Of a DNA stretch of 64,000 bases, positions 1 to 64,000 are shown one piece after another. Within the stretch, counting starts at the first letter, position 1. Every line of letters starts with the position of its first letter. This DNA comes from an uncultured Candidatus Saccharibacteria bacterium (lineage in GTDB: Bacteria; Patescibacteriota; Saccharimonadia; Saccharimonadales; JALRHH01), in assembly GCA_964559915.1 (NCBI GenBank), contig CAZLJP010000004.1, forward strand, positions 16,336-80,335, read 5' to 3'. A program made the position numbers and the translations under genes. The notes below the pieces were generated by a model that saw nothing but the letters and a program-made list of their open reading frames with translations, did not search any database and was not told the origin of the DNA.

Positions 1-76
1 AGATAGCCAACATTAGAGTGCATACTCATATCAATACTTTACATGTTAACTATTAACAAGTAAAGAGTGCAGGGGA

Positions 77-856
77 CTAAAGTTGCTGGTACAAAGCGTA
101 CCACTGCTCAAGAGATAACTCTTGGGGGCGTGTGGTGGGGTTAATATTGGCGGCGGCTAGAAGCTTGGTCACAGCCGGCTTATCTATCTGAAGCCCCCCA
201 CTCAAACTATTCAGCAGCGTCTTGCGACGATTACTAAAACCCGCCTTCACCAGTCTGAAGAATTGTTTTGTATCAATATCAGGAAACAGTGGGGTGTCAC
301 GGCGTTTTAGGATAAGTACACGAGAATCTACCTTTGGTGGAGGCGTAAACAGATGCGCTGGCACAATTAACCCTGGCAAAGCCTGCCAATAATACTGTGC
401 TGTCACTGATAATAGCGACATATCGCCCGGCTCGGCGCTTACACGGTCGGCAACCTCTTTCTGAACCAGCAAGACCGCACAAGCCGGCTGATTTGTACTC
501 TCTGACAGTACGCGAATCAGCTTACTGGTGAGATAGTACGGGATATTAGCAACGACTTTGTAGTTGGCCGGCAGGCTCGTTAAATCAAAACTAAGGATAT
601 CTTGGTGGACGACTTCTAAGTTGCTCTCTGGCACGCGGCGCGCCAGCTCAGCTGCGAGCTTGTCATCAAACTCTACAGCCACTACTCGCCCCGCCCGCTC
701 ACAGAGCAGCTCAGTAAGTGTGCCCACGCCAGGGCCAATTTCAAGCACCGTATCATTGTCAGTCAGCTCGGCAGCGTCACAAATGGCAGACAGCGTCACA
801 AAATCGGTCAGCCAATGCTGACCCAAAGACTTCTTAGCAAACGGTAAATCTTTCAT
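77..856 (-). CDS. rsmA: 16S rRNA (adenine1518/1519-N6)-dimethyltransferase RsmA/KsgA
   Basis: KKSLGQHWLTD and the SAM-binding motif VLEIGPGVGTLT are typical of KsgA. The ATG at 856 gives a normal N-terminus. The longer track ORF (to 949) starts with TTG. Confidence 0.9.
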   Translation of the reverse strand: MKDLPFAKKSLGQHWLTDFVTLSAICDAAELTDNDTVLEIGPGVGTLTELLCERAGRVVAVEFDDKLAAELARRVPESNLEVVHQDILSFDLTSLPANYKVVANIPYYLTSKLIRVLSESTNQPACAVLLVQKEVADRVSAEPGDMSLLSVTAQYYWQALPGLIVPAHLFTPPPKVDSRVLILKRRDTPLFPDIDTKQFFRLVKAGFSNRRKTLLNSLSGGLQIDKPAVTKLLAAANINPTTRPQELSLEQWYALYQQL

Positions 857-973
857 TACCCGTATTGTACCAGCTACACTATCAGACTCACACGCTTCAC
901 ACTTGAGCCAATTTGGATATTCTGGTGCGAATCGCAGATTTACGCCCAAAACGTGCCAAGATTGAAGTTCAGT

Positions 974-2194
974 CTACCACCAGTGGTGGGAAAGCCAGAA
1001 GTTGTAGGCCCCCGCCCAACCACCATAGCGTGATGCATAGCCACTACACCAACGCAGCTGGGTAACCGGATTAGTCTGCCAGTCGCTGCCGGCAGTGGCC
1101 ATCTTTGACCCAGGCAATGCCTGGCATAGACCCCAAGTTTTTCCATTTGAGGCATTTACGCGCCAGCCGCTCTCACGACTCACGATATAGTTCACGTATG
1201 GGTAGTCTGACTTTGCGATACCAGCAGCGGCCATTACTGCCTCTTTGTCCGCAGGAATAAATACCGTTTTTCCACGAGCCACAATGCGCTTGACGGGCTC
1301 AACCGCTACAACTGACTGGATAACCTGACGACTGACTTCACGACCGTTTTCGGTCTTGAGCTGATAAGTTACCAGGCGCTTGCCTGCGCTGCCTTCTTGA
1401 CGTACCGCCGTACTACCAAACGAAAGTCGAGCGTCCTCAACCGTTTCTGTTGGCATAGCAATTGGCTCCTCTGCGGTGACAATCTGCACACCGTTACGTA
1501 CAACAAATACTTGTGTTTGGTCTGTAAGCGGAGTGTCGATGGATGGCTGAACGCTGTCATCTTTAGCTAGCTTAATTTTCTTTTCTTTGAGCAAATCGCC
1601 AACAGTTTTGACATGGGTACGAATAGGCGCAGGCGTGCCATACAGGTTGAGGTTCACAAGCGTTGCTCTATCGATGATTACCCGTTCACCAATACTACTA
1701 TCTTTGACAAAATCAGTAGCCGCTTCGACGTTTAGTGTGTCTTCTGGATAGACGGTAATACCCGCCTGGCTGGCGACACTGCGCGCCGTAGTAGCCGCAC
1801 TGTATGCAAAAGTTTTCTTACCATTGTCTACAACGGTAACAGGGCGAGCACGGTATATATTGATGCGGAATTTTTCCTCGAGGATTTCTGTCTCTTTGCT
1901 AGGCTCTACTACATCACCATCATGTAACTGCACGCCTGTTCGATTCAAAAATTCACCGACCGTTTTAGCTCGTGTTGGAAGCGTCTCTTGCTTTTTATCA
2001 TGGTTGAAAATAACTAGGTGGGAATCAGACGCCGTAACACGTTGGCCACCAGACAGAATAAATACCGCCGCGCCGATGGCGAACAAAACAAACATCGTGA
2101 CAATAGGGAGTACGAAGGGGTGCTTATGCCAGTTGTGCTTAGCCAGCCAACTGGCGCTGCGCTTGAATAGAGATTTTTTCTTGGATTTCGTCAT
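974..2194 (-). CDS. RpfB-like cell-wall protein (N-terminal TM, DUF348-type repeats, G5-like region, C-terminal lysozyme-like/aggregation-promoting-factor-type domain)
   Basis: N-terminal TM (FVLPIVTMFVLFAIGAAVFIL). Repeated V..GD.L....I.L...D segments. C-terminus YIVSRESGW...GLCQALPGSKM...WLSHHWW. Confidence 0.7.
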   Translation of the reverse strand: MTKSKKKSLFKRSASWLAKHNWHKHPFVLPIVTMFVLFAIGAAVFILSGGQRVTASDSHLVIFNHDKKQETLPTRAKTVGEFLNRTGVQLHDGDVVEPSKETEILEEKFRINIYRARPVTVVDNGKKTFAYSAATTARSVASQAGITVYPEDTLNVEAATDFVKDSSIGERVIIDRATLVNLNLYGTPAPIRTHVKTVGDLLKEKKIKLAKDDSVQPSIDTPLTDQTQVFVVRNGVQIVTAEEPIAMPTETVEDARLSFGSTAVRQEGSAGKRLVTYQLKTENGREVSRQVIQSVVAVEPVKRIVARGKTVFIPADKEAVMAAAGIAKSDYPYVNYIVSRESGWRVNASNGKTWGLCQALPGSKMATAGSDWQTNPVTQLRWCSGYASRYGGWAGAYNFWLSHHWW

Positions 2195-2260
2195 AAAATA
2201 TTGCTGTCATGGATAATTTCACCTCTGTAGATAAAATTACCGCACATATGAAAACAGTTC

Positions 2261-2752
2261 TTATGATACCAAGTTTTGGGCCGCCGACCAAGCCGCCAGA
2301 GCATCACGGACACTCGCAGTAGTGCCATGTGCACGGCCATTTACTGAGGCTATCGGGAGCCAGGCAACTTGCATAATTTCATGCTCTGGGATGTGCAGTT
2401 TAGGCATTGTAGCGAGCTGCACTGCAAACAAATAATGCTTTGTTGGCAGCCAGCCAGCTTGTCGAGAATGCTGCAATCCCAAATCCTGTAGCATATCTGG
2501 CTTCAGCTCAAGCTCTAGTTCCTCACCCGATTCACGAATTGCCGCATCCAGTGCAGCTTCGGCTGGGTGTATGCCGCCGCCCGGCAATGTCCAGCTACCT
2601 GAACCAAGCCAACTTTTCACAACCAGAACGTGGTCCTGATGCATGATTAGCACCCGAGCACGCGGGCGACTGATGATAACAAACACATAAATTCCGGGGT
2701 AACCTACCCAGAAACAAATATTTCCCCAGATTCTCCAAAGTAGCTTTTTCAT
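2261..2752 (-). CDS. NUDIX hydrolase
   Basis: Nudix box LPGGGIHPAEAALDAAIRESGEELEL. 4-nt overlap with the helicase gene upstream. Confidence 0.8.
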   Translation of the reverse strand: MKKLLWRIWGNICFWVGYPGIYVFVIISRPRARVLIMHQDHVLVVKSWLGSGSWTLPGGGIHPAEAALDAAIRESGEELELELKPDMLQDLGLQHSRQAGWLPTKHYLFAVQLATMPKLHIPEHEIMQVAWLPIASVNGRAHGTTASVRDALAAWSAAQNLVS

Positions 2753-4896
2753 AGCTTTTTAAGAGGCGCGAAGGCCGTGTTGAGTTTTTTCGTCCCCTTG
2801 CCCTTAAAATAAATAACTGCTGTTTCGCCCTGCATTTCCATCACCGTACCCCGGCCAAATACATCGTGCTGCACTGCATCACCTTCGCTAAGCTCCAGTA
2901 CATAGCTCACATCCTGGTTAATGTCATAACTGGCTGATTGGTCGTACGTATTCTGCCAGCTTGAACCACCGAGACTCACACTATCGACATGGAACGAACT
3001 ATCAATTTCACTTAGAAAGCGTGATGGTGGATTGTGCTGCATGCCGCCATATAACAACCGACCCGTAGCATAGCTCAGATATAACTCACTCTTGGCGCGC
3101 GTCATGCCTACGTAGCATAGGCGACGTTCTTCTTCCATTTCTGCTTGGTCATATAGTGCCCGCGAATGAGGAAAAATTGTTTCTTCCATGCCCGTCATAA
3201 ACACCACCGGGAATTCCAGGCCCTTGGCAGCATGCAATGTCATCAGTGTCACAACGTTAACACCGTTTTCCATACTGTCGACATCGCTTACCAGCGAAAC
3301 TTCCTCGAGGAATCCATCCAAACCGAGGTCCTGGTAGCTCTTGGCTACACTAATAAGTTCACGGACGTTTTCTTGGCGAGATTCGCCCTGGATAGTTTTA
3401 TCATCAAGATAGCTAAAGTAATTGATTCGGCGCAGCAAGCTTTCAATCAACGCTGGCAGAGGTGCCTCATCCAATGTTTGGCGTGCGCTACGCAGTATGT
3501 CGCCCAGTTCATGTAGGCCAAGCTTGGCCTTGCCGGTCAGAGCAGCACATTGTTCTACGCCTTCGAGTGCTGCCTGCAAACCCAGACCATTTGCAGCTTG
3601 CCAGTCGTAGAAATTTTGCAAGGATTTAGTACCAATACCACGGGTCGGTACATTTACCACGCGTTCAAAGCTGACACGGTCCTCTGGCTGATACATCAGC
3701 CGCAGATATGCCAGTACGTCTTTGATTTCTTTGCGGTCGTAGAACCGCTGGCCACCTACGATACGGTAAGGCACACCATATCGTACAAATGCTTCTTCTA
3801 CAGAACGACTCTGGGCATTGGTGCGATACAACACCGCAAAATCCTGATAATTCCGAAAGCGCGCATCGACTGCATTTTTAACGCGGCGCACAATGCCCTC
3901 GGCTTCGGCCCGTTCGTTGGCAACTTGAATCACATCAACCGGTTTGCCACCGGTACTGTTGGTCCACAATTTTTTGTCAGAACGTTGGTCATTTTTGCTA
4001 ATTACTGCGTGTGCCGCATCAAGAATTTCTTTAGTGCTCCGGTAGTTCTGCTCTAGCTTCACAATGGTGGCTTTGGGATTATCTTTTTCGAAGTTCAAGA
4101 TATTACGGAAATCTGCCCCGCGCCAGCTATAGATACTTTGCCAGTCATCACCCACCACAGCGATGTTATTATTCTGATTGGTTAATAGTTTGACTAAGCG
4201 ATATTGCGCTGCGTTGGTGTCCTGGTACTCGTCAATCATGACGTAGTGGAACTGCCGGCGCCAGTTGTCGCGAATATCAGTATGGGTTTCTAGCAAATGA
4301 ACGGTGCGAGCAATCAAATCGTCAAAATCAAGCGCACCCGCGTTCTTTAGAATGGTTTGGTACAACGGATATACCTGAGCCGCGGCTTTCTGGACAGGGC
4401 TACTAGAGCCATATTCACCTGGTGTGACAAGCTCGTTCTTAGCGTTGCTAATGTAGGATGACAGAGTGCGGGCAGGAAAACTTTTTTCATCCAACATCAA
4501 TTGTTTACTAGCTTGTTTGATAGCAGTCTGACGGTCTGATTCGTCAAAGATTACAAAGTTTGAAGGGATGCCGATTGCTTGGCCATTCTGGCGCAGTAAC
4601 CGCACGCAAATACTATGGAAGGTACCCATGTATGGCATGAAGCTACGGTTATCAGGGTTTTGGCCCAGCAATGTAGCCACGCGTTCGCGCATTTCGCGGG
4701 CTGCCTTATTAGTAAACGTCACTGCCAAAATTTGTGGTGGCGCAGCTTTGCCGGTGGCAATGAGGTACGCAATACGGTGGGTTAGGGTTTTGGTTTTACC
4801 CGAACCAGCGCCGGCCAGAATTAAAAGAGGGCCTTCGGTAGCAGCCACAGCGCGTGCTTGCTCGTCGTTTAGCCCAGCGGTAAAGTCATCTATCAC
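2749..4896 (-). CDS. uvrD: ATP-dependent DNA helicase, UvrD/PcrA family
   Basis: Walker A AGAGSGKTKTL, DEYQDT, and QNYRST and VTLMTLHAAKGLEF motifs over 715 aa. Confidence 0.92.
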   Translation of the reverse strand: MIDDFTAGLNDEQARAVAATEGPLLILAGAGSGKTKTLTHRIAYLIATGKAAPPQILAVTFTNKAAREMRERVATLLGQNPDNRSFMPYMGTFHSICVRLLRQNGQAIGIPSNFVIFDESDRQTAIKQASKQLMLDEKSFPARTLSSYISNAKNELVTPGEYGSSSPVQKAAAQVYPLYQTILKNAGALDFDDLIARTVHLLETHTDIRDNWRRQFHYVMIDEYQDTNAAQYRLVKLLTNQNNNIAVVGDDWQSIYSWRGADFRNILNFEKDNPKATIVKLEQNYRSTKEILDAAHAVISKNDQRSDKKLWTNSTGGKPVDVIQVANERAEAEGIVRRVKNAVDARFRNYQDFAVLYRTNAQSRSVEEAFVRYGVPYRIVGGQRFYDRKEIKDVLAYLRLMYQPEDRVSFERVVNVPTRGIGTKSLQNFYDWQAANGLGLQAALEGVEQCAALTGKAKLGLHELGDILRSARQTLDEAPLPALIESLLRRINYFSYLDDKTIQGESRQENVRELISVAKSYQDLGLDGFLEEVSLVSDVDSMENGVNVVTLMTLHAAKGLEFPVVFMTGMEETIFPHSRALYDQAEMEEERRLCYVGMTRAKSELYLSYATGRLLYGGMQHNPPSRFLSEIDSSFHVDSVSLGGSSWQNTYDQSASYDINQDVSYVLELSEGDAVQHDVFGRGTVMEMQGETAVIYFKGKGTKKLNTAFAPLKKL

Positions 4897-5015
4897 TGGT
4901 TTATTATACGTGCATAATCTACGGCTGAAAAGGCGTAGATTTAATCTGCTTAAAGAGCGGATTGGCGAGCTTTAGCTCGGTAGCGCGGATATCCAGCAGC
5001 CTAGGGCTGTAAGCC

Positions 5016-5576
5016 CTAAGGCGCTGATTTTAGCAGGTCAAAAGGTAGTTGTATGTCTGTATTAATTACATCAGCATCAATGGCCAGTACCACGCCAACC
5101 AGCAAAATTAACAGTGCTACGAATAGACCTAGCTCAATACGGTGAGTCCGTTTTTTTGCAGCTACACCAATTGGTACAAAATATTTTTTAGACTGAACGA
5201 GTTGTTCAACAAGCTCAAGCCGTTTATGTAGGACATCAGCATCCTTTTCGGCCTGCTTTTTGTCACCCGCACGCTCAACTACCGCATCAACTACTGCCTG
5301 GTCACTGATTGCGGCATCTTCAACATCTTTCTTGGCCGGCTCAGGCTGGGTGCTCGCTACTGGAGCTTGCTCACTCAGCGGTTTAACCACTTTACTAGTA
5401 GGCCGGGTAAGTTTCTCTGCACTTTGCTGTTCGGCTGGTTTTGCTTCATCAGCAGCCATCATTGGGTCTTTGAGGGGTATGCCGTGGCCGACGATAATGG
5501 GACGTGAAGTAGCGGCAGCTGGTGTCTTACCTGGCTTCTGGATATCGGTAATTGGTTTTGCTGGTTTTTCTGCCAT
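5016..5576 (-). CDS. hypothetical tail-anchored membrane protein (Ala/Pro/Lys-rich)
   Basis: Low-complexity N-terminal part and a single C-terminal TM (LGLFVALLILLVGVVLAI). No recognisable domain. Confidence 0.5.
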   Translation of the reverse strand: MAEKPAKPITDIQKPGKTPAAATSRPIIVGHGIPLKDPMMAADEAKPAEQQSAEKLTRPTSKVVKPLSEQAPVASTQPEPAKKDVEDAAISDQAVVDAVVERAGDKKQAEKDADVLHKRLELVEQLVQSKKYFVPIGVAAKKRTHRIELGLFVALLILLVGVVLAIDADVINTDIQLPFDLLKSAP

Positions 5577-5581
5577 AGGAT

Positions 5582-6373
5582 TTAATCTTTTAATTCGTGT
5601 TGTAACTTGTCGGCAGCGGCTACGATGCCCGAGAACTTATGATAATTGAGACTAGCTCCGCCAACGAGGACACCATCACAGCCGTTGATTTCCATGTAGC
5701 CACGAGCCAATTGCTCATCAACACTGCCACCGTACAGTACACGAACTGCTTTAGCAGCCTTGGCACCGTATAGTTCGTGAACTTGGTGCCTAATAAAATC
5801 AAATTGTTTCTGGATATCACTTGGCTTGGCTAACTCACCACCAAAGGTACTAATTGCCCAAACGGGCTCATAGGCAATAACGATGTTCTCAATTTCACCG
5901 GCCGTGAGATTACTTAGTGCAGTGGTAATCTGATCATGAAGCACTTGTTTGGTCTCGCCATTATGACGCTCGTCATGGGTTTCGCCCACACATAACACGG
6001 GAGTTATCTCGTTGCGCACAGCAGCTGCTACTTTGTCGCGAATCGTATCCAGTGATTCATGAAAATGAATACGGCGCTCGGAGTGCCCAATAATAACGTA
6101 ATGTACGAGGTCGCGCAGCATCGTGAAGCTGACTTCGCCCGTATATGCACCTTCGTCCTTGTGAAAGGCGTTCTGCGCAGCCAGGCGGAATTTGCGTCGA
6201 TCAATCTGCATGCTCAGCGGCTGCAACACAAGTAGGCTTGGTGCTAATACTACTTCGATATCGCGGTGAATCTTAATACGCTCATGGAGACGGTGTAGTA
6301 ACAAACTAGCCTGGGAAGTATTAAGATGCATCTTCCAATTACCGATGATGAGTTTTTTACGTATGGTGTTCAT
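5582..6373 (-). CDS. tpiA: triosephosphate isomerase
   Basis: IIGNWKMH, GHSERR, AYEPVWAI and YGGSV motifs. The internal ATG at 6373 (MNTIRKKLIIGNWKMH) avoids a 47-nt overlap with pgk. Confidence 0.92.
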   Translation of the reverse strand: MNTIRKKLIIGNWKMHLNTSQASLLLHRLHERIKIHRDIEVVLAPSLLVLQPLSMQIDRRKFRLAAQNAFHKDEGAYTGEVSFTMLRDLVHYVIIGHSERRIHFHESLDTIRDKVAAAVRNEITPVLCVGETHDERHNGETKQVLHDQITTALSNLTAGEIENIVIAYEPVWAISTFGGELAKPSDIQKQFDFIRHQVHELYGAKAAKAVRVLYGGSVDEQLARGYMEINGCDGVLVGGASLNYHKFSGIVAAADKLQHELKD

Positions 6374-6389
6374 ATTGCTTATGGATATC

Positions 6390-7682
6390 CTACTCTTTAT
6401 TGCGCAGTGCTTCAACACCAGGTAGTTTTTTGCCACTCATGAGCTCCAGGCTCGCACCACCGCCAGTTGATACATGGTTGAAGCTATTGATGAGCCCCCG
6501 CTCCTGAATATAGCCCACAGTATCACCACCACCCAACAGCGTAAACGGCTTGTTACCAAATTGCCCAAGCATGGACTCAACAATCAGTTCCGTACCGTGC
6601 GAGAAGGGTCCAACCGGGCCTTGTAGGCCTGTCGTCTCGGTTACGCCCATGGCACCATTCCAAATAACCGTGCCAGCAAGCTGCATAGAGCCGGCAATGA
6701 ACGCACCGGAGAACGGGCCAACATCAAGAATCAACTCATCATCAGCCACAGTACCGGTTTGCGCAGATGGTGTTTTGGGATAGGCTTCTATGTTAGCAAT
6801 CACGTGGGCGCTATAATCTACGATTCTGGTTGGTTTTGTGCCATCCACAGCCGTGGATACGACAGCGTCTTGCGGCAGATAAAACACAAACTTTTGTTTG
6901 GCAGCTTTAGCCCTGGCCTTGGCCACAATATCCTTGGCCAGTGGCACATCATCAGGCTCGGCCTTACTTTTGCCAATTTCTATGCCCTCAGCCAATAAAA
7001 ATGTGTTGGCCATAGCACCGCCAACTACGACAATGTCAGCAATATCAATGAAGCGATTCAAAATACCAATCTTGTCAGCAATCTTGGCGCCGCCAATAAT
7101 AGCCATCAATGGCCGAGTAGGCTGTTCCATGGCACTGGTAATAGTATCGACTTCTTTTTCGAGCAGTAGGCCAGCCACACTTGGGATATACTTTGGGACT
7201 TCTGACACTGATACAGAACCGTGATGCACGACACCAAAGGCATCCTGCACAAATATATCGGCACACGATGCCAATTGCTTGGCAAATGCTTGATTGTTGG
7301 TTTCTTCGCCAGCGTTAAAACGAATATTTTCCAGCAGCAGCACGCCGCCAGGCTTCAGCTCACCAATATTTTTTTCTACTGCCGGACCTACGCAGTCATC
7401 CGCAAAGGCAACTGGTTTCTTAAGCAATTCACTCAGACGTTCGGCGCATGGTTTCAGGCTTAGCTTGCTGTCACGCTTGCCATCTGGGCGCCCCAAATGT
7501 GAGCAAAGAATAATTTTGCACTTTTGTTCTATCAGATATTCAAGTGTGGGCAGTGATTGCTTGATACGGTAGTCGTCAGTAATAGCGCCGTTGTCATCAA
7601 GTGGCACATTGTAATCAACTCGCACCAAAACTGTCTTGCCAGCTAGTTTGATGTCACGAATTGTCTGTTTAGTAAAACTCAT
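6390..7682 (-). CDS. pgk: phosphoglycerate kinase
   Basis: VRVDYNVPL, CSHLGRP, LLENIRFN and STGGGASLE motifs. Confidence 0.95.
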   Translation of the reverse strand: MSFTKQTIRDIKLAGKTVLVRVDYNVPLDDNGAITDDYRIKQSLPTLEYLIEQKCKIILCSHLGRPDGKRDSKLSLKPCAERLSELLKKPVAFADDCVGPAVEKNIGELKPGGVLLLENIRFNAGEETNNQAFAKQLASCADIFVQDAFGVVHHGSVSVSEVPKYIPSVAGLLLEKEVDTITSAMEQPTRPLMAIIGGAKIADKIGILNRFIDIADIVVVGGAMANTFLLAEGIEIGKSKAEPDDVPLAKDIVAKARAKAAKQKFVFYLPQDAVVSTAVDGTKPTRIVDYSAHVIANIEAYPKTPSAQTGTVADDELILDVGPFSGAFIAGSMQLAGTVIWNGAMGVTETTGLQGPVGPFSHGTELIVESMLGQFGNKPFTLLGGGDTVGYIQERGLINSFNHVSTGGGASLELMSGKKLPGVEALRNKE

Positions 7683-7699
7683 TTGCCCACCCTACTCTT

Positions 7700-9133
7700 C
7701 TAGTCTAGCGCCCGAACCTTGATGGTATCGGTAGTGCCTACTACTCCAGGATATTTACCAGAGGCAGTGATAATGATATCGCCTTTTTGGAACAGCTTAG
7801 CAGTACGCAGCCAATCAGTTAGCTTACTGGCGGCGTATTTTTCTACCGGGCGGACATAGCTTTTGGTGCCATACAATAATGCAAGTTGGTTGGCGGTTAG
7901 TTCGTCTGACGTCACCGCAATCAGTGGTATAGCCGAACGATGGGCTGCCACGCTACGTGCCGTGGCACCAGTTAATGTCTCTGCTACGATTGCCGTAGCG
8001 CCAAGGTTCTCGGCCAGGGCAATAACTGCCCCGCTAATTGCCGCTTGCTTGTCGGTTCGTTTGGTGTCTGGCAGTGTATCGGTTGTGTCGTTTTCTTGCG
8101 CATATAAAATAACTCGCTTCATAATATTGACTGCTTCTATAGGATACGAACCGTTGGCAGTCTCGTCACTCAGCATCACCGCATCAGTCCCCAGTATTAC
8201 GGCCGTTGCCACATCAGATACCTCTGCCCGGGTTGGCTCAGGCATATCGGTCATACTAGCGAGCATCTGGGTCGCAACAATCACTGGCTTGGCATGCTTA
8301 AGACCTAGTGCAATTATACGGCGCTGCACGATTGGTACGGATTCAGGTAATGTTTCGATAGCCAAATCGCCCCGTGCCACCATTACAGCATCTGTCTCTA
8401 GCATAATTCGTTCAATATTATCGACGGCTGCCTTGGTTTCTATTTTGGCTATGATTTTGGCACGACTACCCAGACCCTTGAGCAACGTCTTGAGCTTACG
8501 AATGTCTTGCTCTGTCTGCACAAAACTGAGTGCCACATAGTCAACGTCATGGGTCGAGCCAAACGCAATGTCTTTTTTATCTTTCAGCGTAATGATATCC
8601 CCGCCAAAATCAGTGTCAGGCAAGTTAATACCCTTACGTTTTACCAAAATACCAGCGTTTTCGGCACGAGCGTGCACTACACCATCGGTTACACTTGTGA
8701 CAGTAGTGCGGACCTTGCCGTCAAAGAGGTACAGTCGCTCACCGCGCTTCACCTTCTTACTCAAATCATACTGCGTAGGGATACAGCCCGAGCGTTCTAA
8801 GTCGGCGTTATATTTAAACTGTAGGTCTTGTCCGGTTTGAACATTGATAATGCCGTCAAAATCACCCAAGCGAATCTTTGGTCCCTGCAAATCTTGTACA
8901 ATCGCAATTGGTTTGCCGTATTCAGCACTGGCCTTGCGAATCCACTCAATCTGCTGCTCACGCTCCTCGAAGCTGCCATGGCTAAAGTTAAGCCGAATGC
9001 CGTTAGCACCAGCCGTAATCAGCTGCAGTATCTTTTCGTAATCATTAGTAGCTGGACCAACTGTGGCCAGAATCTTGGTACGTTTGAAATGGTCAATCGG
9101 CACATTGGGTGCCTGTGAGGTAGTCCGCTGCAT
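7700..9133 (-). CDS. pyk: pyruvate kinase
   Basis: KILATVGPAT, NFSHG, MVARGDL and DAVMLSDETANG motifs. Confidence 0.95.
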   Translation of the reverse strand: MQRTTSQAPNVPIDHFKRTKILATVGPATNDYEKILQLITAGANGIRLNFSHGSFEEREQQIEWIRKASAEYGKPIAIVQDLQGPKIRLGDFDGIINVQTGQDLQFKYNADLERSGCIPTQYDLSKKVKRGERLYLFDGKVRTTVTSVTDGVVHARAENAGILVKRKGINLPDTDFGGDIITLKDKKDIAFGSTHDVDYVALSFVQTEQDIRKLKTLLKGLGSRAKIIAKIETKAAVDNIERIMLETDAVMVARGDLAIETLPESVPIVQRRIIALGLKHAKPVIVATQMLASMTDMPEPTRAEVSDVATAVILGTDAVMLSDETANGSYPIEAVNIMKRVILYAQENDTTDTLPDTKRTDKQAAISGAVIALAENLGATAIVAETLTGATARSVAAHRSAIPLIAVTSDELTANQLALLYGTKSYVRPVEKYAASKLTDWLRTAKLFQKGDIIITASGKYPGVVGTTDTIKVRALD

Positions 9134-9378
9134 CTTACCTACTAGTGTAACTGTTTATGCTTGTTTTTGAAAGAAGTGGGACAGGGCTTACTACCAAATT
9201 AAAAAGCCCTACCTTTTGGGTAGAGCTTCTTAATTTGGTGAACCTTGAACCCTCGGTTTTTAACCCACTTGTGGCGGAGATAGTTCGTTGGAATGAGGTT
9301 ATACGCAATATCAGCGTAAAGGCTGAACTGTTAAAGGCTTGTTAGGACTTAGTTGTTATACTCCTGCAGGGAGTAGAA

Positions 9379-9825
9379 CTATCTTAGTTCCGAGATGCGA
9401 TTGTTAATGGCTTTCCTTACCTCTTGTATCCAGTCTGCAAACTCATCCCAACCATTTTGGCGTGCAGTGTATTCATCTTGGTCCAGCCAGTCATTGGCAA
9501 GTACATCTAAGTAATCAACACCCTCATTAAAGCCCGCATCCCAATATATGGTATATTTATCGAACTCGAATTGAGCCTTATTTTGCTCGGTAACTAACCT
9601 ACTTCCACTATAAAGCCATTCTTCCTGGTTCTTCTGCCACTCATTAGATAAACGAATTGCCTTTTGAATCTCAGGAATGTTGTCAAAATCAGTCTCCATA
9701 CCAAGATGACCTTCAAGACTTATCGGATCTTTTATGTCTTTTGGGGATACTACCTTGAATGCTGCCTCAAAGGCATCCACTACATCCTGTCGTACTACTA
9801 TGTCAGGTGTCGTTTCGTAAGTCAT
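9379..9825 (-). CDS. hypothetical acidic cytoplasmic protein
   Basis: 148-aa ORF with no TM and no recognisable motif. A hairpin (TACTCCCTGCAGGAGTA) follows the stop. Confidence 0.45.
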   Translation of the reverse strand: MTYETTPDIVVRQDVVDAFEAAFKVVSPKDIKDPISLEGHLGMETDFDNIPEIQKAIRLSNEWQKNQEEWLYSGSRLVTEQNKAQFEFDKYTIYWDAGFNEGVDYLDVLANDWLDQDEYTARQNGWDEFADWIQEVRKAINNRISELR

Positions 9826-9874
9826 GCCTAAATCATAGCACCTTATGTAGAAAATCGAACCCAGTTAACAGGTA

Positions 9875-9918
9875 CAAAAAAGCACCCTACTCCAAAACAT
9901 GGAATACGGGTGCTTTTT
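9875..9918 (-). terminator. intrinsic terminator after tRNA-Glu
   Basis: Minus strand has AAAAAGCACCC...GGGTGCTTTTTTGT (GCACCC/GGGTGC stem plus T tract). Confidence 0.6.
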
Positions 9919-9937
9919 CTAATCTGTAATTCTCTTC

Positions 9938-10012
9938 TGGTGATCTCGAGGGGAATCGAACCCCTGTTACCAGGATGAAAACCTGGTGTCCTAACCGTTA
10001 GACGACGAGACC
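9938..10012 (-). tRNA. tRNA-Glu (anticodon TTC), CCA encoded
   Basis: Hand-folded cloverleaf: GGTCTCG/CGAGATC acceptor, anticodon arm CCAGG-TTTTCAT-CCTGG, T-arm AGGGG-TTCGATT-CCCCT, then ACCA. Confidence 0.9.
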
Positions 10013-10211
10013 CTAAATATGCCGGTGGCATATTTTGTAGACACGAGCGAAGCGTCGTTAGTACAACTTTCTCGGACTATGATTTTCAAAAATCTAGACC
10101 GAAAAATTGTAACATAACAGGGGCCAAATGAAAACCCCTCCCGCATATAACGAGAGGGGTTTTTGGCAGAGGTTTGGCAGAAGCCAACTCCTAGAGTCGG
10201 TCAGTCAAACC

Positions 10212-11612
10212 TTAGCTTAGGCGTCGTGCAAGCACGAACTTGTGTGCAATAGCACCAGCTACTGATACAGCAGCGAAGATACCAAACACATCACCAGCAC
10301 CAGTGTTCACCAATGTAGTTGGTGTGCCACCAGTAAAGGTAACCTTTGCCTCACAAACACTTGTCTGCTCTGCACCGTTCACGTTAAAGCGAACAGTTGC
10401 ACGCTGAGTGTATTCACCGTCTTTAGCGTATGTATGTTCAACGCCAGATGTCTTGTTAGTCAAGAGTGGAGCTGAACCATCGCCAAATTCGTATGTAACA
10501 TTCTTTAGTGTTGCACCATTTGTAGCTGTGTACTGTACGCCCAGTGAAATACTGCGGCCGCCCAGTTTAGTTACATTTAATGCATCACATCGGTATGTAG
10601 GTGAAGTAGTCTGACATTCCTTAGTAACAGTCACAGTAGCGTTGTTGTTGTACTCACCAGTTTGGTCAGTATCTACAACTGCGATGTTCTTAAGAGTATT
10701 CAGGCCACACTGCAGCTTAGTTACACCTGCAACATCGGCAGAAAATGTGTAGTAGATTGTGGCACCTGGGCCAACACTACCACCATTCACACCACCGTGG
10801 AACAATAGGTCGTTATTGATAACAACACCATTTGGGTTTGCACCGTTGTACAGCTTAACTGTGCCGGGTACAAACGTCAGGTTAGCAGGCAGAGCATCGT
10901 GAACTTTAACGTTAGTCAAAGTTTCGTTGCCCAGGTTCTTAACAGTAATCAGGTACTCTACACGAGCGTTTGGCTGCGCAGACAGATTAGTTGTAGCACT
11001 GCCACCAGCAACACGAACTTGCTTAGTGATAGACACTGATGGAATCTTAACGCGTGCCATGAAGGTTACCGTTGCCTCGTATTCGTGGCAAGGCTTAACA
11101 TCTTCAATAACAGCACCGTTCAAGATAACACTGTCAGCAATATGTGTTGTGACAATAGTTGGGTTACTACGTGAACCTGTGTTGTGCTTCCAATAAGTGC
11201 TACCAGGAATAAATTCCAGACGAGCATCAGATCGGTTCAGCGTTACACTAGCAGTGTCAGTCACGGTGTTGGTATTAGTACCGGCAATCGTAGCTTTCAC
11301 AACTTGGTTTGTACCAGCAGCGGTTGGGAAATTAATCTTTATTTTTACGTCATTTGCCACACGGTTAGAGTCTGGCAATTCACGGTTGTGGTAGTACACA
11401 GAGAACTTTACGACTTCGTCGTATTTTGCACTGGTACTTGGCTTGTATGTAGTTTCGCCGGTAGTCTGGTTAGCAACACCGATAGAACCCTCAAGGAGGG
11501 CATCGACGGCCATAACAGAGTTAATCGGCAACGCGAGCAACGCGAATAGTACAACTAAAAATGCACCAACACGCTTAGGAGCTCGCTTGAAGTATGAAAA
11601 TAGTTTATTCAT
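10212..11612 (-). CDS. secreted surface protein with DUF11/PKD-like beta domains and C-terminal LVNTGA sortase-type sorting signal
   Basis: Signal peptide (ALLALPINSVMA|VD). VEYLITVKNLGNETLTNVKVHDALP resembles a DUF11 repeat. C-terminus is LVNTGAGDVFGIFAAVSVAGAIAHKFVLARRLS (motif, TM, basic tail). Confidence 0.75.
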   Translation of the reverse strand: MNKLFSYFKRAPKRVGAFLVVLFALLALPINSVMAVDALLEGSIGVANQTTGETTYKPSTSAKYDEVVKFSVYYHNRELPDSNRVANDVKIKINFPTAAGTNQVVKATIAGTNTNTVTDTASVTLNRSDARLEFIPGSTYWKHNTGSRSNPTIVTTHIADSVILNGAVIEDVKPCHEYEATVTFMARVKIPSVSITKQVRVAGGSATTNLSAQPNARVEYLITVKNLGNETLTNVKVHDALPANLTFVPGTVKLYNGANPNGVVINNDLLFHGGVNGGSVGPGATIYYTFSADVAGVTKLQCGLNTLKNIAVVDTDQTGEYNNNATVTVTKECQTTSPTYRCDALNVTKLGGRSISLGVQYTATNGATLKNVTYEFGDGSAPLLTNKTSGVEHTYAKDGEYTQRATVRFNVNGAEQTSVCEAKVTFTGGTPTTLVNTGAGDVFGIFAAVSVAGAIAHKFVLARRLS

Positions 11613-12018
11613 AACAACTCCTTCTAATAGTTCAGTTAATAATCCCCTTAATTGGGGTATGGTTCTAGGTTCTTTTTGATTACTTGCTGCTGTAGTTGTT
11701 AATGAACGCCACTCTTTCCGGGCACCAAGTCAAATCATTACAGGTTATATGGGGTGTTGCAGGAAAACTGGTCGCGTAAGCGATAAAAGAGGATTGGAGT
11801 CGTCAAATGACAACAACATCTCTTTCCAGTTTCCCTGCGGCGATACAATTACTGCTTATTCAATTTTGAAACCACGAGGGTCCCCGGTACAGACAGTGTC
11901 AACAATGACAAAATCTTTGCAATTAAATGCAGTACCGGGGAACCCTGAACCGTTACAATCGCAAAACGATTAGACGCACAGTGCGCACGGTTCTACCTCA
12001 GCCTCAGGCCAACTTATC

Positions 12019-13083
12019 CTACCAGCCGTCGGGCTTGGAGGGTTCGTTGTCCTTTTCGGTTTCATCGTCAGAGTGAGACTCGTCAGATTCACCTTCAGCT
12101 TCAGCACCGTCGTTGCCGGAGTTGCCGTGGTCGGAATCGTCGGAACGATCCTTCTTCGGCGGCTCAGACTTCTCGGCGTCCTTGGTCGGCTCCTGCTTGT
12201 GACTGCTGACCTTGTCGTGAGTGGGGATATCGCTACCTCCACCACTGCTGGTGCTGTCGTGTTGATCTTGCTTCTTCACACAGCGACCGTCGTAGCCAAC
12301 GTGCTCGTCGGACTTGCAGTCATGACCACCGCCACCACAGTTGTGGGTGCACTTGTGGTCACGATCATGATGCTTCTTTTCCCACACCTTGTAGGGGATG
12401 GGCAGTCTGTACTGCGGATTGGCGCAAGCACCACGCAGTGCAAACAAAGAAGTCACCTCGCCACGTTCCACCTGAGCCGGCGGGACAAAGATCAGCGCGA
12501 TGCTGCTCTTGTTGTCCACCTTCTCGCGATCAGCCCGCTGAGGTCCGTTGTAGTAGTAGGTGTTACCCTCCCACACGACGGATTCATTGAACTGAACCGC
12601 AACCCAGTTGTCCTCGTCGAGGAGCTGTGTCTTGGTGGTCTTCGCGTCGTCCTCGCTGGTCTGCTGGATGGCAGCCTTCAGGGCGGCGCGAGCCTGCGGT
12701 GTGTCACTGTCGAGGAACTCAACAGCGTCGGCGGGAGTACGAATCTCTTCGCCATACACACCAGTGCCGGGGTCGTTGGTGTTGTCCACAAACTCATCGA
12801 ACGTGAGGTCCGATTCGTTGTGTCCAACCTGCTCGAGCCCCTGCTTGGCGACGTCCACGACGACCTTGTGCTTTGCAGCAGTGGCAGCCGTGTTGACATC
12901 GGCTTTGGCCGTGTCTTCGTAGCTGGCATCGTTCAAGAAGGCACCCAAACCCATGAGGGCAAGAGCCAGAACGATGATGCCAACGATGATTACCGTCGGG
13001 CGCCAACGAGGTGAAGAAAGCCGAGCGCGGATGCGCTGGCCTCGAGTCATGACGACGGTGTCGTCATTGTTGTTGGTACTCAT
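12019..13083 (-). CDS. hypothetical single-pass membrane protein with Cys/His cluster and acidic tail, high-GC gene
   Basis: 354-aa ORF. N-terminal TM (VIIVGIIVLALALMGLGAF). HHDRDHKCTHNCGGGGHDCKSDEH cluster. G/C-ending codons dominate, and long ORFs appear in several frames, as expected for high GC. Confidence 0.6.
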   Translation of the reverse strand: MSTNNNDDTVVMTRGQRIRARLSSPRWRPTVIIVGIIVLALALMGLGAFLNDASYEDTAKADVNTAATAAKHKVVVDVAKQGLEQVGHNESDLTFDEFVDNTNDPGTGVYGEEIRTPADAVEFLDSDTPQARAALKAAIQQTSEDDAKTTKTQLLDEDNWVAVQFNESVVWEGNTYYYNGPQRADREKVDNKSSIALIFVPPAQVERGEVTSLFALRGACANPQYRLPIPYKVWEKKHHDRDHKCTHNCGGGGHDCKSDEHVGYDGRCVKKQDQHDSTSSGGGSDIPTHDKVSSHKQEPTKDAEKSEPPKKDRSDDSDHGNSGNDGAEAEGESDESHSDDETEKDNEPSKPDGW

Positions 13084-13872
13084 AGTTTTCCCCTTTCTTG
13101 GGAAAAGTAGTTTCGGTAGCGATTTGCTTCCGAAATGCCAGATTTCCCGTTAGGGTGGCGTCAGTGGCCACACGTATGTGAACACAGATACCACCCTAGC
13201 TTGAAAGGAGATAAAAATTGAATAGGTTACAGTATATGTATCATTCTGCATGGGAATAACCGGAGACCCCGAAAGGGCTCAACAGATACTGCAACCAATG
13301 CAGACCGTCCAGTACTAGCGTGTAGCGAAAGGAGTACTCATCCCCGAACACCCATCTGACTACAAAATGCCTCTGGCGCGCTAATTTGCCGTTTTGCTTC
13401 GCAGCATATACAGATATGCTTTGTCGCAATAACACCAAATTATCATCACCATATACATTTTTCGTCTCCAGATAAGGTCCAGGGATGAATACTAGCCACC
13501 TAATACCAATCAGCCTGCATTGCTTGCATCCCATAACAGATATATGAACTGTAATGATTTGACTTGTTAACGTACCCGATATGTATGGATTCCGGTTGGA
13601 CCCTGTAAGGCGCAAAAAACCAACAATATTGGCAAAAAGCCGCTATCGTCAGTCAATATTCCACCTCTAAAGTTCCTCCCGTAACGGGGTGTTCCCACAC
13701 CCACACATAAGGATGCTCTAAATATATCACAAAAAGCCATAAATGTCAATATATTTAGCAACATTTGTCAAATTAGCACAAGCGGCATCAACAGAGGCAG
13801 TCACGCTTCACTTACTACCTATAGTGCTACAGCTTAGGAATAGTTTCTGTATGTTTTTATACACTACGTAAA

Positions 13873-15303
13873 CTATTGCTCGGGCTGGCTGACAGGCAGT
13901 TTAAGCTTTTCCTTAGAGAAGCTAAAACCAAAGGTACTGCCCTTGCCCACCGTGCTCTTAAAGATAATTGCACCACCCTGTGCCGCAATCACCTTCTTGG
14001 CCATAAACAGGCCCAGCCCAGTACCGTCTGGACGCGCCTTTTGTGCATTCTTAGCCCGATAGAACTTACCAAACAGGTGGTGCTGCTCATCCTTTGGTAT
14101 ACCAATACCATTGTCATTAACTGTGAATCTGACTTCTTTAGCAGTTTCTTCCAGTTCCAGCTCAATCTTGCCACCCGATGGCGTGTAATAGATAGCATTA
14201 TCAGAGAAATTCATAATCACCTGACGAATCTTGGTCTCGTCCATCATCAGCATAGGGAATTTCTTGGGCTTTTTGTAAGTCAGGGTCAGATTACGACCAG
14301 CCGCGCTTGCCCTGAGCTGCTCAACCTCGCTCTCTATAACATCCGCCAGATTGGTTGGTTTAGCTTCAATAATGAACTTACCGGTACGCAAACGGGATAA
14401 ATTTAAAAGGTCAGATATCAAATACACCATACGCTGACTGCTGGCAAATGATTGTTCCAATAGCTTCTTCTGGGTAGAATTAATCTCGCCGGCGTCACCC
14501 TCTAGCACCATGCTCACATAGCCCTTTACACTTGTCAGCGGTGTACGCAGCTGATGCGATGCCATACTAATAAACTCGTCCTTGGTCTCATCCAGAGTCT
14601 TGAGCTTCTGGTTAGATAGCTCAAGCTGATGCAAAACGCGTTGATTTTCTTCAAACAGCAGTTTGTTATCCAGTGCCACGCCAATACTCTCGCCCAGACG
14701 ATTCAACAATGCGGTATCAGATGCCGTAACTTGCTCTGGTGGCTGAGTAAAACCTACTACCAGTAACCCCACTAAAGTCCGACGGGCATGTAGCTTCACT
14801 ATATATACAGAGCCGAGACCAATGAATTGGCGGAGCGTATGCACATCTTCAGCCGTACGATTTACTAGCTCACCTATCTGATGGTCGCTCAGACCATCTA
14901 GGCTAAATAACTTGGCACTCTGAAAATTATCAAACCATTCGTTTGCTATCTCTACATGTAGGGGCTGTTCGAACACTGCCGCCACGTCTGCCTGACCTTC
15001 TGAACCACTACTCCAACCGCTCAGCTTCAAATCCTTACGAGACTGCGTTAGTAACCCAACAAATGGATACCCAGTGGCCTGCGTAATCGCCTCAGCAATA
15101 TGCTCGCATACCATATTCAGGGATACTTGCGATTCCAAAGCTACCGAATCTATTACACTCAGTAACGACAATGTGCGGTTAGTATCGTGCAGCTCCTTGT
15201 TGCGAGCATACATCTGCTGCGATACTTCTTGTAGTGTCGCCTGTAGTGTCCGTTTACGAACAAAACCTTTGGTTGTGTCTTTGATTTTGGGAGTATCTTC
15301 CAC
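13873..15303 (-). CDS. cytoplasmic sensor histidine kinase (GAF-like N-terminal domain, HisKA, HATPase_c)
   Basis: H-box SMASHQLRTPLTSVKGY, N-box FSDNAIYYT, G-boxes DNGIGIP and GTGLGL. No TM segment. Confidence 0.88.
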   Translation of the reverse strand: MEDTPKIKDTTKGFVRKRTLQATLQEVSQQMYARNKELHDTNRTLSLLSVIDSVALESQVSLNMVCEHIAEAITQATGYPFVGLLTQSRKDLKLSGWSSGSEGQADVAAVFEQPLHVEIANEWFDNFQSAKLFSLDGLSDHQIGELVNRTAEDVHTLRQFIGLGSVYIVKLHARRTLVGLLVVGFTQPPEQVTASDTALLNRLGESIGVALDNKLLFEENQRVLHQLELSNQKLKTLDETKDEFISMASHQLRTPLTSVKGYVSMVLEGDAGEINSTQKKLLEQSFASSQRMVYLISDLLNLSRLRTGKFIIEAKPTNLADVIESEVEQLRASAAGRNLTLTYKKPKKFPMLMMDETKIRQVIMNFSDNAIYYTPSGGKIELELEETAKEVRFTVNDNGIGIPKDEQHHLFGKFYRAKNAQKARPDGTGLGLFMAKKVIAAQGGAIIFKSTVGKGSTFGFSFSKEKLKLPVSQPEQ

Positions 15304-15365
15304 CTAATAATCCTTACGCTTGTATATCAGTATACAGGGCCTCTGGGCGTATAGATAGATAAGGC

Positions 15366-15785
15366 TTAAATCTTCAGTGAAGATGGCTGCTGGTCAGCGG
15401 GTACCTGACTTAGCAAGTTAGCGACTGCTTCTCTACAGGTTTCTACAGCAATTTGACCAAAAAGTTCTTTATATTGGGCGACCAAATCATCTATAGCAAT
15501 TTGTGGGCTGCCTTCAATGTCCACTTCATGCTGCGGCCAGTTTATCTTAAGCTCACCTACTAGCTTAGCCTGGTCAACAGCAATTGGGCCAATAATAGCT
15601 TCTTGTTGTTCAATAATTCTCTCGGCAATCTGGTCAAATATACCATCAAGCGGGTTTGTTGTGGGAGCAGGAGCTGAATCAGCTACCTGGGGCTGGGTTA
15701 CTACAGTAGGAGTTATTGGATTTTCGCTAGGAGTAGTAGGCATCTGTACTGGCTGCTGACTATTCTGTGAATCTTCGCCTTCCAT
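15366..15785 (-). CDS. hypothetical protein (Pro/Gln/Thr-rich N-terminus)
   Basis: 139-aa ORF. ATGA overlap with the upstream membrane-protein gene suggests co-translation. Confidence 0.45.
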   Translation of the reverse strand: MEGEDSQNSQQPVQMPTTPSENPITPTVVTQPQVADSAPAPTTNPLDGIFDQIAERIIEQQEAIIGPIAVDQAKLVGELKINWPQHEVDIEGSPQIAIDDLVAQYKELFGQIAVETCREAVANLLSQVPADQQPSSLKI

Positions 15786-16612
15786 TATGACTCCTCCTTT
15801 ACTGTCTTCTGCTGTAGCTTCTTATAAATATTCAGGAATTGGATTAGCGCAGTAGCCATGACGAAATAAGATATTAGGTAAAGTAAATCGGCGTATTGCC
15901 CAGCAAGATATTTATCTCTACTACTTTCGTAGACAAAATTAAAGTCTGCAACATATTGTACGAAAAGTGCCAAAATCACTAACAAAATACCTCGTTTCAT
16001 CACACCTCCAAGTAACCTACGAGAGAGGAATAATGCAATTAACCCCAGAGAGATATATATTGCTTGACCCATCGGATATCCAAAATCAAGGAATACGGTT
16101 AAAGGGTGGCTAGTATCATATTCGTGGTTATGTAAAAAGACCGCATAAGATGCGACCAAGAGCAAAGCTGGTATTAAGAATGCTACTGCCTTGTATACAC
16201 CCTTCTTTAGTGAAAAGCCTACGCCCGCAGTACGGCTAAGTAGCAAAGCTGCGATAATATACAGTACAACGCTACCAAAATAAGCAACATCGCCCCATGA
16301 AGGGTATGGAATTTGAATTTTCGCACCATATATATAGTAGGTATATATGAGTTGCCCGGCTTCTTGTGCTAATAATCCAAGGGAGAAAAACATCAATGCC
16401 CGACCGAGCAGTGTTTTGAAGCCACCCCATTTAACGGCCGCAACAAGACCAATAACTGCACCTATCAACGCAACAACACCATAGGTGCCGCCAAACCACT
16501 GCACAGCCACGCCTTGGTTCTCTACAACATGTTGAAAAGTGAACCACCACGCTAGAAATCCCAAAAAGACTGCTGTTACGGCGATTTGTAATTTATTTTT
16601 TAGAAAGCTCAT
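15785..16612 (-). CDS. polytopic integral membrane protein
   Basis: About 8 hydrophobic segments across 275 aa. No recognisable family. Confidence 0.6.
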   Translation of the reverse strand: MSFLKNKLQIAVTAVFLGFLAWWFTFQHVVENQGVAVQWFGGTYGVVALIGAVIGLVAAVKWGGFKTLLGRALMFFSLGLLAQEAGQLIYTYYIYGAKIQIPYPSWGDVAYFGSVVLYIIAALLLSRTAGVGFSLKKGVYKAVAFLIPALLLVASYAVFLHNHEYDTSHPLTVFLDFGYPMGQAIYISLGLIALFLSRRLLGGVMKRGILLVILALFVQYVADFNFVYESSRDKYLAGQYADLLYLISYFVMATALIQFLNIYKKLQQKTVKEES

Positions 16613-16709
16613 TTACCTTTATTATCCTTAGGCTATTATATATGTCAAGCCTTAAGCATGATAGCCACTATTCTTTAGCATCAAAGGGTCGTGTATTATA
16701 CTTCTTGGT

Positions 16710-17645
16710 ATGTTTCCTACCTTTCCAAAATTTGAACCCTTGAAAATGACCCATAAGGACCATTATTCTAAGCTTATCGGTGAATATCCTGCGTATTCAG
16801 ATATTTCCTTCAGCACGTTGCAAATATGGTGGAATCTAAGTGATCAACTCCAGGTCTCCACCCTAAACAAAAACATTATCATTCACTATTTGTTGCCATT
16901 TGATGAGGAAAATTCCGGTTATTCCATAGTCGGTCAATATGAGCTAGACGAAAGCATACAGTCCATTTTTGACTATCAAGTTGCAAATAACCTGCCTGCA
17001 CGCCTGGTTCACGTACCTGAGTTTGCTATCAGCAATATTAAGAATAAACAAAATCTAAAAATAACCGAGGAACTTGATTACAACGAGTACCTACTAGACA
17101 GCAAGTTGCTCGCCACACTTGAAGGTCATGATTTGGGAAGAATACGCCGAAAAGTTGCAAGATTTTTACGTGAAACTGAAGGCATTGAAGTAAAGATTGA
17201 AAGCATGGACCTATCTGTAGCGAAAAATACCGAGACGCTTATGGAGAGTATAGTGTCCTGGGAAGAAGCAAGAGAAGCTCGGAATGACCCAGACCACACA
17301 GAGCACGATGCTATCCGAAAAACGCTAGGATACGCCAGCGATTTAGACACTAGAAACTTATGCATCTATCTAGATAGTGAACTACATGGAATCATACTCT
17401 ATGACCTGTCGTTTGATGGTAAATCCTACATTATTCATCACCTGAAAGTTAACTACAGTACCCCTTTTATTTTTGATTATGCCACCCAGGTTATTGCTGA
17501 ACATGCCACTAAAGACGAAATCCCATTAATAAACATGGAGATGGATTTGGGAATCGAGAATCTTCGTTATCACAAAATGAACCTCAAACCCGTTGATTTT
17601 TATAGAAAATATACCGTGGAACCACATGATTCAAATAGTAAATAA
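16710..17645 (+). CDS. DUF2156-like protein (lysyl-phosphatidylglycerol synthase C-terminal-domain fold)
   Basis: The N-terminal pattern F.PL....HY..L.GEYP.YSDISFSTLQIWWN resembles DUF2156 family starts. AT-rich gene. Confidence 0.5.
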   Translation: MFPTFPKFEPLKMTHKDHYSKLIGEYPAYSDISFSTLQIWWNLSDQLQVSTLNKNIIIHYLLPFDEENSGYSIVGQYELDESIQSIFDYQVANNLPARLVHVPEFAISNIKNKQNLKITEELDYNEYLLDSKLLATLEGHDLGRIRRKVARFLRETEGIEVKIESMDLSVAKNTETLMESIVSWEEAREARNDPDHTEHDAIRKTLGYASDLDTRNLCIYLDSELHGIILYDLSFDGKSYIIHHLKVNYSTPFIFDYATQVIAEHATKDEIPLINMEMDLGIENLRYHKMNLKPVDFYRKYTVEPHDSNSK

Positions 17646-17709
17646 TCTAACATGAAACCTCTTCTAACTTTCATTATGTGAAATAATGTTATAGTATTGG
17701 AAATAACTG

Positions 17710-18198
17710 ATGAAAATAAATATGACAGCCGGCACGGGCGTTGGGCCCACAGAATTATCAGCGTTTGACCATGCGCTGGTAAACGCAGGTGTTGCCAATT
17801 TTAACCTTATATACCTAAGCTCTGTACTCCCACCGAATAGTGATGTTCATGTAGGCAATCACAAAGTTAGCCCTACGGGTAACTGGGGTGATCGTTTGTA
17901 CGTAGTGGTGGCCCAGAAACGTACCAGCCAACGTAACCAAGAGGTATGGGCGGGTATTGGCTGGATGCAAGATCCAGAAACGAAAAAAGGCCTCCTCGTA
18001 GAGCACGAAGGCCACACCGAAGATGAAGTCCGAGCTGACATAAAAAACAGTCTTGAGGCACTTGCTCAAAACCGCGGCATGAAGTTTGGGCCAATCAATA
18101 TGCACGTAGTTGGCAAAAAATGCGTATCATTGCCTGTCTGTGCGCTTGTTGTGGCAGTATTCGAATCTGCAGAGTGGATTACCAACCAACAATCTTAG
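17710..18198 (+). CDS. pdaD: pyruvoyl-dependent arginine decarboxylase
   Basis: GTGVGPTELSAFDHALVNAGVANFNLIYLSSVLPP matches the PvlArgDC signature, including the Ser-Ser self-cleavage site. Length is 162 aa. Confidence 0.85.
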   Translation: MKINMTAGTGVGPTELSAFDHALVNAGVANFNLIYLSSVLPPNSDVHVGNHKVSPTGNWGDRLYVVVAQKRTSQRNQEVWAGIGWMQDPETKKGLLVEHEGHTEDEVRADIKNSLEALAQNRGMKFGPINMHVVGKKCVSLPVCALVVAVFESAEWITNQQS

Positions 18199-18204
18199 GG
18201 TTGC

Positions 18205-19155
18205 CTATCCCTCGATAATATTTGTGGCTGCCTTGTCTCTTTGAGTCTTCTGTTCGTGAAACTTTGCTATATTCCAACCTGAATTTGCCAAACCTAGCGC
18301 TATAGAACCCAGTAAAGCAATGCTTGCGGGGTTGTCGGGCGTGGTGAGCGTTTCAAACGTACTAGCTATAGCATCCATTGGAGGACGTAATATGGGAACG
18401 CCACGATATATCTCACGGACTCCTTCTGCAGTACCAACCCAGGTGGTCGCTATGAGTGCAGCAAGGTATGCATTGCGCTTGAGACTTGGGGGATTACCTG
18501 CTAATGTTTCCTGCAAAATAACACTACTCGTGCCAATTGCGTTTACTTTACCGGTATCCACGACAAGAGTACCCAAAACTCGTGCGGCACGTGTTTTACG
18601 GGCGGCTAGTTTTTCACCTAGTTTTTCAAACTTTTCGCTTATATAACCCAGTGCGGTATATGGTGCATTAGCAATCTGAGACAAAGCCTTTCGTGGCCGA
18701 GACATTTTAGAATAGCGCTCTTCCGTATATTCTTCCATATCAGCGAAGGCACCCTTTAATTTACGGCTACGGGTTATTGCTGCACCAAGCAGAATGCTCT
18801 CTAACCCCACGGTTAAGCTCACTATCCCATCTTCAATTAATCGTTCTTTGGCAGGAGAATCAACATGAACTATCTTTTGTGATTCTTGCAAAACTTTGAA
18901 AGTGGCTGCATCTGATAGTGCTAAGTCGGCTACAGGAATAGTACATACAGCCGCCATGACAGCACGGCCAGCAAATTGACGTGTCTTGAGAAATCGAGGG
19001 CTAGATTCGGCGCGGTGTTTTGCGCGTTCTTCACGGTCAAGAATTGGCTGCTCAACCACGGCAGGGAGAGATTGGATTTCACTATGTATATCCTCAGGCT
19101 GTAATGACTGAATATTTACATCTGTTGGATTTGGTTGTGATATGGGTGAATCCAT
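18205..19155 (-). CDS. hypothetical protein
   Basis: 316-aa ORF with amphipathic and weakly hydrophobic segments. No recognisable motif. Confidence 0.45.
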   Translation of the reverse strand: MDSPISQPNPTDVNIQSLQPEDIHSEIQSLPAVVEQPILDREERAKHRAESSPRFLKTRQFAGRAVMAAVCTIPVADLALSDAATFKVLQESQKIVHVDSPAKERLIEDGIVSLTVGLESILLGAAITRSRKLKGAFADMEEYTEERYSKMSRPRKALSQIANAPYTALGYISEKFEKLGEKLAARKTRAARVLGTLVVDTGKVNAIGTSSVILQETLAGNPPSLKRNAYLAALIATTWVGTAEGVREIYRGVPILRPPMDAIASTFETLTTPDNPASIALLGSIALGLANSGWNIAKFHEQKTQRDKAATNIIEG

Positions 19156-19207
19156 AATGAAAGTATTATAGCATAAACTTGATAAATAAGCAATACCTTT
19201 TTACTGA

Positions 19208-19819
19208 TTAGTCGTCGAAGAGTGCAGAATATTCAAGCATTTCTGATTTGGTTGGTGTCTTTTGGTCTCCAGAAACAGCCTTACCCTTTCCGAGCGGCAT
19301 ACTTCCTGTAGCCACATTGGTCGGTTTCATGGCTAGGCCCAAACCATATTTTGCGCGCAATTGGTTCATTTGAGTAAAATCTTCTATTGGGAACAAAAAT
19401 GGTCTACCAAGTTTAGATTGATACCACTGAGTGCCAAATAGCTGCTTCTCTCCTTTGAGAATCCTAACTCTATCTGTCAAACTCGGTATCGCCTCGGGGT
19501 GGACTGAGTGCCCCTCCTTGTGAGTGTCCTCAAAGACAGAAAGGATAGATTGCATAACGGAAAAATGAGCATGAAGACCAATGACTGATATTGCTTGAGA
19601 CCCGTCAAGGCCAACATTATCTATACTTGGCTCTTTTATTTCCTGGAGAATCTGGTACACTCTTTGCGTTCTCTGATAACCATTAAACTTTAGGTCTTTT
19701 TCTCGATTCTTAGCCTGTTTTGTAGTAAGCGAACTCAGCTCCCTAGAGAATGATATTATCTCACTTTGGTCTTCGGCGAGTATATCAATTAATTCTTGCC
19801 GTAGCTGAGGATACTTCAT
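19208..19819 (-). CDS. hypothetical protein (possibly DUF6624-like)
   Basis: 203-aa ORF. GLDGSQAISVIGLHAHF...LTDRVRILKGEKQLFGTQW loosely resembles the DUF6624 pattern. Confidence 0.4.
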   Translation of the reverse strand: MKYPQLRQELIDILAEDQSEIISFSRELSSLTTKQAKNREKDLKFNGYQRTQRVYQILQEIKEPSIDNVGLDGSQAISVIGLHAHFSVMQSILSVFEDTHKEGHSVHPEAIPSLTDRVRILKGEKQLFGTQWYQSKLGRPFLFPIEDFTQMNQLRAKYGLGLAMKPTNVATGSMPLGKGKAVSGDQKTPTKSEMLEYSALFDD

Positions 19820-20060
19820 AATTTATTATTATAGAGCAGCTTGGGGTGACTTAGAGCGCAGTGTAGAATTGGACTGGCTGCTCATTCGCAAGCGAATCCA
19901 GGAATTGCTCAGTTTGCAGGATATCAGGCAAAACATTCTGGGTTCTTGGGTCGACAAAGCCTACTACCGACCATCCTCCAAACCCCAGAGTTACTAGAAG
20001 CCCTCACCCAAGAAAAACCCCATTTTCTACACCCAACTGGGTAAGTAAGGTTAATCCTGT

Positions 20061-20672
20061 CTATACCAGGCCCACTACTACCACTGCTGCTGAGCTATTC
20101 TTGGTAATTTCTGCCAATGAAAATTCTTGGCCTGGATCTGAGCCGCCATACAGATTACCTTTGTATTTATTGGGTAAGATAAAGCCTCTTTCTAGTTCCA
20201 CACTTTCGTGGCTTGCTATTTTTTCTAACACTTTGGCTATGTCTTCGTTTGGTGCACGTTGGATAGTGTCATTGGATGAAAGATCGGGGAACATAGTTGA
20301 AGATACCGATGCAAATAATCTCATCACTGCAGGGTTGCGCGTAATACCACACACCGTTTTAGCACTTGTGTGGGTTATTGCTTCTTCTAGCATATCGTGT
20401 CCGATACCACGGCCGTGATAGCTGGGGTGTACGGCTATACCGTTTACGTATAACGAGTGATCGTCTGAGATTCTGTATAGACCAAAGGCCACCGCCTCTA
20501 ATCCAGAAAGGGCTATCTGGGCTATATCTGATGATTTAAAATTAGCATTCACTGCTTCTCCGAAATCCTGAATAGACCTACCGAATGCGCTGACACCGAT
20601 TTCCTGACACTGTGGGTATCTATCGAGTGCATAAGAAGGGTTATCATAGAACTCTATTTCAATATTTGCCAT
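20061..20672 (-). CDS. GNAT-family N-acetyltransferase
   Basis: Acetyl-CoA motif A: IAVHPSYHGRGIGHDMLEEAI. Confidence 0.75.
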   Translation of the reverse strand: MANIEIEFYDNPSYALDRYPQCQEIGVSAFGRSIQDFGEAVNANFKSSDIAQIALSGLEAVAFGLYRISDDHSLYVNGIAVHPSYHGRGIGHDMLEEAITHTSAKTVCGITRNPAVMRLFASVSSTMFPDLSSNDTIQRAPNEDIAKVLEKIASHESVELERGFILPNKYKGNLYGGSDPGQEFSLAEITKNSSAAVVVVGLV

Positions 20673-20692
20673 TGTCTATAGTCCTCAGGAAC

Positions 20693-21409
20693 TTAGTGAT
20701 TACTGTATTGTTTCTGCAAAAATTCAGTTGTTCTGCGAATAGCGAGCTCTGCCGCTTCTTTTACGCCCTTGCCCTTATATAAACCAGCAATAAAATGAGC
20801 AAAAAAGGTATCACCGGCTCCGACAGTACTAGATATGTTTGTTAATGAGTTCACTTTTAGAGTGAGTAGTTCACCTTGGCAATAAATCTTTACCTCATGG
20901 CTGCCGTCGGTAATGACAAGTAACCTGCTTTTCTGCGATTCTACAACTTCAGAAGGAAGATACTCTATCTCTTCTTTTGTGCCCTTCAAGCAGTAAATGT
21001 CATCATAATTTCTTGCATCACTCCAAATATGCTTAGTCCCGAATGTACCTGCTATTCTTGTGTAACCTTGTATATCTATGAACAGTCGTGCTGGTAGCTG
21101 TAGGGAAGGACTAAAGTGCCACTCGTCAAGAACGGATGAGACCACAGTCCATTCATTAAACATGCTCTGTGAGATCTCCTTAGAAGGCAGTTGCTCAACC
21201 TTACCAACCTGATCTCGGTTATCATTGACTATTGTAACTGAGGCCGTGTCGCTGCTATGAGTTTCAAACGGAACTTTCTCTTCAAGAAAAACATTACTGA
21301 TAAATAACGCTGGCCCACCTTCCTTCGTAAGCCACTCATTATCTGCACTTGATTGTATGCGATCAATCGCAAAGGTAGAGATTAGGGATATTTTATGCAT
21401 GTCAGACAT
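20693..21409 (-). CDS. PfkB-family carbohydrate/nucleoside kinase (short)
   Basis: C-terminal PfkB signature TVGAGDTFFAHFIAGL. Only 238 aa. Confidence 0.65.
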   Translation of the reverse strand: MSDMHKISLISTFAIDRIQSSADNEWLTKEGGPALFISNVFLEEKVPFETHSSDTASVTIVNDNRDQVGKVEQLPSKEISQSMFNEWTVVSSVLDEWHFSPSLQLPARLFIDIQGYTRIAGTFGTKHIWSDARNYDDIYCLKGTKEEIEYLPSEVVESQKSRLLVITDGSHEVKIYCQGELLTLKVNSLTNISSTVGAGDTFFAHFIAGLYKGKGVKEAAELAIRRTTEFLQKQYSNH

Positions 21410-21416
21410 TGACTAT

Positions 21417-22253
21417 TTATCGTCCTGAGCCCACGGATTTTTGAAAGTTATCAACAAACTGTTTAACCCTAATCCGGTCTATTCGTTGATCAGATGCTTT
21501 GATATTAATTTCATCATTTCTTGCAGCCCCTTCTTTGAGGGCCGTACTTACGATTACGCCAGTAATATACGGCGCTAGATGCTTGATGTTCTCTGCTGAT
21601 GCGCCGCTGCCAACAAATATCGGGGTGGTTGGTAGAGCATCCGAAAGCTGACTAAGCTGCATTATGTCCGGAGCATCACCAGTCCATTTTCCTGTGACAA
21701 TAAGACCATCAGAGCCATGTCTGTTAGCGAGTTTTGCAGTGCCTAGAATATCCAGATCAGTTAAGATTTGTGCATGCTTCACATGTATATCGGTTAACAA
21801 CAGGATATCTTCTGCTTCTATAAATTTACGGTATTTCAGAACATCTTGCGGGTTGCCAATGACTCGACCATAGGAGGTTTCAACTTCATCAACAAATACC
21901 GGTACACGGACAAACTTTGCCCCACAAATCTTGGCAATTGATAGGGCCGCCTCGTAATCATTCCAAAGAACAGACACTCCAAGTGGCAACTTAGTGTGTT
22001 TACTGATCTCGCTAAGGAGATACGTCATTGTAGCGACTGTTTCCGGACCAACTTTTATTTTGTGAGGTGTATCATAATTATTCTCAATCATGACAGCATC
22101 CACGCCACCCTTCTCTAGTGAAGCTAGATCAGCCAGTGCATCTTTCAGAACAATATCTACATTAAAGCTGGAGCTATAGCCAAGAAGTGGTCCAAAGTGA
22201 ATCATTCCAATGACTGGATACTCGGTATTAAATATATTCTTGATATTGCTCAT
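21417..22253 (-). CDS. BtpA/SgcQ-family TIM-barrel protein
   Basis: VIGMIHFGPLLGYS start and overall length typical of the BtpA family. GSGAS near the C-terminus resembles a phosphate-binding motif. Confidence 0.65.
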   Translation of the reverse strand: MSNIKNIFNTEYPVIGMIHFGPLLGYSSSFNVDIVLKDALADLASLEKGGVDAVMIENNYDTPHKIKVGPETVATMTYLLSEISKHTKLPLGVSVLWNDYEAALSIAKICGAKFVRVPVFVDEVETSYGRVIGNPQDVLKYRKFIEAEDILLLTDIHVKHAQILTDLDILGTAKLANRHGSDGLIVTGKWTGDAPDIMQLSQLSDALPTTPIFVGSGASAENIKHLAPYITGVIVSTALKEGAARNDEINIKASDQRIDRIRVKQFVDNFQKSVGSGR

Positions 22254-22283
22254 TAATTAAATCTTTCCACAATCATAACAGCC

Positions 22284-23054
22284 CTAAACTATGTCAAAGT
22301 TGTCGGGTGAGGTGTTCTTAGCTTCTATTAGTGCACTAACTATTGTATCAGTCTTCTCTGTTTGCATACCAGTGTAATCTGGGCTAAGAACACCGCTTAT
22401 CCAACAGGTTAACATACCAATTTTTCGCGCAGGTAGAATGTCTTGACTCAGCGAATCTCCTACAGAGATTACATGGTCAACCCCTATATTAAATTCCGAA
22501 GCGATTTCAGAGAATACCCTTGGACCATCCACTTTCTTAGGCGGGCCATTTTCACGAGTATACGCATGGAATCCATCAAAATTAGAACTGATATCATAGC
22601 CTGACTCAGCAAGAATTCTCATTGCCAGCAAGTCTGGGCTGCTAGTCAGTGCAACCGTCAGAACACCTGCATCCCGCAAGCTTGCTATGGATTGGCTCAG
22701 ATCAGACTTGTCATGAAATAATTCATCTGTTTTGATCTGCACCATCGTGTCATACAAAATATCAAAGTTTGGTGATTTTTTACTGATATCCGAGAAATGC
22801 TCAGTAACAGTACCACTAAATAATGCGTGCTCAGCACCATTGTAGTTTTCACGGTAGAAGCTTGCTAGATGCTCGGCTCGCTCATCATCTAGGCCAAAAT
22901 GTTGGGCAATTGCCAGCTTCACTGACAGGGAGTACTGCTCATAGAATGCTGGATCCTTTGGAAAAGCAAGTGTGTGGTCAACATCAAAGATAGCCATCTC
23001 AACACTAGACAGTAGCCCTGATTCAATTGGATTTATCGTAAACCGTTGATCCAT
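22284..23054 (-). CDS. HAD-superfamily hydrolase
   Basis: Motif I FDVDHTL and motif IV-like VGDSLSQD. Confidence 0.7.
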   Translation of the reverse strand: MDQRFTINPIESGLLSSVEMAIFDVDHTLAFPKDPAFYEQYSLSVKLAIAQHFGLDDERAEHLASFYRENYNGAEHALFSGTVTEHFSDISKKSPNFDILYDTMVQIKTDELFHDKSDLSQSIASLRDAGVLTVALTSSPDLLAMRILAESGYDISSNFDGFHAYTRENGPPKKVDGPRVFSEIASEFNIGVDHVISVGDSLSQDILPARKIGMLTCWISGVLSPDYTGMQTEKTDTIVSALIEAKNTSPDNFDIV

Positions 23055-24565
23055 TCAGCACCTTTGTCACCTGCATAGAGCTTGGTTGCTGCAACATAAT
23101 CTTGTAGCTTATCCAGAGCAAGCCCTGACTGGATTACTTCCAAGGCTTCTTTTGTGGCCGCACGTAAGTAACTTTGGTTAACTCGCCTAGAATCCACATC
23201 TAAAGCGTCAGGCTCTGTAAGATACTTTGTCGTAAATATGCCAAGCCCTGCCGTCATAGCAAGATACATAGACTTTGCTTCGTCTTCCCCGCTGAGGGCG
23301 GCACGATTATTACGGAGGATTTCTTCAGCATTATTAGGAATGAGGAGCTTCTTTAAACTCATTTTCTTAAGATCACGTGGGTCGTAAAAATCCTCTTGAT
23401 ACAATGCGTAGGTGCCTTTAGGTTTTCCGTCCACCGCAAAACCAACCAACGATGCATACGGGAACGGGGCAATCTCATCAATTCGTACTCTTTCCTTTAG
23501 TTTTGGATTTGCATAATACGTAGTGTCTTTGAGCATCTTAGGGTCAATCTTTTTAAGATTTGTACCACAATAGACTGCACTATTACCGTATTGCTGGTAG
23601 CCTTTCTCTGAAAGAATAGTTAATGCATCTAAGATTGTGTCTGGATGTACTTTCTCATTCACGCCAATAAATGCCTGAACTGGGCTCTCGGCTGAAACGG
23701 TAAATGCTAGTGGACCTATGATGTGGTTAATCGTCTCACCTTTGAGAATGTGAGATAGTGTATGTATAGTTCGTGTGTTGTGACAACTTGACATAAATAG
23801 GCCTGATTCTTTAAGTGTCAGATCATAGGCCTCAGGGCTATGGAAGTCGGAACGAGCACCTACTTTTTCAATGGCAGTCTGCCCGGCAAGCTTTGAGGTA
23901 TTTGGATATGAGTGGTGCTTGTGTACTGGCCCAACAGCGGAAAGAACAAGTGACCCAAGTGTTGAAAGGCTGAATAATTTTGAAGCCTCCCCGTTTTTGA
24001 TGTCATATCCCTTATCACCGCCCATACCACCAAATGACAGAATCGGAACTTTAGTCTCTGTTCTAACTACCGTATCCAAGTGAATGGTCCCAGCTACTAA
24101 ACCAGCAATCTCACTACTAGTAAGACCACGGTAGGCTTCCTTTACGGACATACCTTCCAGCAATGCCGTCGCCTGAAGCATGTGTGTCAGATCAAACTCC
24201 GATACATCATTAGTACCAGGTAGGCCTTTGATATCACCCTTAATTATTCGGGCAAGTGGACGATTCAGAGCGCTGCATACAAATGATGTTAAGCTAAAAG
24301 ACTCCTCAAAAGTGAGGTCTTTTCCGTGCTTTAAAGCATCGTCTATTGTGTAAAAACCTTGTTGTTCAAATAACGGGGCCATGTCTCTACGAGCAGCATC
24401 AACCTTTTCTGGCAAGCTAGCAGCATAGCCTGTTGAATGAGCAAGCTTATTAAGACTCTCGTTGCAATCAATTCGTATAGAGCCTCCATCTGCCTGAGGT
24501 AAATCCTGTATGTAAGGTTCGCCCCCTAATTGCATAGTGGCGACTTGTTCAATACCTGTATTCAT
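23033..24565 (-). CDS. divergent glycosyl-transferase family 3 protein (TrpD / nucleoside-phosphorylase fold), 510 aa
   Basis: FGGMGGDKGY...FSLSTL...HKHHSYPNTSKLAGQTAIEKVG...INHIIGPL parallels TrpD GTGGDG..NIST...KHGNR..SS.SGSAD.LE.LG...FN.LGPL. It has a roughly 130-aa N-terminal extension and altered substrate residues. Confidence 0.6.
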   Translation of the reverse strand: MNTGIEQVATMQLGGEPYIQDLPQADGGSIRIDCNESLNKLAHSTGYAASLPEKVDAARRDMAPLFEQQGFYTIDDALKHGKDLTFEESFSLTSFVCSALNRPLARIIKGDIKGLPGTNDVSEFDLTHMLQATALLEGMSVKEAYRGLTSSEIAGLVAGTIHLDTVVRTETKVPILSFGGMGGDKGYDIKNGEASKLFSLSTLGSLVLSAVGPVHKHHSYPNTSKLAGQTAIEKVGARSDFHSPEAYDLTLKESGLFMSSCHNTRTIHTLSHILKGETINHIIGPLAFTVSAESPVQAFIGVNEKVHPDTILDALTILSEKGYQQYGNSAVYCGTNLKKIDPKMLKDTTYYANPKLKERVRIDEIAPFPYASLVGFAVDGKPKGTYALYQEDFYDPRDLKKMSLKKLLIPNNAEEILRNNRAALSGEDEAKSMYLAMTAGLGIFTTKYLTEPDALDVDSRRVNQSYLRAATKEALEVIQSGLALDKLQDYVAATKLYAGDKGAEWINGLR

Positions 24566-24617
24566 AGTATGTGCCTTATAACCCAGAGGGTTTCATTTAA
24601 ATAGCTTAGTTTGAGGT

Positions 24618-25634
24618 CTAAAAGCCCATTGAGCTCTTCATTTTGCCCAATACTTCCGTTGCGTTCTGGTGGGCTTTGCTGGCGCCATCTTCTAACACTT
24701 TATCTACATATTCTTCCGAGATAGCTGCCTTGCGCGTCTGAAACTCCAAAAGCAAGTCTTCAGTGATGTCACCCCACAGGGCCTTGAAGCTCCCCATCAC
24801 GGCCTTACCTGCCATATGCGCCTTCTTTAAATCTTTCAATTCATCCAAGTGCCCTTCATCAGTCGTAGTCTCTTTTGCTACAAGAAAATGACTGTCAACT
24901 GTCTCGTTCCATTCACCTGAATTTGCTGTTGCAGCGCGCTTTATTTTGCGGCGTGCCAGGTCTGGTTCGTCGGTTAACAGAATGGCTTGGTTGGGGTTGG
25001 TCTTGCTCATTTTACCCTTACCATCGAGACTGAGAATCCTAAGTGACTCCACGGCCAAGATACGGGGTTCTACGAGAGCTTCATTGCCAAACCTACTATT
25101 AAATCTGCTCGCAAGTTTTCTGGCCAATTCAAGATGTGGCTCTTGGTCTTCACCAACTGCAACCAATGGAGTCTCTTGAGCAAAAATGTCTGCTGCCATG
25201 AGTACTGGATAGCCGAGTAATCCAAAGTTTGCCTTTAACTCATCGCCGCTTTCTAGGTCGCCTTTTCTAAGTGCCGTTTGCATCTTTTCCTTAAGATTTG
25301 GTGTACGCGCAAGTTCCGCAACACTCACATAAGGAGCAAGACGATTAGCAATCTGAGTAACCGGAGCTTCAATCTCACTTTGCAGATAAATGGTCGTCTT
25401 GTCTGGATCAACCCCAAGTGCTAAACAATCATGAACAACTTCACTTCTATATGGAGCAATCTCACGAGGATCGTGGTCTGTCAATCCGTGAAGGTCAGCA
25501 ACAAAAACATACAGGTCATTTTCTGGATTATTTTGTATTTCGAGTGTAGGCTTGATGCCGCCCAAATAGTTGCCAACCGTAAGATCACTTGTTGGCCTAA
25601 ATCCGCTAATAACTCTTGCTGCTTGCTCTGACAT
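24618..25634 (-). CDS. trpS: tryptophan--tRNA ligase
   Basis: Class I aaRS. GFRPTSDLTVGNYLG (HIGH-region equivalent), KMSKT loop (GKGKMSKTNP), 338 aa. Confidence 0.93.
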   Translation of the reverse strand: MSEQAARVISGFRPTSDLTVGNYLGGIKPTLEIQNNPENDLYVFVADLHGLTDHDPREIAPYRSEVVHDCLALGVDPDKTTIYLQSEIEAPVTQIANRLAPYVSVAELARTPNLKEKMQTALRKGDLESGDELKANFGLLGYPVLMAADIFAQETPLVAVGEDQEPHLELARKLASRFNSRFGNEALVEPRILAVESLRILSLDGKGKMSKTNPNQAILLTDEPDLARRKIKRAATANSGEWNETVDSHFLVAKETTTDEGHLDELKDLKKAHMAGKAVMGSFKALWGDITEDLLLEFQTRKAAISEEYVDKVLEDGASKAHQNATEVLGKMKSSMGF

Positions 25635-25684
25635 ACCCTTCTCCTAGCTTATTTTGCATATATTAGCAACTATTTACTAAAATT

Positions 25685-26308
25685 TCAACTATATTGTTTT
25701 ACAAAATTACGGATCATTTCTAACCCATATTCTGTGCCAAATGACTCTGGATGAAATTGAACGCCATGGATGGGGTAAGCTTTATGTCGTATAGCCATTA
25801 TCTCTTGGCCGTTTTCTTGGCTCGAGTCGTCGTCATCAGAAACTACAGCAGTGACAATAAGATGATCTGGTATAGGCTTATTTGTATCAACCATCAGCGA
25901 GTGATAGCGCATGACATCTATTGACTGAGGTATGCCGCGGAATAAAGCATCTTCAGCAAGAATGTGGATGCGGCTTGTTTTGCCATGTATTGGTATGTTT
26001 GATCTTTTTAGACTAGCTCCAAATATTGACGTGATTCCCTGGAAGCCTAAGCAAACGCCTAATATTGGCAGACCTTTCGTCCCGAAATCTTCAATAACCG
26101 CACGACACAATCCAAAATAGTTTGGATTATCAGGAGAACCCGGGCCGGGGCTGATAACAACAGCATCATACTTACCCTTCTCTATATCCTGAAGAAAGTC
26201 GTCATCATTCCTTTTTACATCTACGTTCTCTACGCCTTCACACTTCGCAAATAAGTGCTGTAAGTTATATGTAAATGAGTCGTAATTATCTACTATTAAA
26301 ATTCTCAT
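25685..26308 (-). CDS. class-I glutamine amidotransferase (anthranilate/aminodeoxychorismate synthase component II)
   Basis: Catalytic LGVCLGFQ and HGVQFHPES motifs. ATGA overlap with the component I gene. Confidence 0.9.
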   Translation of the reverse strand: MRILIVDNYDSFTYNLQHLFAKCEGVENVDVKRNDDDFLQDIEKGKYDAVVISPGPGSPDNPNYFGLCRAVIEDFGTKGLPILGVCLGFQGITSIFGASLKRSNIPIHGKTSRIHILAEDALFRGIPQSIDVMRYHSLMVDTNKPIPDHLIVTAVVSDDDDSSQENGQEIMAIRHKAYPIHGVQFHPESFGTEYGLEMIRNFVKQYS

Positions 26309-27750
26309 GACTCGTCCTTAAGTGACTGGAGCGTAGTTTCCATCGCTGCTAACTTATGCCCAATCTCTTCGTATTCCTTTTCTGGCACAGAATCATATAC
26401 TATGCCTCCTGAAGTTTGCGTGAAACACTCATCACCTGCACAGAATAAGCTACGTATCGGCAAACAAAAGATCGCATCGCCTGTCATGCTCAGCCTGCCA
26501 ACTGCGCCACCGTATGGGCCTCGAGGCTCAGACTCATTATTGCTTATTAACTTCATTGCTTCTATCTTAGGAGCACCAGTTAATACACCTCCGGGTAATA
26601 TACTGGCTAGCACGTCATATCCAGTAGTGTCTTTCTTTAAAACTCCACGTATATCACTCACAATATGCTGAACATGACTGTATCTAATAAGATATTTTAG
26701 GTCAGTGACCTTCACACTGCCTGGGACACAAATCTTAGATATATCATTTCTGTGAAGATCAACCAGCATATTATGCTCAGCAACTTCTTTAGGGTCATTC
26801 ATTAATTCTCTTACTAGACTCTTGTCTGCCCTTGGGTGCTTACTACGGCGCGTTGTGCCAGCCGTAGGCGTAGTCAACACATCGCCGTCAACTGCAGTAA
26901 TTAAAACCTCTGGGCTAGCACCCATTAACTCTTGGTTGTTAAATTTAACGTAGAACATGTAGGGGCTTGGGTTAACTTCCCTCAGCTTGGAGTAAACTGC
27001 GATTTTATCGCCCTGAATTTTATACTTGTTCTTGTAGCCCACTTCAATTTGAAAGATATTGCCCCTCTTAATCTCTTCCAGCATGTCATTTACGACTTTA
27101 TTGTGCTGATCCTTGCTTAGTGTATGGCCCTTAGATGAAAAACCATCTAATTTCATAGGAATTTCTACTTCATCAAGTCCAGAGATTAGATCGACAACCA
27201 TAGCAGAACGATCGTCGTGATATGAATAGTAGTACAGTTCGTCTGTGGTTGAGTCATAAAGTAGGCCGTCTAGGTATAGACCAAGATGAAAGTTATCAAA
27301 ATCTTTATGCTCTTCCAGGGATAGTATTGGTTCAAAATAATTTACTGCTTCGTAACTAAAATAACCTATCAGGCCACCAAGCCGAGGAGTTCCAGCATAG
27401 TCAAGCTTAATAGTATCTCTCAGATAGTTATACGGATTATTTGTTTCAAAACTAATGTTCTGATTATCGGTATTGCAAAGATTGCGCATAGTATCTTTAT
27501 CACCACGTATCTCTAAGTTATTGCCATTTGCGATTAGCTCTGCCGCAGGCTCAAAGCCGATGGCGAAATATCTATCCTCGTGTCGGGGTAATGCTAAAGA
27601 TTCAAAAAGATATGCCGAGTTGTATTTTTTCTTTAATAAATAAAATAGCTTATAGTAGTCAATTCCTACCGCAATAACCTTGCCTAGGGGTTTACGATTT
27701 ATCCAATCTAGATTCAAATTTGGGGGTGTTACTTTTTTGTGTGTATTCAT
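26305..27750 (-). CDS. chorismate-utilising enzyme, anthranilate synthase component I / ADC synthase family
   Basis: LFES, TPTAGTTRR, YGGAVG and SGGIVYDSVPEKEYEE motifs. Ala at the position of E. coli PabB Lys274. Confidence 0.85.
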   Translation of the reverse strand: MNTHKKVTPPNLNLDWINRKPLGKVIAVGIDYYKLFYLLKKKYNSAYLFESLALPRHEDRYFAIGFEPAAELIANGNNLEIRGDKDTMRNLCNTDNQNISFETNNPYNYLRDTIKLDYAGTPRLGGLIGYFSYEAVNYFEPILSLEEHKDFDNFHLGLYLDGLLYDSTTDELYYYSYHDDRSAMVVDLISGLDEVEIPMKLDGFSSKGHTLSKDQHNKVVNDMLEEIKRGNIFQIEVGYKNKYKIQGDKIAVYSKLREVNPSPYMFYVKFNNQELMGASPEVLITAVDGDVLTTPTAGTTRRSKHPRADKSLVRELMNDPKEVAEHNMLVDLHRNDISKICVPGSVKVTDLKYLIRYSHVQHIVSDIRGVLKKDTTGYDVLASILPGGVLTGAPKIEAMKLISNNESEPRGPYGGAVGRLSMTGDAIFCLPIRSLFCAGDECFTQTSGGIVYDSVPEKEYEEIGHKLAAMETTLQSLKDES

Positions 27751-27771
27751 AGGGAAGGTTCAGGCCTCGGC

Positions 27772-28164
27772 TTACCAGCCTCGCCCTTTCTTCCATGTTC
27801 TGTGCGGAGTACTGGCAGGATGTTCTCCTTGGATCTTTCTTGACTCGGACATAATTGCCTTGAAAATTACGTGTGCTGATGTTGGTTTTAATAAGTGACC
27901 GACGCTCGCCTCACCAACTTTACGTAATATATCCTTTTCTCTCTGCCCAGCATGTACAGGTATTTCATGCTCTTTTTTAATCTGGCCGACCTGATCGCTT
28001 AGTACTGCACGTTTCTGCAGTAAATCTAAAATTTGATCGTCAATTGTATCTATCTGTGTTCTTATGTCTGCTAGTTCAATAGGGGCAAAATTATCAGATA
28101 AACACTCCGAACTTGACCCAACAGAATCAGTAAACATTGGTGTACTATAATTCTCTACGTTCAT
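27772..28164 (-). CDS. AroQ-type chorismate mutase-like protein
   Basis: LADIRTQIDTIDDQILDLLQKRAVLSDQVGQIKK...REKDILRKV matches the AroQ helix pattern. The N- and C-terminal extensions are unassigned. Confidence 0.7.
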   Translation of the reverse strand: MNVENYSTPMFTDSVGSSSECLSDNFAPIELADIRTQIDTIDDQILDLLQKRAVLSDQVGQIKKEHEIPVHAGQREKDILRKVGEASVGHLLKPTSAHVIFKAIMSESRKIQGEHPASTPHRTWKKGRGW

Positions 28165-28227
28165 TACGTGTCCTCTTCTTTAACTTTTGGATAATTATAA
28201 AAGATTTGGAAGTATAATGCAAGATAT

Positions 28228-28584
28228 CTATGTCTTTCGGGAAACAAGAACGGGCTTATCGCCCTCAATCCTCGGGACGATATGTATATGAGCATGAAAT
28301 ACTGTTTGATTAGCCAGTTTACCGATGTTTGATATGACATGGAAATTCTTATAGTTATATTCTTCCTGTATCAGGTCACGTGCCTGCAATACCATGGTAT
28401 GAACCTCAAGCATCTCTTCAACCGAAAGGTCAAAATATGATTCAATATGTCGCTTGGGTATGACTAGCTTATGCCCAGGATTGTGGGGTTTGATATTTTC
28501 TATACCGTAAATCAAAGGTGTTTCTGCAAAAACTGTATGTTCAAATTCAAGCGGCTCGACACAAAATTTACACGCATCATTCAT
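28228..28584 (-). CDS. HIT-family nucleotide hydrolase/transferase
   Basis: Histidine triad HAHIHIVPR. Confidence 0.85.
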   Translation of the reverse strand: MNDACKFCVEPLEFEHTVFAETPLIYGIENIKPHNPGHKLVIPKRHIESYFDLSVEEMLEVHTMVLQARDLIQEEYNYKNFHVISNIGKLANQTVFHAHIHIVPRIEGDKPVLVSRKT

Positions 28585-28683
28585 GGCAAAGACCTCAAGC
28601 TAATGTTGTAGATTTAATAATACATATGGCAGGGCCGAAACACCACATGCATATTTGGTTTCTGGATTTTGTCTCTGCTATTT

Positions 28684-29193
28684 TTATTTCAGCAAATTTA
28701 GAGCGTTATTAACACATACATGCATACTCTCGGACATGTTAAGACCATCAATATTACTATTATCGACCCATGCATAATCGTCATGTTCCTTAGGATTGAG
28801 AATAACTTCTCCTGGCTCTGTTTCTACTAAGAAATTGACTTGTCGAACATGTGGCTTACGATCAGTAGAGTAATCAAAGCCTTCAAAATTCGTTATAACT
28901 CTAGCTACCGTCAGCCCAGTCTCTTCTTTTACTTCACGAAGAGCTCCTTCAACTATGGTCTCTCCTTGATTGACTCCACCCCCTGGTAACTCATAGACTC
29001 CACCTAAAAAGTCATTAGCAGATCGACGAGCCATGAGAATCTTGCCGTCACGAACTATTGCTACGCCAGTAGAAATATGTGTGACCCCGTCCTTTTTTGC
29101 CTGTTCTCGAAAATCGTCTTCTGAAAATGTTGCATCGCTCTGCATATCTACTCTCCTTATTCTGTGAAACAGAGTATATGAAGAGGTTGCCAT
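28684..29193 (-). CDS. NUDIX hydrolase
   Basis: Nudix box LPGGGVNQGETIVEGALREVKEETGL. Confidence 0.85.
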   Translation of the reverse strand: MATSSYTLFHRIRRVDMQSDATFSEDDFREQAKKDGVTHISTGVAIVRDGKILMARRSANDFLGGVYELPGGGVNQGETIVEGALREVKEETGLTVARVITNFEGFDYSTDRKPHVRQVNFLVETEPGEVILNPKEHDDYAWVDNSNIDGLNMSESMHVCVNNALNLLK

Positions 29194-29495
29194 TCACAAT
29201 TGATTACGTCTCGAAAATAAATATTCAGTTGAACTTGAGTAACTACCTAATCGAGTTCAATTCCTGGATTTTTTCTCTGTTTTCGGCTAGTACTGCCCCA
29301 TACGGCAATATTGAAAGACTAACGTGATGAGCGGCTACGCAAGCTAGAAGACCTGTAAAAAATTGGCGTGAATGGCTATTCTAGACTGACCTCGATTTAA
29401 CCAAACAGCAACTGTGTGCTTGTTTACTGCGTAGAAATACCTTAGGATTAGGGTATTCATCAGACAAATCTTTCGTACACGAAAGGGCCCCCAGT

Positions 29496-29867
29496 ATGAG
29501 CACTAAAATTGCGATCATCGAAGATGATCAGGCTATAAGCCAAATGTACCGCATGAAGTTTGAGGCGGAGCAATTTGAAGTGGAAACTGCCGAAAACGGT
29601 AAACTCGGCCTGGAGCTCGTCGACAAGATGCGTCCTGACATTGTGCTACTAGACCTTATGATGCCCGAAATGACCGGCGATGAAATGCTCGTGAAGCTAC
29701 GCGCCACTGAGTGGGGCAAAGAAATGAAAGTAATTATTCTGACAAATATGGGCGAGCAAGAAGCGCCTGAAATTATAAAGACACTGGGCGTACGACGCTT
29801 TATCGTAAAGGCCGAGATGACACCACGACAAGTTGCCGACATGGTAAAAACTGAGTTAGCTGCGTAG
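29496..29867 (+). CDS. single-domain response regulator (receiver only)
   Basis: Receiver domain: IEDD acidic pocket, phospho-acceptor DLMMPEMTG, and K in FIVKAE. No output domain. Confidence 0.88.
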   Translation: MSTKIAIIEDDQAISQMYRMKFEAEQFEVETAENGKLGLELVDKMRPDIVLLDLMMPEMTGDEMLVKLRATEWGKEMKVIILTNMGEQEAPEIIKTLGVRRFIVKAEMTPRQVADMVKTELAA

Positions 29868-29870
29868 GCC

Positions 29871-30251
29871 ATGGCAAAACATATCGTACTAATTGAAGAC
29901 GACAAGTTGCTCTCTGATATGTATCAACAAGCCCTGATTAACGAGGGTTTTCAGTGTTCTGTGGCGCTGGACGGCTCTACGGGGCTTGATTTGGTAGACC
30001 ATGTGCAACCCGACTTGGTATTGCTTGATTTGATGCTGCCCCAGATGAGCGGTGATGAAGTGCTGGAAAAAATGCGTATAGCAGACCGAACCAAAGACAC
30101 TCGAGTTATTATTATGACCAACATCAGCGAAGCAGAAGCCCCAGAGCGACTCAAAACTCTACAGTTTGACCGCTACATCGTAAAAGCCAATACCACCCTG
30201 CTGGAAGTCATAGACATCATCAAGCAAGCCCTCAACCCAGCTACTGTCTAG
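29871..30251 (+). CDS. single-domain response regulator (receiver only), tandem paralogue
   Basis: IEDD, DLMLPQMSG and YIVKAN motifs. 3-nt spacing from the preceding receiver gene. Confidence 0.88.
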   Translation: MAKHIVLIEDDKLLSDMYQQALINEGFQCSVALDGSTGLDLVDHVQPDLVLLDLMLPQMSGDEVLEKMRIADRTKDTRVIIMTNISEAEAPERLKTLQFDRYIVKANTTLLEVIDIIKQALNPATV

Positions 30252-30288
30252 GTAGGCAAAAACACCGTATCAAGCTACTATATAGACT

Positions 30289-31593
30289 ATGAAGATTGCT
30301 ATTTTAGGCTTTGCCGGACAGGGCACCTCTGCCTATGAATACTGGAATACCGCGGATAATCAAATAACTATTTGTGACCAAAATACCGCAACGGCTATTC
30401 CATCTGGTGCGGCCAGCCAATTGGGCCCCGACTATCTACAAAATCTCGACCAGTTTGACCTGATTGTTCGCACGCCAATACTGCACCCACGTGATATTGT
30501 GGCGGCAAATCCCAACGCACCAGACATCCTCGATAAGGTTACTACTAACACCAACGAGTTTTTCCGTGTCTGCCCCACCAAAAATATTATTGGCGTGACG
30601 GGTACCAAAGGCAAAGGTACTACCAGCACATTAATCACACGCATCTTAGAAGCTGCTGGCAAACGTGTTCACTTGGGCGGTAACATTGGTATTCCACCAC
30701 TGGAACTGCTCAAAGATAATATCCAGCCTGATGATTGGGTAGTGCTTGAACTAGCCAACTTCCAGCTCATTGACCTACACCATTCACCACATATTGCCGT
30801 GTGTCTGATGGTTATGCCCGAGCACTTGGATTGGCACGAAGATATGGAAGAATACATTGCCGCCAAGCAGCAGTTGTTCATCCACCAAACCGAACAAGAT
30901 ATTGCGGTTTACTATGCCAACAACGAAAATTCTGAAAGTATTGCCGATGCTAGCGAGGGCACACTAATCCCCTACTACGCCATACCGGGTGCAATCATCA
31001 AGGGTGATTCAGTTGTTATGCATAATCAGGAGATTTGCAAGACTAGTGAGCTGAAACTACTGGGCCAACACAACTGGCAAAATGTCTGTGCCGCCATCAC
31101 CGCTACCTGGCAAATTACCCAAGACACTGACGCCATTCGCCAAGTTCTAACCACATTTAGCGGGCTTGAACACAGGCTTGAACTAGTACGAGAACTACGT
31201 GGGGTGCTGTACTACGATGATTCTTTTGGCACCACCCCAGAAACGGCCATGGTTGCAATTGAATCTTTTAGCCAGCCAAAAGTAGTAATTCTGGGCGGCT
31301 CTGATAAGGGCGTGTTGTTTGATTCCTTGGCCAAAACCGTAAAGCAAAATGATGTCCGAGCAGTAATTGCCATAGGCAAAATGGGACCAGCTATTGCCAA
31401 ATCGCTACGTAGTGTAGGGTTTACTAATATCATTAATGGCGGACAAACCATGGCAGAAATTGTTGCCCAGGCAACTGATGCCGCAGAATCGGGTGACGTA
31501 GTTTTACTCTCTACTGCTTGCGCCAGTTTTGACATGTTCGCCAACTACAAAGACCGTGGTGAACAGTTCAGGGCGGCCGTTACCGCGCTGTAG
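30289..31593 (+). CDS. murD: UDP-N-acetylmuramoyl-L-alanine--D-glutamate ligase
   Basis: GVTGTKGKGTTSTLI P-loop, HNWQN, and Mur ligase middle and C-terminal domains. Confidence 0.88.
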   Translation: MKIAILGFAGQGTSAYEYWNTADNQITICDQNTATAIPSGAASQLGPDYLQNLDQFDLIVRTPILHPRDIVAANPNAPDILDKVTTNTNEFFRVCPTKNIIGVTGTKGKGTTSTLITRILEAAGKRVHLGGNIGIPPLELLKDNIQPDDWVVLELANFQLIDLHHSPHIAVCLMVMPEHLDWHEDMEEYIAAKQQLFIHQTEQDIAVYYANNENSESIADASEGTLIPYYAIPGAIIKGDSVVMHNQEICKTSELKLLGQHNWQNVCAAITATWQITQDTDAIRQVLTTFSGLEHRLELVRELRGVLYYDDSFGTTPETAMVAIESFSQPKVVILGGSDKGVLFDSLAKTVKQNDVRAVIAIGKMGPAIAKSLRSVGFTNIINGGQTMAEIVAQATDAAESGDVVLLSTACASFDMFANYKDRGEQFRAAVTAL

Positions 31594-32386
31594 CTTTGGC
31601 GGCACGGATGACGTTTTCGAATAGTGCACAGACGGTTAAGGGGCCAACGCCACCTTTAGCTGGCGTAATGGTTAGGTCTTCTCGTTCATAAAGCTCTGGC
31701 GCAACATCCCCTACTGTTTTTCCGTCTTCGCTTGCCACGCCAGCATCCACTACTACCGCACCCGCTTTAACCATGTCTGGATATAAAATTGCTGGACTGC
31801 CGGCAGCCGTGATGATGACATCTGCCTCTAGTGTCTGCTCTTTCAGATTGGTCGTGGAGCGGTCTGCCACACTAACATCTATTTCTGATTCTTTGAGTAT
31901 TTTTTCTAGGGGTGCGCCTACCAGCTTGCCCTTGCCAATGAGTAAGACTTTTTTGCCCTGTAAATCGATGTTATAGCCCGCTAGCAACCACATGATGGCC
32001 ATGGGTGTAGCTGGCTCGAAACCTGGTGTCTGCCCCAGAGCATCAACATCCTTATTCGAGGCGACTAAGTTTACAATCTCGTCAGTTTGGCTTGGGTCTG
32101 TCAGGGGCAGTTGAACAATAATGCCGTGTACGGAATTGTCTTGGTTGAGTTGCTCGATAATCTTTGGCACATCTGCTTGCTCAGGATGATGTGATTCTAC
32201 AATTACACCCAGGTCATCACCGTAGCGCTTCTTGAGTCGTACGTAGGTATTAATCACTGGGTCGTCTTTGACCTGAATAATTGCGAGTTTGGGCTGGACA
32301 CCGTGCGCCTGAATAAGCCCACGAACTTCATGTGCTTGACGCTGCTTGATATATCCAGCTAAGTCTCTGCCGTTGAGTAGTTTCAT
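31580..32386 (-). CDS. folD: bifunctional methylenetetrahydrofolate dehydrogenase/methenyl-THF cyclohydrolase
   Basis: YVRLKKR, GIIVQLPL, ATPMAIMWLL and PGGVGPLTV-like (KGGVGPLTV) motifs. Confidence 0.92.
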   Translation of the reverse strand: MKLLNGRDLAGYIKQRQAHEVRGLIQAHGVQPKLAIIQVKDDPVINTYVRLKKRYGDDLGVIVESHHPEQADVPKIIEQLNQDNSVHGIIVQLPLTDPSQTDEIVNLVASNKDVDALGQTPGFEPATPMAIMWLLAGYNIDLQGKKVLLIGKGKLVGAPLEKILKESEIDVSVADRSTTNLKEQTLEADVIITAAGSPAILYPDMVKAGAVVVDAGVASEDGKTVGDVAPELYEREDLTITPAKGGVGPLTVCALFENVIRAAKATAR

Positions 32387-32497
32387 CGATACTCATTGTA
32401 TCCTATCTGTTAGCTTTCTATAAATATTAGTTGTACTAGCAATAAATCATGCTATAGTTCAGCTAATACTACTTAAGTTTTTATTAAGGAACCTCTT

Positions 32498-33187
32498 ATG
32501 GACCAACAACCAGTCACACCCCAAGAGCCAGCACAGCAAACACCATTACCTCTCGTGCCCGAAACATGGCCAGGTGCATGGGGAGCTTATAAATACTCAA
32601 AAGAAGCTATTAAACGAAACTGGGTAGTACTGCTAGTACTGATTCTTATAAGCGGCATCGTATCAAGTATTTTAGAAAAAAGTCTGGGCCAGTCAGGACA
32701 ACTACTCAGCAGTTTATTTAGTATCTATATTAGCGTTGTTACGATGGTAGCCTACTTTATAACCGTACGTGGAGGAGCAATTTCTTGGGGCGATGTGCTA
32801 ACAAAGACTGCACCAGTGGTATATCTCAAATATTTTGTGAACATAATTGCTTTAGGGCTGTCACTAGCGGTGGCGTTTTTACTGCTAATCGTGCCGGGCA
32901 TCATCCTACTGCCACGACTTATCTTTGCACCATACCTGCTGGTTGATAAAAAGCTCGGGCCACTTGAAGCAATGTCAAAAAGCTGGGAAATCTCTAAGGG
33001 CCATAGCGGCAAAGTCTGGGGAGTTATTGGAGCAAATATTGCCATAGCTCTACTCTGTGTCACCATCATCGGCATACCGTTCTCGTTGTACTTCCTGTTT
33101 ATGTATAGCGCCACTTTCTATGTACTGTACGAATTTATTACTACTAAAACCTCTGTAGATATTGCAGCACCCGTTACTAATAAATAG
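32498..33187 (+). CDS. integral membrane protein (DUF975-like topology)
   Basis: Pro/Gln-rich N-terminus followed by about 5 TM segments. Confidence 0.55.
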   Translation: MDQQPVTPQEPAQQTPLPLVPETWPGAWGAYKYSKEAIKRNWVVLLVLILISGIVSSILEKSLGQSGQLLSSLFSIYISVVTMVAYFITVRGGAISWGDVLTKTAPVVYLKYFVNIIALGLSLAVAFLLLIVPGIILLPRLIFAPYLLVDKKLGPLEAMSKSWEISKGHSGKVWGVIGANIAIALLCVTIIGIPFSLYFLFMYSATFYVLYEFITTKTSVDIAAPVTNK

Positions 33188-33238
33188 AACAACTTAAAGA
33201 CCAAAGAAAATGCCTCAGACAAACTGAGACATTTTCTT

Positions 33239-33314
33239 TGGAGGGCCCACCGGGACTCGAACCCGGGACACGAGGCTTAAAAGGCCTCTGCTCTACCAAC
33301 TGAGCTATAGGCCC
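33239..33314 (-). tRNA. tRNA-Lys (anticodon TTT), CCA encoded
   Basis: GGGCCTA acceptor, anticodon arm GAGGC-CTTTTAA-GCCTC, T-arm CCGGG-TTCGAGT-CCCGG, then TCCA. Followed by a hairpin shared with the end of the convergent gene. Confidence 0.9.
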
Positions 33315-33367
33315 GTGGAGACCCAAGGATTGTAGCAAATCACCTCTGTTTTGGCAAGAATCATACC

Positions 33368-33910
33368 CTATTCAGTAATAAATCGCCAAAGCCTATCCTT
33401 CTCCCGACTAATACCAATCCGCCTAGTGGCAATAATGTCTAGTTTAGTGTTATCGGGGGGCAAAAGAACAAAACGACCTTCGCCTAGCTTAACTCCATTA
33501 TCATCTCTTGTGATATTCAATGCCTGACACACTTTTGCTGGACCGTTTGTTAGTTCTGAATCGGGCCGATTATTACGACGTTCACGTATAGTATCTAGCC
33601 CCTTGTCAGGTACTAATGCACGTATTAGTACAGCCTCACCGTCGCCTTGTTTGCCTGTAACAATATTCATGCAGTAGTGCATACCGTAGGTGAAGTAGGC
33701 ATAGATATAGCCTGCTGGGCCAAACATAATCTGATTGCGCCTGGTCTGGCCATTGTAGCTATGACTTGCTGCATCTTGTTGCGTATACGCCTCTGTTTCA
33801 ACAATCATCCCACCAACTAGGCCATCAGCCTCTTGGCTATATAGCCGCCAGCCGATAAGTTGGCGTGCAGCACTCACAGCCCCTGCTTCCAACAATTCCA
33901 GCTTATCCAT
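33368..33910 (-). CDS. mpg: DNA-3-methyladenine glycosylase (Mpg/AAG family)
   Basis: ETEAY....D.ASH and FGPAGYIYAYFTYGMHYCMNIV motifs. Confidence 0.88.
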   Translation of the reverse strand: MDKLELLEAGAVSAARQLIGWRLYSQEADGLVGGMIVETEAYTQQDAASHSYNGQTRRNQIMFGPAGYIYAYFTYGMHYCMNIVTGKQGDGEAVLIRALVPDKGLDTIRERRNNRPDSELTNGPAKVCQALNITRDDNGVKLGEGRFVLLPPDNTKLDIIATRRIGISREKDRLWRFITE

Positions 33911-33940
33911 GCACGAATTCTAACACTTTATGGGTGATGC

Positions 33941-34228
33941 TTATTCGCTAGCGTGTCTATGACCGACCCAATAGGGGCGCAAGACAGTTTCTATAATATA
34001 CTGCGCTTGTTTCTGGTTGATTCGGCCCTCTGCTAGGGCTACCATGACAGCTTCAGAATGCTGGTCGTGCTGCCACTCACTCTCGCGGTCGGCCATAAAC
34101 TGCTCTGGGCTAATCTCGTTATTCATACCTTCTACATAACGAACCTGGTATAGCTCAACCATATCCTGCGGCATAGAGGGATATGGTCCGTGCATCACGC
34201 CTTCTGTTGGTAATTTATGTTCAGCCAT
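33941..34228 (-). CDS. hypothetical protein
   Basis: 95-aa ORF on the same strand as its neighbours. No recognisable motif. Confidence 0.4.
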   Translation of the reverse strand: MAEHKLPTEGVMHGPYPSMPQDMVELYQVRYVEGMNNEISPEQFMADRESEWQHDQHSEAVMVALAEGRINQKQAQYIIETVLRPYWVGHRHASE

Positions 34229-34247
34229 TGTATACGTATTATAAGCC

Positions 34248-34547
34248 CTAGAAGCCAGCTTTGTGACGTTGGGCTAGGCGTACTTGAAAGAGATTAATCT
34301 CTTTCTCTAGGTCAACATCAAAACTATTCGAAAGTGTTGTTATGGAAATAATCAAATCTGCTAGTTCTGAACCAAGATTCACTTTTATATCTTTTCTGGC
34401 TTTTGCGCCACCAGTTTTCCTGATAGCCTCAGCAACCTCGCCAAGCTCTTCCAGAATGTACAGAAGTTGTAACTCTGTACTGGGCTGATGGTTTGAGCGC
34501 TTGGCCCAATCATCCCTTACCCATTGTTGTAGTTGTGTGATCGTCAT
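34248..34547 (-). CDS. MazG-like nucleotide pyrophosphohydrolase domain protein
   Basis: EELGEVAEAIRK....ELADLI matches the EExxE...D metal-binding pattern of small MazG proteins. Confidence 0.65.
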   Translation of the reverse strand: MTITQLQQWVRDDWAKRSNHQPSTELQLLYILEELGEVAEAIRKTGGAKARKDIKVNLGSELADLIISITTLSNSFDVDLEKEINLFQVRLAQRHKAGF

Positions 34548-34679
34548 AGTGTTCTCCTTTCAAATAAAAAACACCCGTGTTTATAAAACCCAGGTGCATT
34601 TTTCCAAGGACCCAACCAACCATCCATACCGTCTAAATTATGCTGATATTATAATACTACAAATAGATTATGTCAATGG

Positions 34680-34828
34680 TGGTACACCCGGCAAGAGACG
34701 CACATCTGTAGCCATGCTCGATGCAAGCATCTGCGCGTGGCCTGGATGACCGAACTTTAGCTCGAATCTTGTCTCGATAAATCGAGCAGAAATTAAAACC
34801 ACCCATAAAGGGTGGCTTGAATTTCTCC
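34680..34828 (-). repeat. tRNA-Arg-associated 3'-end-duplication module (terminator, conserved structured core 34699-34770, 17-nt copy of tRNA 3' end 34680-34696)
   Basis: TGGTACACCCGGCAAGA occurs at 34680-34696 and inside the tRNA at 34829-34845. The core is shared with modules at 46964-47025 and 49884-49957. The terminator AAGCCACCC-TTTAT-GGGTGGTTTTAATTT lies at 34790-34818. Confidence 0.75.
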
Positions 34829-34905
34829 TGGTACACCCGGCAAGATTCGAACTTGCGACACCTGGTTCCGAAGACCAGTGCTCTAATCCGCTGAGCTACG
34901 GGTGC
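34829..34905 (-). tRNA. tRNA-Arg (anticodon TCG), CCA encoded
   Basis: GCACCCG/CGGGTGT acceptor (G1-U72), anticodon arm CTGGT-CTTCGGA-ACCAG, T-arm GCAAG-TTCGAAT-CTTGC, then ACCA. Confidence 0.9.
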
Positions 34906-35033
34906 ATAAAGGCTTTTACAGATTAGCACATCTGTTAGAAACATGGTAGCAGCTTGGCTGTGGCTTATCTCACAGTCATAAGCAACTTACTACGGTACGA
35001 TGATACATGCCAATTAACGCCAAGGAGGTACGT

Positions 35034-35192
35034 ATGGCACAATCAGATCGTGGCTTTGCATCCATGGACCCGGATAAGCAACGGGCAATCGCCAGTAAGG
35101 GCGGCAAGGCTACTGCAGGTAAGAACCTTACTACAGCCGCCCGAGCCAAGGGTGGGCGAGCGAGTCGCCGTGGCAGCACCACTGCTATGTAG
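35034..35192 (+). CDS. small KGG-repeat general-stress-type protein
   Basis: GFASMDPDKQRAIASKGGKA...AKGGRAS matches the KGG stress-protein repeat. A strong AAGGAGG sits 6 nt upstream of the ATG at 35034. A terminator follows. Confidence 0.7.
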   Translation: MAQSDRGFASMDPDKQRAIASKGGKATAGKNLTTAARAKGGRASRRGSTTAM

Positions 35193-35221
35193 ACGCAGAC
35201 TTATAGCGCTAGTTTACCCTA

Positions 35222-35250
35222 AAAACCGCCCTATTTTGGGCGGTTTTGTT
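35222..35250. terminator. bidirectional intrinsic terminator
   Basis: AAAACCGCCC-TATTTT-GGGCGGTTTTGTT lies between convergent genes. Confidence 0.75.
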
Positions 35251-35824
35251 ATTGCTGAGATTTAAGATCGATGTCTTGTTCGGCCGTGGACTGTGGCAAC
35301 GACTTTGTTTCGTGTGAGCGGCTATGCTCTAATAATGTTTTTTGTAGCAAATCAACAACGCTCTGTGCGTGTTCACGGCTCATACCAAGACGTGAGATAG
35401 TAAGCGGCTGATTGTTGGGGCCAGCTGTCTGCATAAAATTCAGCACGACACCGTGGTCATTAACCACTACGTGTGCCATATCGGTGTAGCTGATGCGTGT
35501 ATCTAGTGGCATCACCATGACGGCATTCTTGATATCGCCGATTGCGTCAGCACTCATGCTAATAGTACCTGTATCGGTTTGCTCGTAGCCGGCCATCTCC
35601 CAGAGCTTGGTGGCTTCGTCTTCTTTGATTGCAAAATGACTAATCAGTAGCAGCAAGATGTCTTCGCTTGGTCGATTGGTGCCTTGCTCGAATTCAGACA
35701 ATACGGTTGGTTCAATTTCGACAGCGCCCGACACATCAGCCAGACTCTCGTGCAGCTTTTGCCGCGCACCCTTTAATCTCGCCCCCAAGTTTTTGTATGG
35801 AAAATCCTGTTTCATCTCTGCCAT
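35249..35824 (-). CDS. XRE-family HTH protein with DUF3467-like C-terminal domain
   Basis: N-terminal HTH (LGARLKGARQKLHESLADVSGAVEIEPTVLSEFEQG). C-terminal HVVVNDHGVVLNFMQ...ISRLGMSREHAQSVVDLL. Confidence 0.65.
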   Translation of the reverse strand: MAEMKQDFPYKNLGARLKGARQKLHESLADVSGAVEIEPTVLSEFEQGTNRPSEDILLLLISHFAIKEDEATKLWEMAGYEQTDTGTISMSADAIGDIKNAVMVMPLDTRISYTDMAHVVVNDHGVVLNFMQTAGPNNQPLTISRLGMSREHAQSVVDLLQKTLLEHSRSHETKSLPQSTAEQDIDLKSQQ

Positions 35825-35955
35825 TCACTATCCATGGTACGCCTGTCCGAACCCGCAATCAACCCCAAAGAAAAGGATTACAACATTCAGTAGGCCGTAT
35901 GTTTTAAGGGCAGGCCTGGCTGGACAGTAAGCTGTTGAGATGCGAGACTTATGGT

Positions 35956-36978
35956 ATGTATATATTAGAGAACGTACCCTTGAGTACCCACTCAACCATG
36001 CGACTCGGTGGTAATGCAGCCTATTTGACCGATATTTCTACCAGGCAAGAGATTGCGGAAGCCATTACTTGGGCAGAAGAGCGTCAATTACCCGTCATGA
36101 TGATTGGTGATGGCAGTAACATTGTCTGGGAAGATATTGGCTACCCTGGCTTGGTGCTGGTCAACAAAATTGAGGGTTATGAACTGACTGGCGACTACGA
36201 CGACAGCCAGTACATCACAGCCGGTGCGGGCATGAACTGGGATAATTTTGTGGCCAAAACTGTGGAAGCGGGACTGTCTGGTGTTGAGTTTATGTCATTA
36301 ATCCCTGGTACTGTTGGTGCAACTCCCGTACAAAACGTGGGCGCCTATGGCGGCGAAGTCTCAAACGTCATCACCACAATCGAAGCCTATGATAAGGAAC
36401 AAAAGCAATTCGTCACACTCCGTGGCAGTGACTGCGGCTTTGATTACCGCACTAGCATATTTAAGACAACTGAGCGCGGGCGGTATTTCATAATCAATGT
36501 CACCTTTTGCCTGCAAAAAACTGCACCGCAGCCGCCGTTTTACGCTTCACTACAAAGTTATTTTGACGAACACAAGGTTACAGACATAACCCCTGCTGCT
36601 ATTAGAGAAGCGGTGATTGCCATTCGCTCTGCTAAACTACCCGACCCGGCAGTCGTGGCCAATAATGGCTCATTCTTTGCTAATCCGATTATCTCCAACG
36701 CAGATGCCCTGCAATTAACCGCAGACTTCCCAGATGCACCTCACTGGCAAACAGCCGCTGGCGTCAAAGTTTCTGCAGCGTGGCTAATTGAAAAAGCAGG
36801 GTTCAAGGACCGCCACGACGCCGAAACCGGCATGGCAACCTGGGCAACTCAGCCCTTAGTCCTGGTTAACGAGCACGCCGAAAGCACTGCCCAACTCAAA
36901 GCTTTCAAAGCCAAACTCGTTAACACGGTACAGCAAAAATTCGGCATAACTCTCGAGCAAGAACCCGAACTGATTTAA
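35956..36978 (+). CDS. murB: UDP-N-acetylenolpyruvoylglucosamine reductase
   Basis: STMRLGGNA, FAD-binding GDGSNIV, and C-terminal GSFFANP. The ATG at 35956 is preferred over the TTG at 35935. Confidence 0.9.
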   Translation: MYILENVPLSTHSTMRLGGNAAYLTDISTRQEIAEAITWAEERQLPVMMIGDGSNIVWEDIGYPGLVLVNKIEGYELTGDYDDSQYITAGAGMNWDNFVAKTVEAGLSGVEFMSLIPGTVGATPVQNVGAYGGEVSNVITTIEAYDKEQKQFVTLRGSDCGFDYRTSIFKTTERGRYFIINVTFCLQKTAPQPPFYASLQSYFDEHKVTDITPAAIREAVIAIRSAKLPDPAVVANNGSFFANPIISNADALQLTADFPDAPHWQTAAGVKVSAAWLIEKAGFKDRHDAETGMATWATQPLVLVNEHAESTAQLKAFKAKLVNTVQQKFGITLEQEPELI

Positions 36979-37018
36979 GTTTGCAAAAAATTAATTCGGG
37001 CGCATAATCTCTATCATT

Positions 37019-37603
37019 ATGGAAGAACAGTATGCTGAGGGTGGTGTACAAGATTCCGAGTTTGGTATGTCAATTGAGGCAATTAGCCTGCTTGACATCG
37101 CCGAACGTGCCTATTTCGATGCCTGCGGAGATTATGCCGAGCGGCCAAGCCAAAATAATCTATCCAAGATTAAAGACTTTACGCTTGAACAGGCGCTCGC
37201 TTTCTCAAAAGCGCTCGCTAATATCTCGAACGAGAACAATATTGAAACATATGCGATTCAAAGTGAAGCGCTATTCAGTGGAACAGAAAGTCGTCGTGTC
37301 AGTTTCTTGAATGCCATTACTGACAGCGAGTCGTTTTGGGTAACTAACGTACAGATGCCCGAAAGTGAGGAGCTCCTGGACGAAATCATGGCAATGCAGA
37401 GTGTATTAAATTACTGGACGCAACGGAATTCCGGTTCCCTACAACACGATACGAATCAATTTATTGACCTAGTGCAAAAAAGTCCTGCGGCAGAACGCTT
37501 TAAGCGTCACGAAGAGCTCAAGCACCATGCTCTCGATGTGGCAAAGATAGCACTTGGTACTGGCGCTGCAATACTGTTCACTAACCGTTTTCGCCGCAGC
37601 TAG
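37019..37603 (+). CDS. hypothetical tail-anchored protein
   Basis: 194-aa ORF with a C-terminal hydrophobic segment (IALGTGAAILFTNRF). Confidence 0.45.
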   Translation: MEEQYAEGGVQDSEFGMSIEAISLLDIAERAYFDACGDYAERPSQNNLSKIKDFTLEQALAFSKALANISNENNIETYAIQSEALFSGTESRRVSFLNAITDSESFWVTNVQMPESEELLDEIMAMQSVLNYWTQRNSGSLQHDTNQFIDLVQKSPAAERFKRHEELKHHALDVAKIALGTGAAILFTNRFRRS

Positions 37604-37605
37604 TA

Positions 37606-38883
37606 CTAGTTGTCACTTGGCAGCGGGAATTGAAGCGCAAAGTCTTTCACATCAATACTTAACTTGTTAAGTATTTTTTCATCTTCGCGTGCATCGATGG
37701 CTTGCTTCATCCAATCCGCAATTTGATCCATGTGATTCTCCCGGAGGCCCCGAGTGGTGATGGCTGGTGTGCCAAGCCGTATACCACTGGGCCTAAAAGG
37801 TGGCAGTGGGTCATCTGCGACGGCGTTTTTATTGAGTGTCAGGCCAATGGCATCTAGCGCTGTCTCGGCTACGTTGCCATCAATACCAAAACTCTTGTGC
37901 ACATCAGCTAGGATGAGATGGTTGCTGGTGCCCCCTGTTACCAGTTGGAAGTCACGCGATTTCAGACCATCTGCCAGCGCAGCCGCATTTGTAACTATTT
38001 GCCGGGCATATGTTTTAAACTCTGGCTGAAGTGCTTCACCAAAACAGACTGCCTTGGCGGCAATCACATGCATATGCGGGCCGCCCTGCATGCCAGGGAA
38101 TATTGAGCGATCAATAAGTGTTGGAATGTTTTCTAGTGTTTTCTCTGGAGCTTTGAGTGGGTTACCTACTGTGCCCTTGCTCAAAATCAGACCACCACGT
38201 GGTCCACGTAGTGTCTTATGCGTGGTGGTAGTAATGACATGGAAGCCATAATCAAAGGGGTTTTTGGCCACGCCACCGGCGATTAAACCAGCAATATGTG
38301 CCATGTCAGCCATCAACAATGCGCCCACTTCGTTGCCAATTGCCGCAAACTTAGCATAATCCAACTCACGCGGATAAGCGCTAAAGCCAGCCAAAATAAT
38401 CTTGGGTTTGTGTTCCAGTGCTAACGCGCGCAGCTCGTCGTAATCAATCTCCCCTGTACTGATATCCTTCATCTTGTAACGAATGAAGTTGTATAGCTTG
38501 GCGCTGCGAGTAACGGGTGCACCGTGAGTTAGGTGGCCACCGTGACCCAAGTCCATTGCCAGCACGGTATCACCCGGCTCAAGCCATGCACTATAGACGG
38601 CTTCATTGGCAGGCGCACCGGAGTGTGGCTGCACATTGGCATGGTCGGCCTTAAAGAGTTGTTTGGCCCTATCAATTGCAAGCTGCTCGAGAGGGTCGGT
38701 AAATTCCTGGCCACCGTAATAACGCCTACCTGGATAGCCTTCGGAATATTTATTAGTAAAGACACTACCGAGTGCCGTCAACACGTCACGGCTAACATAG
38801 TTTTCTGATGGTATTAGCTCCAGGCCTTCGCGCTGGCGATGCTCCTCAGATTTGATTAAATCCCAAACAGTTTTGTCATTCAT
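37606..38883 (-). CDS. glyA: serine hydroxymethyltransferase
   Basis: LIPSENY, GYPGRRYYGG and the PLP-lysine motif TTTTHKTLRGPRGG. The ATG at 38883 gives a canonical N-terminus. Confidence 0.95.
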   Translation of the reverse strand: MNDKTVWDLIKSEEHRQREGLELIPSENYVSRDVLTALGSVFTNKYSEGYPGRRYYGGQEFTDPLEQLAIDRAKQLFKADHANVQPHSGAPANEAVYSAWLEPGDTVLAMDLGHGGHLTHGAPVTRSAKLYNFIRYKMKDISTGEIDYDELRALALEHKPKIILAGFSAYPRELDYAKFAAIGNEVGALLMADMAHIAGLIAGGVAKNPFDYGFHVITTTTHKTLRGPRGGLILSKGTVGNPLKAPEKTLENIPTLIDRSIFPGMQGGPHMHVIAAKAVCFGEALQPEFKTYARQIVTNAAALADGLKSRDFQLVTGGTSNHLILADVHKSFGIDGNVAETALDAIGLTLNKNAVADDPLPPFRPSGIRLGTPAITTRGLRENHMDQIADWMKQAIDAREDEKILNKLSIDVKDFALQFPLPSDN

Positions 38884-38968
38884 ACGTACATTGTACATGA
38901 GAAATAACAGAGTATAGTTGTAGATTTTATCGGTAGACATATATCAGAAAAGGTATAATATATAGATT

Positions 38969-40489
38969 ATGCCTACAACAAATGAGAAAATCGGACACCT
39001 TATTTACCAAGTAAGACAAGAGCGCAGCATGACGCAAGCGGAGTTTGCTCGCAAACTGGGGACCAGCCAGTCAGCCATTAATCGTATCGAGCATGGCAAA
39101 CAAAACCTGAGCTTGGAGACGCTTGGCCGTATCAGTGATGTGCTTAAAAAGCCGCTTATTAGCTTGGGTAGCAGCGCTGTGAACCTCCGTATCGAAGGTG
39201 GTCACGAGCTCAGCGGCAGCATCCAGACCAATGTTTCTAAGAATGCTGCTGTGTGTTTGTTATTTGCAGCCTTGCTTAATAAAGGTACGACTCGCCTAAA
39301 GCATATGCCCCGTATCGAAGAGGTCTATCGTATTATCGAAGTTCTGACCAGTATTGGCGTTAGCGTCAAGTGGCTGCCAGGCAACGACCTAGAAATCAAA
39401 CCTCCTGCAATAATTGACATGTCCAAAATGGATAAGACCGCTGCTCGCAAAACTCGTAGTGTCATCATGATGCTTGGCCCGCTTATGCACATCTTTAAAG
39501 AGTTTAAGATTCCGTATGCCGGTGGCTGTAAATTAGGCACACGCACCGTGCAGCCGCATCTGTTTGCACTGGAAGAGTTTGGTGTTGATATTGTGGCAAA
39601 AACCGGCCACTACCATGTTATTGTCCAGAAAAAATTACCCGAAGAAGTGGTGCTATACGAATCTGGCGATACCACCACAGAAAACGTCATCATGGCTGCC
39701 GCAAAGTTTGACGGCGAAGTCACAATCAAAATGGCCAGCGCCAATTACATGGTTCAGGACCTCTGTTTCTTCCTCAAGAAACTGGGAGTCAAGATTGAAG
39801 GCATCGGCACCAGCACTTTGCGTGTCCGCGGTGTCAAAGAAATCAAGAAGAACGTTACCTACTATCCCGGCGAAGACCCCATTGAGTCTATGACATTTGT
39901 GGCCGCAGCTGTTGCTACGAATTCCAAGCTCACCATCACCCGCTCTCCGATTGAGTTTTTGGAGCTGGAGCTACTAAAGCTCAAGAAAATGGGGCTCCGT
40001 ATTGATGTGTCAGAAAAATATAAAGCCAATAACGGACAGACCGATTTAGCAGACATCACCGTTCACAAGCACGATGGTGGTTTGCGGGCACTCGAAGAAA
40101 AGATTTATGCCCGTCCGTTCCCTGGTCTAAATATTGATAACTTGCCGTACTTTGTACCGGTAGCTGCCGTTGCCAAGGGGCGCACACTCATTCATGACTG
40201 GGTCTACGAAGAGCGAGCCCTCTATTACACAGAGATGCGCAAGCTCGGTGTTAACGTAACGCTCGCCGACCCACACCGTGCTTATATAGACGGACCAACC
40301 AAATGGAGCGCGGCTGATATTGTCTGTCCGCCCGCTTTGCGACCCGCCGTACTGCTACTCATTGGTATGCTTGCTGCCGACGGCGTATCAATCTTGCGTA
40401 ACATTTACTCTATCAATCGTGGGTATGAGGATTTGGCCGAGCGCTTAAATAGCATCGGTGCTCAAATCAGTCTTGTTCACGAGCTATAG
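38969..40489 (+). CDS. murA: XRE-type HTH domain fused to UDP-N-acetylglucosamine 1-carboxyvinyltransferase
   Basis: Residues 1-65 form a Cro/C1 HTH (MTQAEFARKLGTSQSAINRIEHGKQNLSLETL). The rest is full-length MurA (VSKNAAV, active-site loop YAGGCKLGTRTVQPH, RGYEDL) in one uninterrupted frame. Confidence 0.85.
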   Translation: MPTTNEKIGHLIYQVRQERSMTQAEFARKLGTSQSAINRIEHGKQNLSLETLGRISDVLKKPLISLGSSAVNLRIEGGHELSGSIQTNVSKNAAVCLLFAALLNKGTTRLKHMPRIEEVYRIIEVLTSIGVSVKWLPGNDLEIKPPAIIDMSKMDKTAARKTRSVIMMLGPLMHIFKEFKIPYAGGCKLGTRTVQPHLFALEEFGVDIVAKTGHYHVIVQKKLPEEVVLYESGDTTTENVIMAAAKFDGEVTIKMASANYMVQDLCFFLKKLGVKIEGIGTSTLRVRGVKEIKKNVTYYPGEDPIESMTFVAAAVATNSKLTITRSPIEFLELELLKLKKMGLRIDVSEKYKANNGQTDLADITVHKHDGGLRALEEKIYARPFPGLNIDNLPYFVPVAAVAKGRTLIHDWVYEERALYYTEMRKLGVNVTLADPHRAYIDGPTKWSAADIVCPPALRPAVLLLIGMLAADGVSILRNIYSINRGYEDLAERLNSIGAQISLVHEL

Positions 40490-40490
40490 A

Positions 40491-40604
40491 CTAACCCAAT
40501 AGCTCTTCTAGGCGCAGCTGATAACCCGTTCTGAGATAGATAATGTAGCCAACGGCTACTGCCAATAGCAGTATTAAAATAGCTGTCCGGTGCCACTCTT
40601 TCAT
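40491..40604 (-). CDS. 37-aa single-TM small protein, translationally coupled to sortase
   Basis: Hand translation gives MKEWHRTAILILLLAVAVGYIIYLRTGYQLRLEELLG. Its ATG overlaps the sortase TGA (CTATGAAA). Too short for the ORF track. Confidence 0.45.
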   Translation of the reverse strand: MKEWHRTAILILLLAVAVGYIIYLRTGYQLRLEELLG

Positions 40605-41188
40605 AGTTTTGGCTCCATTAATTCGGCAGTTATGACTAGACGATCCTTGGCCGACCACAGTGGCGTACAGGTATAGATTGTAAGTATTGAGTTGGTGGTT
40701 GGGGCTATCAAACTTGAGTCCGTTGGTGATACTACATGAACTCCAGTTACTACATAATCGTATCGCTTACCTTCCCAAAACAGCGTAATAGCATCGCCCT
40801 TCGACACTTTATCCAAATAGTAAAAAACTGCTTTGCCACTGTAGGTAAAACGATGCCCAGCGATAATAGTGTTACCACCCCTATCTGGCGTGCTATTCTT
40901 TGGCAGGTGCCATACGCCTTTGTTGAGTGTTTGTACATCAGGCCCATCATAGACCGCTTGCTTCATTTCAAGTTTTGGAATCAAGAGAGTGTTCTGTGTG
41001 GGTGTTGGCTCACTAGTAGCCACGACAGTCTCTGGTCTGCGTGACACTACAGGTGCTTCGTGTCGCACCCACCACGTCAGGCTAGGTAAAAATGGCCAAG
41101 TAAAAATATACAGCGCTAGAAAAATAACAAGTAAACCTAGGCCAGTATTAAAGTGACGCAACGTTATGTGACGCTTCATAATATACAT
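40601..41188 (-). CDS. sortase (membrane-anchored cysteine transpeptidase)
   Basis: N-terminal TM, catalytic His (IIAGHRF), TLxTC-type motif LTIYTCTP, and Arg (KDRLVITA). Confidence 0.88.
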   Translation of the reverse strand: MYIMKRHITLRHFNTGLGLLVIFLALYIFTWPFLPSLTWWVRHEAPVVSRRPETVVATSEPTPTQNTLLIPKLEMKQAVYDGPDVQTLNKGVWHLPKNSTPDRGGNTIIAGHRFTYSGKAVFYYLDKVSKGDAITLFWEGKRYDYVVTGVHVVSPTDSSLIAPTTNSILTIYTCTPLWSAKDRLVITAELMEPKL

Positions 41189-41390
41189 TGTACAGAAATC
41201 TATAGCATACTACTTTGCAAAACATCCTTGCATACTGTGAAGTAAAGTTGGATAATGCGTAATAGAACAAATATCTACAGACAAGCGACTAGGGGGCGGA
41301 GTGAGCAAAACCTGGCGATTGCTTTGGATAAACTCTCTTACTAAAACCTAATTACTTGCCTAATATACGATTACAGTGAAGGAGGTCGTT

Positions 41391-44300
41391 ATGAGAAAGT
41401 TTAGTTTTCGTACCATCAAACAAAGACTTGGTATGAGTCTTATTGCCGTACTATTTAGTGCGACGCAAATTTTGTTTCCAGTATTAGCCAGTAGCACTGT
41501 CTATGCAGCCGGGGCCACTATAAACTCGAGTAATCATCAGGGTAAAAATACTGATGGTACCTGGACGAGTGGCAATACCACTCTCTATAAGGAAGGTGAT
41601 TACGCTCACTTCCGCTTTACTCTCACGGCCAATCAAGCCGCTCAGGGCTCCATGCTTGTAGTATTCTCCAACGCAGCAAACGGCTGTGCTCAATTCTTCA
41701 CAAACTACTTTAGCATTGACTCCGTAACACCGGCTGGTACTGCAACTGTCACTCCAGCGGGTGCCCCAGTTAGCGTAGCGGGTGGTGGGGGTTCTTCTGA
41801 TTGGCAGCAGCAGCTTAACCTTAACTTCAGCGCCGGCGGTAATGTAACAGTCGAGTATGTTCTACAATTCTCGTTCACTGCTGGCGACTGTAATGGCTCA
41901 AGCACCCACAGTGCTCTTGCTGCAGCCCAGAACGCTGGTGACTACAAGAATACCGGAGCACAAACAATTCCTCTGCCCGGGTCTGGTATTCTGTACGCTC
42001 CAAGCATAACAATCAACAAGACTGTTAGCGGCGGAAGTGCAGTTCCTAGTGACTTTAGCTTTACCGTTTCACCTGCTATTGGCGGGCAAACCGTCTTCCA
42101 TATCCCCAGTGGGCAAACATCCGTAACCATCCCGAACATTAATCCAGATGGCGTCTTTACTATTACCGAAAGTGGTCCAGCTGGCTACACAATGATAAGT
42201 GGTAGCGGTACAAACTGTGTTGTTACCTCGCTCGCAGATGGCAAGATGACAGCCACCGTGACCGCTGGTCGACCTGCAGTAGATGCCATTTGTAACTTTG
42301 GCAATCAGCAACAAACGGGTAGCATCAAAGTCATTAAAGATGTTGTGAATGACAATGGCGGCAACAAAACGTACGCTGACTTCACATTCACCCTTAATGG
42401 CACCACTTATAACTTCGACGCTACCACGTCACCTGATGGAGCAAAAACCGTTACTCTACCAGTCGGTGGACCCTACAGTGTAGTCGAGCCAGAGGCCGAC
42501 ACTATGGGATATGCAACAGGCTACAACAACTGCGCGAACCTGGTAGTAGTGGCCGGACAAACCCAAACGTGTACCATTACCAATAATGACGTTGCACCAT
42601 CATTAACTTTGAATAAGATTGTTAACAATGCTTTTGGTGGCGACAATCCTGAGAGTGACTGGACGCTTACAGCTAACGGTGGAAATGCCGGTGTACTATC
42701 TGGCCCAGGCGCCAATACAAACACAGATGTTGTCAGTGGCGCTGGCTTCAAAGCTGGCACCTATGCCCTCAGTGAAAATGGCCCATCAGGCTACAGCGCC
42801 AGCAGCTGGACATGTACTGGTACCGGTACACAGAATGGCAGCAATATTACGCTTGCTGCTGGTCAATCTGCTGTATGTACCATCACGAACACTGCACAGC
42901 AGCCAACACTCACTATTGTCAAAAATGTCACCAATGCCTTCGGTGGCACACTAGTTGCAAGTGATTTTGGACTAAAGGTCAATAATACTAGTCTCAGCTT
43001 TATAGCTGGTGCTCCGGGTACAACTACCGCCTACACCGCCACACCTAGTGTCAATGCCAACACCTCCTATACACTCAGTGAAATTGATGTTGCCGGATAT
43101 TCAGAGGGCAACTGGAACTGTACAGGCGGCACCTCTGGAGTGTTTAGCGGCACCAGTGTCACCCTTGACGAGGGAGAAAACGTCACCTGTACTATTACCA
43201 ACAGTGACATAGCGCCAATTATCAATATCATAAAGCTAGCGCTTAACCCTTATGGTACCGCACTCTTACCTGATGCCTTTAGCCTAACGCTCGACGGCCA
43301 ACCAGTATCTAGTGGCGTAAACAATCCTGTTACTGCTGGGTTACACATTGTTGGAGAAACGCAGCAACCTGGCTACCAGTTTACTAGCTTTGCTGGCCAG
43401 AACTGTACAGTCGATCAGCAAGGTACCTGGACGGCCTTAGGTGTCATTGGGCAGACAACCACTTGTACCATTACCAACACCGCAATCCAACCAAAGTTGA
43501 TTATCAAAAAGCACGTTGTTAACGACAACGGCGGTGGCAAGTCAGCTGGCGACTTCAATATGACCGTTAGTGGGAACGCTGTTAGTGACACGAACTTCCC
43601 AGGCGAAGAAGCTGGTACGACGGTCTATCTCAGCGAAGGCACCTACAGTGTTGACGAACTTACCGACGGTGCATACGCAAAGACGCTCAGTGAAGACTGT
43701 AGTGGCACAATCAAGATTGGCGAGACCAAGACCTGTACAATCACGAATGATGACAAGCCAGGTACACTAATCGTTAACAAGGCTGTCAAGGGCGGCGACA
43801 GCGAAGCCGAAGACTTTAGTTTCAAGATTGATGGTAGTGACACAGATTATAGCTTTGTAAACGGCCAGACAACTACTGAGGGTAGCGCACCCGTCGAGCT
43901 TAACGCTGGTACATATTCTGTCACAGAGAACGACGCCTACGGCTACGACAAAGACGACAGTGACTGTAAGAACGTTCAGGTCAAGAATGGCGATGAAGCC
44001 AGCTGTACCATCACCAATACTGCACAGCGTAAGATTACTATCTGTCACGCCACTGCCGCAGTAAAGAACCCGTATGTAACCCTATCTGTACCCATCTCAG
44101 CCGTTGACGGCACTGCTGGCAACCAAGCAGGTAAAGGTGATCATTACGGCGAACACCAGGGTCCAATCTTCGACCCCGCAGTCAACCACAACGGTGACAA
44201 CTGGGGAGATATCATCCCACCGGTGCCGCCATACCACAATGGCCTTAACTGGGACGAGGACGGCCAAGCAGCCTACGAAAATGACTGTGTTCCTCCTGCT

Positions 44301-45293
44301 AAAGTAATTGTTACCAAGTACAACGACCTCAACCGTAACGACGTACAAGATCAGGATGAACCCACCCTACCCGACTGGGAGTTCAACCTAACCGACGGTC
44401 AGTGTGACCAAGAGTTCAATATCGAGGCGTTCCTATCAAAAGCCCTCAATGAGGCAACTTGTTACGACAAAACTCAGACCACCGGCCAAGACGGCACAAC
44501 TACTTTCAAAGGTGTCGTACTAGACAACACCTACCAGTTGTCAGAAAATATCCCCGCAGATAGTAACTGGCATCTCGGTAATATCAGCTGTGATGGCGAC
44601 CAAGCAGGTCTTGATGGTAACATCTTCTACCTCGACGACATCCAGCCTGGTGTTACTATCGACTGTACTGTTGGCAACTACCGTGACGCCGTACTCAATA
44701 TTGCTAAGTCAAATAATCGTCCTAACCCAACTACCGTAGGCGACACTGTCACCTACACTCTTACCGTAACTGTCCCAGAAGACAGTGGCATGGTGTTCGA
44801 TACTGAAGTAACCGATCTGCCACCAGAAGGTTTCGAGTATGTAACCGGCAGCTGGACAGCAGATTCAAGTGTACGTGGTGACATCAAGGGCGAACTGACT
44901 CCTGAGCCAACCTACGGTTCTCCGGGTATCTGGCTACTCCGAAACCTTGTCCCAGGAGAGATTGTCACTCTCACCTACAAGGCATTAATCAAATCAAGCG
45001 TTAGTGATGGCAAATACCCAGATATCGCATTTGCGCGCGGTTGTAGCACAAACCTCGGCTGTGTACCTCAGGGTAGTGGCAATGTCATCTTTGCCAATAT
45101 CAGCACTGGTAGCAATACGCCATTTGTCGGCACTACCGTTGCCATAACCTCACCTGCGGTCATACCTGCCAATATTATCCACTACGTTAATACTGGCGCA
45201 TCAAATGTATGGCTCAACACGATTGCAGCAATTACTCTTGCGGGAGCAGCCCTGATGACACTTGTTCGCCGTGAGCAGAAAGGAACAAAGTAA
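41391..45293 (+). CDS. giant modular surface adhesin-like protein with C-terminal YVNTGA sorting signal
   Basis: AAGGAGG RBS before the ATG at 41391. Signal peptide (VLASSTVYA|AG). Seven roughly 90-104-aa modules ending in CTITN. SdrD-B/DUF11-like distal domains. C-terminus is YVNTGASNVWLNTIAAITLAGAALMTLVRREQKGTK. Confidence 0.85.
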   Translation: MRKFSFRTIKQRLGMSLIAVLFSATQILFPVLASSTVYAAGATINSSNHQGKNTDGTWTSGNTTLYKEGDYAHFRFTLTANQAAQGSMLVVFSNAANGCAQFFTNYFSIDSVTPAGTATVTPAGAPVSVAGGGGSSDWQQQLNLNFSAGGNVTVEYVLQFSFTAGDCNGSSTHSALAAAQNAGDYKNTGAQTIPLPGSGILYAPSITINKTVSGGSAVPSDFSFTVSPAIGGQTVFHIPSGQTSVTIPNINPDGVFTITESGPAGYTMISGSGTNCVVTSLADGKMTATVTAGRPAVDAICNFGNQQQTGSIKVIKDVVNDNGGNKTYADFTFTLNGTTYNFDATTSPDGAKTVTLPVGGPYSVVEPEADTMGYATGYNNCANLVVVAGQTQTCTITNNDVAPSLTLNKIVNNAFGGDNPESDWTLTANGGNAGVLSGPGANTNTDVVSGAGFKAGTYALSENGPSGYSASSWTCTGTGTQNGSNITLAAGQSAVCTITNTAQQPTLTIVKNVTNAFGGTLVASDFGLKVNNTSLSFIAGAPGTTTAYTATPSVNANTSYTLSEIDVAGYSEGNWNCTGGTSGVFSGTSVTLDEGENVTCTITNSDIAPIINIIKLALNPYGTALLPDAFSLTLDGQPVSSGVNNPVTAGLHIVGETQQPGYQFTSFAGQNCTVDQQGTWTALGVIGQTTTCTITNTAIQPKLIIKKHVVNDNGGGKSAGDFNMTVSGNAVSDTNFPGEEAGTTVYLSEGTYSVDELTDGAYAKTLSEDCSGTIKIGETKTCTITNDDKPGTLIVNKAVKGGDSEAEDFSFKIDGSDTDYSFVNGQTTTEGSAPVELNAGTYSVTENDAYGYDKDDSDCKNVQVKNGDEASCTITNTAQRKITICHATAAVKNPYVTLSVPISAVDGTAGNQAGKGDHYGEHQGPIFDPAVNHNGDNWGDIIPPVPPYHNGLNWDEDGQAAYENDCVPPAKVIVTKYNDLNRNDVQDQDEPTLPDWEFNLTDGQCDQEFNIEAFLSKALNEATCYDKTQTTGQDGTTTFKGVVLDNTYQLSENIPADSNWHLGNISCDGDQAGLDGNIFYLDDIQPGVTIDCTVGNYRDAVLNIAKSNNRPNPTTVGDTVTYTLTVTVPEDSGMVFDTEVTDLPPEGFEYVTGSWTADSSVRGDIKGELTPEPTYGSPGIWLLRNLVPGEIVTLTYKALIKSSVSDGKYPDIAFARGCSTNLGCVPQGSGNVIFANISTGSNTPFVGTTVAITSPAVIPANIIHYVNTGASNVWLNTIAAITLAGAALMTLVRREQKGTK
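41990..44020 (+). repeat. tandem intragenic domain repeats (7 modules, period about 270-312 nt)
   Basis: The Cys-x-I/F-T/G-N module ends recur at about 42291, 42571, 42876, 43188, 43464, 43734 and 44004. Each is followed by a [IL]x[IV]xK...NxxGG start. Confidence 0.7.
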
Positions 45294-45964
45294 TGAAAAA
45301 GCTTTTAATTGCACTGACACTAACTGTTGTCCTTAGCCTTGGCTTGTCAGCACAGACATTGGCAGCCAGTCGCTATTGGGACGTACAAATCATGACTCCT
45401 GCTGCATCTAGTACTAACCATACGCTAAATGTCGCGTATAACGTCCTCTCAACGATTGAGGACGACATCTACGACGTCAGCTTATACCAAAATGAGATAC
45501 TCATTGGCTCACAGCACGTCGACCATCCACCTAAGGGCGGTGATTCAGGAGCATTCAACATTACGATGCCTGCTAATGGTACATACAAGTACCAGATTTC
45601 TGCCAACAACACGAGTGCTGGTGAAATAAAAATGACTGACGCTAAAACAGTTACTATTGTTAATGGCCCAAGTCCAACTGTTACGACTGTTACTACTGCT
45701 AGTGCAACTGGCAGCACTACCGGCACCGGCGCTAACGCGAGTCAGACGAATGGCATAGCAACTGCCGCCAATGGCACAAACAACGGGCAAGTTACCGATA
45801 ATGCAGCCAGCACCGAGAAAAAGGACGGTCAATCACTTGGCGCAAGCACCACCAAAGCAAGCGCATCACACAACAACAAAAAGTGGTACGCACTTGGTGC
45901 TGGGACTATCGTTCTCCTTGTGGCCGCCTACTACTGGGTTCGTCGTCGCAGCGAACAAGAATAA
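45293..45964 (+). CDS. secreted, C-terminally membrane-anchored Thr/Ala-rich protein
   Basis: TAATG junction with the adhesin gene. Signal peptide (LSAQTLA|AS). C-terminal TM plus RRRSEQE. No sorting motif. Confidence 0.6.
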   Translation: MKKLLIALTLTVVLSLGLSAQTLAASRYWDVQIMTPAASSTNHTLNVAYNVLSTIEDDIYDVSLYQNEILIGSQHVDHPPKGGDSGAFNITMPANGTYKYQISANNTSAGEIKMTDAKTVTIVNGPSPTVTTVTTASATGSTTGTGANASQTNGIATAANGTNNGQVTDNAASTEKKDGQSLGASTTKASASHNNKKWYALGAGTIVLLVAAYYWVRRRSEQE

Positions 45965-45982
45965 AAAAACTTTACTTTAAAT

Positions 45983-46012
45983 AAAAAGCCGGTCATCAGA
46001 CCGGCTTTTTAT
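45983..46012. terminator. bidirectional intrinsic terminator
   Basis: AAAAAGCCGGTC-ATCA-GACCGGCTTTTTATTT. Confidence 0.75.
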
Positions 46013-46192
46013 TTGGGGCGAACGATGGGGATTGGCCACATTCTGCAGCCCCAAAACTTCGCTCATGGCAACATAGTTGCCAGAGGAAGATTTTCTTGCA
46101 AACAGCCACAGGCTGTTTTCACCCACGACCTTAGGGTGGGTTCGATACACATGTGCCAAATAATAAGTCCCACAAAAGTGGGACTTATTATT
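46009..46192 (-). repeat. tRNA-His-associated 3'-end-duplication module
   Basis: 26 nt (TTATTTGGGGCGAACGATGGGGATTG) at 46009-46034 equals 46188-46213. 11 nt (ACCCACGACCT) at 46121-46131 equals tRNA 46215-46225. An 86-nt insert at 46035-46120 sits at the T-loop position of the copy. The hairpin AATAATAAGTCCCAC-TTTT-GTGGGACTTATTATT directly follows the tRNA. Confidence 0.7.
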
Positions 46193-46270
46193 TGGGGCGA
46201 ACGATGGGGATTGAACCCACGACCTCCGGAACCACAACCCGGCGCTCTAACCAACTGAGCTACATTCGCC
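46193..46270 (-). tRNA. tRNA-His (anticodon GTG) with encoded G-1 and CCA
   Basis: G-1 plus GCGAATG acceptor, anticodon arm CCGGG-TTGTGGT-TCCGG, T-arm GTGGG-TTCAATC-CCCAT, C73, CCA. Confidence 0.88.
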
Positions 46271-46325
46271 ATAGCTTTAAATAACAGAGGTAATTTTACT
46301 GCATTCGAGCAAAAATAACAATAAC

Positions 46326-46853
46326 TTATATCTGTTGGTAGTATTCTGATGATAGTAGTGCGTCTACTGCATCTGGTATATCTGATTTAGCCGGAACGCC
46401 AGACAGAATTTGAGCTTTTACTTCTTGTGGGTTAATCCAGCTAGCAGAAACAAAATCTTCTGGGTTAAACTGTGGTGTTTCATTGCTTCGATATGCGTAT
46501 AACATAGTGTAGTAACGAACATCGTCACGCCTGAACTTCTTGATAGAAACTAAGTCGGCAGGGCTAATTGTAATATTAATTTCTTCTTCGGCTTCTCGTA
46601 CAGCTGCGTCTAGATAATCTTCACCTGAATCAACGTGACCACCTACACTGAAGTCTAAACCGTTAGGCGCGATTGTCTTATCTGCCGTACGTTTAGGTAT
46701 CCAGAGTTGGCCTTGGTCGTTGATGATAAGTATGTTGGAGGCACGGATATATCCCAGTTTATCTGCTATTAATTTGCCGTAGTCTGCACGCAAAATAGTA
46801 CCGATTACGGCATCATTCTCGTCTGTCAAATCTAATAATTCTTCTTGGTGCAT
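46326..46853 (-). CDS. NUDIX hydrolase
   Basis: Nudix box GGHVDSGEDYLDAAVREAEEEINI. The start codon lies 9 nt after the tRNA-Arg(TCT) 3' end. Confidence 0.8.
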   Translation of the reverse strand: MHQEELLDLTDENDAVIGTILRADYGKLIADKLGYIRASNILIINDQGQLWIPKRTADKTIAPNGLDFSVGGHVDSGEDYLDAAVREAEEEINITISPADLVSIKKFRRDDVRYYTMLYAYRSNETPQFNPEDFVSASWINPQEVKAQILSGVPAKSDIPDAVDALLSSEYYQQI

Positions 46854-46862
46854 ACGTTTTCT

Positions 46863-46939
46863 TGGTGCCCCCGGAATGATTCGAACATTCGACCTTAGGC
46901 TTAGAAGTCCTCTGCTCTGTCCAGCTGAGCTACGGGGGC
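46863..46939 (-). tRNA. tRNA-Arg (anticodon TCT), CCA encoded, atypical anticodon stem
   Basis: Perfect acceptor GCCCCCG/CGGGGGC, D-arm, and T-arm GAATG-TTCGAAT-CATTC. The anticodon arm GAGGA-CTTCTAA-GCCTA has only 3 Watson-Crick pairs. Confidence 0.72.
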
Positions 46940-47106
46940 ATTGGTGCGGGTGCGGAGAATATAGATATAATCTTGCGGCGTGCTCGGTGCAAGCACCTGT
47001 GCGCGTCCTCGATTATCGAACTCTCGCTCGCTTTGGCTCGCTGACCGAGTTCAATCTCAGTCAATCAAACCAATTTCTAACTCTTTGCAAGCAAAGAATC
47101 AGAAAT
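46940..47106 (-). repeat. tRNA-Gly-associated 3'-end-duplication module (core 46964-47025)
   Basis: 21 nt (ATTGGTGCGGGTGCGGAGAAT) at 46940-46960 equals 47105-47125. The core is related to the Arg and Pro modules. The copy abuts the 5' end of tRNA-Arg(TCT). Confidence 0.75.
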
Positions 47107-47181
47107 TGGTGCGGGTGCGGAGAATCGAACTCCGATCTCGAGTTTGGAAAACTCATATACTAGCCGTTGTACTACACCCGC
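47107..47181 (-). tRNA. tRNA-Gly (anticodon TCC), CCA encoded
   Basis: GCGGGTG/CACCCGC acceptor, anticodon arm TGAGT-TTTCCAA-ACTCG, T-arm CGGAG-TTCGATT-CTCCG, then ACCA. Confidence 0.9.
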
Positions 47182-47252
47182 TGAACCAGCATATTATACC
47201 AGTTTACATCTGTTATAATAAGCCTAACTTAATCATCTAATGAGGGACCCCC

Positions 47253-49094
47253 ATGTTGCGACGCGTTAAACGGTTTTTAAAAGATTATCGCCAACTGAGT
47301 TTTGCAATTGTAATTGCCATAACAGGAGCAGCACTTGATTTGGCGAGCAGAGATTTAGCCGCACACTGGATTCTCGCCAGTGGCGCACTTTTAGTGACAA
47401 TTCCATTACTTATCGACATGATAAAAACTTTGCGTTCAGGTCAATTTGGTATTGATTTACTTGCACTTGTAGCAATAGTTACCTCAGTTATTTTGCAGCA
47501 ATACTGGGCGGCCCTGGTTATTGTATTGATGCTAACCGGCGGTGAATCTTTAGAAAAATATGCTGAAGGACGGGCCAAAAACGAGCTGAATAGCCTTCTC
47601 AACCATCGACCAAAAATTGCCCACCTTATCAAGAAACAAGCACGTGTGGATATCAAAGTTTCAGATATAGTAATCGGTGATGAATTAGAAATTTTGGCTG
47701 GTGAAGTCATACCCGTAGACGCTGTAATTCTTGAGGGTGAGTCAAGTGTCGACGAATCAAGTATTACCGGCGAGAGCGTTCCTATTATAAAAAGGGCTGG
47801 CGAAAACGTCCTAAGCGGATCAATTAATATTGAAGGTGTGCTTATTATCCGTGCCCATCATGCAGCAGCTGACAGCCAGTACGAGCAAATCATCAAATTG
47901 GTACGTGGAGCTTTGGCCAGTAAATCACCTTTTGTGCGACTGGCTGATACCTACAGCATACCGTTCACGGCTGTATCATTCTTTATAGCTGGGGCGACAT
48001 GGATTGTAACAGGTGAAGCAATACGATTTCTCGAGGTACTAGTAGTGGCTACGCCTTGTCCACTCTTACTCGGCGCACCCATTGCACTGATTTCTGGCAT
48101 GAGCCGCGCCGCAAAGCATGGCATTATTATCAAATCGGGTGTTCGTTTAGAGCAATTGGCTGACATTGAAACTGTGGCGTTTGATAAAACAGGCACACTC
48201 ACCCAAGGCCGGCCAGTGGTGAACACCGTTACCAGTTACGGGAAATTCAGTAAAGAAGATGTCGTTCAGGCGGCGGCTGCCCTGGAACAAAGCTCCTCTC
48301 ATATCCTGGCACAAGCCATTGTTGGCTATGCTGGTGACCATAAGATATCGTACCAACGCGCAAAACAGGTCAAAGAAACTGCCGGCCATGGGCTCAGCGG
48401 CAGGCTGATGGGCAAACACATCCTGGTAGGCCACCGCAGCCTGATAATCGAGTCGGGTATAGATATGCCCAAAACTCTGCAGGGTAAGGCACCTAAACAG
48501 ACTGTGACATACGTAGCAATTGGGGGTGTATTAGCTGGCACGATTACGTTCAAGGATAGTATCCGACCCGAAGCAGCTCTCACCCTCAAAAACCTAAGAA
48601 GCCTCGGCATCAAAAATTTTGCCTTGGTGACTGGTGATAATGAAGCATCAGCTATTTCTATTGCACAGGAGTTAGACATTCGTGATGTGTATCCCGACTG
48701 CTTACCTGCGGACAAAATTCATGCCGTAGAGGCTATGAGTGCACCAATTGCATTCGTTGGTGATGGCGTCAACGATGCACCGGTACTGACTGCTGCTGAT
48801 GTTGGTATCGCGTTAGGCGCACGCGGTTCGACCGCCGCCAGCGAAACAGCTGATGTCGTAATTATGCACGACGACATCTCGCGCGTGGCCACAAGCATAG
48901 CCATAGCCAAGCGTACTTTATTCATTGCAAAACAAAGCGTGTTGATAGGTATCCTTATTAGCCTGGGACTGATGGTAATATTTGCTACGGGCAAATTCAC
49001 CGCCGTTCAAGGCGCCCTGGTACAAGAAGTAGTGGATGTGATTGTTATTATCAACGCTCTGCGTGCGCACGGCGGCAAGCTTACAGTCGGTTAA
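47253..49094 (+). CDS. P1B-type (heavy-metal) P-type ATPase without N-terminal metal-binding domain
   Basis: DKTGTLT, TGDN and GDGVNDAP motifs. The TM6 motif is ATPCPLL. About 6-8 TM segments. Confidence 0.85.
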   Translation: MLRRVKRFLKDYRQLSFAIVIAITGAALDLASRDLAAHWILASGALLVTIPLLIDMIKTLRSGQFGIDLLALVAIVTSVILQQYWAALVIVLMLTGGESLEKYAEGRAKNELNSLLNHRPKIAHLIKKQARVDIKVSDIVIGDELEILAGEVIPVDAVILEGESSVDESSITGESVPIIKRAGENVLSGSINIEGVLIIRAHHAAADSQYEQIIKLVRGALASKSPFVRLADTYSIPFTAVSFFIAGATWIVTGEAIRFLEVLVVATPCPLLLGAPIALISGMSRAAKHGIIIKSGVRLEQLADIETVAFDKTGTLTQGRPVVNTVTSYGKFSKEDVVQAAAALEQSSSHILAQAIVGYAGDHKISYQRAKQVKETAGHGLSGRLMGKHILVGHRSLIIESGIDMPKTLQGKAPKQTVTYVAIGGVLAGTITFKDSIRPEAALTLKNLRSLGIKNFALVTGDNEASAISIAQELDIRDVYPDCLPADKIHAVEAMSAPIAFVGDGVNDAPVLTAADVGIALGARGSTAASETADVVIMHDDISRVATSIAIAKRTLFIAKQSVLIGILISLGLMVIFATGKFTAVQGALVQEVVDVIVIINALRAHGGKLTVG

Positions 49095-49755
49095 GTAATA
49101 CTACTGCTACCACTGGGATGAGTAGGTTATCACTACCGTACACGCCCAGATTCTCTGTAATAGTCAGTGCTAGGGTAACCCACAGTAAACTCCCCAGGCC
49201 AATTTCAGAGGAGACGTCCGCTCCACTAATCAGAATAAATACACCGATGATTGCATAGGAAACCACATAAAAGGCCGCTGACCCAACAAGTGACTTTTTC
49301 TGACCCAGAACAGGATAGGTTGTGGACTTACCAAATCGCTTGCCTGCTATTGCCGCCGCAGAATCAGCCAGTGCCAATATCAGAATAGCTGCTGCAAACT
49401 CCCAGCGTGAATCAGCCAAGAATAGTGCAACAATAACACTTATAGGATAGAAGAATTCGCCGTATGAAATACGCCCAACACGGTATACTTTGCCGAAGTA
49501 TTTAATCCAAGGGATGAAGCTAAAGTGCTCCTGCAAGTATCGCGCAACGAACATCGATGCCAAAAAGATAATTTCTATACCAAGCAACACACTAAACGGC
49601 GCGATAAACGCCAATATGGCAATGCCGATGCCATGGCAAACATGCACCAGTTTACGTAGCAGTTCGTTATCCCTGCTGTACTTGTTAATCAACCATTGGG
49701 CAGCCATAGCGAAAACAAGGATTACCAAAGTGACAAATAATATCTTGCCAAGCAT
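49081..49755 (-). CDS. polytopic membrane protein, dolichol/phytol-kinase (CTP-dependent kinase)-like
   Basis: The LRKLVHVCHGIGI motif and 6-7 TM segments resemble the DUF92/dolichol kinase/VTE5 family. Weak assignment. Confidence 0.45.
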   Translation of the reverse strand: MLGKILFVTLVILVFAMAAQWLINKYSRDNELLRKLVHVCHGIGIAILAFIAPFSVLLGIEIIFLASMFVARYLQEHFSFIPWIKYFGKVYRVGRISYGEFFYPISVIVALFLADSRWEFAAAILILALADSAAAIAGKRFGKSTTYPVLGQKKSLVGSAAFYVVSYAIIGVFILISGADVSSEIGLGSLLWVTLALTITENLGVYGSDNLLIPVVAVVLLNRL

Positions 49756-49866
49756 GATTTGTATTATAGCGTAGGAACGGAGAAATAAACGTGTTCACAT
49801 GTTTATTTTGAGTACCGCCCGCTTCAGCAATACGAAGTATTGCTCAAGCCAACCCAGTCCACTCAT

Positions 49867-50043
49867 AGAGCACGAAAGGACAATGCACATCTACGGCCAT
49901 GCTCGAAGTAAACTTCTGTGCCTGGCCTTGATGACCGAACCTTCGACCTACAATCTTTTTCACTAGCGAAAAATCTTGGGTCGAAGGTTCGAGGACTGAG
50001 CACTGACCAAACAAAAAGCCCATCTTTCGATGGACTTTTTGTT
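49867..50043 (-). repeat. tRNA-Pro-associated module (terminator 50013-50040, inverted T-arm copies, core 49884-49957, diverged 3' copy)
   Basis: CGAACCTTCGACCT at 49936-49949 equals tRNA 50063-50076. GAAAGGAC at 49874-49881 equals 50054-50061. An opposite-orientation copy GGTCGAAGGTTCGAG lies at 49979-49993. The core is near-identical to the Arg module. Confidence 0.7.
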
Positions 50044-50120
50044 TGGTCGGGGTGAAAGGACTCGAACCTTCGACCTGACGGTCCCAAACCGTCCGCGCTA
50101 GCCAACTGCGCCACACCCCG
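50044..50120 (-). tRNA. tRNA-Pro (anticodon TGG), CCA encoded
   Basis: CGGGGTG/CACCCCG acceptor, anticodon arm GACGG-TTTGGGA-CCGTC, T-arm GAAGG-TTCGAGT-CCTTT, then ACCA. Confidence 0.9.
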
Positions 50121-50177
50121 GTGTCTTAGACAACTGGGTAATTCTAACAGATTAGACGGTGGATTTCCAGAGGTTTG

Positions 50178-50744
50178 TTAGGCTCGTACGCCCAACGCTT
50201 CGAGGGCTATGAGGGCAGCGAGCTTAGCATCATCAAATGGATGGTGCTGCACAAAGCTGGCCGACTTGCGAACATTTTTTCGTAACTGGTTTTTATATGC
50301 ACTCGATTCTTGCCCATTAGCAACTAGAATTGACGCTAAATCCAAGATTGGGAATGGGTGCTGCCAATACCGTTCTTCTAGATTTGCCTGCTGGCAATCC
50401 AGCAAGAAGCGATACTCTACCGGGTAGCCATTGCTAACAAGTACATAGTCAGATGCTTGTTCTGCTGCCAGGTACCAACGCCAGAATGCTTCACGCATAT
50501 CTTCATAGGTAGCGTGTGTTTCTGCCATATCTTTGATGACTGGTAGCACATTGGCTTTCACCCATGGGTCGACATCACCTTTAATTGGGCAACGAGCCGT
50601 AAAGCTATCGTGGACCTTACCATGTCCATCAACCACCACAGCACCAATAGCAAATGGTTCACCGTGCAGATTATTTGTCTCTAAATCGAAACTCAATATC
50701 TTGGTATCACGAGTTACTGTTGGTGTCTTAGAGACTTTATTCAT
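50178..50744 (-). CDS. DEDD-family 3'-5' exonuclease (DnaQ-like)
   Basis: Exo I ILSFDLETNN and Exo III-like HHPFDDAKLAA (H-x4-D). Confidence 0.65.
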   Translation of the reverse strand: MNKVSKTPTVTRDTKILSFDLETNNLHGEPFAIGAVVVDGHGKVHDSFTARCPIKGDVDPWVKANVLPVIKDMAETHATYEDMREAFWRWYLAAEQASDYVLVSNGYPVEYRFLLDCQQANLEERYWQHPFPILDLASILVANGQESSAYKNQLRKNVRKSASFVQHHPFDDAKLAALIALEALGVRA

Positions 50745-50759
50745 AAGTGTCTCGTTAGA

Positions 50760-52274
50760 CTACTTAGCAAATTCAGTGGCACGAGTTTCGCGGATAACAT
50801 TAACCTTAATTGTACCTGGGTACTGCATAGTACTTTCAATCTTGGTTGCGATATCACGGGCTAGCTTGATAGCACTCAAATCATCAATCTGTGACGGTTT
50901 CACGAATACGCGTATTTCACGACCAGCGCTGATAGCATATGACTTCTCGATACCACTAAAGCCGTTAGCCACGTTTTCGAGGTCTTTCATGCGTTCGGCA
51001 AAGTTCTCTGCTGAAACATTACGTGCGCCAGGACGGGCTGCGCTAATAGCATCAACGACACGTACGATGACTGCTTCCGTACTTGTTGTGTCGACATCAT
51101 CGTGGTGCTGTTCGGCTGCCAACGCAACCTCTTCAGGAGCACCGTACTTCCGTAACATTTCACCGCTAATGTGGTGGTGCTTACCTTCAACTTTGTGTGT
51201 CAGTGCTTTACCAAGATCATGTACCAAGGCGGCATATTTAGCAATTTTCACATTGGCACCGACTTCTTCGGCAATGATGCCAGCAATATGTGCCATTTCA
51301 GTGCTGTGCTTGAGCACATTCTGGCCGTAACTAGTGCGGTATTTTAGCTCACCCAAAAGATGCAATATCTCTTTGGGAATACCAATGATGCCGACTTCAC
51401 GGGCAGCATCTTCACCGGCATGCATAACGTCTTTTTCTACATTCTTTTGTGCTTTCTCTACGACCTCTTCGATGCGGCCTGGGTGCACACGACCGTCTTT
51501 GAGCAGAAGCTCAAGCGCCTGGCGGGCAACTTCACGACGAACCGGGTCAAAGCTACTAAGAATAATCATGCCTGGTGTATCATCTACCATGATGTCCACT
51601 CCAGTAGCACGCTGCAAGGCCTGGATGTTGCGGCCTTCTTTGCCAATAATACGGCCCTTCATTTCTTCGTCTTCTAGCTTGACGGCAGTTACGGTACGCT
51701 CGGCAGTGACTTCACTGGCCATACGCTCCATAGCCTCTACGATAATTGCGCCAGCCTTCTCTTCGGCTAGCTCCTTAGCTTCATTTTGCAATTTGCTAAC
51801 AAGACCTAATAAATCGCCTCTGATATCACGCTCAGTCATTTGCATGAGCTTATCGGCGGCATCCGTCTTGCTCAGCTTGGCAATCTTTTCTAGCTTATCC
51901 TGCTGTTTAGTACGGATTTCACGAATCTCGTTCTTGAGGCCTTCGACTTCATCTTCGCCCTTACGCAGTGCTTCACTGCGCTTGTCGAGTTCATCTAGTT
52001 TTTTATCAAGTGTTTCTTCGCGGCCAAGCAGTCTCTGCTCAATATCTTTGAGTTCTTTACGGCGTGTTTTCTCCAACTCGCGAGCTTCCTCACTAGCCTG
52101 TAGGACTGCCTCTTGAGCCTCTTCTTTGAGCTTTATAGCCTCTTTTTTAGCTTTGGCTAATTCTTTATCAGCCTGATTTTGAGCCGTGCCGAGTTTGCGC
52201 TTAGCAGTAACATTGCTCGCGCCAAACCCTGCAGCAACGCCAGCTAACGCCAGCACTAGGGTAATTGGTTCCAT
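50760..52274 (-). CDS. rny: ribonuclease Y
   Basis: N-terminal TM, Lys/Glu coiled coil, KH domain (GRIIGKEGRNI), HD domain (ALVHDLGKA). Confidence 0.95.
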   Translation of the reverse strand: MEPITLVLALAGVAAGFGASNVTAKRKLGTAQNQADKELAKAKKEAIKLKEEAQEAVLQASEEARELEKTRRKELKDIEQRLLGREETLDKKLDELDKRSEALRKGEDEVEGLKNEIREIRTKQQDKLEKIAKLSKTDAADKLMQMTERDIRGDLLGLVSKLQNEAKELAEEKAGAIIVEAMERMASEVTAERTVTAVKLEDEEMKGRIIGKEGRNIQALQRATGVDIMVDDTPGMIILSSFDPVRREVARQALELLLKDGRVHPGRIEEVVEKAQKNVEKDVMHAGEDAAREVGIIGIPKEILHLLGELKYRTSYGQNVLKHSTEMAHIAGIIAEEVGANVKIAKYAALVHDLGKALTHKVEGKHHHISGEMLRKYGAPEEVALAAEQHHDDVDTTSTEAVIVRVVDAISAARPGARNVSAENFAERMKDLENVANGFSGIEKSYAISAGREIRVFVKPSQIDDLSAIKLARDIATKIESTMQYPGTIKVNVIRETRATEFAK

Positions 52275-52442
52275 ATAACACCTCTTTAGTTACTAGAGCC
52301 GCTCCCAAACAATCACTATCACTTCATTAGTTTGGATACGTTCTAGAATCAAATCAAAATTTTACAAAATGGACGGTAACGTATCAGTTAAACAATCCTA
52401 CATCTAATATACGGCTATTGACTAGCACTGGTCAATTAAAAA

Positions 52443-53396
52443 CTACAGGTTTTGTAGTACGGTAAAGACAACTTGGCGTTTGGCTGTGACAGTCTCTTCC
52501 GCATTGTACTTGTTTGGGGTTGTCATCAGGTTTAGCCCCTGTTTGCCTGGCTCAATTGATTGTAACGCCGCCGTCATATCAATCTGATTGGCAGGATAGT
52601 CTTGCACTTTGTGCACAATATATGTCAGACGAGTGCCGTTACCACGCTCTAGTACTACCACATCTCCTGGCACAAGGTCCTTGAGATTAGCAAAGACGCC
52701 TGCCTTGGTAGGGCCATGACTATGGCCGTTGAGCAGCACTGCAGCAGAATTGCCTGGCTTACCACTGGCTTCAAACCAGCCAACATCATAGATATTATTT
52801 GGGGCGATAGGCTCGCTATCCAACGACACGCCCACCCGCAAGATACGCGCCTGAATATCTAGCTTAGGTATACTAAGCGACCGTGGCTCATCTGCGGCCA
52901 TCTTGTGGCCAATAATATCCGTACTACTAATAGGCGTTTCGTCCAGCGAGCTACTTAAACTCGTAGTACGTACGATTGCCGGTTCTTTTGTAGTTGTTTG
53001 CGCGTGGTGCCAAAAATCAAGTTTCACTGGTATTAAATCCCTAAAGCCCCACACAATAACACCGAGTGCCGCAATCACAATAAGACCAATCAGCACGCCA
53101 ACAATATGTCCGCCATACTTCTTGCGAACTTTGCGACGATATTCCTGAGCATGCTCCTCTACCATTTCACGGCGCAACACAAATGAGCGAGTCAAACGAG
53201 GTAATGCAGGGTTTGTTGCCTTGTGAACGCGCGCCGTTTTGGCTTTTTGCCCTGGGGCAAGGGTGTCGACAGCTTCGGTTTCTGGCGCAGGCAGAACATC
53301 ACTACTTGTGCGTGGCGCAATACGTTCCGGCCGCTGGTAGCGATAATGCTGCGCCCGCCTGAGCGGGTTATTTCTCTCGTGGGGTGATTTTTCCAT
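52443..53396 (-). CDS. sortase-fold homologue lacking the catalytic cysteine (no Cys in the whole protein)
   Basis: It aligns to the sortase at 40601-41188 through SIPKLDI, LNGHSHG (His) and AKRQVVF (Arg). LTIYTCTP is replaced by LNLMTTPN. It has a long basic N-terminus and one TM. Confidence 0.7.
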   Translation of the reverse strand: MEKSPHERNNPLRRAQHYRYQRPERIAPRTSSDVLPAPETEAVDTLAPGQKAKTARVHKATNPALPRLTRSFVLRREMVEEHAQEYRRKVRKKYGGHIVGVLIGLIVIAALGVIVWGFRDLIPVKLDFWHHAQTTTKEPAIVRTTSLSSSLDETPISSTDIIGHKMAADEPRSLSIPKLDIQARILRVGVSLDSEPIAPNNIYDVGWFEASGKPGNSAAVLLNGHSHGPTKAGVFANLKDLVPGDVVVLERGNGTRLTYIVHKVQDYPANQIDMTAALQSIEPGKQGLNLMTTPNKYNAEETVTAKRQVVFTVLQNL

Positions 53397-53489
53397 GTTT
53401 GTTATTCCACCATGCTGCTATGAATCTTACGCAGTATCTACACTACTGACTATAACCACTACCGGTGTTTTGTCAACCTGCGACCGAAG

Positions 53490-53882
53490 TTATTTTTTAG
53501 GGGTTGTGATGTGGACAGGAGCACCGTATTCAGGTATCACGGCAGTGGTGCCCTTGCCCAAAGCAAGTAGTCCTAGGCCGTCTGCTACCCATGTATCACC
53601 AGTAGTTGCCACAATTGGCGCACCATTCGCGTTGGCGATGGCATTGGACACAGACAGACCAATACGCAGCCCTGTAAAGCTACCTGGGCCTTGGTACGCT
53701 ACCACGCCAGAAATATCCACCCAGTCTTTTCCTTGGACTTTAAGCAACTCGTTAATCTTGGTGTGGAGCGTCTCGGCAAGTTGTCGATGGCCTTGCCATG
53801 TTTCATAGGCAAGCTGCTGGCTGTCATCGTAGAGGCCAACTTCGGCCTGGGGGTTATCGGTTCGTATTATAAGTATAATCAT
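53490..53882 (-). CDS. tsaB: tRNA t6A37 biosynthesis protein TsaB (short, N-terminal-domain-only form)
   Basis: IL.I.T......VGLYD...GPGSFTGLRIG signature. 130 aa. 4-nt overlap with tsaE. Confidence 0.75.
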   Translation of the reverse strand: MIILIIRTDNPQAEVGLYDDSQQLAYETWQGHRQLAETLHTKINELLKVQGKDWVDISGVVAYQGPGSFTGLRIGLSVSNAIANANGAPIVATTGDTWVADGLGLLALGKGTTAVIPEYGAPVHITTPKK

Positions 53883-54334
53883 AAATCCTCTACTAGATAT
53901 TCTAATGAATCAGGATACGTCAGTGTGAGTGTGCGTGATTCATCACCCGTACTCGTAATTACAATCTTTAGACGATTCTCTGGCAACACATGCGCTACCA
54001 CATCGCTCCACTCTACAATTATCACTATCTCTGGGTCGTTAATAATATCGTGGAGCTCGTGGGCGGCCAGTCCGGCATCTGGCAGGCGATAAAAATCAAA
54101 ATGATGAATAGCGAACTTCGGCGCTGTGTATACCCGGCTAATTGTAAATGTAGGACTAGACACCGCATCTGTGCTGCCACTGCCGCGTACTAAGCCGCGG
54201 CTAAAAGTGGTTTTGCCGCCGCCCAAATCGCTGATTAGCTCAATAGTCTCGCCGCCACGTAGCCGCGCACCAATAGCTGCCGCAAACTCTTCCGTCGCCG
54301 CCGCATTATCTGTAACTATCGTTTGCTGTGCCAT
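53879..54334 (-). CDS. tsaE: tRNA t6A37 biosynthesis ATPase TsaE
   Basis: P-loop SDLGGGKTTFSRGL, SPTFTI and HFDFYRL motifs. Confidence 0.88.
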   Translation of the reverse strand: MAQQTIVTDNAAATEEFAAAIGARLRGGETIELISDLGGGKTTFSRGLVRGSGSTDAVSSPTFTISRVYTAPKFAIHHFDFYRLPDAGLAAHELHDIINDPEIVIIVEWSDVVAHVLPENRLKIVITSTGDESRTLTLTYPDSLEYLVEDL

Positions 54335-54414
54335 GTCTGCTCTATGCTACATCAGTCTGACCTCTTGCGGCAAGGTGTCGTGTAGTAATACTATCCTGCG
54401 TTATACTATATATA

Positions 54415-54936
54415 ATGCTTAGACTTTCGGCCGCCCTACTAGACCAACCTATTATGAGCCTGCGCACAGGGGCGGCGGTGGGTGCCAGCCAGACAGCCAT
54501 CATCAACCCAAATAATCTCAAAATTGAGGGGTTCTACTGTAGTGATAGGTTCAGCAAGGAGCGAACCGTGCTGCTGACACAAGATATCCGTGATATCACC
54601 AAACAAGGTCTTATTGTGGACGACCATGATGTCATGACAAACCCCGACGATTTAATACGGCTCAAGTCCATCCTCGAGCTTAATTTTGCGCTGATAGATA
54701 AACCCGTCTACACCGAGAACAAACGAAAAGTCGGCAAGATTACCGACTTTGCTGCCGATGAAGCAACTCTGTATGTCCAAAAGTTGTATGTTGCACAATC
54801 GTTGGTGAAGAATTTCAGCACTGGCCAGCTGAGTATTGACCGTAACCAAATCGTAGAAATCACTAATAAGCGTGTGGTAATTAAAGAGCTAGAAAAACCA
54901 GCCAAAGCCGGCCTGACCGCCCCAGCTCCCGCCTAA
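54415..54936 (+). CDS. PRC-barrel-like domain protein (two repeats)
   Basis: Two similar segments (L.DQPIMSLRTGAAVG... and LIDKPVYTENKRKVGKITDF...) resemble PRC-barrel repeats. Weak assignment. Confidence 0.45.
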   Translation: MLRLSAALLDQPIMSLRTGAAVGASQTAIINPNNLKIEGFYCSDRFSKERTVLLTQDIRDITKQGLIVDDHDVMTNPDDLIRLKSILELNFALIDKPVYTENKRKVGKITDFAADEATLYVQKLYVAQSLVKNFSTGQLSIDRNQIVEITNKRVVIKELEKPAKAGLTAPAPA

Positions 54937-55535
54937 GTAGTTTCGTTTAATACAGATTTGATGTCGTCGTAGTTGTAGCCTTGGCGGGCCAGGTATTGCA
55001 TGAGTTTGAGTTGGTCGGGGTAGCGAGTACGTTTTTTCTCGACTAGTTGGCGCAGCACCTCACGTTCGTCGGTATCTTCTTTATCTTCTGCCAAAACTCT
55101 GTCGATGACGTCCGTAGGGATACGCTTTTGTCTGAGCTCCTGGGACAAGCGTCGTCGACTGGTTGCTTTCAGCAGGCGGCGGTTCTCTACCCACCTCTGG
55201 GCAAACTGTTCATCATTGACATACCCATTAATACTTAACTTGTTAAGTATTTTATCGGCAATCTCTGGCGGGCAATCTTTGCGATGTAAGTAATCACGTA
55301 GCTCCCACTCACTCCGCAACCTAAAGCTTAACGAGTTAAGTATTTTATCAAACCACTTCCCGTAACTTGATTCATCTTTGTATTCCGCCAGAATCTCATC
55401 TGTTATTTCTTGCCCAGAATGCAGTCCTAGCTTCAAAAATTCATTTTCACCAAGCGAAAAAGAATATTTCCCGTCAACATAAATAGAATACCGGTCTGCC
55501 CGCTTTACCTGCTGCTTAATCTGCGTGATTTTCAT
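54933..55535 (-). CDS. recX: recombination regulator RecX
   Basis: MKITQIKQQVKRADRYSIYVDG start and three-helix repeats (LRQKRIP, LARQGYNYDDI). The ATG at 55535 is preferred, because the longer ORF adds an unlikely Cys-rich leader. Confidence 0.85.
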   Translation of the reverse strand: MKITQIKQQVKRADRYSIYVDGKYSFSLGENEFLKLGLHSGQEITDEILAEYKDESSYGKWFDKILNSLSFRLRSEWELRDYLHRKDCPPEIADKILNKLSINGYVNDEQFAQRWVENRRLLKATSRRRLSQELRQKRIPTDVIDRVLAEDKEDTDEREVLRQLVEKKRTRYPDQLKLMQYLARQGYNYDDIKSVLNETT

Positions 55536-55815
55536 CGTACTGAAGCATGAGTTGCTGAGTAGCCAGGCTCTTGGGCACTGTCTTGGTTTCACCGTGCAAA
55601 GAACCGTCAGCGTTGACGAGAGGCACAACACGCATACCATCCCTTATATGACCATGTGTGCTTAGCTGACCAAGTGCACTACGTAGGTGTGGGTCAGTAA
55701 TTTGAGAAATCTGTTCAGGACCGACTGTCACATACCTTGGGGACACATCTTCTTGGTCAGAATACTGCCAGTATGTAACATCGTGGACTAGTGGACCATG
55801 GTCAGCATGTGTCAT
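55516..55815 (-). CDS. hypothetical 99-aa protein between recA and recX
   Basis: The ORF starts 3 nt after the recA stop and overlaps the recX start by 20 nt. No recognisable motif. Confidence 0.45.
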   Translation of the reverse strand: MTHADHGPLVHDVTYWQYSDQEDVSPRYVTVGPEQISQITDPHLRSALGQLSTHGHIRDGMRVVPLVNADGSLHGETKTVPKSLATQQLMLQYDENHAD

Positions 55816-55817
55816 TA

Positions 55818-56849
55818 CTACTCTGCTGCGGCGAGGTCGCGGACTTTTTTGTCTAGTTCTTTGAGGACTTTGGGATTCTCGGCTAGGTAGGTTTTAGTGG
55901 CTTCGCGGCCCTGGCCAATGGTCTCGCCGTTGTACTTATAGAATGCACCAGATTTCTCGACAATGTCTCTGGCGGTAGCGAGGTCTAACACGTCTCCAGG
56001 AATGCTGATGCCTTCGTTATACATGATGTCGAACTCGGCTTCACGGAACGGTGGCGCAATCTTATTCTTGACCACCTTTACCCTGGTACGGTTACCTACC
56101 ACGGCATCACCTGCTTTGATCTGAGCAATGCGGCGGATATCCATACGGAGTGATGCATAGAATTTCAGTGCATTACCACCAGTAGTAGTCTCTGGGTTAC
56201 CAAACATCACACCAATCTTCATACGAATTTGGTTAATAAAGATAACTGTGGCTTTTGACCTGCTAATAACACTGGTGAGCTTACGTAGTGCTTGGCTCAT
56301 TAGACGAGCTTGCAAGCCAGGCAGGCTATCGCCCATATCGCCTTCAATTTCAGCACGTGGTACTAGCGCAGCTACCGAGTCAACGACAATCAAATCAACT
56401 GCATTACTACGCACCAATGTCTCTACGATTTCTAGCGCCTGTTCGCCGTTATCTGGCTGACTGAGCAGTAGATTCTCGATATCTACCCCAATGCGCTTGG
56501 CATACTGTGGATCAAGCGCGTGCTCAGCATCAATAAAGGCTGCTGTGCCACCATTACGCTGCACCTCTGCGATAGCATGCAGTGTCAGTGTCGTTTTACC
56601 AGAGCTTTCTGGTCCATAAATCTCGATAACACGACCCTTAGGGATACCGCCGCCCAGTGCTAAATCTAAACTCAGCGCACCGGTGGAAACTGTTTCTACG
56701 TTTTGCTTGTGCCCTTCGCCCAATTTCATGATTGAACCCTTGCCAAACTGCTTTTCAATGCTCTCGAGTGCTAAGCCTAGTGCCTTAGTCTTTCCGTCAG
56801 CTGCACTGGTATCAGTCATTGTCTTAGCTGGTTTATCTTTTTTGGCCAC
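55818..56849 (-). CDS. recA: recombinase RecA
   Basis: [10 protein letters not shown] Walker [11 protein letters not shown] and the L2 loop region over 343 aa. Confidence 0.97.
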
Positions 56850-56915
56850 GATAAAATCCCCTCTTCTTTAGTTGCCCCACGTTTAGACATAATTATAGCA
56901 AAGGAACGGAGCATA

Positions 56916-56933
56916 AGCGAAACAGCTTTCGCT
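56916..56933. promoter_or_regulatory. 7-4-7 palindrome in the recA/pilB divergent intergenic region (candidate operator)
   Basis: AGCGAAA-CAGC-TTTCGCT lies about 70 nt upstream of the recA start and resembles the CGAAC-N4-GTTCG SOS-box geometry. A second hairpin-palindrome, GCTATATG..CATATAGC, lies at 56954-56983. Confidence 0.3.
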
Positions 56934-57031
56934 TGATGCGAGTACCCGCCGCTATATGTCCAACCCACTTGGCATATAGCAAGGATTACCTATGTTATAC
57001 ATAAGCCTTTTGCATTATACTAACCCTAACT

Positions 57032-58843
57032 ATGCGTATCTCTGACGCTCTGGTGGAAAAACTCTTGGTGGGGGCTAAAAAAGTAGGCGCCGATCAGTTG
57101 ACGACGCTCAAAGAAGCCAAAAAAGCCGACAAGAAGCCTTTACAAGACCTGGTCATTGCCGAAAACCTAGTGACCGAAAAAGACCTGACTCAGCTCTATG
57201 CTAAAGAAATTGATATCCCGTATGTAGAGCTGAACCCCAAGGAAATCAAGCGTGAAGTACTCAAGCTCGTACCTGAGCGCATCGCCCGGCAATATGGTGT
57301 AGTGCTGTTTGGCATCGACAAGGACGAGACCAGCCTACTGGCTATGGAAGACCCCGACGACGTCTTGGCACTGAACTTTTTGCAAAAGCATCTTGGCAAC
57401 AAAATTAAAGTTCATATTGCGCCGGCCAGTGTCATTCAGGCAGCGCTGGACCAGTACCGTGGCAACATCAGCGGCGAGATTACTGAAGTTATTACCACCG
57501 AGGCGGAAGACGATACAGTCGACGAAGAGGTAAGCGAAGAGGATGTTGCCGAAGATTCGCCAGTCGCCCAGACAGTGAATCTGCTCATTGAGTACGCGAT
57601 TCGCAGCGGTGCCAGTGATATTCATATTGAGCCACGTGATGGTTATGTGTCGGTACGCTACCGTATTGACGGTATTTTGCGTGAGGCGAACAAGCTGCCC
57701 AAGAAGGTTCACAATGCCCTGATATCTCGTATTAAAATCTTGTCTAATCTCAAGATTGACGAACGACGCGTGCCGCAAGATGGCCGTTTTAAAATCCAAA
57801 TTGGCAGTGGCCTGTACGCACTCCGTGTTTCGACCCTCCCTATTACCGAGGGCGAAAAATGTGTGATGCGTATCCTCAACGAGTCCGGCAAAGCTACGTC
57901 GCTCGAAGACCTTGGCTATTGGGGCCGCTCATTAGAGTCTGTGAATGACTCTATTCGTCAGCCACACGGCATGGTGCTGGTGACGGGACCGACTGGCTCT
58001 GGTAAATCGACTAGTTTGTTTAGTGTATTGAGTATCCTTAATAAACCAAGTGTTAATATCTCTACCGTTGAAGACCCTGTGGAGTACAAAATCCCGGGCG
58101 CTAATCAGACCCAGGTTAACCCCAAGGCAGGCATGACCTTTGCTGCTGGTCTGCGTGCCCTACTACGCCAAGACCCCAACATCATCATGGTGGGTGAGAT
58201 TCGCGATACCGAAACCGCTGACCTTGCTGTGCAGGCTGCCCTGACGGGACACTTGGTATTTGCCACGTTGCACACCAACAACGCCGCAACGTGTCTGCCA
58301 CGTTTACTAGACATGGGTATTGAACCGTTCTTAATCGCCAGCACTGTGCGAGCCGTGGTCGGTCAGCGTTTGGTGCGAAAATTATGTCTCGACTGCCGTG
58401 AAGAAGTGGTTCCTGATGCCACGAGCCTCAAACAAATTGCCCAAATTTATCACACCGATGATGCCGCCGCGATGCGGCGTATCAATGAACTAGAGAAAGC
58501 AGCGCTTGAGGGTGGTATTGGCAAGACAAATACCGGCAAAGCAAAGGTTGATACCACCAAACTTTCCACCACAGAGTCTAAGATTACTCGCATATTCAAG
58601 GCTCATGATGATGGCTGTGACAGCTGTGGGCACTCAGGCTACCGTGGCCGTATGGGTATCTACGAAGTGTTAGGCAACTCTAGTGATGTCCAGAAACTGA
58701 TTGTGGGCAACAGCACTAGTGACGTTATCCAAAACCAAGCAATGAAAGAAGGCATGGTCACTATGCAGCTGGATGGGTTTATAAAGGCACTGCGTGGCCA
58801 AACAACTATTGAAGAAATCCTAAGAGTCACGGCTGAGAAGTAA
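57032..58843 (+). CDS. pilB: type IV pilus assembly ATPase PilB (GspE family)
   Basis: N-terminal MshEN-type domain, Walker A GPTGSGKST, Asp and His boxes, and a tetracysteine motif (CLDC...CDSCGHSGYRGR). Confidence 0.92.
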   Translation: MRISDALVEKLLVGAKKVGADQLTTLKEAKKADKKPLQDLVIAENLVTEKDLTQLYAKEIDIPYVELNPKEIKREVLKLVPERIARQYGVVLFGIDKDETSLLAMEDPDDVLALNFLQKHLGNKIKVHIAPASVIQAALDQYRGNISGEITEVITTEAEDDTVDEEVSEEDVAEDSPVAQTVNLLIEYAIRSGASDIHIEPRDGYVSVRYRIDGILREANKLPKKVHNALISRIKILSNLKIDERRVPQDGRFKIQIGSGLYALRVSTLPITEGEKCVMRILNESGKATSLEDLGYWGRSLESVNDSIRQPHGMVLVTGPTGSGKSTSLFSVLSILNKPSVNISTVEDPVEYKIPGANQTQVNPKAGMTFAAGLRALLRQDPNIIMVGEIRDTETADLAVQAALTGHLVFATLHTNNAATCLPRLLDMGIEPFLIASTVRAVVGQRLVRKLCLDCREEVVPDATSLKQIAQIYHTDDAAAMRRINELEKAALEGGIGKTNTGKAKVDTTKLSTTESKITRIFKAHDDGCDSCGHSGYRGRMGIYEVLGNSSDVQKLIVGNSTSDVIQNQAMKEGMVTMQLDGFIKALRGQTTIEEILRVTAEK

Positions 58844-60060
58844 TGAAATTTACCTACACTGCCGTTGATAAATCAGGCAAGCGCGTAACCGGTGCTATTG
58901 AAGCATCGAGCGAACATGCCGCAAATGAATCACTCAAGCTACGAGATATTCGCCCGTTGGGGCTTAGGGCTGTTAGCGGCCGGGGTGCGAGCAACCCCTT
59001 CTCTGCCAAGAACCGAAAGGTCAAGAGCAAGGAGTTGATGGTATTTACACGTCAGCTCTCTACCATGATTAACGCTGGTGTACCACTTGTACGGTCGCTC
59101 AACACCTTGCAGTTACAAACCGAAAATCCTTCATTCAAAACTACTATTGCTAGCATCGGCAAAGATGTTGAAGGTGGTATGTCGTTTGCCGACGCCCTGG
59201 ACAAGCAGCCCAAGGTCTTCACGACTATTTACGTCAACATGGTGCGAGCTGGTGAAGCTGGCGGTATCCTAGACGAGATTTTACTAAAACTCGCCATACA
59301 GCAAGAGAAGGACGCGCACATCCGTGCCAAATTCAAGGGCGCCATGACGTATCCGATTATTCTGTTGTCGATTACCTTCTTGGTGTTCATCGCACTGATG
59401 GTGTTTGTGATGCCCAAACTGGGCAAAATTATTAAAGAGTTAGCGGGGCCCAATACGGAGCTGCCGCCATTGACACAGGCACTACTAGGCATCAGCCACT
59501 TCATGACCTCCAATGCTATCCTTCTGCTGGTTGGCGGCTTTGTGGGCACATATTTCTTGCGACGCTACATCAAGACCCCTCCAGGGCGACGTAAAAAAGA
59601 CGAATTGATGATGAAAATACCAATCATTAACGAGATTATCAAAAAAGTAGCCATTGCCCGCTTTGCACGCATCTTCGCCAGTCTCATGGGGGCTGGCGTT
59701 AATGTAGTGGATTCGCTGACGATTACTTCCAAAGCAATCGGTAATGCCGTAATCGAAGACGAGCTGATAGCGGCGAGCAAGGCTGTGGTTAATGGCCAGC
59801 AATTATCTGTGCCACTGTCGGAAAGCAAGGTCTTACCGCCAATTGTGAGCCAAATGCTGGCCATCGGCGAAGAAACTGGCCAGACTGACGAAATTCTGCT
59901 CAAAGTAGCTGACTTCTATGAAGAAGAGGTTGATACGGTAGTGGAAAGTCTCAGTTCTATCCTGGAACCAATCATGATTGTAGTGATGGGCGCCATGGTG
60001 GGATTAATCGCAGCTAGTGTGATTGGCCCAATCAGTAAATTGTCGACGCAAATTCAGTAG
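58843..60060 (+). CDS. pilC: type IV pilus platform protein PilC (GspF family)
   Basis: Duplicated GspF domains and 3 TM segments. ATGA-type junction with pilB. Confidence 0.9.
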   Translation: MKFTYTAVDKSGKRVTGAIEASSEHAANESLKLRDIRPLGLRAVSGRGASNPFSAKNRKVKSKELMVFTRQLSTMINAGVPLVRSLNTLQLQTENPSFKTTIASIGKDVEGGMSFADALDKQPKVFTTIYVNMVRAGEAGGILDEILLKLAIQQEKDAHIRAKFKGAMTYPIILLSITFLVFIALMVFVMPKLGKIIKELAGPNTELPPLTQALLGISHFMTSNAILLLVGGFVGTYFLRRYIKTPPGRRKKDELMMKIPIINEIIKKVAIARFARIFASLMGAGVNVVDSLTITSKAIGNAVIEDELIAASKAVVNGQQLSVPLSESKVLPPIVSQMLAIGEETGQTDEILLKVADFYEEEVDTVVESLSSILEPIMIVVMGAMVGLIAASVIGPISKLSTQIQ

Positions 60061-60179
60061 TTCACCTGTGTAAAACTGCTTGCATATCATCATGCTTATG
60101 CTAGTGTATAAACATACGCATCGCAGTATTATCCGCGGGCGGTCTATAAGTAAATACGTAATATAAGGGTGGGCATTAT

Positions 60180-60665
60180 ATGTTCAAAACAATTAAAAAA
60201 GCACAAAAAGGCTTCACGATTATCGAGCTTCTAATCGTAATCGCTATCATCGCAATCTTGGCATTGCTTGTTATTAACAACATTGTTGGCGCAAATGCTA
60301 AGGCACGTGACACGCAACGTCTTACAGACCTGAAGTCAATCGCGACTAAGCTTGAAGAAGCCTACAACGACAACGGCAGCTACCCAAGTACGTTCAACAA
60401 CACTACCTTGGCAGGACTGGACGAACAGGCTTTGCTTGATCCAAACGGTGGTAACTCAATCACTATCAACACTGGCGTAGCTGATGCTACTGCTGCTGAC
60501 GGTGTGGCAGCTCCAACCAGCGACCCTGGTAACGGTTCGTCATACATCTACATTCCATTCAACTGTAATGGTACTGCATGTACTGGCTTCCGCTTGAAGA
60601 CATTCATCGAGAAACCAAACACAACTATTCAGAACCCTCACGTTATCAAGAGCCTGAATAACTAG
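60180..60665 (+). CDS. pilA: type IV major pilin
   Basis: Class III signal KKAQKGFTIIELLIVIAIIAILA (G|FTxxE) and a C-terminal Cys pair (CNGTAC). Confidence 0.88.
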   Translation: MFKTIKKAQKGFTIIELLIVIAIIAILALLVINNIVGANAKARDTQRLTDLKSIATKLEEAYNDNGSYPSTFNNTTLAGLDEQALLDPNGGNSITINTGVADATAADGVAAPTSDPGNGSSYIYIPFNCNGTACTGFRLKTFIEKPNTTIQNPHVIKSLNN

Positions 60666-60687
60666 TAGCAATCGCTACACAATAAAA

Positions 60688-60713
60688 ACGCCCCTTCCAC
60701 AGGGGTGTTTTTA
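60688..60713 (+). terminator. intrinsic terminator after pilA
   Basis: ACGCCCCT-TCCAC-AGGGGTGTTTTTAT. Confidence 0.75.
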
Positions 60714-60756
60714 TATTGCTTATGGTATACTCTGAGTAAGAATACGCGGAGAAACA

Positions 60757-61152
60757 GTGGTACTAAAATCACAAAACGGCTTCACTATAATTGAGCTTTT
60801 GATAGCCATTTCGGTGGTTGGAATTCTAGTGCCCACACTTGGTGGTCTAATCACCACTATGAACGGTCTCAACGACCGCGCTCGTGATATGTCACTGATT
60901 AATTCACTGGCAGAGAACAAAGTCGAAAGCCTGCGTAGCCAGGGGTTCGCAGCAGTTAGTAATGGTACGTATGATTTTAGTAGCGAGCTTCCAGCCACCA
61001 TTACGGGCCCAAAATCAGCTAACTATGTAGTCACCACTCCAAACACCGGCATGCGCCGTGTTGAATTGACGTTCACCTACAGAGATAAAGGTGCGCAGCA
61101 TACCTACAAATACTATACCTACGTCGGAGAAGTCGGTGTTGGGCAATATTAA
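60757..61152 (+). CDS. minor pilin / pseudopilin
   Basis: GTG start. Prepilin motif QNGFTIIELLIAISVVGIL. Confidence 0.8.
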   Translation: MVLKSQNGFTIIELLIAISVVGILVPTLGGLITTMNGLNDRARDMSLINSLAENKVESLRSQGFAAVSNGTYDFSSELPATITGPKSANYVVTTPNTGMRRVELTFTYRDKGAQHTYKYYTYVGEVGVGQY

Positions 61153-61831
61153 GCAAAAAGTATCACTCGCCAGGCAGCAGGCTGGCTTTACAGTCACCGA
61201 GCTGACCATTGCTATAGCTATAGCTAGCATGCTGATACTCAGCTTTGTGACGGTTAGCTTGTACATGTACGGCGATACCGTCAGGTCGACACTGTATGCA
61301 CAGCTGGCAACCGAATCTCAAAATATCCTGCGCTCTGTGGTAGAGGAACTGCGACAGAGCTCGTCAATCCGTTCAAGTAACGCAAACCCCGACCCCAATG
61401 CACCTGGCGGCACCTGGTCAACCAGCAACAGTAGTCTTATCCTCATTATTTCTACGCCGGCTCTAGATGGCAGCAATAACTTTATTATGAATAGTGATAC
61501 GGGTTACCCATACCAGAATGAGATTGTCTACTTTGTGTCTGGTAATACGCTGTATAAACGAACACTTGTTGATACAAACGCCGCCGGCAATGCCGAAAAA
61601 CGATCGTGTCCAATATCCTTACAAACAGCTTCGTGCCCGGCAGACATCGTAATGAGTCGTAACTTCAGCGATATGAATTTTGTGTTTTATGACCAGGACG
61701 ATGCTATCACTACCAATATTCCCAATGCCCGGTCAATTAAGCTGATATTGCAGATGCAACGGCAATCATTTGGCAAAACCCTCCATTTTGACAATACTAT
61801 TCGTATAACCATAAGGAACACCTCGTCATGA
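61136..61831 (+). CDS. minor pilin / pseudopilin
   Basis: Prepilin motif QQAGFTVTELTIAIAIASMLIL. The probable GTG start at 61136 overlaps the preceding gene. The track ORF begins at 61091. Confidence 0.75.
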   Translation: MLGNIKQKVSLARQQAGFTVTELTIAIAIASMLILSFVTVSLYMYGDTVRSTLYAQLATESQNILRSVVEELRQSSSIRSSNANPDPNAPGGTWSTSNSSLILIISTPALDGSNNFIMNSDTGYPYQNEIVYFVSGNTLYKRTLVDTNAAGNAEKRSCPISLQTASCPADIVMSRNFSDMNFVFYDQDDAITTNIPNARSIKLILQMQRQSFGKTLHFDNTIRITIRNTSS

Positions 61832-63207
61832 AGCGACAATCTCAAGACGGCTATATTCTCTTATCAATACTTGTAACTACTTCGTTCATCATGCTTATTG
61901 GCGTCATATCTTTGCAGTTGATTAGCGCTAATTTAAAGTCAGCCAAGAAAGAACGCTATACAGTAAATGCGCAGTTTGCCGCAGATGCCGGCCTTGATGA
62001 CGCTGTACGCCAGCTGAACATTGACGGTGATTGGGCGGGCAGTGGCAGCGAGGTGACACTGGCAACCAGCACAGATTTTAAGACGACGTATCAAACTACT
62101 GTAGTAGACGGCAGTACTGATTTTCAGAAGTTTATTAATGTCACTGCCAGGACATATAGCCCGGCATCGTCCAGTACTGTTGCCTCAACCAGAAAATACC
62201 AAGTAGAAATGAGAGGTGTTGGCAGTGGATCATACTCCATCGTTGGTGGTGTGGGCGGTTTAATACTCAAGAACAACGCCAAGATTGTGAACGGCAAAGT
62301 ATTCGTGAACGGCAACATCACCCTACAAAACAACAGTCAGATTGGCTTAGATTTGCTCGGCATACCAATTACACCCGTAGACGTACAAGCTGCCCATCAA
62401 TCATGTCCCGTGGCTGGTGGAGCAACCTATCCCCGTCTGTGCGTGGCAGCCGATAATGCTGGCCAGCCAATTTCAATAAGCACTAATGGGCGCATTTATG
62501 GCCAAGTTACGGCAAATGACCAAACTGACGGCAGTCGTATGTCAGCCCCAGGGTTGGTAGCTGGCGATGTATCACCGAGCCCTTTGCCAGAACATGACCG
62601 AGAGGCTCAGAAAGCAGCTATTACCAACAATATGACAGGGGCAGCTGCTGGCTGTACATTGCTAGGTGCAAAAACGTGGCCAGCGAATACCAAAATTACA
62701 GGCGATGTCACCATATCGGGTGTCTGCATCATAACCATAGAAGGTGATATATGGATTACTGGCAATCTGACTATTAGTAATACCGCAATCATTGTAGTAA
62801 AGTCGGGTCTTTCAACTCGACCACAAATTATGGTTGATGGGGCCAGTGGCGTAACGATACGCAACGGTGCAGCACTCAATGCCAACCTGGGTGGTACAGG
62901 ATTACGATTTATCACCTATGCCAGTGCCGCAGCGTGCTCGCCTGATTGCATAAACGTTACTGGTAACGATTTGTTCAATAGCAGAAACACTACAACCATC
63001 AGCCTAGAAAACAGTGCATCGGCCGGATCAACAGAATTTTACGCCAAATGGTCAAAAGTAAGCATATCTAATAACGGTAACATTGGTGCCCTTGCCGGCC
63101 AGACAGTTGAGCTGAGCAATTCCTCTGCGATAACGTTTGGTGCTAGTGTAAGTGGTTTTAGCGGTCCAATAGCCTGGGTAGTGAAGTCGTATAAACGCAC
63201 GTTTTAG
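61828..63207 (+). CDS. PilX-N-like large pilus-associated protein with beta-helix-like repeats
   Basis: N-terminus QDGYILLSILVTTSFIMLIGVISLQL, then repeated ITGDVTISG / ITGNLTISN / VTIRNG beta-strand motifs. ATGA overlap with the preceding pilin gene. Confidence 0.65.
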   Translation: MKRQSQDGYILLSILVTTSFIMLIGVISLQLISANLKSAKKERYTVNAQFAADAGLDDAVRQLNIDGDWAGSGSEVTLATSTDFKTTYQTTVVDGSTDFQKFINVTARTYSPASSSTVASTRKYQVEMRGVGSGSYSIVGGVGGLILKNNAKIVNGKVFVNGNITLQNNSQIGLDLLGIPITPVDVQAAHQSCPVAGGATYPRLCVAADNAGQPISISTNGRIYGQVTANDQTDGSRMSAPGLVAGDVSPSPLPEHDREAQKAAITNNMTGAAAGCTLLGAKTWPANTKITGDVTISGVCIITIEGDIWITGNLTISNTAIIVVKSGLSTRPQIMVDGASGVTIRNGAALNANLGGTGLRFITYASAAACSPDCINVTGNDLFNSRNTTTISLENSASAGSTEFYAKWSKVSISNNGNIGALAGQTVELSNSSAITFGASVSGFSGPIAWVVKSYKRTF

Positions 63208-63333
63208 TTAGGGTCTGTTATATCTTTGATGTAACAGGATGTACGCCGTAACAATTACTACGAGACCAGTGATTATTACCTACGTTCTTGTGTTATACTT
63301 ATGCTAATCATACCTCTTATGGTGGGCAAATAA

Positions 63334-64000
63334 ATGACGAGTAACGAAACACTGTTTTTCAAAGACAAACCACTCTTCGGAGTTGATGTTGGCTTTGGAA
63401 GCTTGAAAGTCATGCAAGTTGGGCCGCCAAGCGGCAAAAAACAGCCGGTATTAGGTTACGGCGCCACTACCTTTGACCCCAAAGCAATTATTGACGGAGT
63501 GATTGTCGACCCAGAAGCAGTTGCCAAGGCTGCCTACGATTTATTTAAAAACGATGTCATTGGCAATATAGGCACTCGTCGTGTCGTTTTCTCTATCCCG
63601 GTTTCTCGTTCTTATAATCGCAATGTACAACTCCCAAAGCTCAGCAGCAAAGAGCTCAAAGATGCCATACGCCAGGAGGTTGAACAGTACATACCTGTAC
63701 CAGTTGATGATTTATACATTGACTACGCACCATTGCACCAAACCAAAGAAGGCATTGATTATATTATCGTGGCTGTGCCCAAACATATCGTTGATTCATA
63801 TACTGACCTGGCACGAATTCTGGACCTTGATGTAGTTGGCATAGAGACCACGATTGCCGCAAGTGCCCGTCTGTTTTTACAGGCGGAGAATAACGATGTA
63901 CCGACTGTATTGATTGATTTTGGCTCACTATCAGCTGATTTAAGCATCTACGACAAAGGCTTAGTCGTGAGTAGTACTATTTCTGGCGGCGGTGACAATT
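63334..64000 (+). CDS. pilM: type IV pilus assembly protein PilM (actin-like ATPase), 5' part, runs off the window
   Basis: Hand translation gives MTSNETLFFKDKPLFGVDVGFGSLKVMQV...RRVVFSIPVS...AVPKHIVDSY...VLIDFGSLSADLSIYDKG, typical of PilM. There is no stop before 64000, so it is absent from the ORF track. Confidence 0.8.
   Translation, partial: MTSNETLFFKDKPLFGVDVGFGSLKVMQVGPPSGKKQPVLGYGATTFDPKAIIDGVIVDPEAVAKAAYDLFKNDVIGNIGTRRVVFSIPVSRSYNRNVQLPKLSSKELKDAIRQEVEQYIPVPVDDLYIDYAPLHQTKEGIDYIIVAVPKHIVDSYTDLARILDLDVVGIETTIAASARLFLQAENNDVPTVLIDFGSLSADLSIYDKGLVVSSTISGGGDN

Follow-up and report, generated by a model that had tools for sequence, protein, structure and literature searches.

It is well established that long-range pairing of the sequences around a transcript unit is a feature of rRNA operons and RNase III substrates, and that O-antigen and capsule clusters keep a persistently atypical GC content between conserved flanking genes. 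Saccharibacteria live as obligate epibionts, and little is known of the molecules by which they contact their hosts. In this study, we describe a gene cassette of a Saccharimonadales bacterium, found in a 64,000-nucleotide stretch of DNA (hereafter the window), which shares features with these systems and departs from them in several ways. The Saccharibacteria-like identity of the organism, as given in the preliminary description of this DNA, is correct. At the center of the cassette is a GC-rich CDS encoding a protein of 354 aa from an ATG start (12019–13083, minus strand). We consider it moderately probable, taking the explanation as a whole, that this is a native gene whose mRNA is bracketed by a long-range RNA structure and whose codons have been recoded at synonymous sites.

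The cassette resembles O-antigen and capsule loci in that its slot is fixed between conserved genes, it has a fast-diverging surface component, and its composition deviates in many lineages. However, those loci are usually AT-rich, composed of several genes and deviant across the whole region, whereas the cassette is GC-rich, deviates only at the synonymous sites of its CDS and has native amino acid usage. In every context that was read, the order of genes is kinase, family member, CLIPPER/PKD gene. The upstream neighbor, which marks the syntenic slot, is a conserved histidine kinase gene with HisKA and HATPase_c domains (13873–15303, minus strand), and the conserved downstream partner is a gene of normal GC content for a CLIPPER(DUF11)/PKD surface protein (10212–11612, minus strand; PF01345, E = 1.2e-8; PKD_4, E = 6.6e-7). 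Orthologs occupy this slot in loci L006, L048, L050, L056, L088, L089, L097 and others. In L002, the leader and a GC-rich segment are found at a distance from the kinase gene. In the downstream protein, a signal peptide is accompanied by an LPXTG-like sorting signal (LVNTGAG, a hydrophobic stretch and ARRLS; C-terminus ...LVNTGAGDVFGIFAAVSVAGAIAHKFVLARRLS), and a sortase gene is present within the window (317 aa, 52443–53396). By virtue of its PF01345 and PKD domains, signal peptide and sorting signal it resembles the sortase-anchored fibrillar adhesins of the CLIPPER (DUF11)/PKD type (PMC12617251), unlike the 354-aa protein, in which no similarity to this neighbor or to any adhesin domain was detected. 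The annotated neighbors of the cassette are the kinase, hypothetical proteins and the adhesin, and no mobility genes were seen among them.

The 354-aa protein has a basic cytoplasmic N-terminus, a TM helix at about residues 29–51 (31–46 in the AF2 model), an ectodomain, a 4-Cys/His cluster and an acidic disordered tail that terminates in PDGW; the N-terminal TM segment, His/Cys cluster and acidic tail noted earlier are thus all present in the translation. It is an N-terminally membrane-anchored, extracytoplasmic protein. The ectodomain is modeled with high confidence as an alpha/beta domain spanning approximately residues 65–242, with the motifs NWVAVQ, W-GNTY, FVPPxQ and RGACxNPQ, and has no profile or structure match to any described family or fold. 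The last motif was considered as part of a thioester or sortase-like catalytic domain, which was rejected for want of fold or profile support. An exhaustive HMMER search of 1.84 billion representatives placed 108 cluster representatives in the family, sharing a region of about residues 30–232, and a metagenome scan with a domain-only family alignment found six loci. The family has no match in Pfam, NCBIfam, PDB or BFVD, apart from sub-threshold NCBIfam matches of a few members to actinobacterial lipoprotein models (E ~0.002–0.003). A word-indexed protein search with the 354-aa protein returned the query itself only, and no family member was found in phages or plasmids (tblastn) or in a scan of viral contigs. 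The family is undescribed and, where the genomic context was readable, was found only in Saccharibacteria-type loci.

The ectodomain evolves far faster than all of its surroundings. Between the window and L006 the kinase proteins are 63% identical, the CLIPPER proteins 67% and the cassette proteins 40%; the corresponding values for L048 are 65%, 67% and 28%. In the L097 protein the N-terminus and TM helix are conserved and the ectodomain is approximately 22–25% identical. This rapid evolution and the genetic linkage with an adhesin suggest that the protein is exposed to selection by the host or by phages, and it may work with the adhesin in epibiont–host contact. Since the cassette is conserved, strongly promoted, fast-evolving and linked to an adhesin gene, it is a candidate for host recognition or for the evasion of host or phage defenses.

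Transcription of the cassette would start at a near-consensus sigma-70 promoter (13721–13749, minus strand) consisting of TTGACA, a 17-nt spacer, TATATT and a TG extension (11 of 12 matches), whose hexamers are invariant in seven divergent genomes. A scan of the window found no further gene-strand promoter between this promoter and the 3' arm described below; one weak match (9/12) lies there on the opposite strand. The promoter is followed by a structured 5' leader RNA of about 630 nt (13084–13713, minus strand), in which conserved blocks alternate with variable expansion segments; this genome carries an insertion of about 200 nt. The leader folds at −260.9 kcal/mol on the sense strand (z = −10.5) as opposed to −182.2 on the antisense strand, and compensatory changes are present in 17 of the 36 pairs of its RNAalifold helices. 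The nucleotide sequences of both the leader and the 3'UTR are conserved between genomes that share about 60% identity in their proteins. By nhmmer the leader was found in approximately 19 loci, and in nearly all of them GC-elevated DNA follows. The regions flanking the gene (11613–12018, 406 nt, and 13084–13872, 789 nt) had been taken for unusually long non-coding stretches; they indeed contain spurious ORFs only, without any credible one, and the spurious ‘orf124’ at 13241–13615 falls within the conserved RNA. These flanks are not empty DNA and represent conserved regulatory RNA.

In its organization the leader resembles attenuators and riboswitches of the cis-regulatory class in Rfam, with a conserved 5' domain right behind a strong promoter, then a hairpin and a U-tract, and a structure backed by compensatory base changes. 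The hairpin with its U6 tract (13614–13654, minus strand) is located about 60–100 nt past the inferred transcription start, and an equivalent hairpin with a U-run occurs in all eight leaders folded. While the leader is conserved and strongly structured, its attenuator-like function is what this arrangement suggests. It differs from typical riboswitches in being far larger (300–630 nt, with expansion segments) and in having no match in Rfam 15: only tRNAs reached the gathering score, neither the leader nor the 3'UTR having a match, and at E ≤ 1 the matches in 13000–13900 were at chance level. Candidate assignments of the leader to known non-coding RNAs such as tmRNA, RNase P, SRP, 6S or T-box RNA were rejected. 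The leader represents a large structured RNA motif that matches nothing in Rfam.

The composition of the gene changes abruptly at its borders. The CDS has an overall GC content of 0.58, and the GC maximum of the window is the 1-kb bin 12001–13000 (0.579 vs. 0.464 overall); in 100-nt bins, GC is 0.54–0.66 within the CDS and 0.33–0.52 beyond it, with the step at the CDS ends. GC3 is 0.699 compared with 0.445 ± 0.070 for 61 non-overlapping window ORFs of at least 100 aa (z ~3.6), which is the highest value of the 61, all others being 0.554 or lower, and 4.0 residual SD above the prediction from GC1 and GC2. The preliminary description had the gene visibly more GC-rich than its surroundings, and measured against the window ORFs it is indeed compositionally exceptional. 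This excess is restricted to synonymous sites: third-position A is reduced to 0.07 vs. about 0.20, with depletion of all A-ending codons beyond TTA, CTA and TCA alone, and T-ending four-fold codons are kept. K/(K+R) of the protein is 0.60 vs. a window mean of 0.57, and GARP is 0.25 vs. 0.24. The GC3-rich relatives are Lys-rich (K/(K+R) 0.69–0.85), and Lys equals or exceeds Arg in 8 of 11 relatives, those with the highest GC3 included.

The same pattern recurs elsewhere. In seven loci only the CDS shows the GC excess (0.57–0.67), the leader and 3'UTR segments being mostly 0.42–0.53, and orthologous cassettes in many other genomes exceed their own flanks by 0.1–0.2. A GC peak above +0.08 near the kinase gene lies downstream of it in 21 of 61 loci and upstream in 1 of 61. 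Cassette GC3 differs widely between loci (0.42–0.87); some cassettes reach a GC content of 0.67–0.69 with GC3 of 0.87–0.90, and relatives with low GC and normal composition also exist. The GC island here is a clean case of silent-site recoding confined to the CDS, in which A-ending codons have nearly disappeared and the amino acids have stayed native. We assume that the recoding is caused by in situ selection on this mRNA for stability or output, and not by a foreign origin; this is the weakest step of the explanation. As a test for ordinary codon bias linked to expression, genes for ribosomal proteins, EF-Tu and GroEL were sought in the DNA examined and beyond the window ends and none were found; only an enolase gene, in L075, turned up, and small L048 ORFs considered as ribosomal proteins were rejected, being response regulators.

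It is conceivable, though we think it unlikely, that GC-rich CDSs circulate among Saccharimonadales from an unsampled lineage of higher GC content, through natural transformation and homologous recombination with the leader and 3'UTR as homology arms, in which case the atypical GC content would be a donor signature that is renewed repeatedly. Natural competence and recombination by way of homology arms are known in Saccharibacteria (PMC10633639), and this genome encodes ComEC and RecA. Such exchange would fit a cassette protein that has diverged much further than its flanks and is partly incongruent with them, as in L048, whose flanks are as near to the window as those of L006 and whose cassette is nevertheless the more distant one. 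It would fit as well the conservation of leader and 3'UTR nucleotides around proteins of about 60% identity, the L002 leader and GC-rich segment apart from the kinase gene, and the wide GC3 spread across loci. However, a donor of high GC content should have left an amino acid shift, and Lys predominates over or equals Arg in most relatives. The most GC-rich cassettes also exceed any Saccharibacteria locus examined, none of which is above about 0.57 GC. Moreover, the perfectly conserved stretches measure approximately 17–40 nt, which is marginal for homologous recombination, and the retention of T-ending four-fold codons is unusual for very GC-rich donors. Synonymous recoding of a resident gene remains the reading that we prefer.

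A segment of the leader and its complement in the 3'UTR lie on either side of the whole cassette. The 5' arm (13542–13566, minus strand) is the invariant leader block C (CAAGUCAAAUCAUUACAG...), which is unpaired in local folds, and the 3' arm (11726–11750, minus strand) lies within the 3'UTR. The arms are 25 nt long, 92% complementary with a perfect 17-nt core, and 1791 nt apart; the core has exactly two occurrences in 64 kb. In seven of eight loci this pair ranks first among the inverted repeats, and a complementary pair of 17–25 nt brackets the cassette in 16 loci. In a tool-scored alignment of 15 of these 16 loci, 91.7% of the helix arm cells are paired, compared with 81.1% in shuffles, none of 500 of which reached this level, and both partners have changed in 15 of the 24 pairs. 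The mismatches in the 18-nt helix core, as counted from the per-column table, comprise 20 G·U vs. 3 A·C. Because of this covariation and G·U bias, the complementary arms are predicted to form a long-range RNA helix that closes a loop of 1.3–3.3 kb. Between the 3' arm and the stop codon the 3'UTR is highly structured (11751–12018, minus strand; fold z = −7.0), with a conserved GC-rich hairpin (GGUUCCCCGGUAC...GUACCGGGGACC) directly past the stop codon. The arms were also considered as terminal inverted repeats of a transposon, which was rejected, as conservation passes the left repeat and there is no transposase.

The putative helix most likely serves RNase III-type processing or acts as a stabilizing stalk, by analogy with rRNA operons. 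As in the rRNA stalks, complementary arms on the same strand, 1.3–3.3 kb apart, bracket a complete functional unit, and the predicted duplex spans about two helical turns, covaries between genomes and contains a G·U pair that is conserved. This stands in contrast to the rRNA stalks in that the unit is a protein-coding mRNA and that the 5' arm belongs to a larger conserved leader structure. A protein-coding transcript would thus be bracketed by an rRNA-stalk-like helix. More tentatively, the leader with its attenuator, the mRNA-bracketing helix and the purge of A-ending codons might act together as a lineage-wide expression module of Saccharibacteria that yields a processed mRNA, exceptionally stable or under tight gating, for a hyper-variable surface protein of new fold; we are inclined to doubt that all of these elements belong to one module. 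If true, the module would be previously unrecognized, and its surface protein would partner a sortase-anchored adhesin at the epibiont–host interface.

The same 25-nt repeats could in principle be recombinase sites at which inversion of 1.8 kb silences the surface protein by phase variation. Inverted repeats surround the gene in 16 loci with the promoter outside them, phase variation of surface proteins is frequent among host-associated bacteria, and long leaders with invertible switches are known, such as that of the flagellar switch of C. difficile (PMC7446863). In common with that inverton, the cassette has repeats of about 20–25 nt, a fixed promoter upstream, a long leader and genes for surface structures. 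Nevertheless, we find such a switch improbable. At every locus examined, including three contigs of this organism, the segment faces the same way with respect to the kinase and adhesin genes, and unlike those of invertons the repeats enclose whole genes. The strand asymmetry of the core mismatches is what is expected of an RNA helix and not of a DNA site. Furthermore, no recombinase, integrase or resolvase domain is present among the annotated neighbors, and the left arm sits inside the larger conserved RNA structure.

The preliminary description had instead proposed that the gene was acquired horizontally, perhaps from an actinobacterial host of high GC content, and had named homologs confined to the same lineage with similar GC content as the finding that would speak against it. 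A recent transfer of a surface-protein gene from such a host would account for the strong GC and GC3 outlier and would agree with the sub-threshold actinobacterial lipoprotein matches mentioned above; moreover, Saccharibacteria, which take up DNA, have Actinobacteria as their hosts (PMC10633639). In spite of this, the idea fails that test and several others and is very improbable, being largely refuted: among 1.84 billion representatives no homolog was found outside Saccharibacteria-type loci where contexts were readable. The homologs share a conserved syntenic slot, orthologous cassettes in other genomes are GC-rich as well, and the existence of low-GC relatives of normal composition also argues against a foreign source. 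In addition, amino acid usage is native with no shift toward Arg over Lys, the GC excess ends at the CDS while the UTRs around it are conserved native sequence, T-ending four-fold codons are still present, and no mobility genes adjoin the cassette. The gene is, in all appearance, native to this Saccharimonadales bacterium, with its family's slot lying between the histidine kinase gene and the sortase-anchored CLIPPER/PKD adhesin gene. This case cautions that GC3 outliers in reduced genomes are not automatically the result of horizontal transfer.

A 313-aa antisense ORF is present on the plus strand at 12073–13014, in the codon-aligned frame. An open antisense stretch at least as long arose in 25% of synonymous shuffles that kept the codon usage of the CDS, in keeping with the earlier suggestion that GC-rich codon usage is what produces the overlapping antisense ORFs; their length is expected from the codon usage of the gene. 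Dual coding, whereby GC-rich codons would be kept so that a protein-coding antisense ORF stays open, finds some encouragement in the long antisense ORFs that accompany the gene in several genomes and is nonetheless refuted statistically, to the point of being hardly credible, as stretches at least as long appear in a fraction of 0.16–0.68 of codon-usage-preserving synonymous shuffles in those genomes, the depletion affects every A-ending codon and not just TTA, CTA and TCA, and the antisense stretches of L088 and L089 are short.

The GC-rich gene of the window, a 354-aa CDS with an ATG start (12019-13083, minus strand), forms with a structured leader (13084..13713, minus strand) and a 3'UTR (11751..12018, minus strand) a native cassette that we found in Saccharibacteria-type loci only. 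The cassette encodes an unclassified, membrane-anchored, fast-evolving surface protein, has GC-recoded silent positions, a strong promoter, a leader that is large, structured and lacks an Rfam match, and a putative long-range RNA helix around it, and is always linked to the gene of a sortase-anchored adhesin. The preliminary description had taken the gene to be real and a compositional outlier, and both points are borne out: GC peaks in the 12-13 kb bin (0.579; whole window 0.464), and, with a GC3 of 0.699, the ORF ranks first among 61 non-overlapping ORFs (mean 0.445, SD 0.070; runner-up 0.554), 4.0 residual SD above the expectation from GC1 and GC2. In 100-nt bins the GC step falls at the ends of the CDS. 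The 313-aa antisense ORF had correctly been put down to codon usage; we rejected it as an independent signal, since an open stretch of equal length arises in 25% of synonymous shuffles that preserve each gene's codon usage (16-68% for the antisense stretches of the relatives). The flanks (406 and 789 nt) are indeed long and contain no credible ORF, but what had been called ORF-poor DNA is conserved RNA. The conjecture of a Saccharibacteria-like organism also stands, as the best relatives of the neighboring histidine kinase (up to ~62% identity) come from MAGs labelled Candidatus Saccharibacteria or Saccharimonadales.

The 354-aa protein has no match in Pfam or NCBIfam, and among 5.8 billion clusters a word-indexed search returned nothing beyond the query itself. 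Scanning 1.84 billion representatives exhaustively with HMMER recovered 108 relatives sharing residues ~30-232, with the conserved motifs FLxSGTPxA, NWVAVQ, W-GNTY, FVPPxQ and RGACxNPQ and the invariant residues R217 and N222; the ten members looked up are metagenomic and fall in singleton or near-singleton clusters. Close relatives keep a four-Cys pattern after the domain (C-x3-5-C-x5-8-C-x9-12-C), unlike the His-richness, which is peculiar to the window's protein. The C-termini carry a short Pro-x-aromatic motif (PDGW, EPDW, NPWD, GNPF, VPWG; window 12019-12040) with a nearly invariant P348, replaced in one subgroup by PCPLGPGNC. In locus L054 (11117-12171) a family member is broken into ORFs of 145 and 168 aa and may be a pseudogenised cassette.

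Searches of 80 kinase-anchored loci with tblastn and a family HMM placed the orthologues in the identical slot, between the kinase gene and a gene for a CLIPPER/PKD protein. This order was found in all 10 look-ups of encoding contigs, including those of the most 'actinobacterial-looking' members (high in Gly, Ala, Arg and Pro), and in five of six metagenome loci, the match in the sixth, L092, lying at a contig end. The downstream product has CLIPPER and PKD domains and an LPXTG-like sorting signal, and a sortase gene is encoded elsewhere in the window. CLIPPER, formerly DUF11, is an isopeptide-bonded stalk domain of fibrillar adhesins (PMC12617251). Two hypothetical genes of 139 and 275 aa (15366-16612), without Pfam match and immediately upstream of the kinase gene, are syntenic in almost all of the 80 loci.

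The GC anomaly is a property of the cassette rather than of the window's genome. Cassette and surrounding GC are 0.61 and 0.46 in the related locus L006, 0.67 and 0.46 in L048, 0.65 and 0.45 in L082, 0.53 and 0.35 in L085, 0.61 and 0.46 in L088, 0.60 and 0.47 in L097, and 0.68 and 0.48 in L098. In 61 kinase loci, GC peaks exceeding +0.08 within 4 kb of the kinase gene lie downstream of it in 21 loci and upstream in one. The islands consist of one to three GC-rich genes, whose products are, besides the family member, a coiled-coil/TM protein and small multi-TM proteins; in distant low-GC-type relatives the gene pair is retained with little GC excess. GC3-recoded genes may exist beyond the cassette slot, because a Band_7/flotillin gene in L089 (12378-13883), outside the cassette and without a leader HMM match, is also GC-rich (GC 0.66, GC3 0.81; locus GC 0.54).

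The cassette protein diverges far more quickly than the flanking proteins: identity to L006 is 40%, compared with 63% for the kinase and 67% for the CLIPPER protein, and to L048 it is 28%, compared with 65% and 67%. In L097 the leader and first ~57 codons are conserved and ectodomain identity is just ~22-25%. The pattern is compatible with diversifying selection on an exposed domain, with recombinational replacement, or with a combination of the two. The surface protein might have a role in host contact.

Within the cassette, the excess GC is restricted to coding sequence and, there, to synonymous sites. In seven loci the CDSs have a GC of 0.57-0.67, and leader and 3'UTR mostly 0.42-0.53, near genome GC. 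A-ending codons are nearly gone (AAA 4% vs 53% of Lys codons, CCA 0 vs 44%, GTA 4 vs 29%; third-position A 0.07 vs ~0.20), and four-fold codons ending in T remain (GCT 40%, GGT 48%, CGT 38%). We favour selection on this particular mRNA, which would have shaped its codons; the genome has a gene for RNase Y. The main rival is cassette exchange, by which a GC-rich CDS would have been received from an unsampled GC-richer lineage. A high-GC donor is argued against by the native amino-acid usage and by the conserved, native UTRs. At ~70% genomic GC, the pressure on proteomes makes genes rich in Arg and poor in Lys; K/(K+R) here is 0.60 (window mean 0.57) and reaches 0.69-0.85 in the most GC3-rich, Lys-rich relatives. 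Ordinary expression-linked codon bias would account for the excess only in part: in the one gene compared, the major pilin gene, C3 is enriched but A3 is not purged, and no genes of the translation machinery turned up for comparison in the sequences searched. Horizontal transfer from an actinobacterial host, as originally proposed, is not supported; against it speak the amino-acid usage, the conserved slot, the GC-rich orthologues and the absence of family matches in the phages, plasmids and viral contigs searched.

The promoter (13749-13721, minus strand; TTGACA, 17-nt spacer, TATATT plus TG extension; 11 of 12 positions matching) is invariant in the aligned upstream regions of seven genomes, and is followed by conserved blocks with variable expansion segments between them. 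The RNAalifold model of the leader has a long-range 5' helix plus another long helix, with compensatory changes in 17 of the 36 pairs predicted, and all leaders folded have a stable hairpin and U-tract ~100 nt past the inferred start, where attenuation might occur. The window leader folds at -260.9 kcal/mol in sense (z = -10.5) and -182.2 in antisense; the 3'UTR (z = -7.0) contains a conserved hairpin. Even at E <= 1 there is no match to any Rfam family. By nhmmer, the leader is present in ~19 loci, nearly all with GC-elevated DNA after it. A leader copy in L002 (19207-19700; GC-rich DNA, 0.635, follows), placed ~8 kb from the kinase gene instead of right after it, suggests a relocated module or a second copy.

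An 18-34-nt pair enclosing the cassette is the top inverted repeat in seven of eight loci. The window arms (13542-13566 and 11726-11750; 25 nt, 92% complementary) share a perfect 17-nt core, found at these two sites and nowhere else in the 64 kb, and the pair is found in 16 loci, low-GC-type relatives included, at a spacing of 1.3-3.3 kb. Scoring of 15 loci gave 91.7% paired cells (column shuffles 81.1%, 0/500 as high; 30-38% in slid registers) and both-side changes in 15 of 24 pairs (expected 8.3), values to be read in light of the right arms having been found via complementarity and the arm sequences being related by descent. Mismatches in the 18-nt core, counted per column on the sense strand, are 20 G·U vs 3 A·C, and the 5' arm is unpaired in local folds. 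From these points, and from an orientation identical in all loci, we favour a putative helix formed by the sense transcript as RNA, rather than a recombinase site; the G·U bias and the shared orientation speak against the latter. Such a long-range helix could serve as a processing stalk.

Both arms have on their outer side a short direct repeat, UUAACAA (11690-11700 and 13567-13575, minus strand), kept in five of six genomes aligned: GUUAACAA immediately 5' of the left arm, and CAUUAACAAC at ~30 nt on the 3' side of the right arm. This motif could mark a site of protein binding or of cleavage. In some relatives a near-consensus promoter for the CLIPPER gene alone (TTGACA, 17-nt spacer, TGTGnTAAAAT; L097 ~9440-9470, L088 ~6330-6360, L089 ~10240-10270) follows closely after the 3' arm. 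The window, L006 and L048 show no evident counterpart, and there read-through from the cassette promoter may drive the gene.

Elsewhere in the window, ~900 nt (33911-34828) between a methylpurine-DNA glycosylase gene and tRNA-Arg(TCG) lack ORFs of 100 aa or more and have no Rfam match at gathering thresholds. A type IV pilus cluster (57032-63207 and beyond; locus L099) encodes PilB-like T2SSE, PilC-like T2SSF and two N_methyl pilins, with PilM just past the window's end and RecA, RecX, RuvABC and ComEC genes nearby; its major pilin-like gene (60180-60665) has a C3 of 0.34 and normal A3.

Follow-up and report, generated by a model that had tools for sequence, protein, structure and literature searches.

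Why should an intact tRNA gene be followed by a short non-coding segment that ends in a copy of the gene's own 3' end? The question is raised by the tRNA-Arg(TCG) gene in a 64,000-nucleotide stretch of DNA from an uncultured Candidatus Saccharibacteria bacterium; this whole stretch is referred to below as the window. A first-pass annotation of the window had described, in this order on the minus strand, the tRNA, a terminator, an insert and 17 nt that repeat the tRNA 3' end exactly, and all of these parts are present:

34829..34905, minus strand: tRNA-Arg(TCG), intact (ARAGORN; Rfam tRNA 66.7 bits)
34790..34818, minus strand: terminator-like hairpin AAGCCACCC TTTAT GGGTGGTTT (hairpin 34818-34796) with a T-rich tail
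34761..34786, minus strand: small hairpin CTCGATTTATCGAG, then CAAGATTCGAG (from sequence)
34751..34760, minus strand: X' CTAAAGTTCG, which repeats tRNA nt ~49-57 (T-stem 5' strand plus TTCG) imperfectly and in direct orientation
34697..34750, minus strand: conserved 54-nt insert, short form (motif scan; covariance model, 53 bits)
34748-34745 with 34706-34703, minus strand: outer stem P1 of the insert, CATC with GATG
34743-34713, minus strand: irregular hairpin P2, the core of the insert, with apical stem GATGC/GCATC
34680..34696, minus strand: Y TCTTGCCGGGTGTACCA, an exact 17-nt copy of tRNA-Arg nt 60-76 including CCA
34648..34676, minus strand: TTGACA-N17-TATAAT promoter of the downstream MazG-like gene (12/12 consensus matches)

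The segment behind tRNA-Arg(TCG)

Nucleotides 60-76 of the tRNA form the proximal copy of a direct repeat, and Y lies 149 nt away from this original segment. The tRNA-proximal end of the inserted unit is the terminator-like hairpin with its T-rich tail. Further on, CAAGATTCGAG is a short remnant of an inverted (reverse-complement) copy of the tRNA T-arm, here called segment A, whose full-length homologues in other loci start with TGG. X' had been taken to mimic the 5' strand of the T-stem followed by TTCG; this proved correct, as did the view that a pseudo T-arm is split by the insert at tRNA position 57/58. The X' arrangement of the Arg locus is found in 70+ loci. Within P2 there are one C.A mismatch, one G.A mismatch and one bulged A. 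The open reading frame at 34657-34944, which had been called spurious, overlaps the tRNA-Arg gene itself.

The annotation had proposed comparing empty and filled orthologous tRNA loci, and two tRNA-Arg sites are indeed empty: in L121 and L125, tRNA-Arg(TCG) lies upstream of the same MazG gene without a module. These two are the only informative sites by MazG-neighbour synteny, the context not being conserved in L122-L124. The MazG promoter in the window is host sequence that begins directly after Y and marks the right boundary of the insertion, a homologous promoter region being present in L121 and L125. Judged by its spacing to the conserved MazG leader relative to the two empty sites, Y occupies the place held by the original tRNA 3' end before insertion. 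Since the orthologous site in L125 has no terminator there, the terminator of the Arg locus arrived with the unit.

The single-sequence folding energy of the Arg module is unremarkable (z -0.3 as DNA, -1.6 as RNA), and the evidence for structure therefore comes from comparison between copies.

A family of modules behind tRNA genes

The insert had been aligned with those behind tRNA-Pro and tRNA-Gly, and this alignment holds. The window contains exactly three copies of the common core, AGGMC-NN-GCRCAG-N10-CGAGCAYG, each on the minus strand and behind a tRNA (34713-34743, 46979-47009 and 49898-49928, behind Arg-TCG, Gly-TCC and Pro-TGG, respectively); the chance expectation in window shuffles is 0.00, even with two mismatches permitted. 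A covariance model scores the Arg, Gly and Pro copies at 53, 68 (67.9) and 50 (50.4) bits, the next best score in the window being 13.7 bits. The window copies represent a short form of the module with a single hairpin domain. Modules stand behind 4/7 of the tRNA genes in the window; those other than the Arg copy are as follows:

46940..47106, minus strand: family member behind tRNA-Gly(TCC) (21-nt repeat, motif, 67.9 bits); AT-rich hairpin, inverted T-arm-like GATTGAACTC, X' GAGAGTTCG (47025-47017), insert (47016-46961) with P1 TAATC/GATTA, Y (46960-46942)
49874..50043, minus strand: family member behind tRNA-Pro(TGG) (14-nt repeat, motif, 50.4 bits); terminator, inverted T-arm copy GTCCTCGAACCTTCGACC (49995-49978), central hairpin AAGATTTTTC..GAAAAAGATT, X' AGGTCGAAGGTTCG (49949-49936), insert (49935-49881), decayed Y TCCTTTC (49880-49874)
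45979..46192, minus strand: family-2 module behind tRNA-His, with the shared architecture but a different insert (56-nt repeat at 79%); terminator 1, inverted copy ATCGAACCCACC, X' AGGTCGTGGGT (46131-46121), 86-nt insert (46120-46035), Y CAATCCCCATCGTTCGCCCCA (starting at 46034), then a further terminator homologous to the first

tRNA-Arg(TCT) begins 2 nt after Y of the Gly module. A consensus scan found neither a terminator nor a promoter in this module, so the Gly copy probably lies within a tRNA operon transcript; a candidate promoter inside it, TTGCAC-N17-TATATC, was not supported by the same scan. The Pro copy has only 7 nt (TCCTTTC) of the tRNA 3' part left. The His insert gave no match to covariance model R1 in the window scan and aligns with the insert behind tRNA-Arg(GCG) in L082; the two constitute a second insert family on the same scaffold.

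The annotation had allowed for the case that no further copies would turn up. A motif scan of one genome per species instead matched at least 120 loci, with strong covariation; among the matches listed, 104/120 are from Saccharibacteria-type MAGs. A same-strand tRNA precedes the motif by 30-130 nt in 77 of 126 matches, most copies overall falling within 30-135 nt, and ~20 tRNA specificities are represented. In the fetched loci, a sample selected for at least one module, 66 of 154 tRNA genes are followed by a module. We conclude that the tRNA-Arg feature belongs to a large family of ~150-base insertion modules behind Saccharibacteria tRNA genes, a family that appears not to have been described.

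A direct repeat of tRNA nt 58/59/60 to 76 bounds the unit, leaving the tRNA intact and the displaced or duplicated 3' end distal. Between the repeats a terminator or plain hairpin is followed by A, a small hairpin, X' and the conserved irregular hairpin (54-75 nt); some units have genes between the tRNA and the terminator. A is an imperfect reverse-complement copy of the tRNA 3' half (tRNA nt ~45-76), usually beginning with TGG, and X' repeats the T-stem 5' strand plus TTCG imperfectly and in direct orientation. Modules mostly end in a copy of their own tRNA from position 58-60 to CCA, Y beginning at position 58-60 in 45/51 cases. The Arg module, which had been offered as the prototype, does belong to the family but is an atypical short form: the common form also has an extra hairpin, a small hairpin at its centre and the tRNA 3' half repeated imperfectly in inverted orientation. 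Small units of ~127-165 bp recur with the full architecture.

An insert of 45-120 nt separates TTCG from position 58 in every case, and no pseudo-3'-half without an insert was found. The left junction usually falls after TTCG, or after CTCATA in anticodon-loop copies (such versions occur in L055, L024 and L025), and a repeat of 17-21 nt flanks the whole unit. Across different tRNAs the central hairpin region is conserved (e.g., GTGAGCGAAGCGAAC and AGATTTTGC..GCAAAATAT). Distal tRNA copies decay, for example from CCA to CTA or CAG. Only tRNA nt ~45-57 and 58-76 are represented in the module, and neither ARAGORN nor the Rfam tRNA model detected a cloverleaf (acceptor, D, anticodon and T arms) in it. 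A tRNA-like cloverleaf built from A, X' and Y was considered and rejected, since the CCA end would be taken up in pairing with A, and the inverted T-arm has no stem of its own.

Most units lie between a canonical intrinsic terminator and the next promoter, and a promoter of their own was not seen. Some copies lie within tRNA operons (window: Gly-Arg; L020 and L060: Ala-Ile); located between co-transcribed tRNAs and having no T-tract terminator, these must be transcribed.

Covariation and the folded strand

Covariation of the inner stem, first noted in three copies, is upheld in 62 homologues. Over 12 pairs, 91.7% of cells are paired, 100 double-change cells are observed versus 35.8 in shuffles, and 0/500 shuffles reach the observed covariation score. 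The covariation claimed for the outer stem is likewise seen in 23 short-form copies (CATC/GATG, TAATC/GATTA, ATATTC/GAATAT, CTTC/GAAG and CGAC/GTCG). Family-B variants have compensatory changes at three further P2 pairs, and the C.A and G.A mismatches and the bulged A are retained in families 1, B and C. The proposal that the copies form a real family, in which unpaired motifs are conserved and stems covary, is thus borne out, though conservation of the core is overstated because the pattern used to find the loci fixed 19 positions; further copies in these loci, free of this bias, score 23-57 bits.

Pairing of A with X' was counted on 14 clean cases, since an automated run over 78 modules was too noisy owing to T-rich terminator tails. 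In these cases A pairs with X' at 11-14 of 14 positions, and the helix comprises 147 Watson-Crick, 25 G.T and 1 A.C positions. The ratio of G.T to A.C (25 to 1) identifies the tRNA-sense strand as the folding strand; in P2 the sense strand has 11 G.T versus 4 A.C. Changes that recur, X' TAGTC with A GACT for example, differ from the tRNA sequence on both arms. The helices are thus kept up on the tRNA-sense strand.

Most hairpin loops are GNA or AAA triloops with a closing C-G pair, the feature by which stable DNA mini-hairpins, d(GCGAAGC) among them, are recognised. The apical loop seen most often is CUUG with a closing G-C pair, which RNA is known to form as a stable tetraloop. G.T accounts for 13% of helix positions, a level more typical of RNA than of DNA, and this weighs against reading the module as a DNA cassette (see below).

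Insertion, cargo and persistence

L049 contains a tandem array of three units with a period of 157 nt, and in L008 two modules, each ending in a tRNA-Met 3' copy, lie 3 kb apart. Cargo genes include BaxI, AbiJ, IrrE with DUF4411, two Fic genes and a methyltransferase. Different module subtypes occupy one orthologous tRNA-Met locus. The arrays, the cargo-bearing units and these differing subtypes together argue for repeated insertion. The unit is an insertion, site-specific for the T-loop and more rarely for the anticodon loop, that forms arrays and carries cargo.

All six orthologous tRNA-Leu(TAG) loci retain a module, with flanking protein only 51% identical and apical stems that differ in a compensated manner. 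This speaks for modules long kept in place by selection, a history that a host-useful element would have as readily as a mobile one. Insert identity is 0.73 for the same tRNA versus 0.69 for different tRNAs, values too close to decide between a vertical and a horizontal history.

Searches for an enzyme and for relatives

No recurrent recombinase was found among 106 loci, where no gene family occurs in >11/106 loci and the recurring neighbours are syntenic housekeeping genes. None of the units in these loci contains an integrase or integrase fragment, and the cargo ORFs are not integrases. We conclude that the unit encodes no enzyme of its own. The window has no Xer-like, serine-recombinase or rolling-circle Rep ORFs, as judged for Xer with an approximate query of limited sensitivity, and intI with attI and Pc is absent from the window and from the surroundings of the arrays in L049, L008 and L103. 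Xer-like genes in L017 and L065 are far from modules, and large serine recombinases in L103, L073 and L120 are part of separate elements with their own 9-10-bp repeat. The serine integrase and rolling-circle Rep of L103 were considered as module mobilisers and discarded, belonging as they do to such an element (repeat CCCCAGCCA), which is inserted between the tRNA and an older module.

Having no match to any Rfam family, the module agrees with the annotators' statement that they knew of no described element of this kind. With Rfam 15, including RtT and tRNA-like families, only tRNAs reach the gathering threshold in the window; at E<=5, the window module and one long-form module gave nothing relevant, the matches being chance miRNA-like hairpins on terminators. 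Phage and plasmid collections gave no match (blastn, distant mode), and the full motif has 0 matches in viral contigs (IMG/VR). The sole viral match of the 19-mer core (L126) was dismissed as the control region of an IncFII-RepA P2-like phage-plasmid; one match is the chance prediction.

Interpretation of the modules

The reading that we prefer, and regard as about evenly poised between right and wrong, is that the modules are non-autonomous tRNA-targeting insertion cassettes whose conserved hairpin serves as a folded single-strand end for a trans-acting enzyme. The sense strand would fold as single-stranded DNA, or possibly as RNA. A would pair with X' and Y to give a duplex mimicking the target tRNA gene, from which the conserved hairpin would protrude at 57/58, and a trans-encoded recombinase or transposase would recognise the folded end and connect it with the T-loop of a tRNA gene, following a logic like that of integron attC sites and the CTX-phage hairpin attP. 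Such a mechanism would explain both the missing linked integrase and the accumulation of copies. Against it, the reading gives no account of how A and X' come to match each of ~20 tRNAs, the tRNA-operon copies must be transcribed, and the tRNA-Leu(TAG) modules have persisted in place. Nor was a recombinase, an excised form or an attP-bearing replicon found, and apart from one viral match at chance level the module does not occur in the phage and plasmid collections or IMG/VR. A bolder version, which we think unlikely, would credit Saccharibacteria with an integron-like cassette system that has no fixed platform, in which every tRNA gene is a possible attachment site and hairpin ends are programmable, a putative host recombinase acting on folded single-stranded DNA. 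Cassette cargo would then range from 0 to >4 kb, the hairpin arms would imitate the target tRNA, and the conserved branch would recruit the recombinase.

The main rival, in our judgement a fairly unlikely one, takes the module for a structured RNA that is linked to the tRNA and serves the host; it would be transcribed together with the tRNA or after it, fold into the A.X' helix and a P1-P3 domain and be trimmed at the tRNA-like CCA end; differences in presence and absence would then be gene gain and loss. Covarying stems suit such an RNA, as do the excess of G.T over A.C on the sense strand (25:1 in A.X', 11 vs 4 in P2), the G-C-closed CUUG as the commonest apical loop, the copies within transcripts between co-transcribed tRNAs without a T-tract terminator, and retention at orthologous tRNA-Leu loci, where at 51% protein identity the apical stems differ with compensation. 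However, most copies stand behind canonical intrinsic terminators with no promoter seen, the distal CCA and Y have decayed in many of them (including the window Pro copy), C-G-closed triloops dominate the other hairpins, and Rfam holds no match, RtT included; moreover, the arrays, cargo units and subtype differences at the orthologous tRNA-Met locus indicate repeated insertion.

We consider it improbable that the modules are attL/attR deletion scars (CIME-like) of tyrosine-integrase islands or prophages, the insert being an attP arm beside the crossover. The annotation had foreseen this outcome, and direct repeats do flank gene-bearing segments (e.g., 3 kb in L008), but these segments lack an integrase. 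The direct repeat spans the T-loop to the tRNA 3' end, with anticodon-loop versions too, and Williams is said to have named these loops in 2002 as the two classical integrase sublocations in tRNA genes; regeneration of the tRNA, the cargo of defence and toxin genes and a tandem accretion like that of tycheposon islands also fit deletion scars. On the other hand, no unit in 106 loci holds an integrase or a fragment of one, Xer-like genes (L017, L065) are distant and serine recombinases (L103, L073, L120) sit in separate elements, the would-be core site is broken by the insert between TTCG and position 58, and units down to ~127-165 bp recur with full architecture. A double-stranded arm site would need neither compensatory hairpin evolution nor strand-specific G.T pairs. 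Hence, with no integrase in the flanked segments and a hairpin conserved through compensatory changes, the module is not a neutral attL/attR remnant. The related claim that it is no decaying scar stands for this hairpin, but the whole ~150-bp unit is an insertion and its distal tRNA copies do decay.

Distinctly improbable, to our mind, is that the insert alone is a tiny single-strand transposon, IS200/IS605-like, palindrome-associated and HUH-moved, which enters 3' of TTCG in the hairpin loops of tRNA genes and survives only in partial tRNA duplicates that arose when snap-back or template switching rearranged the DNA at the terminator and central hairpin, in the manner of tandem-inversion duplications. 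The precise loop insertion point, strict orientation, DNA-type hairpins and several unrelated insert families at one site agree with this, and the tRNA 3' half lies direct-inverted-direct with hairpins at both junctions, the layout that Kugelberg and colleagues reportedly described in 2010 for tandem inversion duplication. Yet the central hairpin region is itself conserved across different tRNAs, so the scaffold belongs to the mobile unit and is not remade per locus; no TnpA or TnpB-like gene was noticed, and the window short form has one hairpin domain only. An RNA-mediated (retro) origin, in which the unit would read as R - PBS - body - R and A, complementary to the tRNA 3' end, would be the primer-binding site, seems highly improbable. 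Repeat boundaries coincide with mature tRNA fragment ends (nt 58-76, 1-37, 38-76) at CCA, +1 and loops, A starts with TGG, and the copy of 18-19 nt up to position 58 recalls retroviral reverse transcriptases, which copy 18-19 nt from tRNA primers, up to position 58. But none of the loci showed a reverse transcriptase, near the primer 3' end A is imperfect, cargo separates the repeat from A, and selection on a functional tRNA would by itself explain identity ending at the mature termini.

Significance and comparison with known systems

Saccharibacteria, and CPR in general, have tiny genomes with few recognisable mobile elements, and their exchange of defence and accessory genes is poorly understood. 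The module brackets variable cargo and would mark sites of gene flux. Its architecture, with arms copying the target tRNA both ways and a covarying branch at 57/58, suggests an uncatalogued recombination substrate or RNA. If true, the integron-like reading would amount to a new class of site-specific recombination site and a main route of gene flux in reduced episymbiont genomes. The modules yield spurious ORFs and pseudo-tRNA fragments, and annotation pipelines should mask them.

Like IS200/IS605 PATEs and other MITEs, the modules are small, ORF-less, hairpin-rich, orientation-specific and multicopy. Unlike these, they are flanked by a 17-21-nt target repeat, have internal segments tailored to each tRNA and lack the usual terminal inverted repeats; a cognate transposase was not identified.

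With tRNA-integrated islands (P4-type, CIMEs and the tycheposon remnants of Prochlorococcus; bioRxiv 10.1101/2020.12.28.424599) the modules share insertion at a tRNA gene that is regenerated, a direct repeat of the tRNA 3' part from the T-loop or anticodon loop, older units pushed outward by successive integrations, defence and accessory cargo, and empty sites in relatives (here L121 and L125). They differ in that no integrase lies in or beside any unit and the minimal unit is only ~130-165 bp. The pseudo T-arm is split by a conserved covarying hairpin, leaving no contiguous attR core site; every full unit includes the tRNA 3' half in inverted form, and the helices are kept up on just one strand.

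Behind E. coli tyrT, the RtT or tRNA-linked repeats (Rfam RF00391) form units that end in ~19 nt of the tRNA 3' end. The modules, too, lie downstream of a tRNA gene, sometimes in tandem, and end in the tRNA 3' end including CCA. Unlike RtT, with which they share no sequence or covariance-model similarity, they serve ~20 tRNA species in one phylum and have an inverted tRNA copy and a T-loop-embedded hairpin, usually behind a terminator.

The likeness to integron attC sites lies in an imperfect inverted repeat at the cassette end, whose single-strand folding is strand-specific, with conserved unpaired or bulged bases and a variable apical stem; as with integron cassettes, the target supplies the distal half-site, units form arrays and the cassette holds no recombinase. 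In contrast to attC, the module has no RYYYAAC/GTTRRRY boxes (its junctions are GGTTCG|G.. and ..GCT|ATCC, and GTTCGGT and GTTCGAT misfit GTTRRRY), its target is any tRNA gene rather than one attI beside intI, IntI was not found, and its folded arms imitate the specific tRNA.

In CTX-type hairpin attP sites, single-stranded DNA is integrated at dif by the host XerCD. CTX-phage and IMEX attP resemble the module in having two inverted target-like sequences on one strand that form a hairpin mimicking the chromosomal site, an unpaired central region at the crossover, no element-encoded recombinase, and an effectively irreversible integration that leads to accumulation of tandem copies. The module differs from these attP sites in carrying no phage genes, in targeting the tRNA T-arm instead of dif, and in that its unpaired region is a conserved structured domain of 54-75 nt.

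Structure and copies of the tRNA-Arg module

The order reported by the first-pass annotation (tRNA-Arg, terminator, insert, exact 17-nt copy of the tRNA 3' end) was confirmed on the minus strand at 34905-34680:

34905-34829, minus: tRNA-Arg(TCG)
34818-34796, minus: terminator hairpin with a T-rich tail, downstream of tRNA-Arg
after the terminator, minus: small hairpin, then CAAGATTCGAG
between CAAGATTCGAG and the insert, minus: X' (copy of the T-stem 5' strand plus TTCG), CTAAAGTTCG
34750-34697, minus: insert, 54 nt
34696-34680, minus: Y (distal copy of the tRNA 3' end), TCTTGCCGGGTGTACCA, exact match to the final 17 nt of the tRNA
directly after Y, minus: perfect TTGACA-N17-TATAAT promoter of a MazG-like gene

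The core common to the Arg, Gly and Pro loci, AGGMC-NN-GCRCAG-N10-CGAGCAYG, is present in three window copies, behind these three tRNA genes, against a chance expectation of 0.00 even with two mismatches (shuffles of the window). A covariance model scored the Arg, Gly and Pro copies at 53, 68 and 50 bits; the runner-up in the window reached 13.7 bits. The Arg and Pro inserts are of a short form that lacks the long insert's last hairpin, and the Gly insert is of the form with outer stem ATATTC/GAATAT or TAATC/GATTA. The surroundings are ordinary chromosome (MurB, GlyA, MurA, MPG, P-type ATPase).

An exact 10-nt repeat (plus strand GCACATCTGT) lies at the 3' end of the Arg insert (34700-34709) and just upstream of tRNA-Arg (34926-34935), with AGATGTGC at the corresponding place in the Pro insert; it may be due to chance or be tied to a ATCTGTTAGAAT-type motif. 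The latter precedes tRNA genes and post-module genes (window 50141-50169, 34910-34945 and 47185-47215; 1890-1915 and 70-90 in L125 and L103, loci from other genomes) and resembles an extended -10 promoter (TGN-TAnAAT) of a type characteristic of these genomes. The MurA-like protein (38969-40489, plus strand) combines an EPSP_synthase fold (E 2.6e-45) with an N-terminal Cro/C1-type HTH (HTH_3, E 1.2e-15), a fusion unusual for a cell-wall enzyme.

The full unit runs tRNA, hairpin, A, small hairpin, X', insert, Y. The first hairpin is mostly a canonical terminator; in front of a co-transcribed tRNA it lacks the T-tract. A corresponds to tRNA nt ~45-76 in imperfect reverse complement and typically begins TGG. 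The small hairpin is partly conserved between different tRNAs (GTGAGCGAAGCGAAC or AGATTTTGC..GCAAAATAT), and X' consists of the T-stem 5' strand and GGTTCG. The common long insert reads GTGGAGCG-AGGACGCGCGCAG, a 4-5 bp stem with a CUUG-type loop, CGAGCACGCCGCAGCGGAAAAG, a short hairpin and CCGCT. The model of this family, R1, also recovered divergent families B and C, whose only common element is CGCAG-hairpin-CGAG.

The same site can hold inserts outside family 1:

45979-46192, minus: tRNA-His family-2 unit (terminator, inverted T-arm copy, X', insert, 20-nt tRNA 3'-end copy, second homologous terminator)

Its 86-nt insert is unrelated to family 1 and aligns with one behind tRNA-Arg(GCG) in another genome (L082). 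Three further loci (L010, L049, L077) carry other non-family-1 inserts with a GCCAGTGGC-type hairpin. Of 66 downstream 3'-end copies in the fetched loci, none that forms part of a module was insert-free. Behind tRNA-Glu and its terminator (9845-9875, minus), CTGGGTTCGATTTTC resembles the 5' part of the tRNA-Glu T-arm, without core or 3'-end copy, and may be what is left of a former module after extensive decay.

Distribution of the family

The scan for further copies in one genome per species gave motif matches in at least 120 loci. Among the 120 listed, 16 were rejected as GC-rich chance matches in which the inner stem is absent. The remaining 104 lie in MAGs labelled Saccharibacteria, Saccharimonadales or Saccharimonadia, or in contigs of that kind that are unlabelled or probably mis-binned; several genomes contribute 3-4 loci each. 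A same-strand tRNA lies 30-130 nt upstream of 77/126 motif matches among the loci listed. The tRNAs concerned are Met, Leu, Ser, Asp, Lys, Ala, Val, Gly, Asn, Gln, Glu, His, Arg, Tyr, Trp, Phe, Ile and Pro, and the 3'-end copy begins at position 58, 59 or 60 in 45 of the 51 measurable cases.

Viral contigs gave no match to the full motif, Rfam no matching family, and phage and plasmid collections no matching record. A 19-mer match in the replication-control region of an IncFII-RepA P2-like phage-plasmid (viral-contig locus L126, 320-440) was judged coincidental; the region also has a AAGGACGAAGTCCT hairpin resembling the accessory hairpin of the long-form insert.

Selection on the folded strand

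Both stems said to covary do so. In the irregular core hairpin P2, 91.7% of cells are paired (12 pairs, 62 sequences), and double-change cells number 100 versus 35.8 in shuffles, with the observed score reached by 0/500 shuffles; registers shifted by 1-3 columns drop pairing to 17-36%. In families B and C, three more P2 pairs have changed in a compensatory way. The outer stem P1 has double changes at 4/6 pairs (23 short-form copies). P2 invariably contains a C.A mismatch, a G.A mismatch and a bulged A; because the search pattern fixed 19 core positions, invariance there is partly a product of the way copies were selected. Folding energy of the window Arg copy, computed from the single sequence, is unremarkable.

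In 14 clean cases, the helix between A and X' comprises 147 Watson-Crick, 25 G.T and 1 A.C positions, and the two arms depart jointly from the tRNA sequence (e.g., TAGTC with GACT). This excess of G.T over A.C and the joint departures show that folding is under selection on the tRNA-sense strand. Neither a double-stranded protein-binding palindrome nor a neutral scar would have these features. Accessory hairpins mostly end in GNA or AAA triloops with a C-G closing pair, as stable DNA mini-hairpins typically do, while the P2 apex often has the RNA-like CUUG; hence both RNA and single-stranded DNA stay candidates for the folded strand.

Insertion, cargo and turnover

Orthologous tRNA loci were compared for empty and filled sites. 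In the closest relative by its MazG neighbour (L121, 81% protein identity), tRNA-Arg, terminator and promoter are present and the module is absent. In a second relative (L125, 843-kb contig), the promoter directly follows tRNA-Arg. The distal Y of the window lies 57 nt before a conserved leader, and the tRNA end in L125 65 nt before it. Since Y thus occupies the place of the L125 tRNA end, the module is an inserted 149-bp unit that includes the terminator. The module had been described as a selected structure, "not a decaying scar". Covariation bears out the selected hairpins, but the unit is an insertion, absent from both relatives, and distal copies do decay (e.g., CCA to CTA or CAG; the window Pro copy is down to 7 nt).

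The MazG-like 5' leader (TATGGATGGTTGGTTGGGTCCTTGGAAAAATGCACCTGGG...; window 34548-34645, minus; L121 150-215; L125 2055-2135) is nearly identical in the three species, between which MazG protein identity is 71-81%. At its end, immediately ahead of the ribosome-binding site, is a terminator-like hairpin with a T-run. The leader had no Rfam match at gathering threshold and is a possible riboswitch or attenuator that annotation has missed.

Units also accumulate. One locus (L049) has an array of three identical units that repeat every 157 nt, and two homologous terminators with compensated stems occur in L107 and the window His locus. In L008, two modules 3 kb apart, each ending in a tRNA-Met 3' copy, enclose three genes (4540-7440). 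Such cargo between tRNA and distal module is accessory or defensive in five loci:

L008, 4540-7440: Bax-inhibitor-like membrane protein
L016, 1470-5730: AbiJ
L093, 2000-6650: IrrE/ImmA and DUF4411
L105, 1700-4540: two Fic/DOC proteins
L103, 6040-6935: TehB-like methyltransferase

Anticodon-loop versions were also found, in which the core interrupts a partial tRNA-Met after CTCATA. Two (L055 240-360, L024 3450-3560) consist of tRNA-Met nt 1-37, insert and nt 38-48 upstream of the intact gene; a corresponding arrangement lies downstream of intact tRNA-Met in L025 (5620-5860). In the former two, a shared extra segment, CCCAAAGGAGCCG.AG.CGACGACGGATAAC, follows the core, and the partial tRNA-Met copy has its own promoter.

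All six orthologous tRNA-Leu(TAG) loci keep a module with the same scaffold and different compensated apical stems, even though a neighboring protein is only 51% identical between them. Orthologous tRNA-Met/DivIC loci have different subtypes and arrays, and insert identity is about equal for the same tRNA (0.73) and different tRNAs (0.69). Together, these comparisons indicate a family both long-lived and repeatedly renewed.

Search for a linked enzyme

No gene family was shared by more than 11 of the 106 loci; the recurring ones are syntenic housekeeping genes. A phmmer search of the window found no Xer-like, serine-recombinase or Rep ORFs. L103 has a large serine recombinase with Resolvase, Recombinase and Zn-ribbon domains (PHROG integrase, E 1.6e-59) and a rolling-circle Rep (PF23343), both of which were rejected as module movers. 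They belong to a separate element with its own repeat:

L103, 78-5845: element between tRNA-Gln and an older module, bounded by the 9-10-bp repeat CCCCAGCCA

L073 and L120, too, have large serine recombinases close to tRNAs.

Interpretation

We conclude that the module is a non-autonomous unit that inserts site-specifically, carries hairpins selected on one strand and sometimes serves as a gene cassette. How it moves can be proposed with about even confidence. In the folded sense strand, A would pair with X' and Y to mimic the target tRNA duplex, the conserved hairpin would branch out at tRNA position 57/58, and a putative trans-acting enzyme would join the folded end to the T-loop, as for integron attC or the CTX hairpin attP. 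Such a mechanism would account for the missing integrase, for an exact host-derived Y beside imperfect element-borne A and X', and for the accumulation of units.

Other readings carry less weight. A tRNA-linked structured RNA is conceivable, if rather unlikely. We consider classical integrase scars improbable, and a hairpin transposon combined with tandem-inversion duplication more improbable still; a retro-mediated origin is the least credible. The module has no equivalent in Rfam or in the literature searched, and it is doubtful that it represents a new recombination system. We assign it to the tRNA-targeting integrative elements; in concept it comes nearest to tRNA-integrated islands and tycheposon remnants, attC, CTX attP and the tRNA-linked repeats of E. 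coli.

Follow-up and report, generated by a model that had tools for sequence, protein, structure and literature searches.

Saccharibacteria live attached to other bacteria and, to our knowledge, little has been learned about the molecules that choose and hold their hosts, type IV pili excepted. The stretch of DNA analysed here (the window, 64,000 nucleotides from an uncultured Saccharibacterium, TM7; Saccharimonadia) carries a long gene next to a sortase gene, which raises the question of what its product is, how it is held at the cell and whether it could serve in host attachment. The product of the open reading frame at 41391-45293 (+) is a real cell-surface fibre protein of 1300 aa and, judged from its sequence, it is likely to be a wall-anchored fibrillar adhesin.

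The initiation codon is preceded, 5 nt upstream, by a ribosome-binding site (GAAGGAGG, 41378-41385; alternative start: GTG at 41376) located in the 202-bp gap (41189-41390) that separates the fibre gene from the divergent sortase gene. A promoter scan of 40300-46400 gave sites not above the chance number. The stop codon (TAA, 45291-45293) shares one base with the ATG of a second gene (45293-45964, +); the divergent sortase and the TAATG coupling of the preliminary description were therefore both recovered. The protein comprises, in order: a signal peptide, a beta-sandwich tip, seven SpaA_2 modules, a Cys/His domain, an eighth module, a DUF11 domain and a YVNTG tail. Read by eye, the N-terminus (41391-41507, +; aa 1-39) resembles a signal peptide: a basic MRKFSFRTIKQR, a hydrophobic core and the ending VYA, followed by AG.

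The stalk modules (41997-44018, +; aa 203-876) match SpaA_2, a prealbumin/CnaB-like family, over six stretches (PF19403, E 8.6e-56; 187 bits, gathering score 25). From the first to the seventh they measure 103, 93, 102, 104, 92, 90 and 90 aa, start with [IL]x[IV]xK and close with CNFGN in the first (aa 301-305) and CTITN in the others (aa 394, 496, 600, 692, 782 and 872), the boundaries and the signal peptide being as initially described. An eighth, longer module, overlooked at that stage, lies at 44292-44681 (+; aa 968-1097; VIVTK...YQLSEN...CTVGN, closing at aa 1092-1096) and matches SpaA_4 (E 2.8e-4) and SpaA (E 1.2e-3) weakly. There was no DNA-level tandem repeat in 41997-44018, and no solved structure was detectable by sequence for the modules.

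As in the CnaB/SpaA stalk domains (Pfam SpaA clan PF17802, PF19403) found in pilins and adhesins of Gram-positive bacteria, each module has a Lys in the first strand, a Glu within Yx[VL]xE...GY and an Asn ending the last strand, that is, the isopeptide residue pattern that the preliminary description proposed to look for: K210/E260/N305, K316/E366/N398, K409/E462/N500, K511/E564/N604, K615/E656/N696, K707/E756/N786, K797/E846/N876 and K976/E1052/N1096. We take Yx[VL]xE...GY to be the canonical CnaB motif (cf. SpaA, FbaB CnaB2). Two differences from those domains are the additional conserved Cys pair of each module and the parent protein, which is not a pilin. Modules 1 to 7 of the alignment show no variation in Lys, Glu, Cys and Asn, and these residues are conserved at 96, 99, 98 and 98%, respectively, in 1438 modules from 120 homologues. 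An internal isopeptide bond and a disulfide probably lock each module.

The tip (41517-41996, +; aa 43-202) gave no match in Pfam. Its AlphaFold2 model (pLDDT 82.9, pTM 0.83) is an all-beta sandwich with a Cys pair (C99/C167), which resembles PDB entries weakly (an adhesin CLIPPER domain and cohesins, TM-score <=0.48). In two orthologues with the same stalk it is replaced by an unrelated domain, which is why the tip is likely to be the ligand-binding part of the fibre; orthologues also show mosaic identity. The Cys/His domain (44019-44291, +; aa 877-967, C885...C966; ICH..NPY, DHYGEH, WGDIIPP, GLNW) includes the segment ICHATAAVKNPY...GDHYGEHQGP at aa 884-925, placed after the modules as the preliminary description had it. 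It also lacks a Pfam match, and 1455 representative clusters match it at E <= 1e-3. The domain is followed, beyond the eighth module, by a DUF11 domain and a last beta-rich segment (44682-45182, +; aa 1098-1264). DUF11 passed the cut-offs (PF01345, E 3.6e-6, 27.7 bits vs 24.6; TIGR01451, E 7.1e-6, 25.9 bits vs 24), whereas SdrD_B did not (PF17210, E 7.4, 7.3 bits vs 29.7), so that only the DUF11 half of the "SdrD-B/DUF11-like" assignment is supported.

A wall-anchored protein with this composition could also serve the envelope as a structural part or spacer, or capture metals or nutrients through the Cys/His domain. The binding function of the fibre is a prediction, the tip has no recognisable ligand-binding relative, and the Cys/His domain is widespread and highly conserved, with an invariant Cys-His and a well-conserved His pair in its consensus that suggest metal binding. 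We nevertheless consider a non-adhesive role unlikely: the tip-on-stalk layout, the unrelated tip replacements and the mosaic identity among orthologues are typical of adhesins under diversifying selection. Moreover, adhesins, albeit different proteins from this fibre, are required for the epibiotic growth of a cultivated Saccharibacterium (PMC10633639). "Major surface fibre" and "host attachment", the terms of the preliminary description, are what we infer for an adhesive fibre, with tip swapping as indirect support.

The C-terminus (45183-45293, +) is organised as a cell-wall sorting signal: YVNTG (45183-45197, aa 1265-1269), a 23-aa uncharged membrane segment (45198-45266), RREQKGTK (45267-45290) at the extreme end and the stop codon, all as first reported. 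The pentapeptide agrees with LPxTG in T and G only, and the isolated tail scored 16.9 bits against the cut-off of 15.9 of the generic model TIGR01167, with no match reported for the full protein or for the tail of the second substrate. Across both strands of the window, back-translated VNTGA was found at exactly two sites (0.05 expected; none of 100 shuffles reached two), which is beyond chance, and each site is read in frame in the C-terminal tail of a secreted protein. The second belongs to a predicted sortase substrate of 466 aa (10212-11612, -), a DUF11-repeat protein about 30 kb from the fibre gene and unrelated to its product, that ends in TLVNTGA, a membrane segment and ARRLS. Fibre orthologues (54-82% identity) retain YVNTGA, YVKTGA or LVNTGS amid variable flanks, and LV[NDEK]TG is present in about 30 homologues at greater distance. 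The preliminary description had named the lack of another such tail in the genome and of VNTG conservation in orthologues as observations that would speak against it; both were checked, the first within the 64-kb window, and both came out in its favour.

The survey of tails was extended to 1.3 Mb of sequence from Saccharimonadia loci in which this sortase clade occurs, together with the window. About 34 of the 51 tails listed were judged genuine, and all of these read [LY][VAIT]xTG; LVNTG (12) and LANTG (7) were counted in the surveyed loci, and, at position 2, 19 of the 51 had Val and 14 had Ala. LPxTG was absent from the genuine tails, the single Pro corresponding to a chance match (KPDTG). 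The Tyr at position 1 is peculiar to this single protein lineage and atypical even for the clade. Given these tails, L[V/A]xTG is the best description of the signal, which, Ala being common at position 2 in the same clade, overlaps the class E signal LAxTG. This corrects the original description, which set Val-Asn against both Pro-x (LPxTG) and Ala-x (LAxTG).

If xVNTG were left unprocessed, the protein would simply stay tethered to the membrane, as the 223-aa partner protein encoded in the same operon appears to do. This is improbable: among the roughly 34 otherwise unrelated tails, T and G are invariant, L, V and N are strongly preferred and the distance to the membrane segment is fixed; the motif survives the divergence of its flanks and is linked to a sortase gene; and the isolated tail narrowly exceeds the cut-off of the generic LPXTG-anchor model. 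Most likely, as far as these patterns tell, the adjoining sortase fixes the fibre to the cell wall via an L(V/A)NTG-type signal common to this bacterial class.

The sortase (40601-41188, -; 195 aa, N-terminal membrane anchor; PF04203, E 9.7e-30) has its catalytic His in GHRFTY, Cys in YTCTP and Arg in DRLV, the three being invariant among 36 relatives. It scored below every cut-off of the NCBIfam models and curated classes A-F: 80.1 bits vs 160 for class E (NF033747), 80.8 bits vs 160 for class C, and about the same, below cut-off, for class D; the best class E E-value among the 36 clade members (1.9e-22) was its own. Since it fits no characterised class, its specificity is inferred from co-occurrence only. 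The best 80 loci of this clade come exclusively from Saccharibacteria and Patescibacteria MAGs, some related MAGs having two sortase copies. Outside the 64 kb analysed, this genome may likewise hold another sortase, or substrates with LPxTG. A substrate divergently adjoins the sortase in 17 of the 48 loci with enough flank, and the cassette is kept in two loci despite different outer neighbours.

The closest known counterparts are the class E (housekeeping) sortases of Actinobacteria (SrtE1, A. oris SrtA), which share several features with the Saccharimonadia clade: a non-proline at position 2 of the signal (LANTG and LADTG occur in the clade); the stretch LxKG...GN...AGHRxTY, which aligns without gaps to 5go5, 5utt and 5uus, with GHRxTY in both; a small single-pass membrane protein directly after the sortase (SafA; PMC9282373); and one 55%-identical relative named "class E sortase" by NCBI. 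The differences are the score (80 bits vs 160), the preference for Val over Ala at position 2, the host lineage (Patescibacteria, not Actinobacteria) and a loop residue. In class E, the beta3/beta4 loop carries a conserved tyrosine (GHY), placed 17 residues ahead of the catalytic His, that is proposed to read the Ala of LAxTG (PMC5148588). The corresponding site is Leu94 in the window sortase (LNKGVWHL...AGHR, ungapped against LKKGLGHY...AGHR of 5go5) and is occupied by L, R or I in the clade as a whole. Profile alignments gave a span of 140-144 residues for class E chains and of 126-129 for the window sortase, 14-15 fewer over the same stretch, and the window sortase may lack the class E beta6/beta7 loop insertion.

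Class C sortases join SpaA-type pilins head to tail into covalent pili. That the window sortase does likewise with many copies of the fibre protein is very improbable, even though SpaA-family domains and the "isopeptide-forming fimbrial protein" model TIGR04226 (a weak 22.8 bits, cut-off 30) are pilin families, the sortase is equally close in sequence to classes C, D and E, and a second secreted protein comes next in the operon: the 1300 aa contain no [YFW]PK, so the pilin motif with its linking lysine (WxxxVxVYPK) is missing; the sortase lacks the class C lid motif (DP[FWY]) and a C-terminal anchor, ending 14 residues past the catalytic Arg with only its N-terminal anchor; 1300 aa with eight stalk domains are fibre-sized already; the partner protein has no sorting motif; and the same tail on an unrelated DUF11 protein 30 kb away suggests a housekeeping sortase.

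Besides the fibre and sortase genes, the cassette includes two more that are conserved. The first encodes a single-pass membrane microprotein of 37 aa (MKEWHRTAILILLLAVAVGYIIYLRTGYQLRLEELLG; 40491-40604, -) whose ATG overlaps the sortase TGA. In all 69 related loci an ORF of 32-42 aa (64 aa in one) with a hydrophobic stretch begins at the sortase stop codon, mostly through a 4-nt ATGA overlap. These 69 sequences follow the consensus MKEWHRT-[membrane segment]-GFIxWL, and no Pfam or NCBIfam family matched the microprotein. Its position is that of actinobacterial SafA, a sortase-binding protein of 52 aa with conserved exoplasmic FPW and PGP motifs that guards the enzyme against signal peptidase (PMC9282373); both motifs are absent from all 69 sequences. 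By this analogy, the microprotein, whose translation is coupled to that of the sortase, probably acts as a SafA-like partner of the enzyme. The second gene encodes the partner protein (45293-45964, +; 223 aa), consisting of a signal peptide, a beta domain of about 110 aa, a Ser/Thr/Asn-rich linker and a C-terminal membrane anchor ending in AAYYWVRRR. It reached no family cut-off, contains no xxxTG motif, and its gene directly follows the substrate gene in seven loci, among them the two with different outer neighbours.

Comparison with other surface proteins gave partial likenesses. Cna of Gardnerella vaginalis, a modular fibrinogen-binding adhesin, has a "non-canonical LVNTG" motif ahead of its membrane segment, but belongs to another phylum and is built of N2-N3 IgG-like domains, SdrD_B and PKD repeats (PMC12095359); we found no other published mention of LVNTG. 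Staphylococcal MSCRAMM/Sdr adhesins share the order of signal peptide, ligand-binding head, repeated stalk and sorting signal, but the fibre has no significant SdrD_B, no N2-N3 head and a signal other than LPxTG. The Pam pili of Candidatus Mycosynbacter amalyticus are also Saccharimonadia surface filaments with Ig-like folds and Cys pairs, thought to contact the host; their small pilins, however, polymerise non-covalently by donor-strand exchange, with chaperone-like factors but neither sortase nor sorting signal (bioRxiv 10.64898/2026.03.03.709456), and no sequence relation to the fibre was seen.

Overall, the cassette is probably best explained by a CnaB-type fibre with a swappable tip that is cut and anchored by its sortase, together with the microprotein and the partner. 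The Sec pathway would export the fibre protein, whose C-terminal segment and basic tail would retain it in the membrane until the divergently encoded sortase, of a class-wide clade using L-[V/A]-x-T-G instead of LPxTG, would cut YVNTG between Thr and Gly and join the protein to peptidoglycan. The mature fibre would be a rod of eight CnaB-type domains, each probably locked by a Lys-Asn isopeptide bond (Glu as the catalyst) and a disulfide, that keeps the beta-sandwich tip, the likely ligand-binding part, at a distance from the cell; the membrane-anchored 223-aa protein would be produced in coupling with it. We found no experimental evidence in the literature for cleavage, anchoring or binding in any Saccharibacterium.

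For the biology of these bacteria, the cassette is a concrete, clade-conserved candidate for host attachment: a fibre predicted to be covalently anchored, with a tip that close relatives exchange. Some Saccharibacteria can now be manipulated genetically, which makes this idea testable. For sortase biology, it provides a clade captured by no curated class model, a signal with Val or Ala at the usual Pro site without the tyrosine proposed to explain class E specificity, and a universally coupled microprotein extending the SafA idea beyond Actinobacteria. An L[VA]NTG rule would improve the prediction of surface proteins in CPR genomes, where LPxTG-based searches would miss them. As a tentative and rather speculative extension, Saccharimonadia may possess a sortase class of their own outside A-F, with an L[V/A]NTG signal and a membrane partner of 32-42 aa that is always required and would be the first factor of the SafA kind from a lineage other than Actinobacteria. 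In one large subclade this sortase may be firmly tied to a giant fibre that isopeptide and disulfide bonds stabilise and whose exchangeable tip decides the host bacterium.

The fibre is encoded by the longest ORF of the window (41391-45293, + strand; 1300 aa), with a ribosome-binding site (GAAGGAGG) 5 nt before its ATG. The sortase gene (40601-41188, − strand) is divergent from it, with 202 bp between the two, and the gene of the partner, a second secreted protein (45293-45964, + strand), overlaps the fibre stop codon by one base (TAATG); coordinates and overlap bear out the layout put forward in the preliminary description (a 1300-aa protein, a divergent sortase and TAATG coupling). Promoter and terminator scans gave signals no better than chance level. 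The closest relatives of the fibre are encoded by contigs from two assemblies, GCA_964428995.1 and GCA_023253175.1 (the latter Candidatus Saccharimonadia), and the best 80 genome loci with related sortases are nearly all from Candidatus Saccharibacteria, Saccharimonadales or Patescibacteria. The other genes of the window (MurB, SHMT, an HTH-fused MurA and clustered type IV pilus genes for PilB, PilC and a pilin) are typical of TM7. The MurA (EPSP_synthase fold; 38969-40489, + strand) has an N-terminal HTH_3 DNA-binding domain, and the same fusion occurs in the related locus L003 (3628-5148). The outer neighbours of the cassette formed by the sortase, microprotein, fibre and partner genes vary by genome: PheRS in locus L001; MurA in L003 and the window. 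Immediately downstream of the cassette are three tRNA genes (His-GTG, Arg-TCT, Gly-TCC; 46193-47181, − strand), and 11 kb downstream lies the pilus cluster (57032-63207, + strand), where genes for a PilB-like ATPase (T2SSE), a PilC-like platform protein (T2SSF) and a pilin bearing an N-terminal methylation motif are accompanied by a 459-aa ORF without family.

The fibre begins with what appears to be a Sec signal peptide. Its seven tandem modules (90-104 aa) start with [IL]x[IV]xK and end with CNFGN once and then CTITN six times, as already read from the sequence; besides these, an eighth, longer module closes with CTVGN at aa 1092-1096. Also found as described were the Cys/His segment, the DUF11 region and the C-terminal tail; of the label SdrD-B/DUF11-like, DUF11 stood, with a match exceeding the cut-offs, while SdrD_B fell below its cut-off (E 7.4). 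Pfam places SpaA_2 (PF19403) over six stretches of the fibre (E 8.6e-56), overlapped by matches to SpaA_4 and DUF7601; no solved structural relative of the modules was detectable by sequence search. Aligned, the modules share an invariant first-strand Lys, the Glu of Yx[VL]xE...GY, one Cys and the final Asn of C-T-I-T-N, with a second Cys 13-25 residues before the invariant one; the eighth carries the same residues (K976, E1052, N1096). Lys, Glu and Asn are the triad of those CnaB-type domains in which Lys and Asn are joined by an internal isopeptide bond, as known for SpaA and, with Asp, FbaB CnaB2. The check for isopeptide residues suggested along with the first reading thus found the triad in the modules, including the eighth, and in 1438 modules from 120 homologues no position of the domain is more strongly conserved than the triad and the Cys (Lys 96%, Glu 99%, Cys 98%, Asn 98%). 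We infer from this pattern that the fibre modules would be closed by internal isopeptide bonds. Module copy number, likewise proposed for comparison, is constant at 7+1 in all near orthologues and 8-12 in more distant homologues. There are no tandem repeats at the DNA level under the modules, so slipped-strand variation of their number is unlikely.

The fibre tail consists of YVNTG, a 23-aa uncharged segment and RREQKGTK. Back-translated VNTGA occurs exactly twice in the 64 kb on both strands (0.05 expected; 0/100 shuffles reach two), both copies being in frame and about 30 residues before the end of a secreted protein; the motif is more than a chance match. The second copy belongs to a 466-aa DUF11-repeat protein (10212-11612, − strand) ending in TLVNTGA, a membrane segment and ARRLS. 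Its neighbour is a 354-aa membrane protein (12019-13083, − strand) without a Pfam family; this contains a stretch rich in Cys and His (HHDRDHKCTHNCGGGGHDCKSDEH), and its C-terminus is Ser-rich and very acidic. The reading of YVNTGA as a sorting signal would have been refuted by a lack of other proteins with such a tail and of VNTG conservation in orthologues; the 10212-11612 protein carries the tail, and the orthologue of 82% identity ends in YVKTGA, that of 64% in LVNTGS and that of 54% in YVNTGA. About 30 more distant fibre homologues have LV[NDEK]TG, those in other CPR groups (Woesebacteria, Daviesbacteria) ELPxTG, and the actinobacterial ones LPxTG or LAxTG. A scan of 1.3 Mb of DNA flanking related sortases, plus the window, returned about 34 tails judged genuine, all reading [LY][VAIT][NDKE]TG: LVNTG (12 tails), LANTG (7), LADTG (3), LVKTG (3), YVNTG (2), LINTG (2) and LTNTG (2), with no genuine LPxTG. 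Therefore, the signal of the clade is L-[V/A]-x-T-G, Ala often replacing Val at position 2, and Tyr at position 1 being peculiar to the lineage of this fibre. Unrelated small proteins with the Cys/His domain bear the same tails. A profile of 28 tails matched only two entries in a set of 5.8 billion proteins. In the literature, LVNTG was found only as the 'non-canonical' motif of Gardnerella Cna (PMC12095359); a sortase is present in more than half of CPR genomes (PMC6744442), and no description of the signal was found in the Saccharibacteria papers mentioning sortases.

In the sortase, the catalytic residues His (GHRFTY), Cys (YTCTP) and Arg do not vary among 36 relatives. Against the sortase class models it scores 84 (D), 81 (C) and 80 bits (E), about half of each class cut-off (140-165 bits), and so it is with all 36 members. 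By profile, solved structures of class D (2ln7, at 75 bits) and class C (at about 72 bits) come nearest; class E stands at 51 bits, its chains being 14-15 residues longer over the same span. Class E is also the label that NCBI gives to one 55%-identical relative, and LNKGVWHLPKNSTPDRGGNTIIAGHRFTY of the sortase matches LKKGLGHYANTARLGQKGNFAVAGHRRTY side by side without gaps (class E sequences 5go5, 5utt and 5uus). From this gapless match it follows that the GHRxTY signature is common to class E and this sortase, whereas the class E tyrosine proposed to read the Ala of LAxTG (PMC5148588) is replaced by Leu, a position that varies across the clade. By model score and by this tyrosine, the sortase falls outside class E. 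Judged from these sequences, the system would behave as class E does: its signal has no proline, and unrelated substrates would share the enzyme as a housekeeping sortase. Among the 48 loci with enough flank, a substrate divergently adjoins the sortase in 17, and every one of these whose microprotein was recovered has its MKEW type. Across loci L005-L084, substrates adjoin the sortase in the subclade of this type alone; where the microprotein is of MSEK or MNEK type, no substrate occurs nearby within 10 kb.

The microprotein (40491-40604, − strand) is a 37-aa single-pass membrane ORF whose start lies in the stop codon of the sortase gene (ATGA), so that the two are translationally coupled. At this site, 69/69 loci (L005-L082) have an equivalent ORF, 32-42 aa long except for one of 64; it comes in two sequence types (MKEWHRT... 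and MSEKTRFW...) and shows no family match in Pfam/NCBIfam. In Actinobacteria, the 52-aa SafA is encoded directly downstream of a class E housekeeping sortase, which it binds via an FPW motif and shields from signal peptidase (PMC9282373). By comparison, the Saccharimonadia microprotein is an analogue of SafA in position and topology, but FPW is absent from it. In the partner, a signal peptide is followed by a beta domain (about 110 aa), a linker rich in Ser, Thr and Asn, and a membrane anchor with a conserved YYW...R at its end; there is no sorting motif. The partner gene follows the substrate gene in L001, L003, L005, L009, L010, L017 and L033. The N-terminal beta domain is conserved as W.v.i.tP...htLNV.Y.VLS and the anchor ends in A.YYW...R; VLGA[SE]T, 10-16 residues before the anchor, also stands ahead of the sorting motif in many CPR sortase substrates. 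A similarity of the partner to module 6 (E 0.027) is too weak to call homology, and a GVDTG_CTERM match (15.4 bits vs 29) was dismissed, covering the membrane part of the model only.

The Cys/His domain (aa 877-967, about 90 aa; 44019-44291, + strand) has the pattern ICH..NPY...DH..EH...WGDIIPP...GLNW...C and no Pfam model. It was found in 1455 representative clusters at E <= 1e-3 (573 at E <= 1e-10), alone or, often, in tandem, frequently right after the signal peptide and mostly in sortase-tailed proteins from several lineages, and it seems to represent a family of extracellular domains not described before. Its consensus (kvtiCHrt.s..nPYv.i.v...a.dg..gn...dh..eh.gp...wgDIIpp....h.glnw...gqai..n.c.) suggests a disulfide-closed, possibly metal-binding unit. 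An AlphaFold2 model from a seven-sequence alignment reached a pLDDT of 43.

The tip (aa 43-202) matched no family. Modelled from nine sequences, it is predicted with confidence as an all-beta sandwich (pLDDT 82.9, pTM 0.83). A Foldseek search of the PDB gave generic beta-sandwich matches only, the best being to a CLIPPER domain from a fibrillar adhesin (E 4e-4, TM 0.45); cohesins and integrin leg domains came next. Compared with the orthologue P0002, the fibre is 82-100% identical from the tip through module 7 and 55-69% in the C-terminal third; compared with P0003, the Cys/His domain is 87% identical and the tip unrelated. This mosaic identity suggests recombination between alleles. P0003, P0004, P0009 and P0035 have a different, Cys-rich N-terminal domain (ANDEPGQKDLT...) on a stalk of the same kind. 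The Cys-rich tip (aa ~40-230; L003 6001-9942) reads C.ND..GANDEPGQKDLT...DTDGDG... and is unrelated to the beta-sandwich tip of the window. By Tn-seq, a cultivated Saccharibacterium was shown to need adhesins for its epibiotic growth, although those named are other proteins (PMC10633639). Pam pili, a different, sortase-independent system, were set aside as the identity of the fibre system.

Taken together, the finding is real and the interpretation of the preliminary description holds: on its predicted architecture, the fibre belongs to the fibrillar proteins that have a CnaB-type stalk and are anchored by a sortase; sortase cleavage, wall anchoring, internal bonds and host binding are predicted for it. 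Such proteins are already known; the novelty is the surrounding system, namely a sortase clade across the class without a curated class assignment, together with its L[V/A]xTG signal, the microprotein universally coupled to the sortase, and the partner, which is also conserved. If a surface protein binds a ligand and is under diversifying selection, a conserved stalk with swappable heads and mosaic alleles would be expected; these features would indirectly point to such a role for the fibre.
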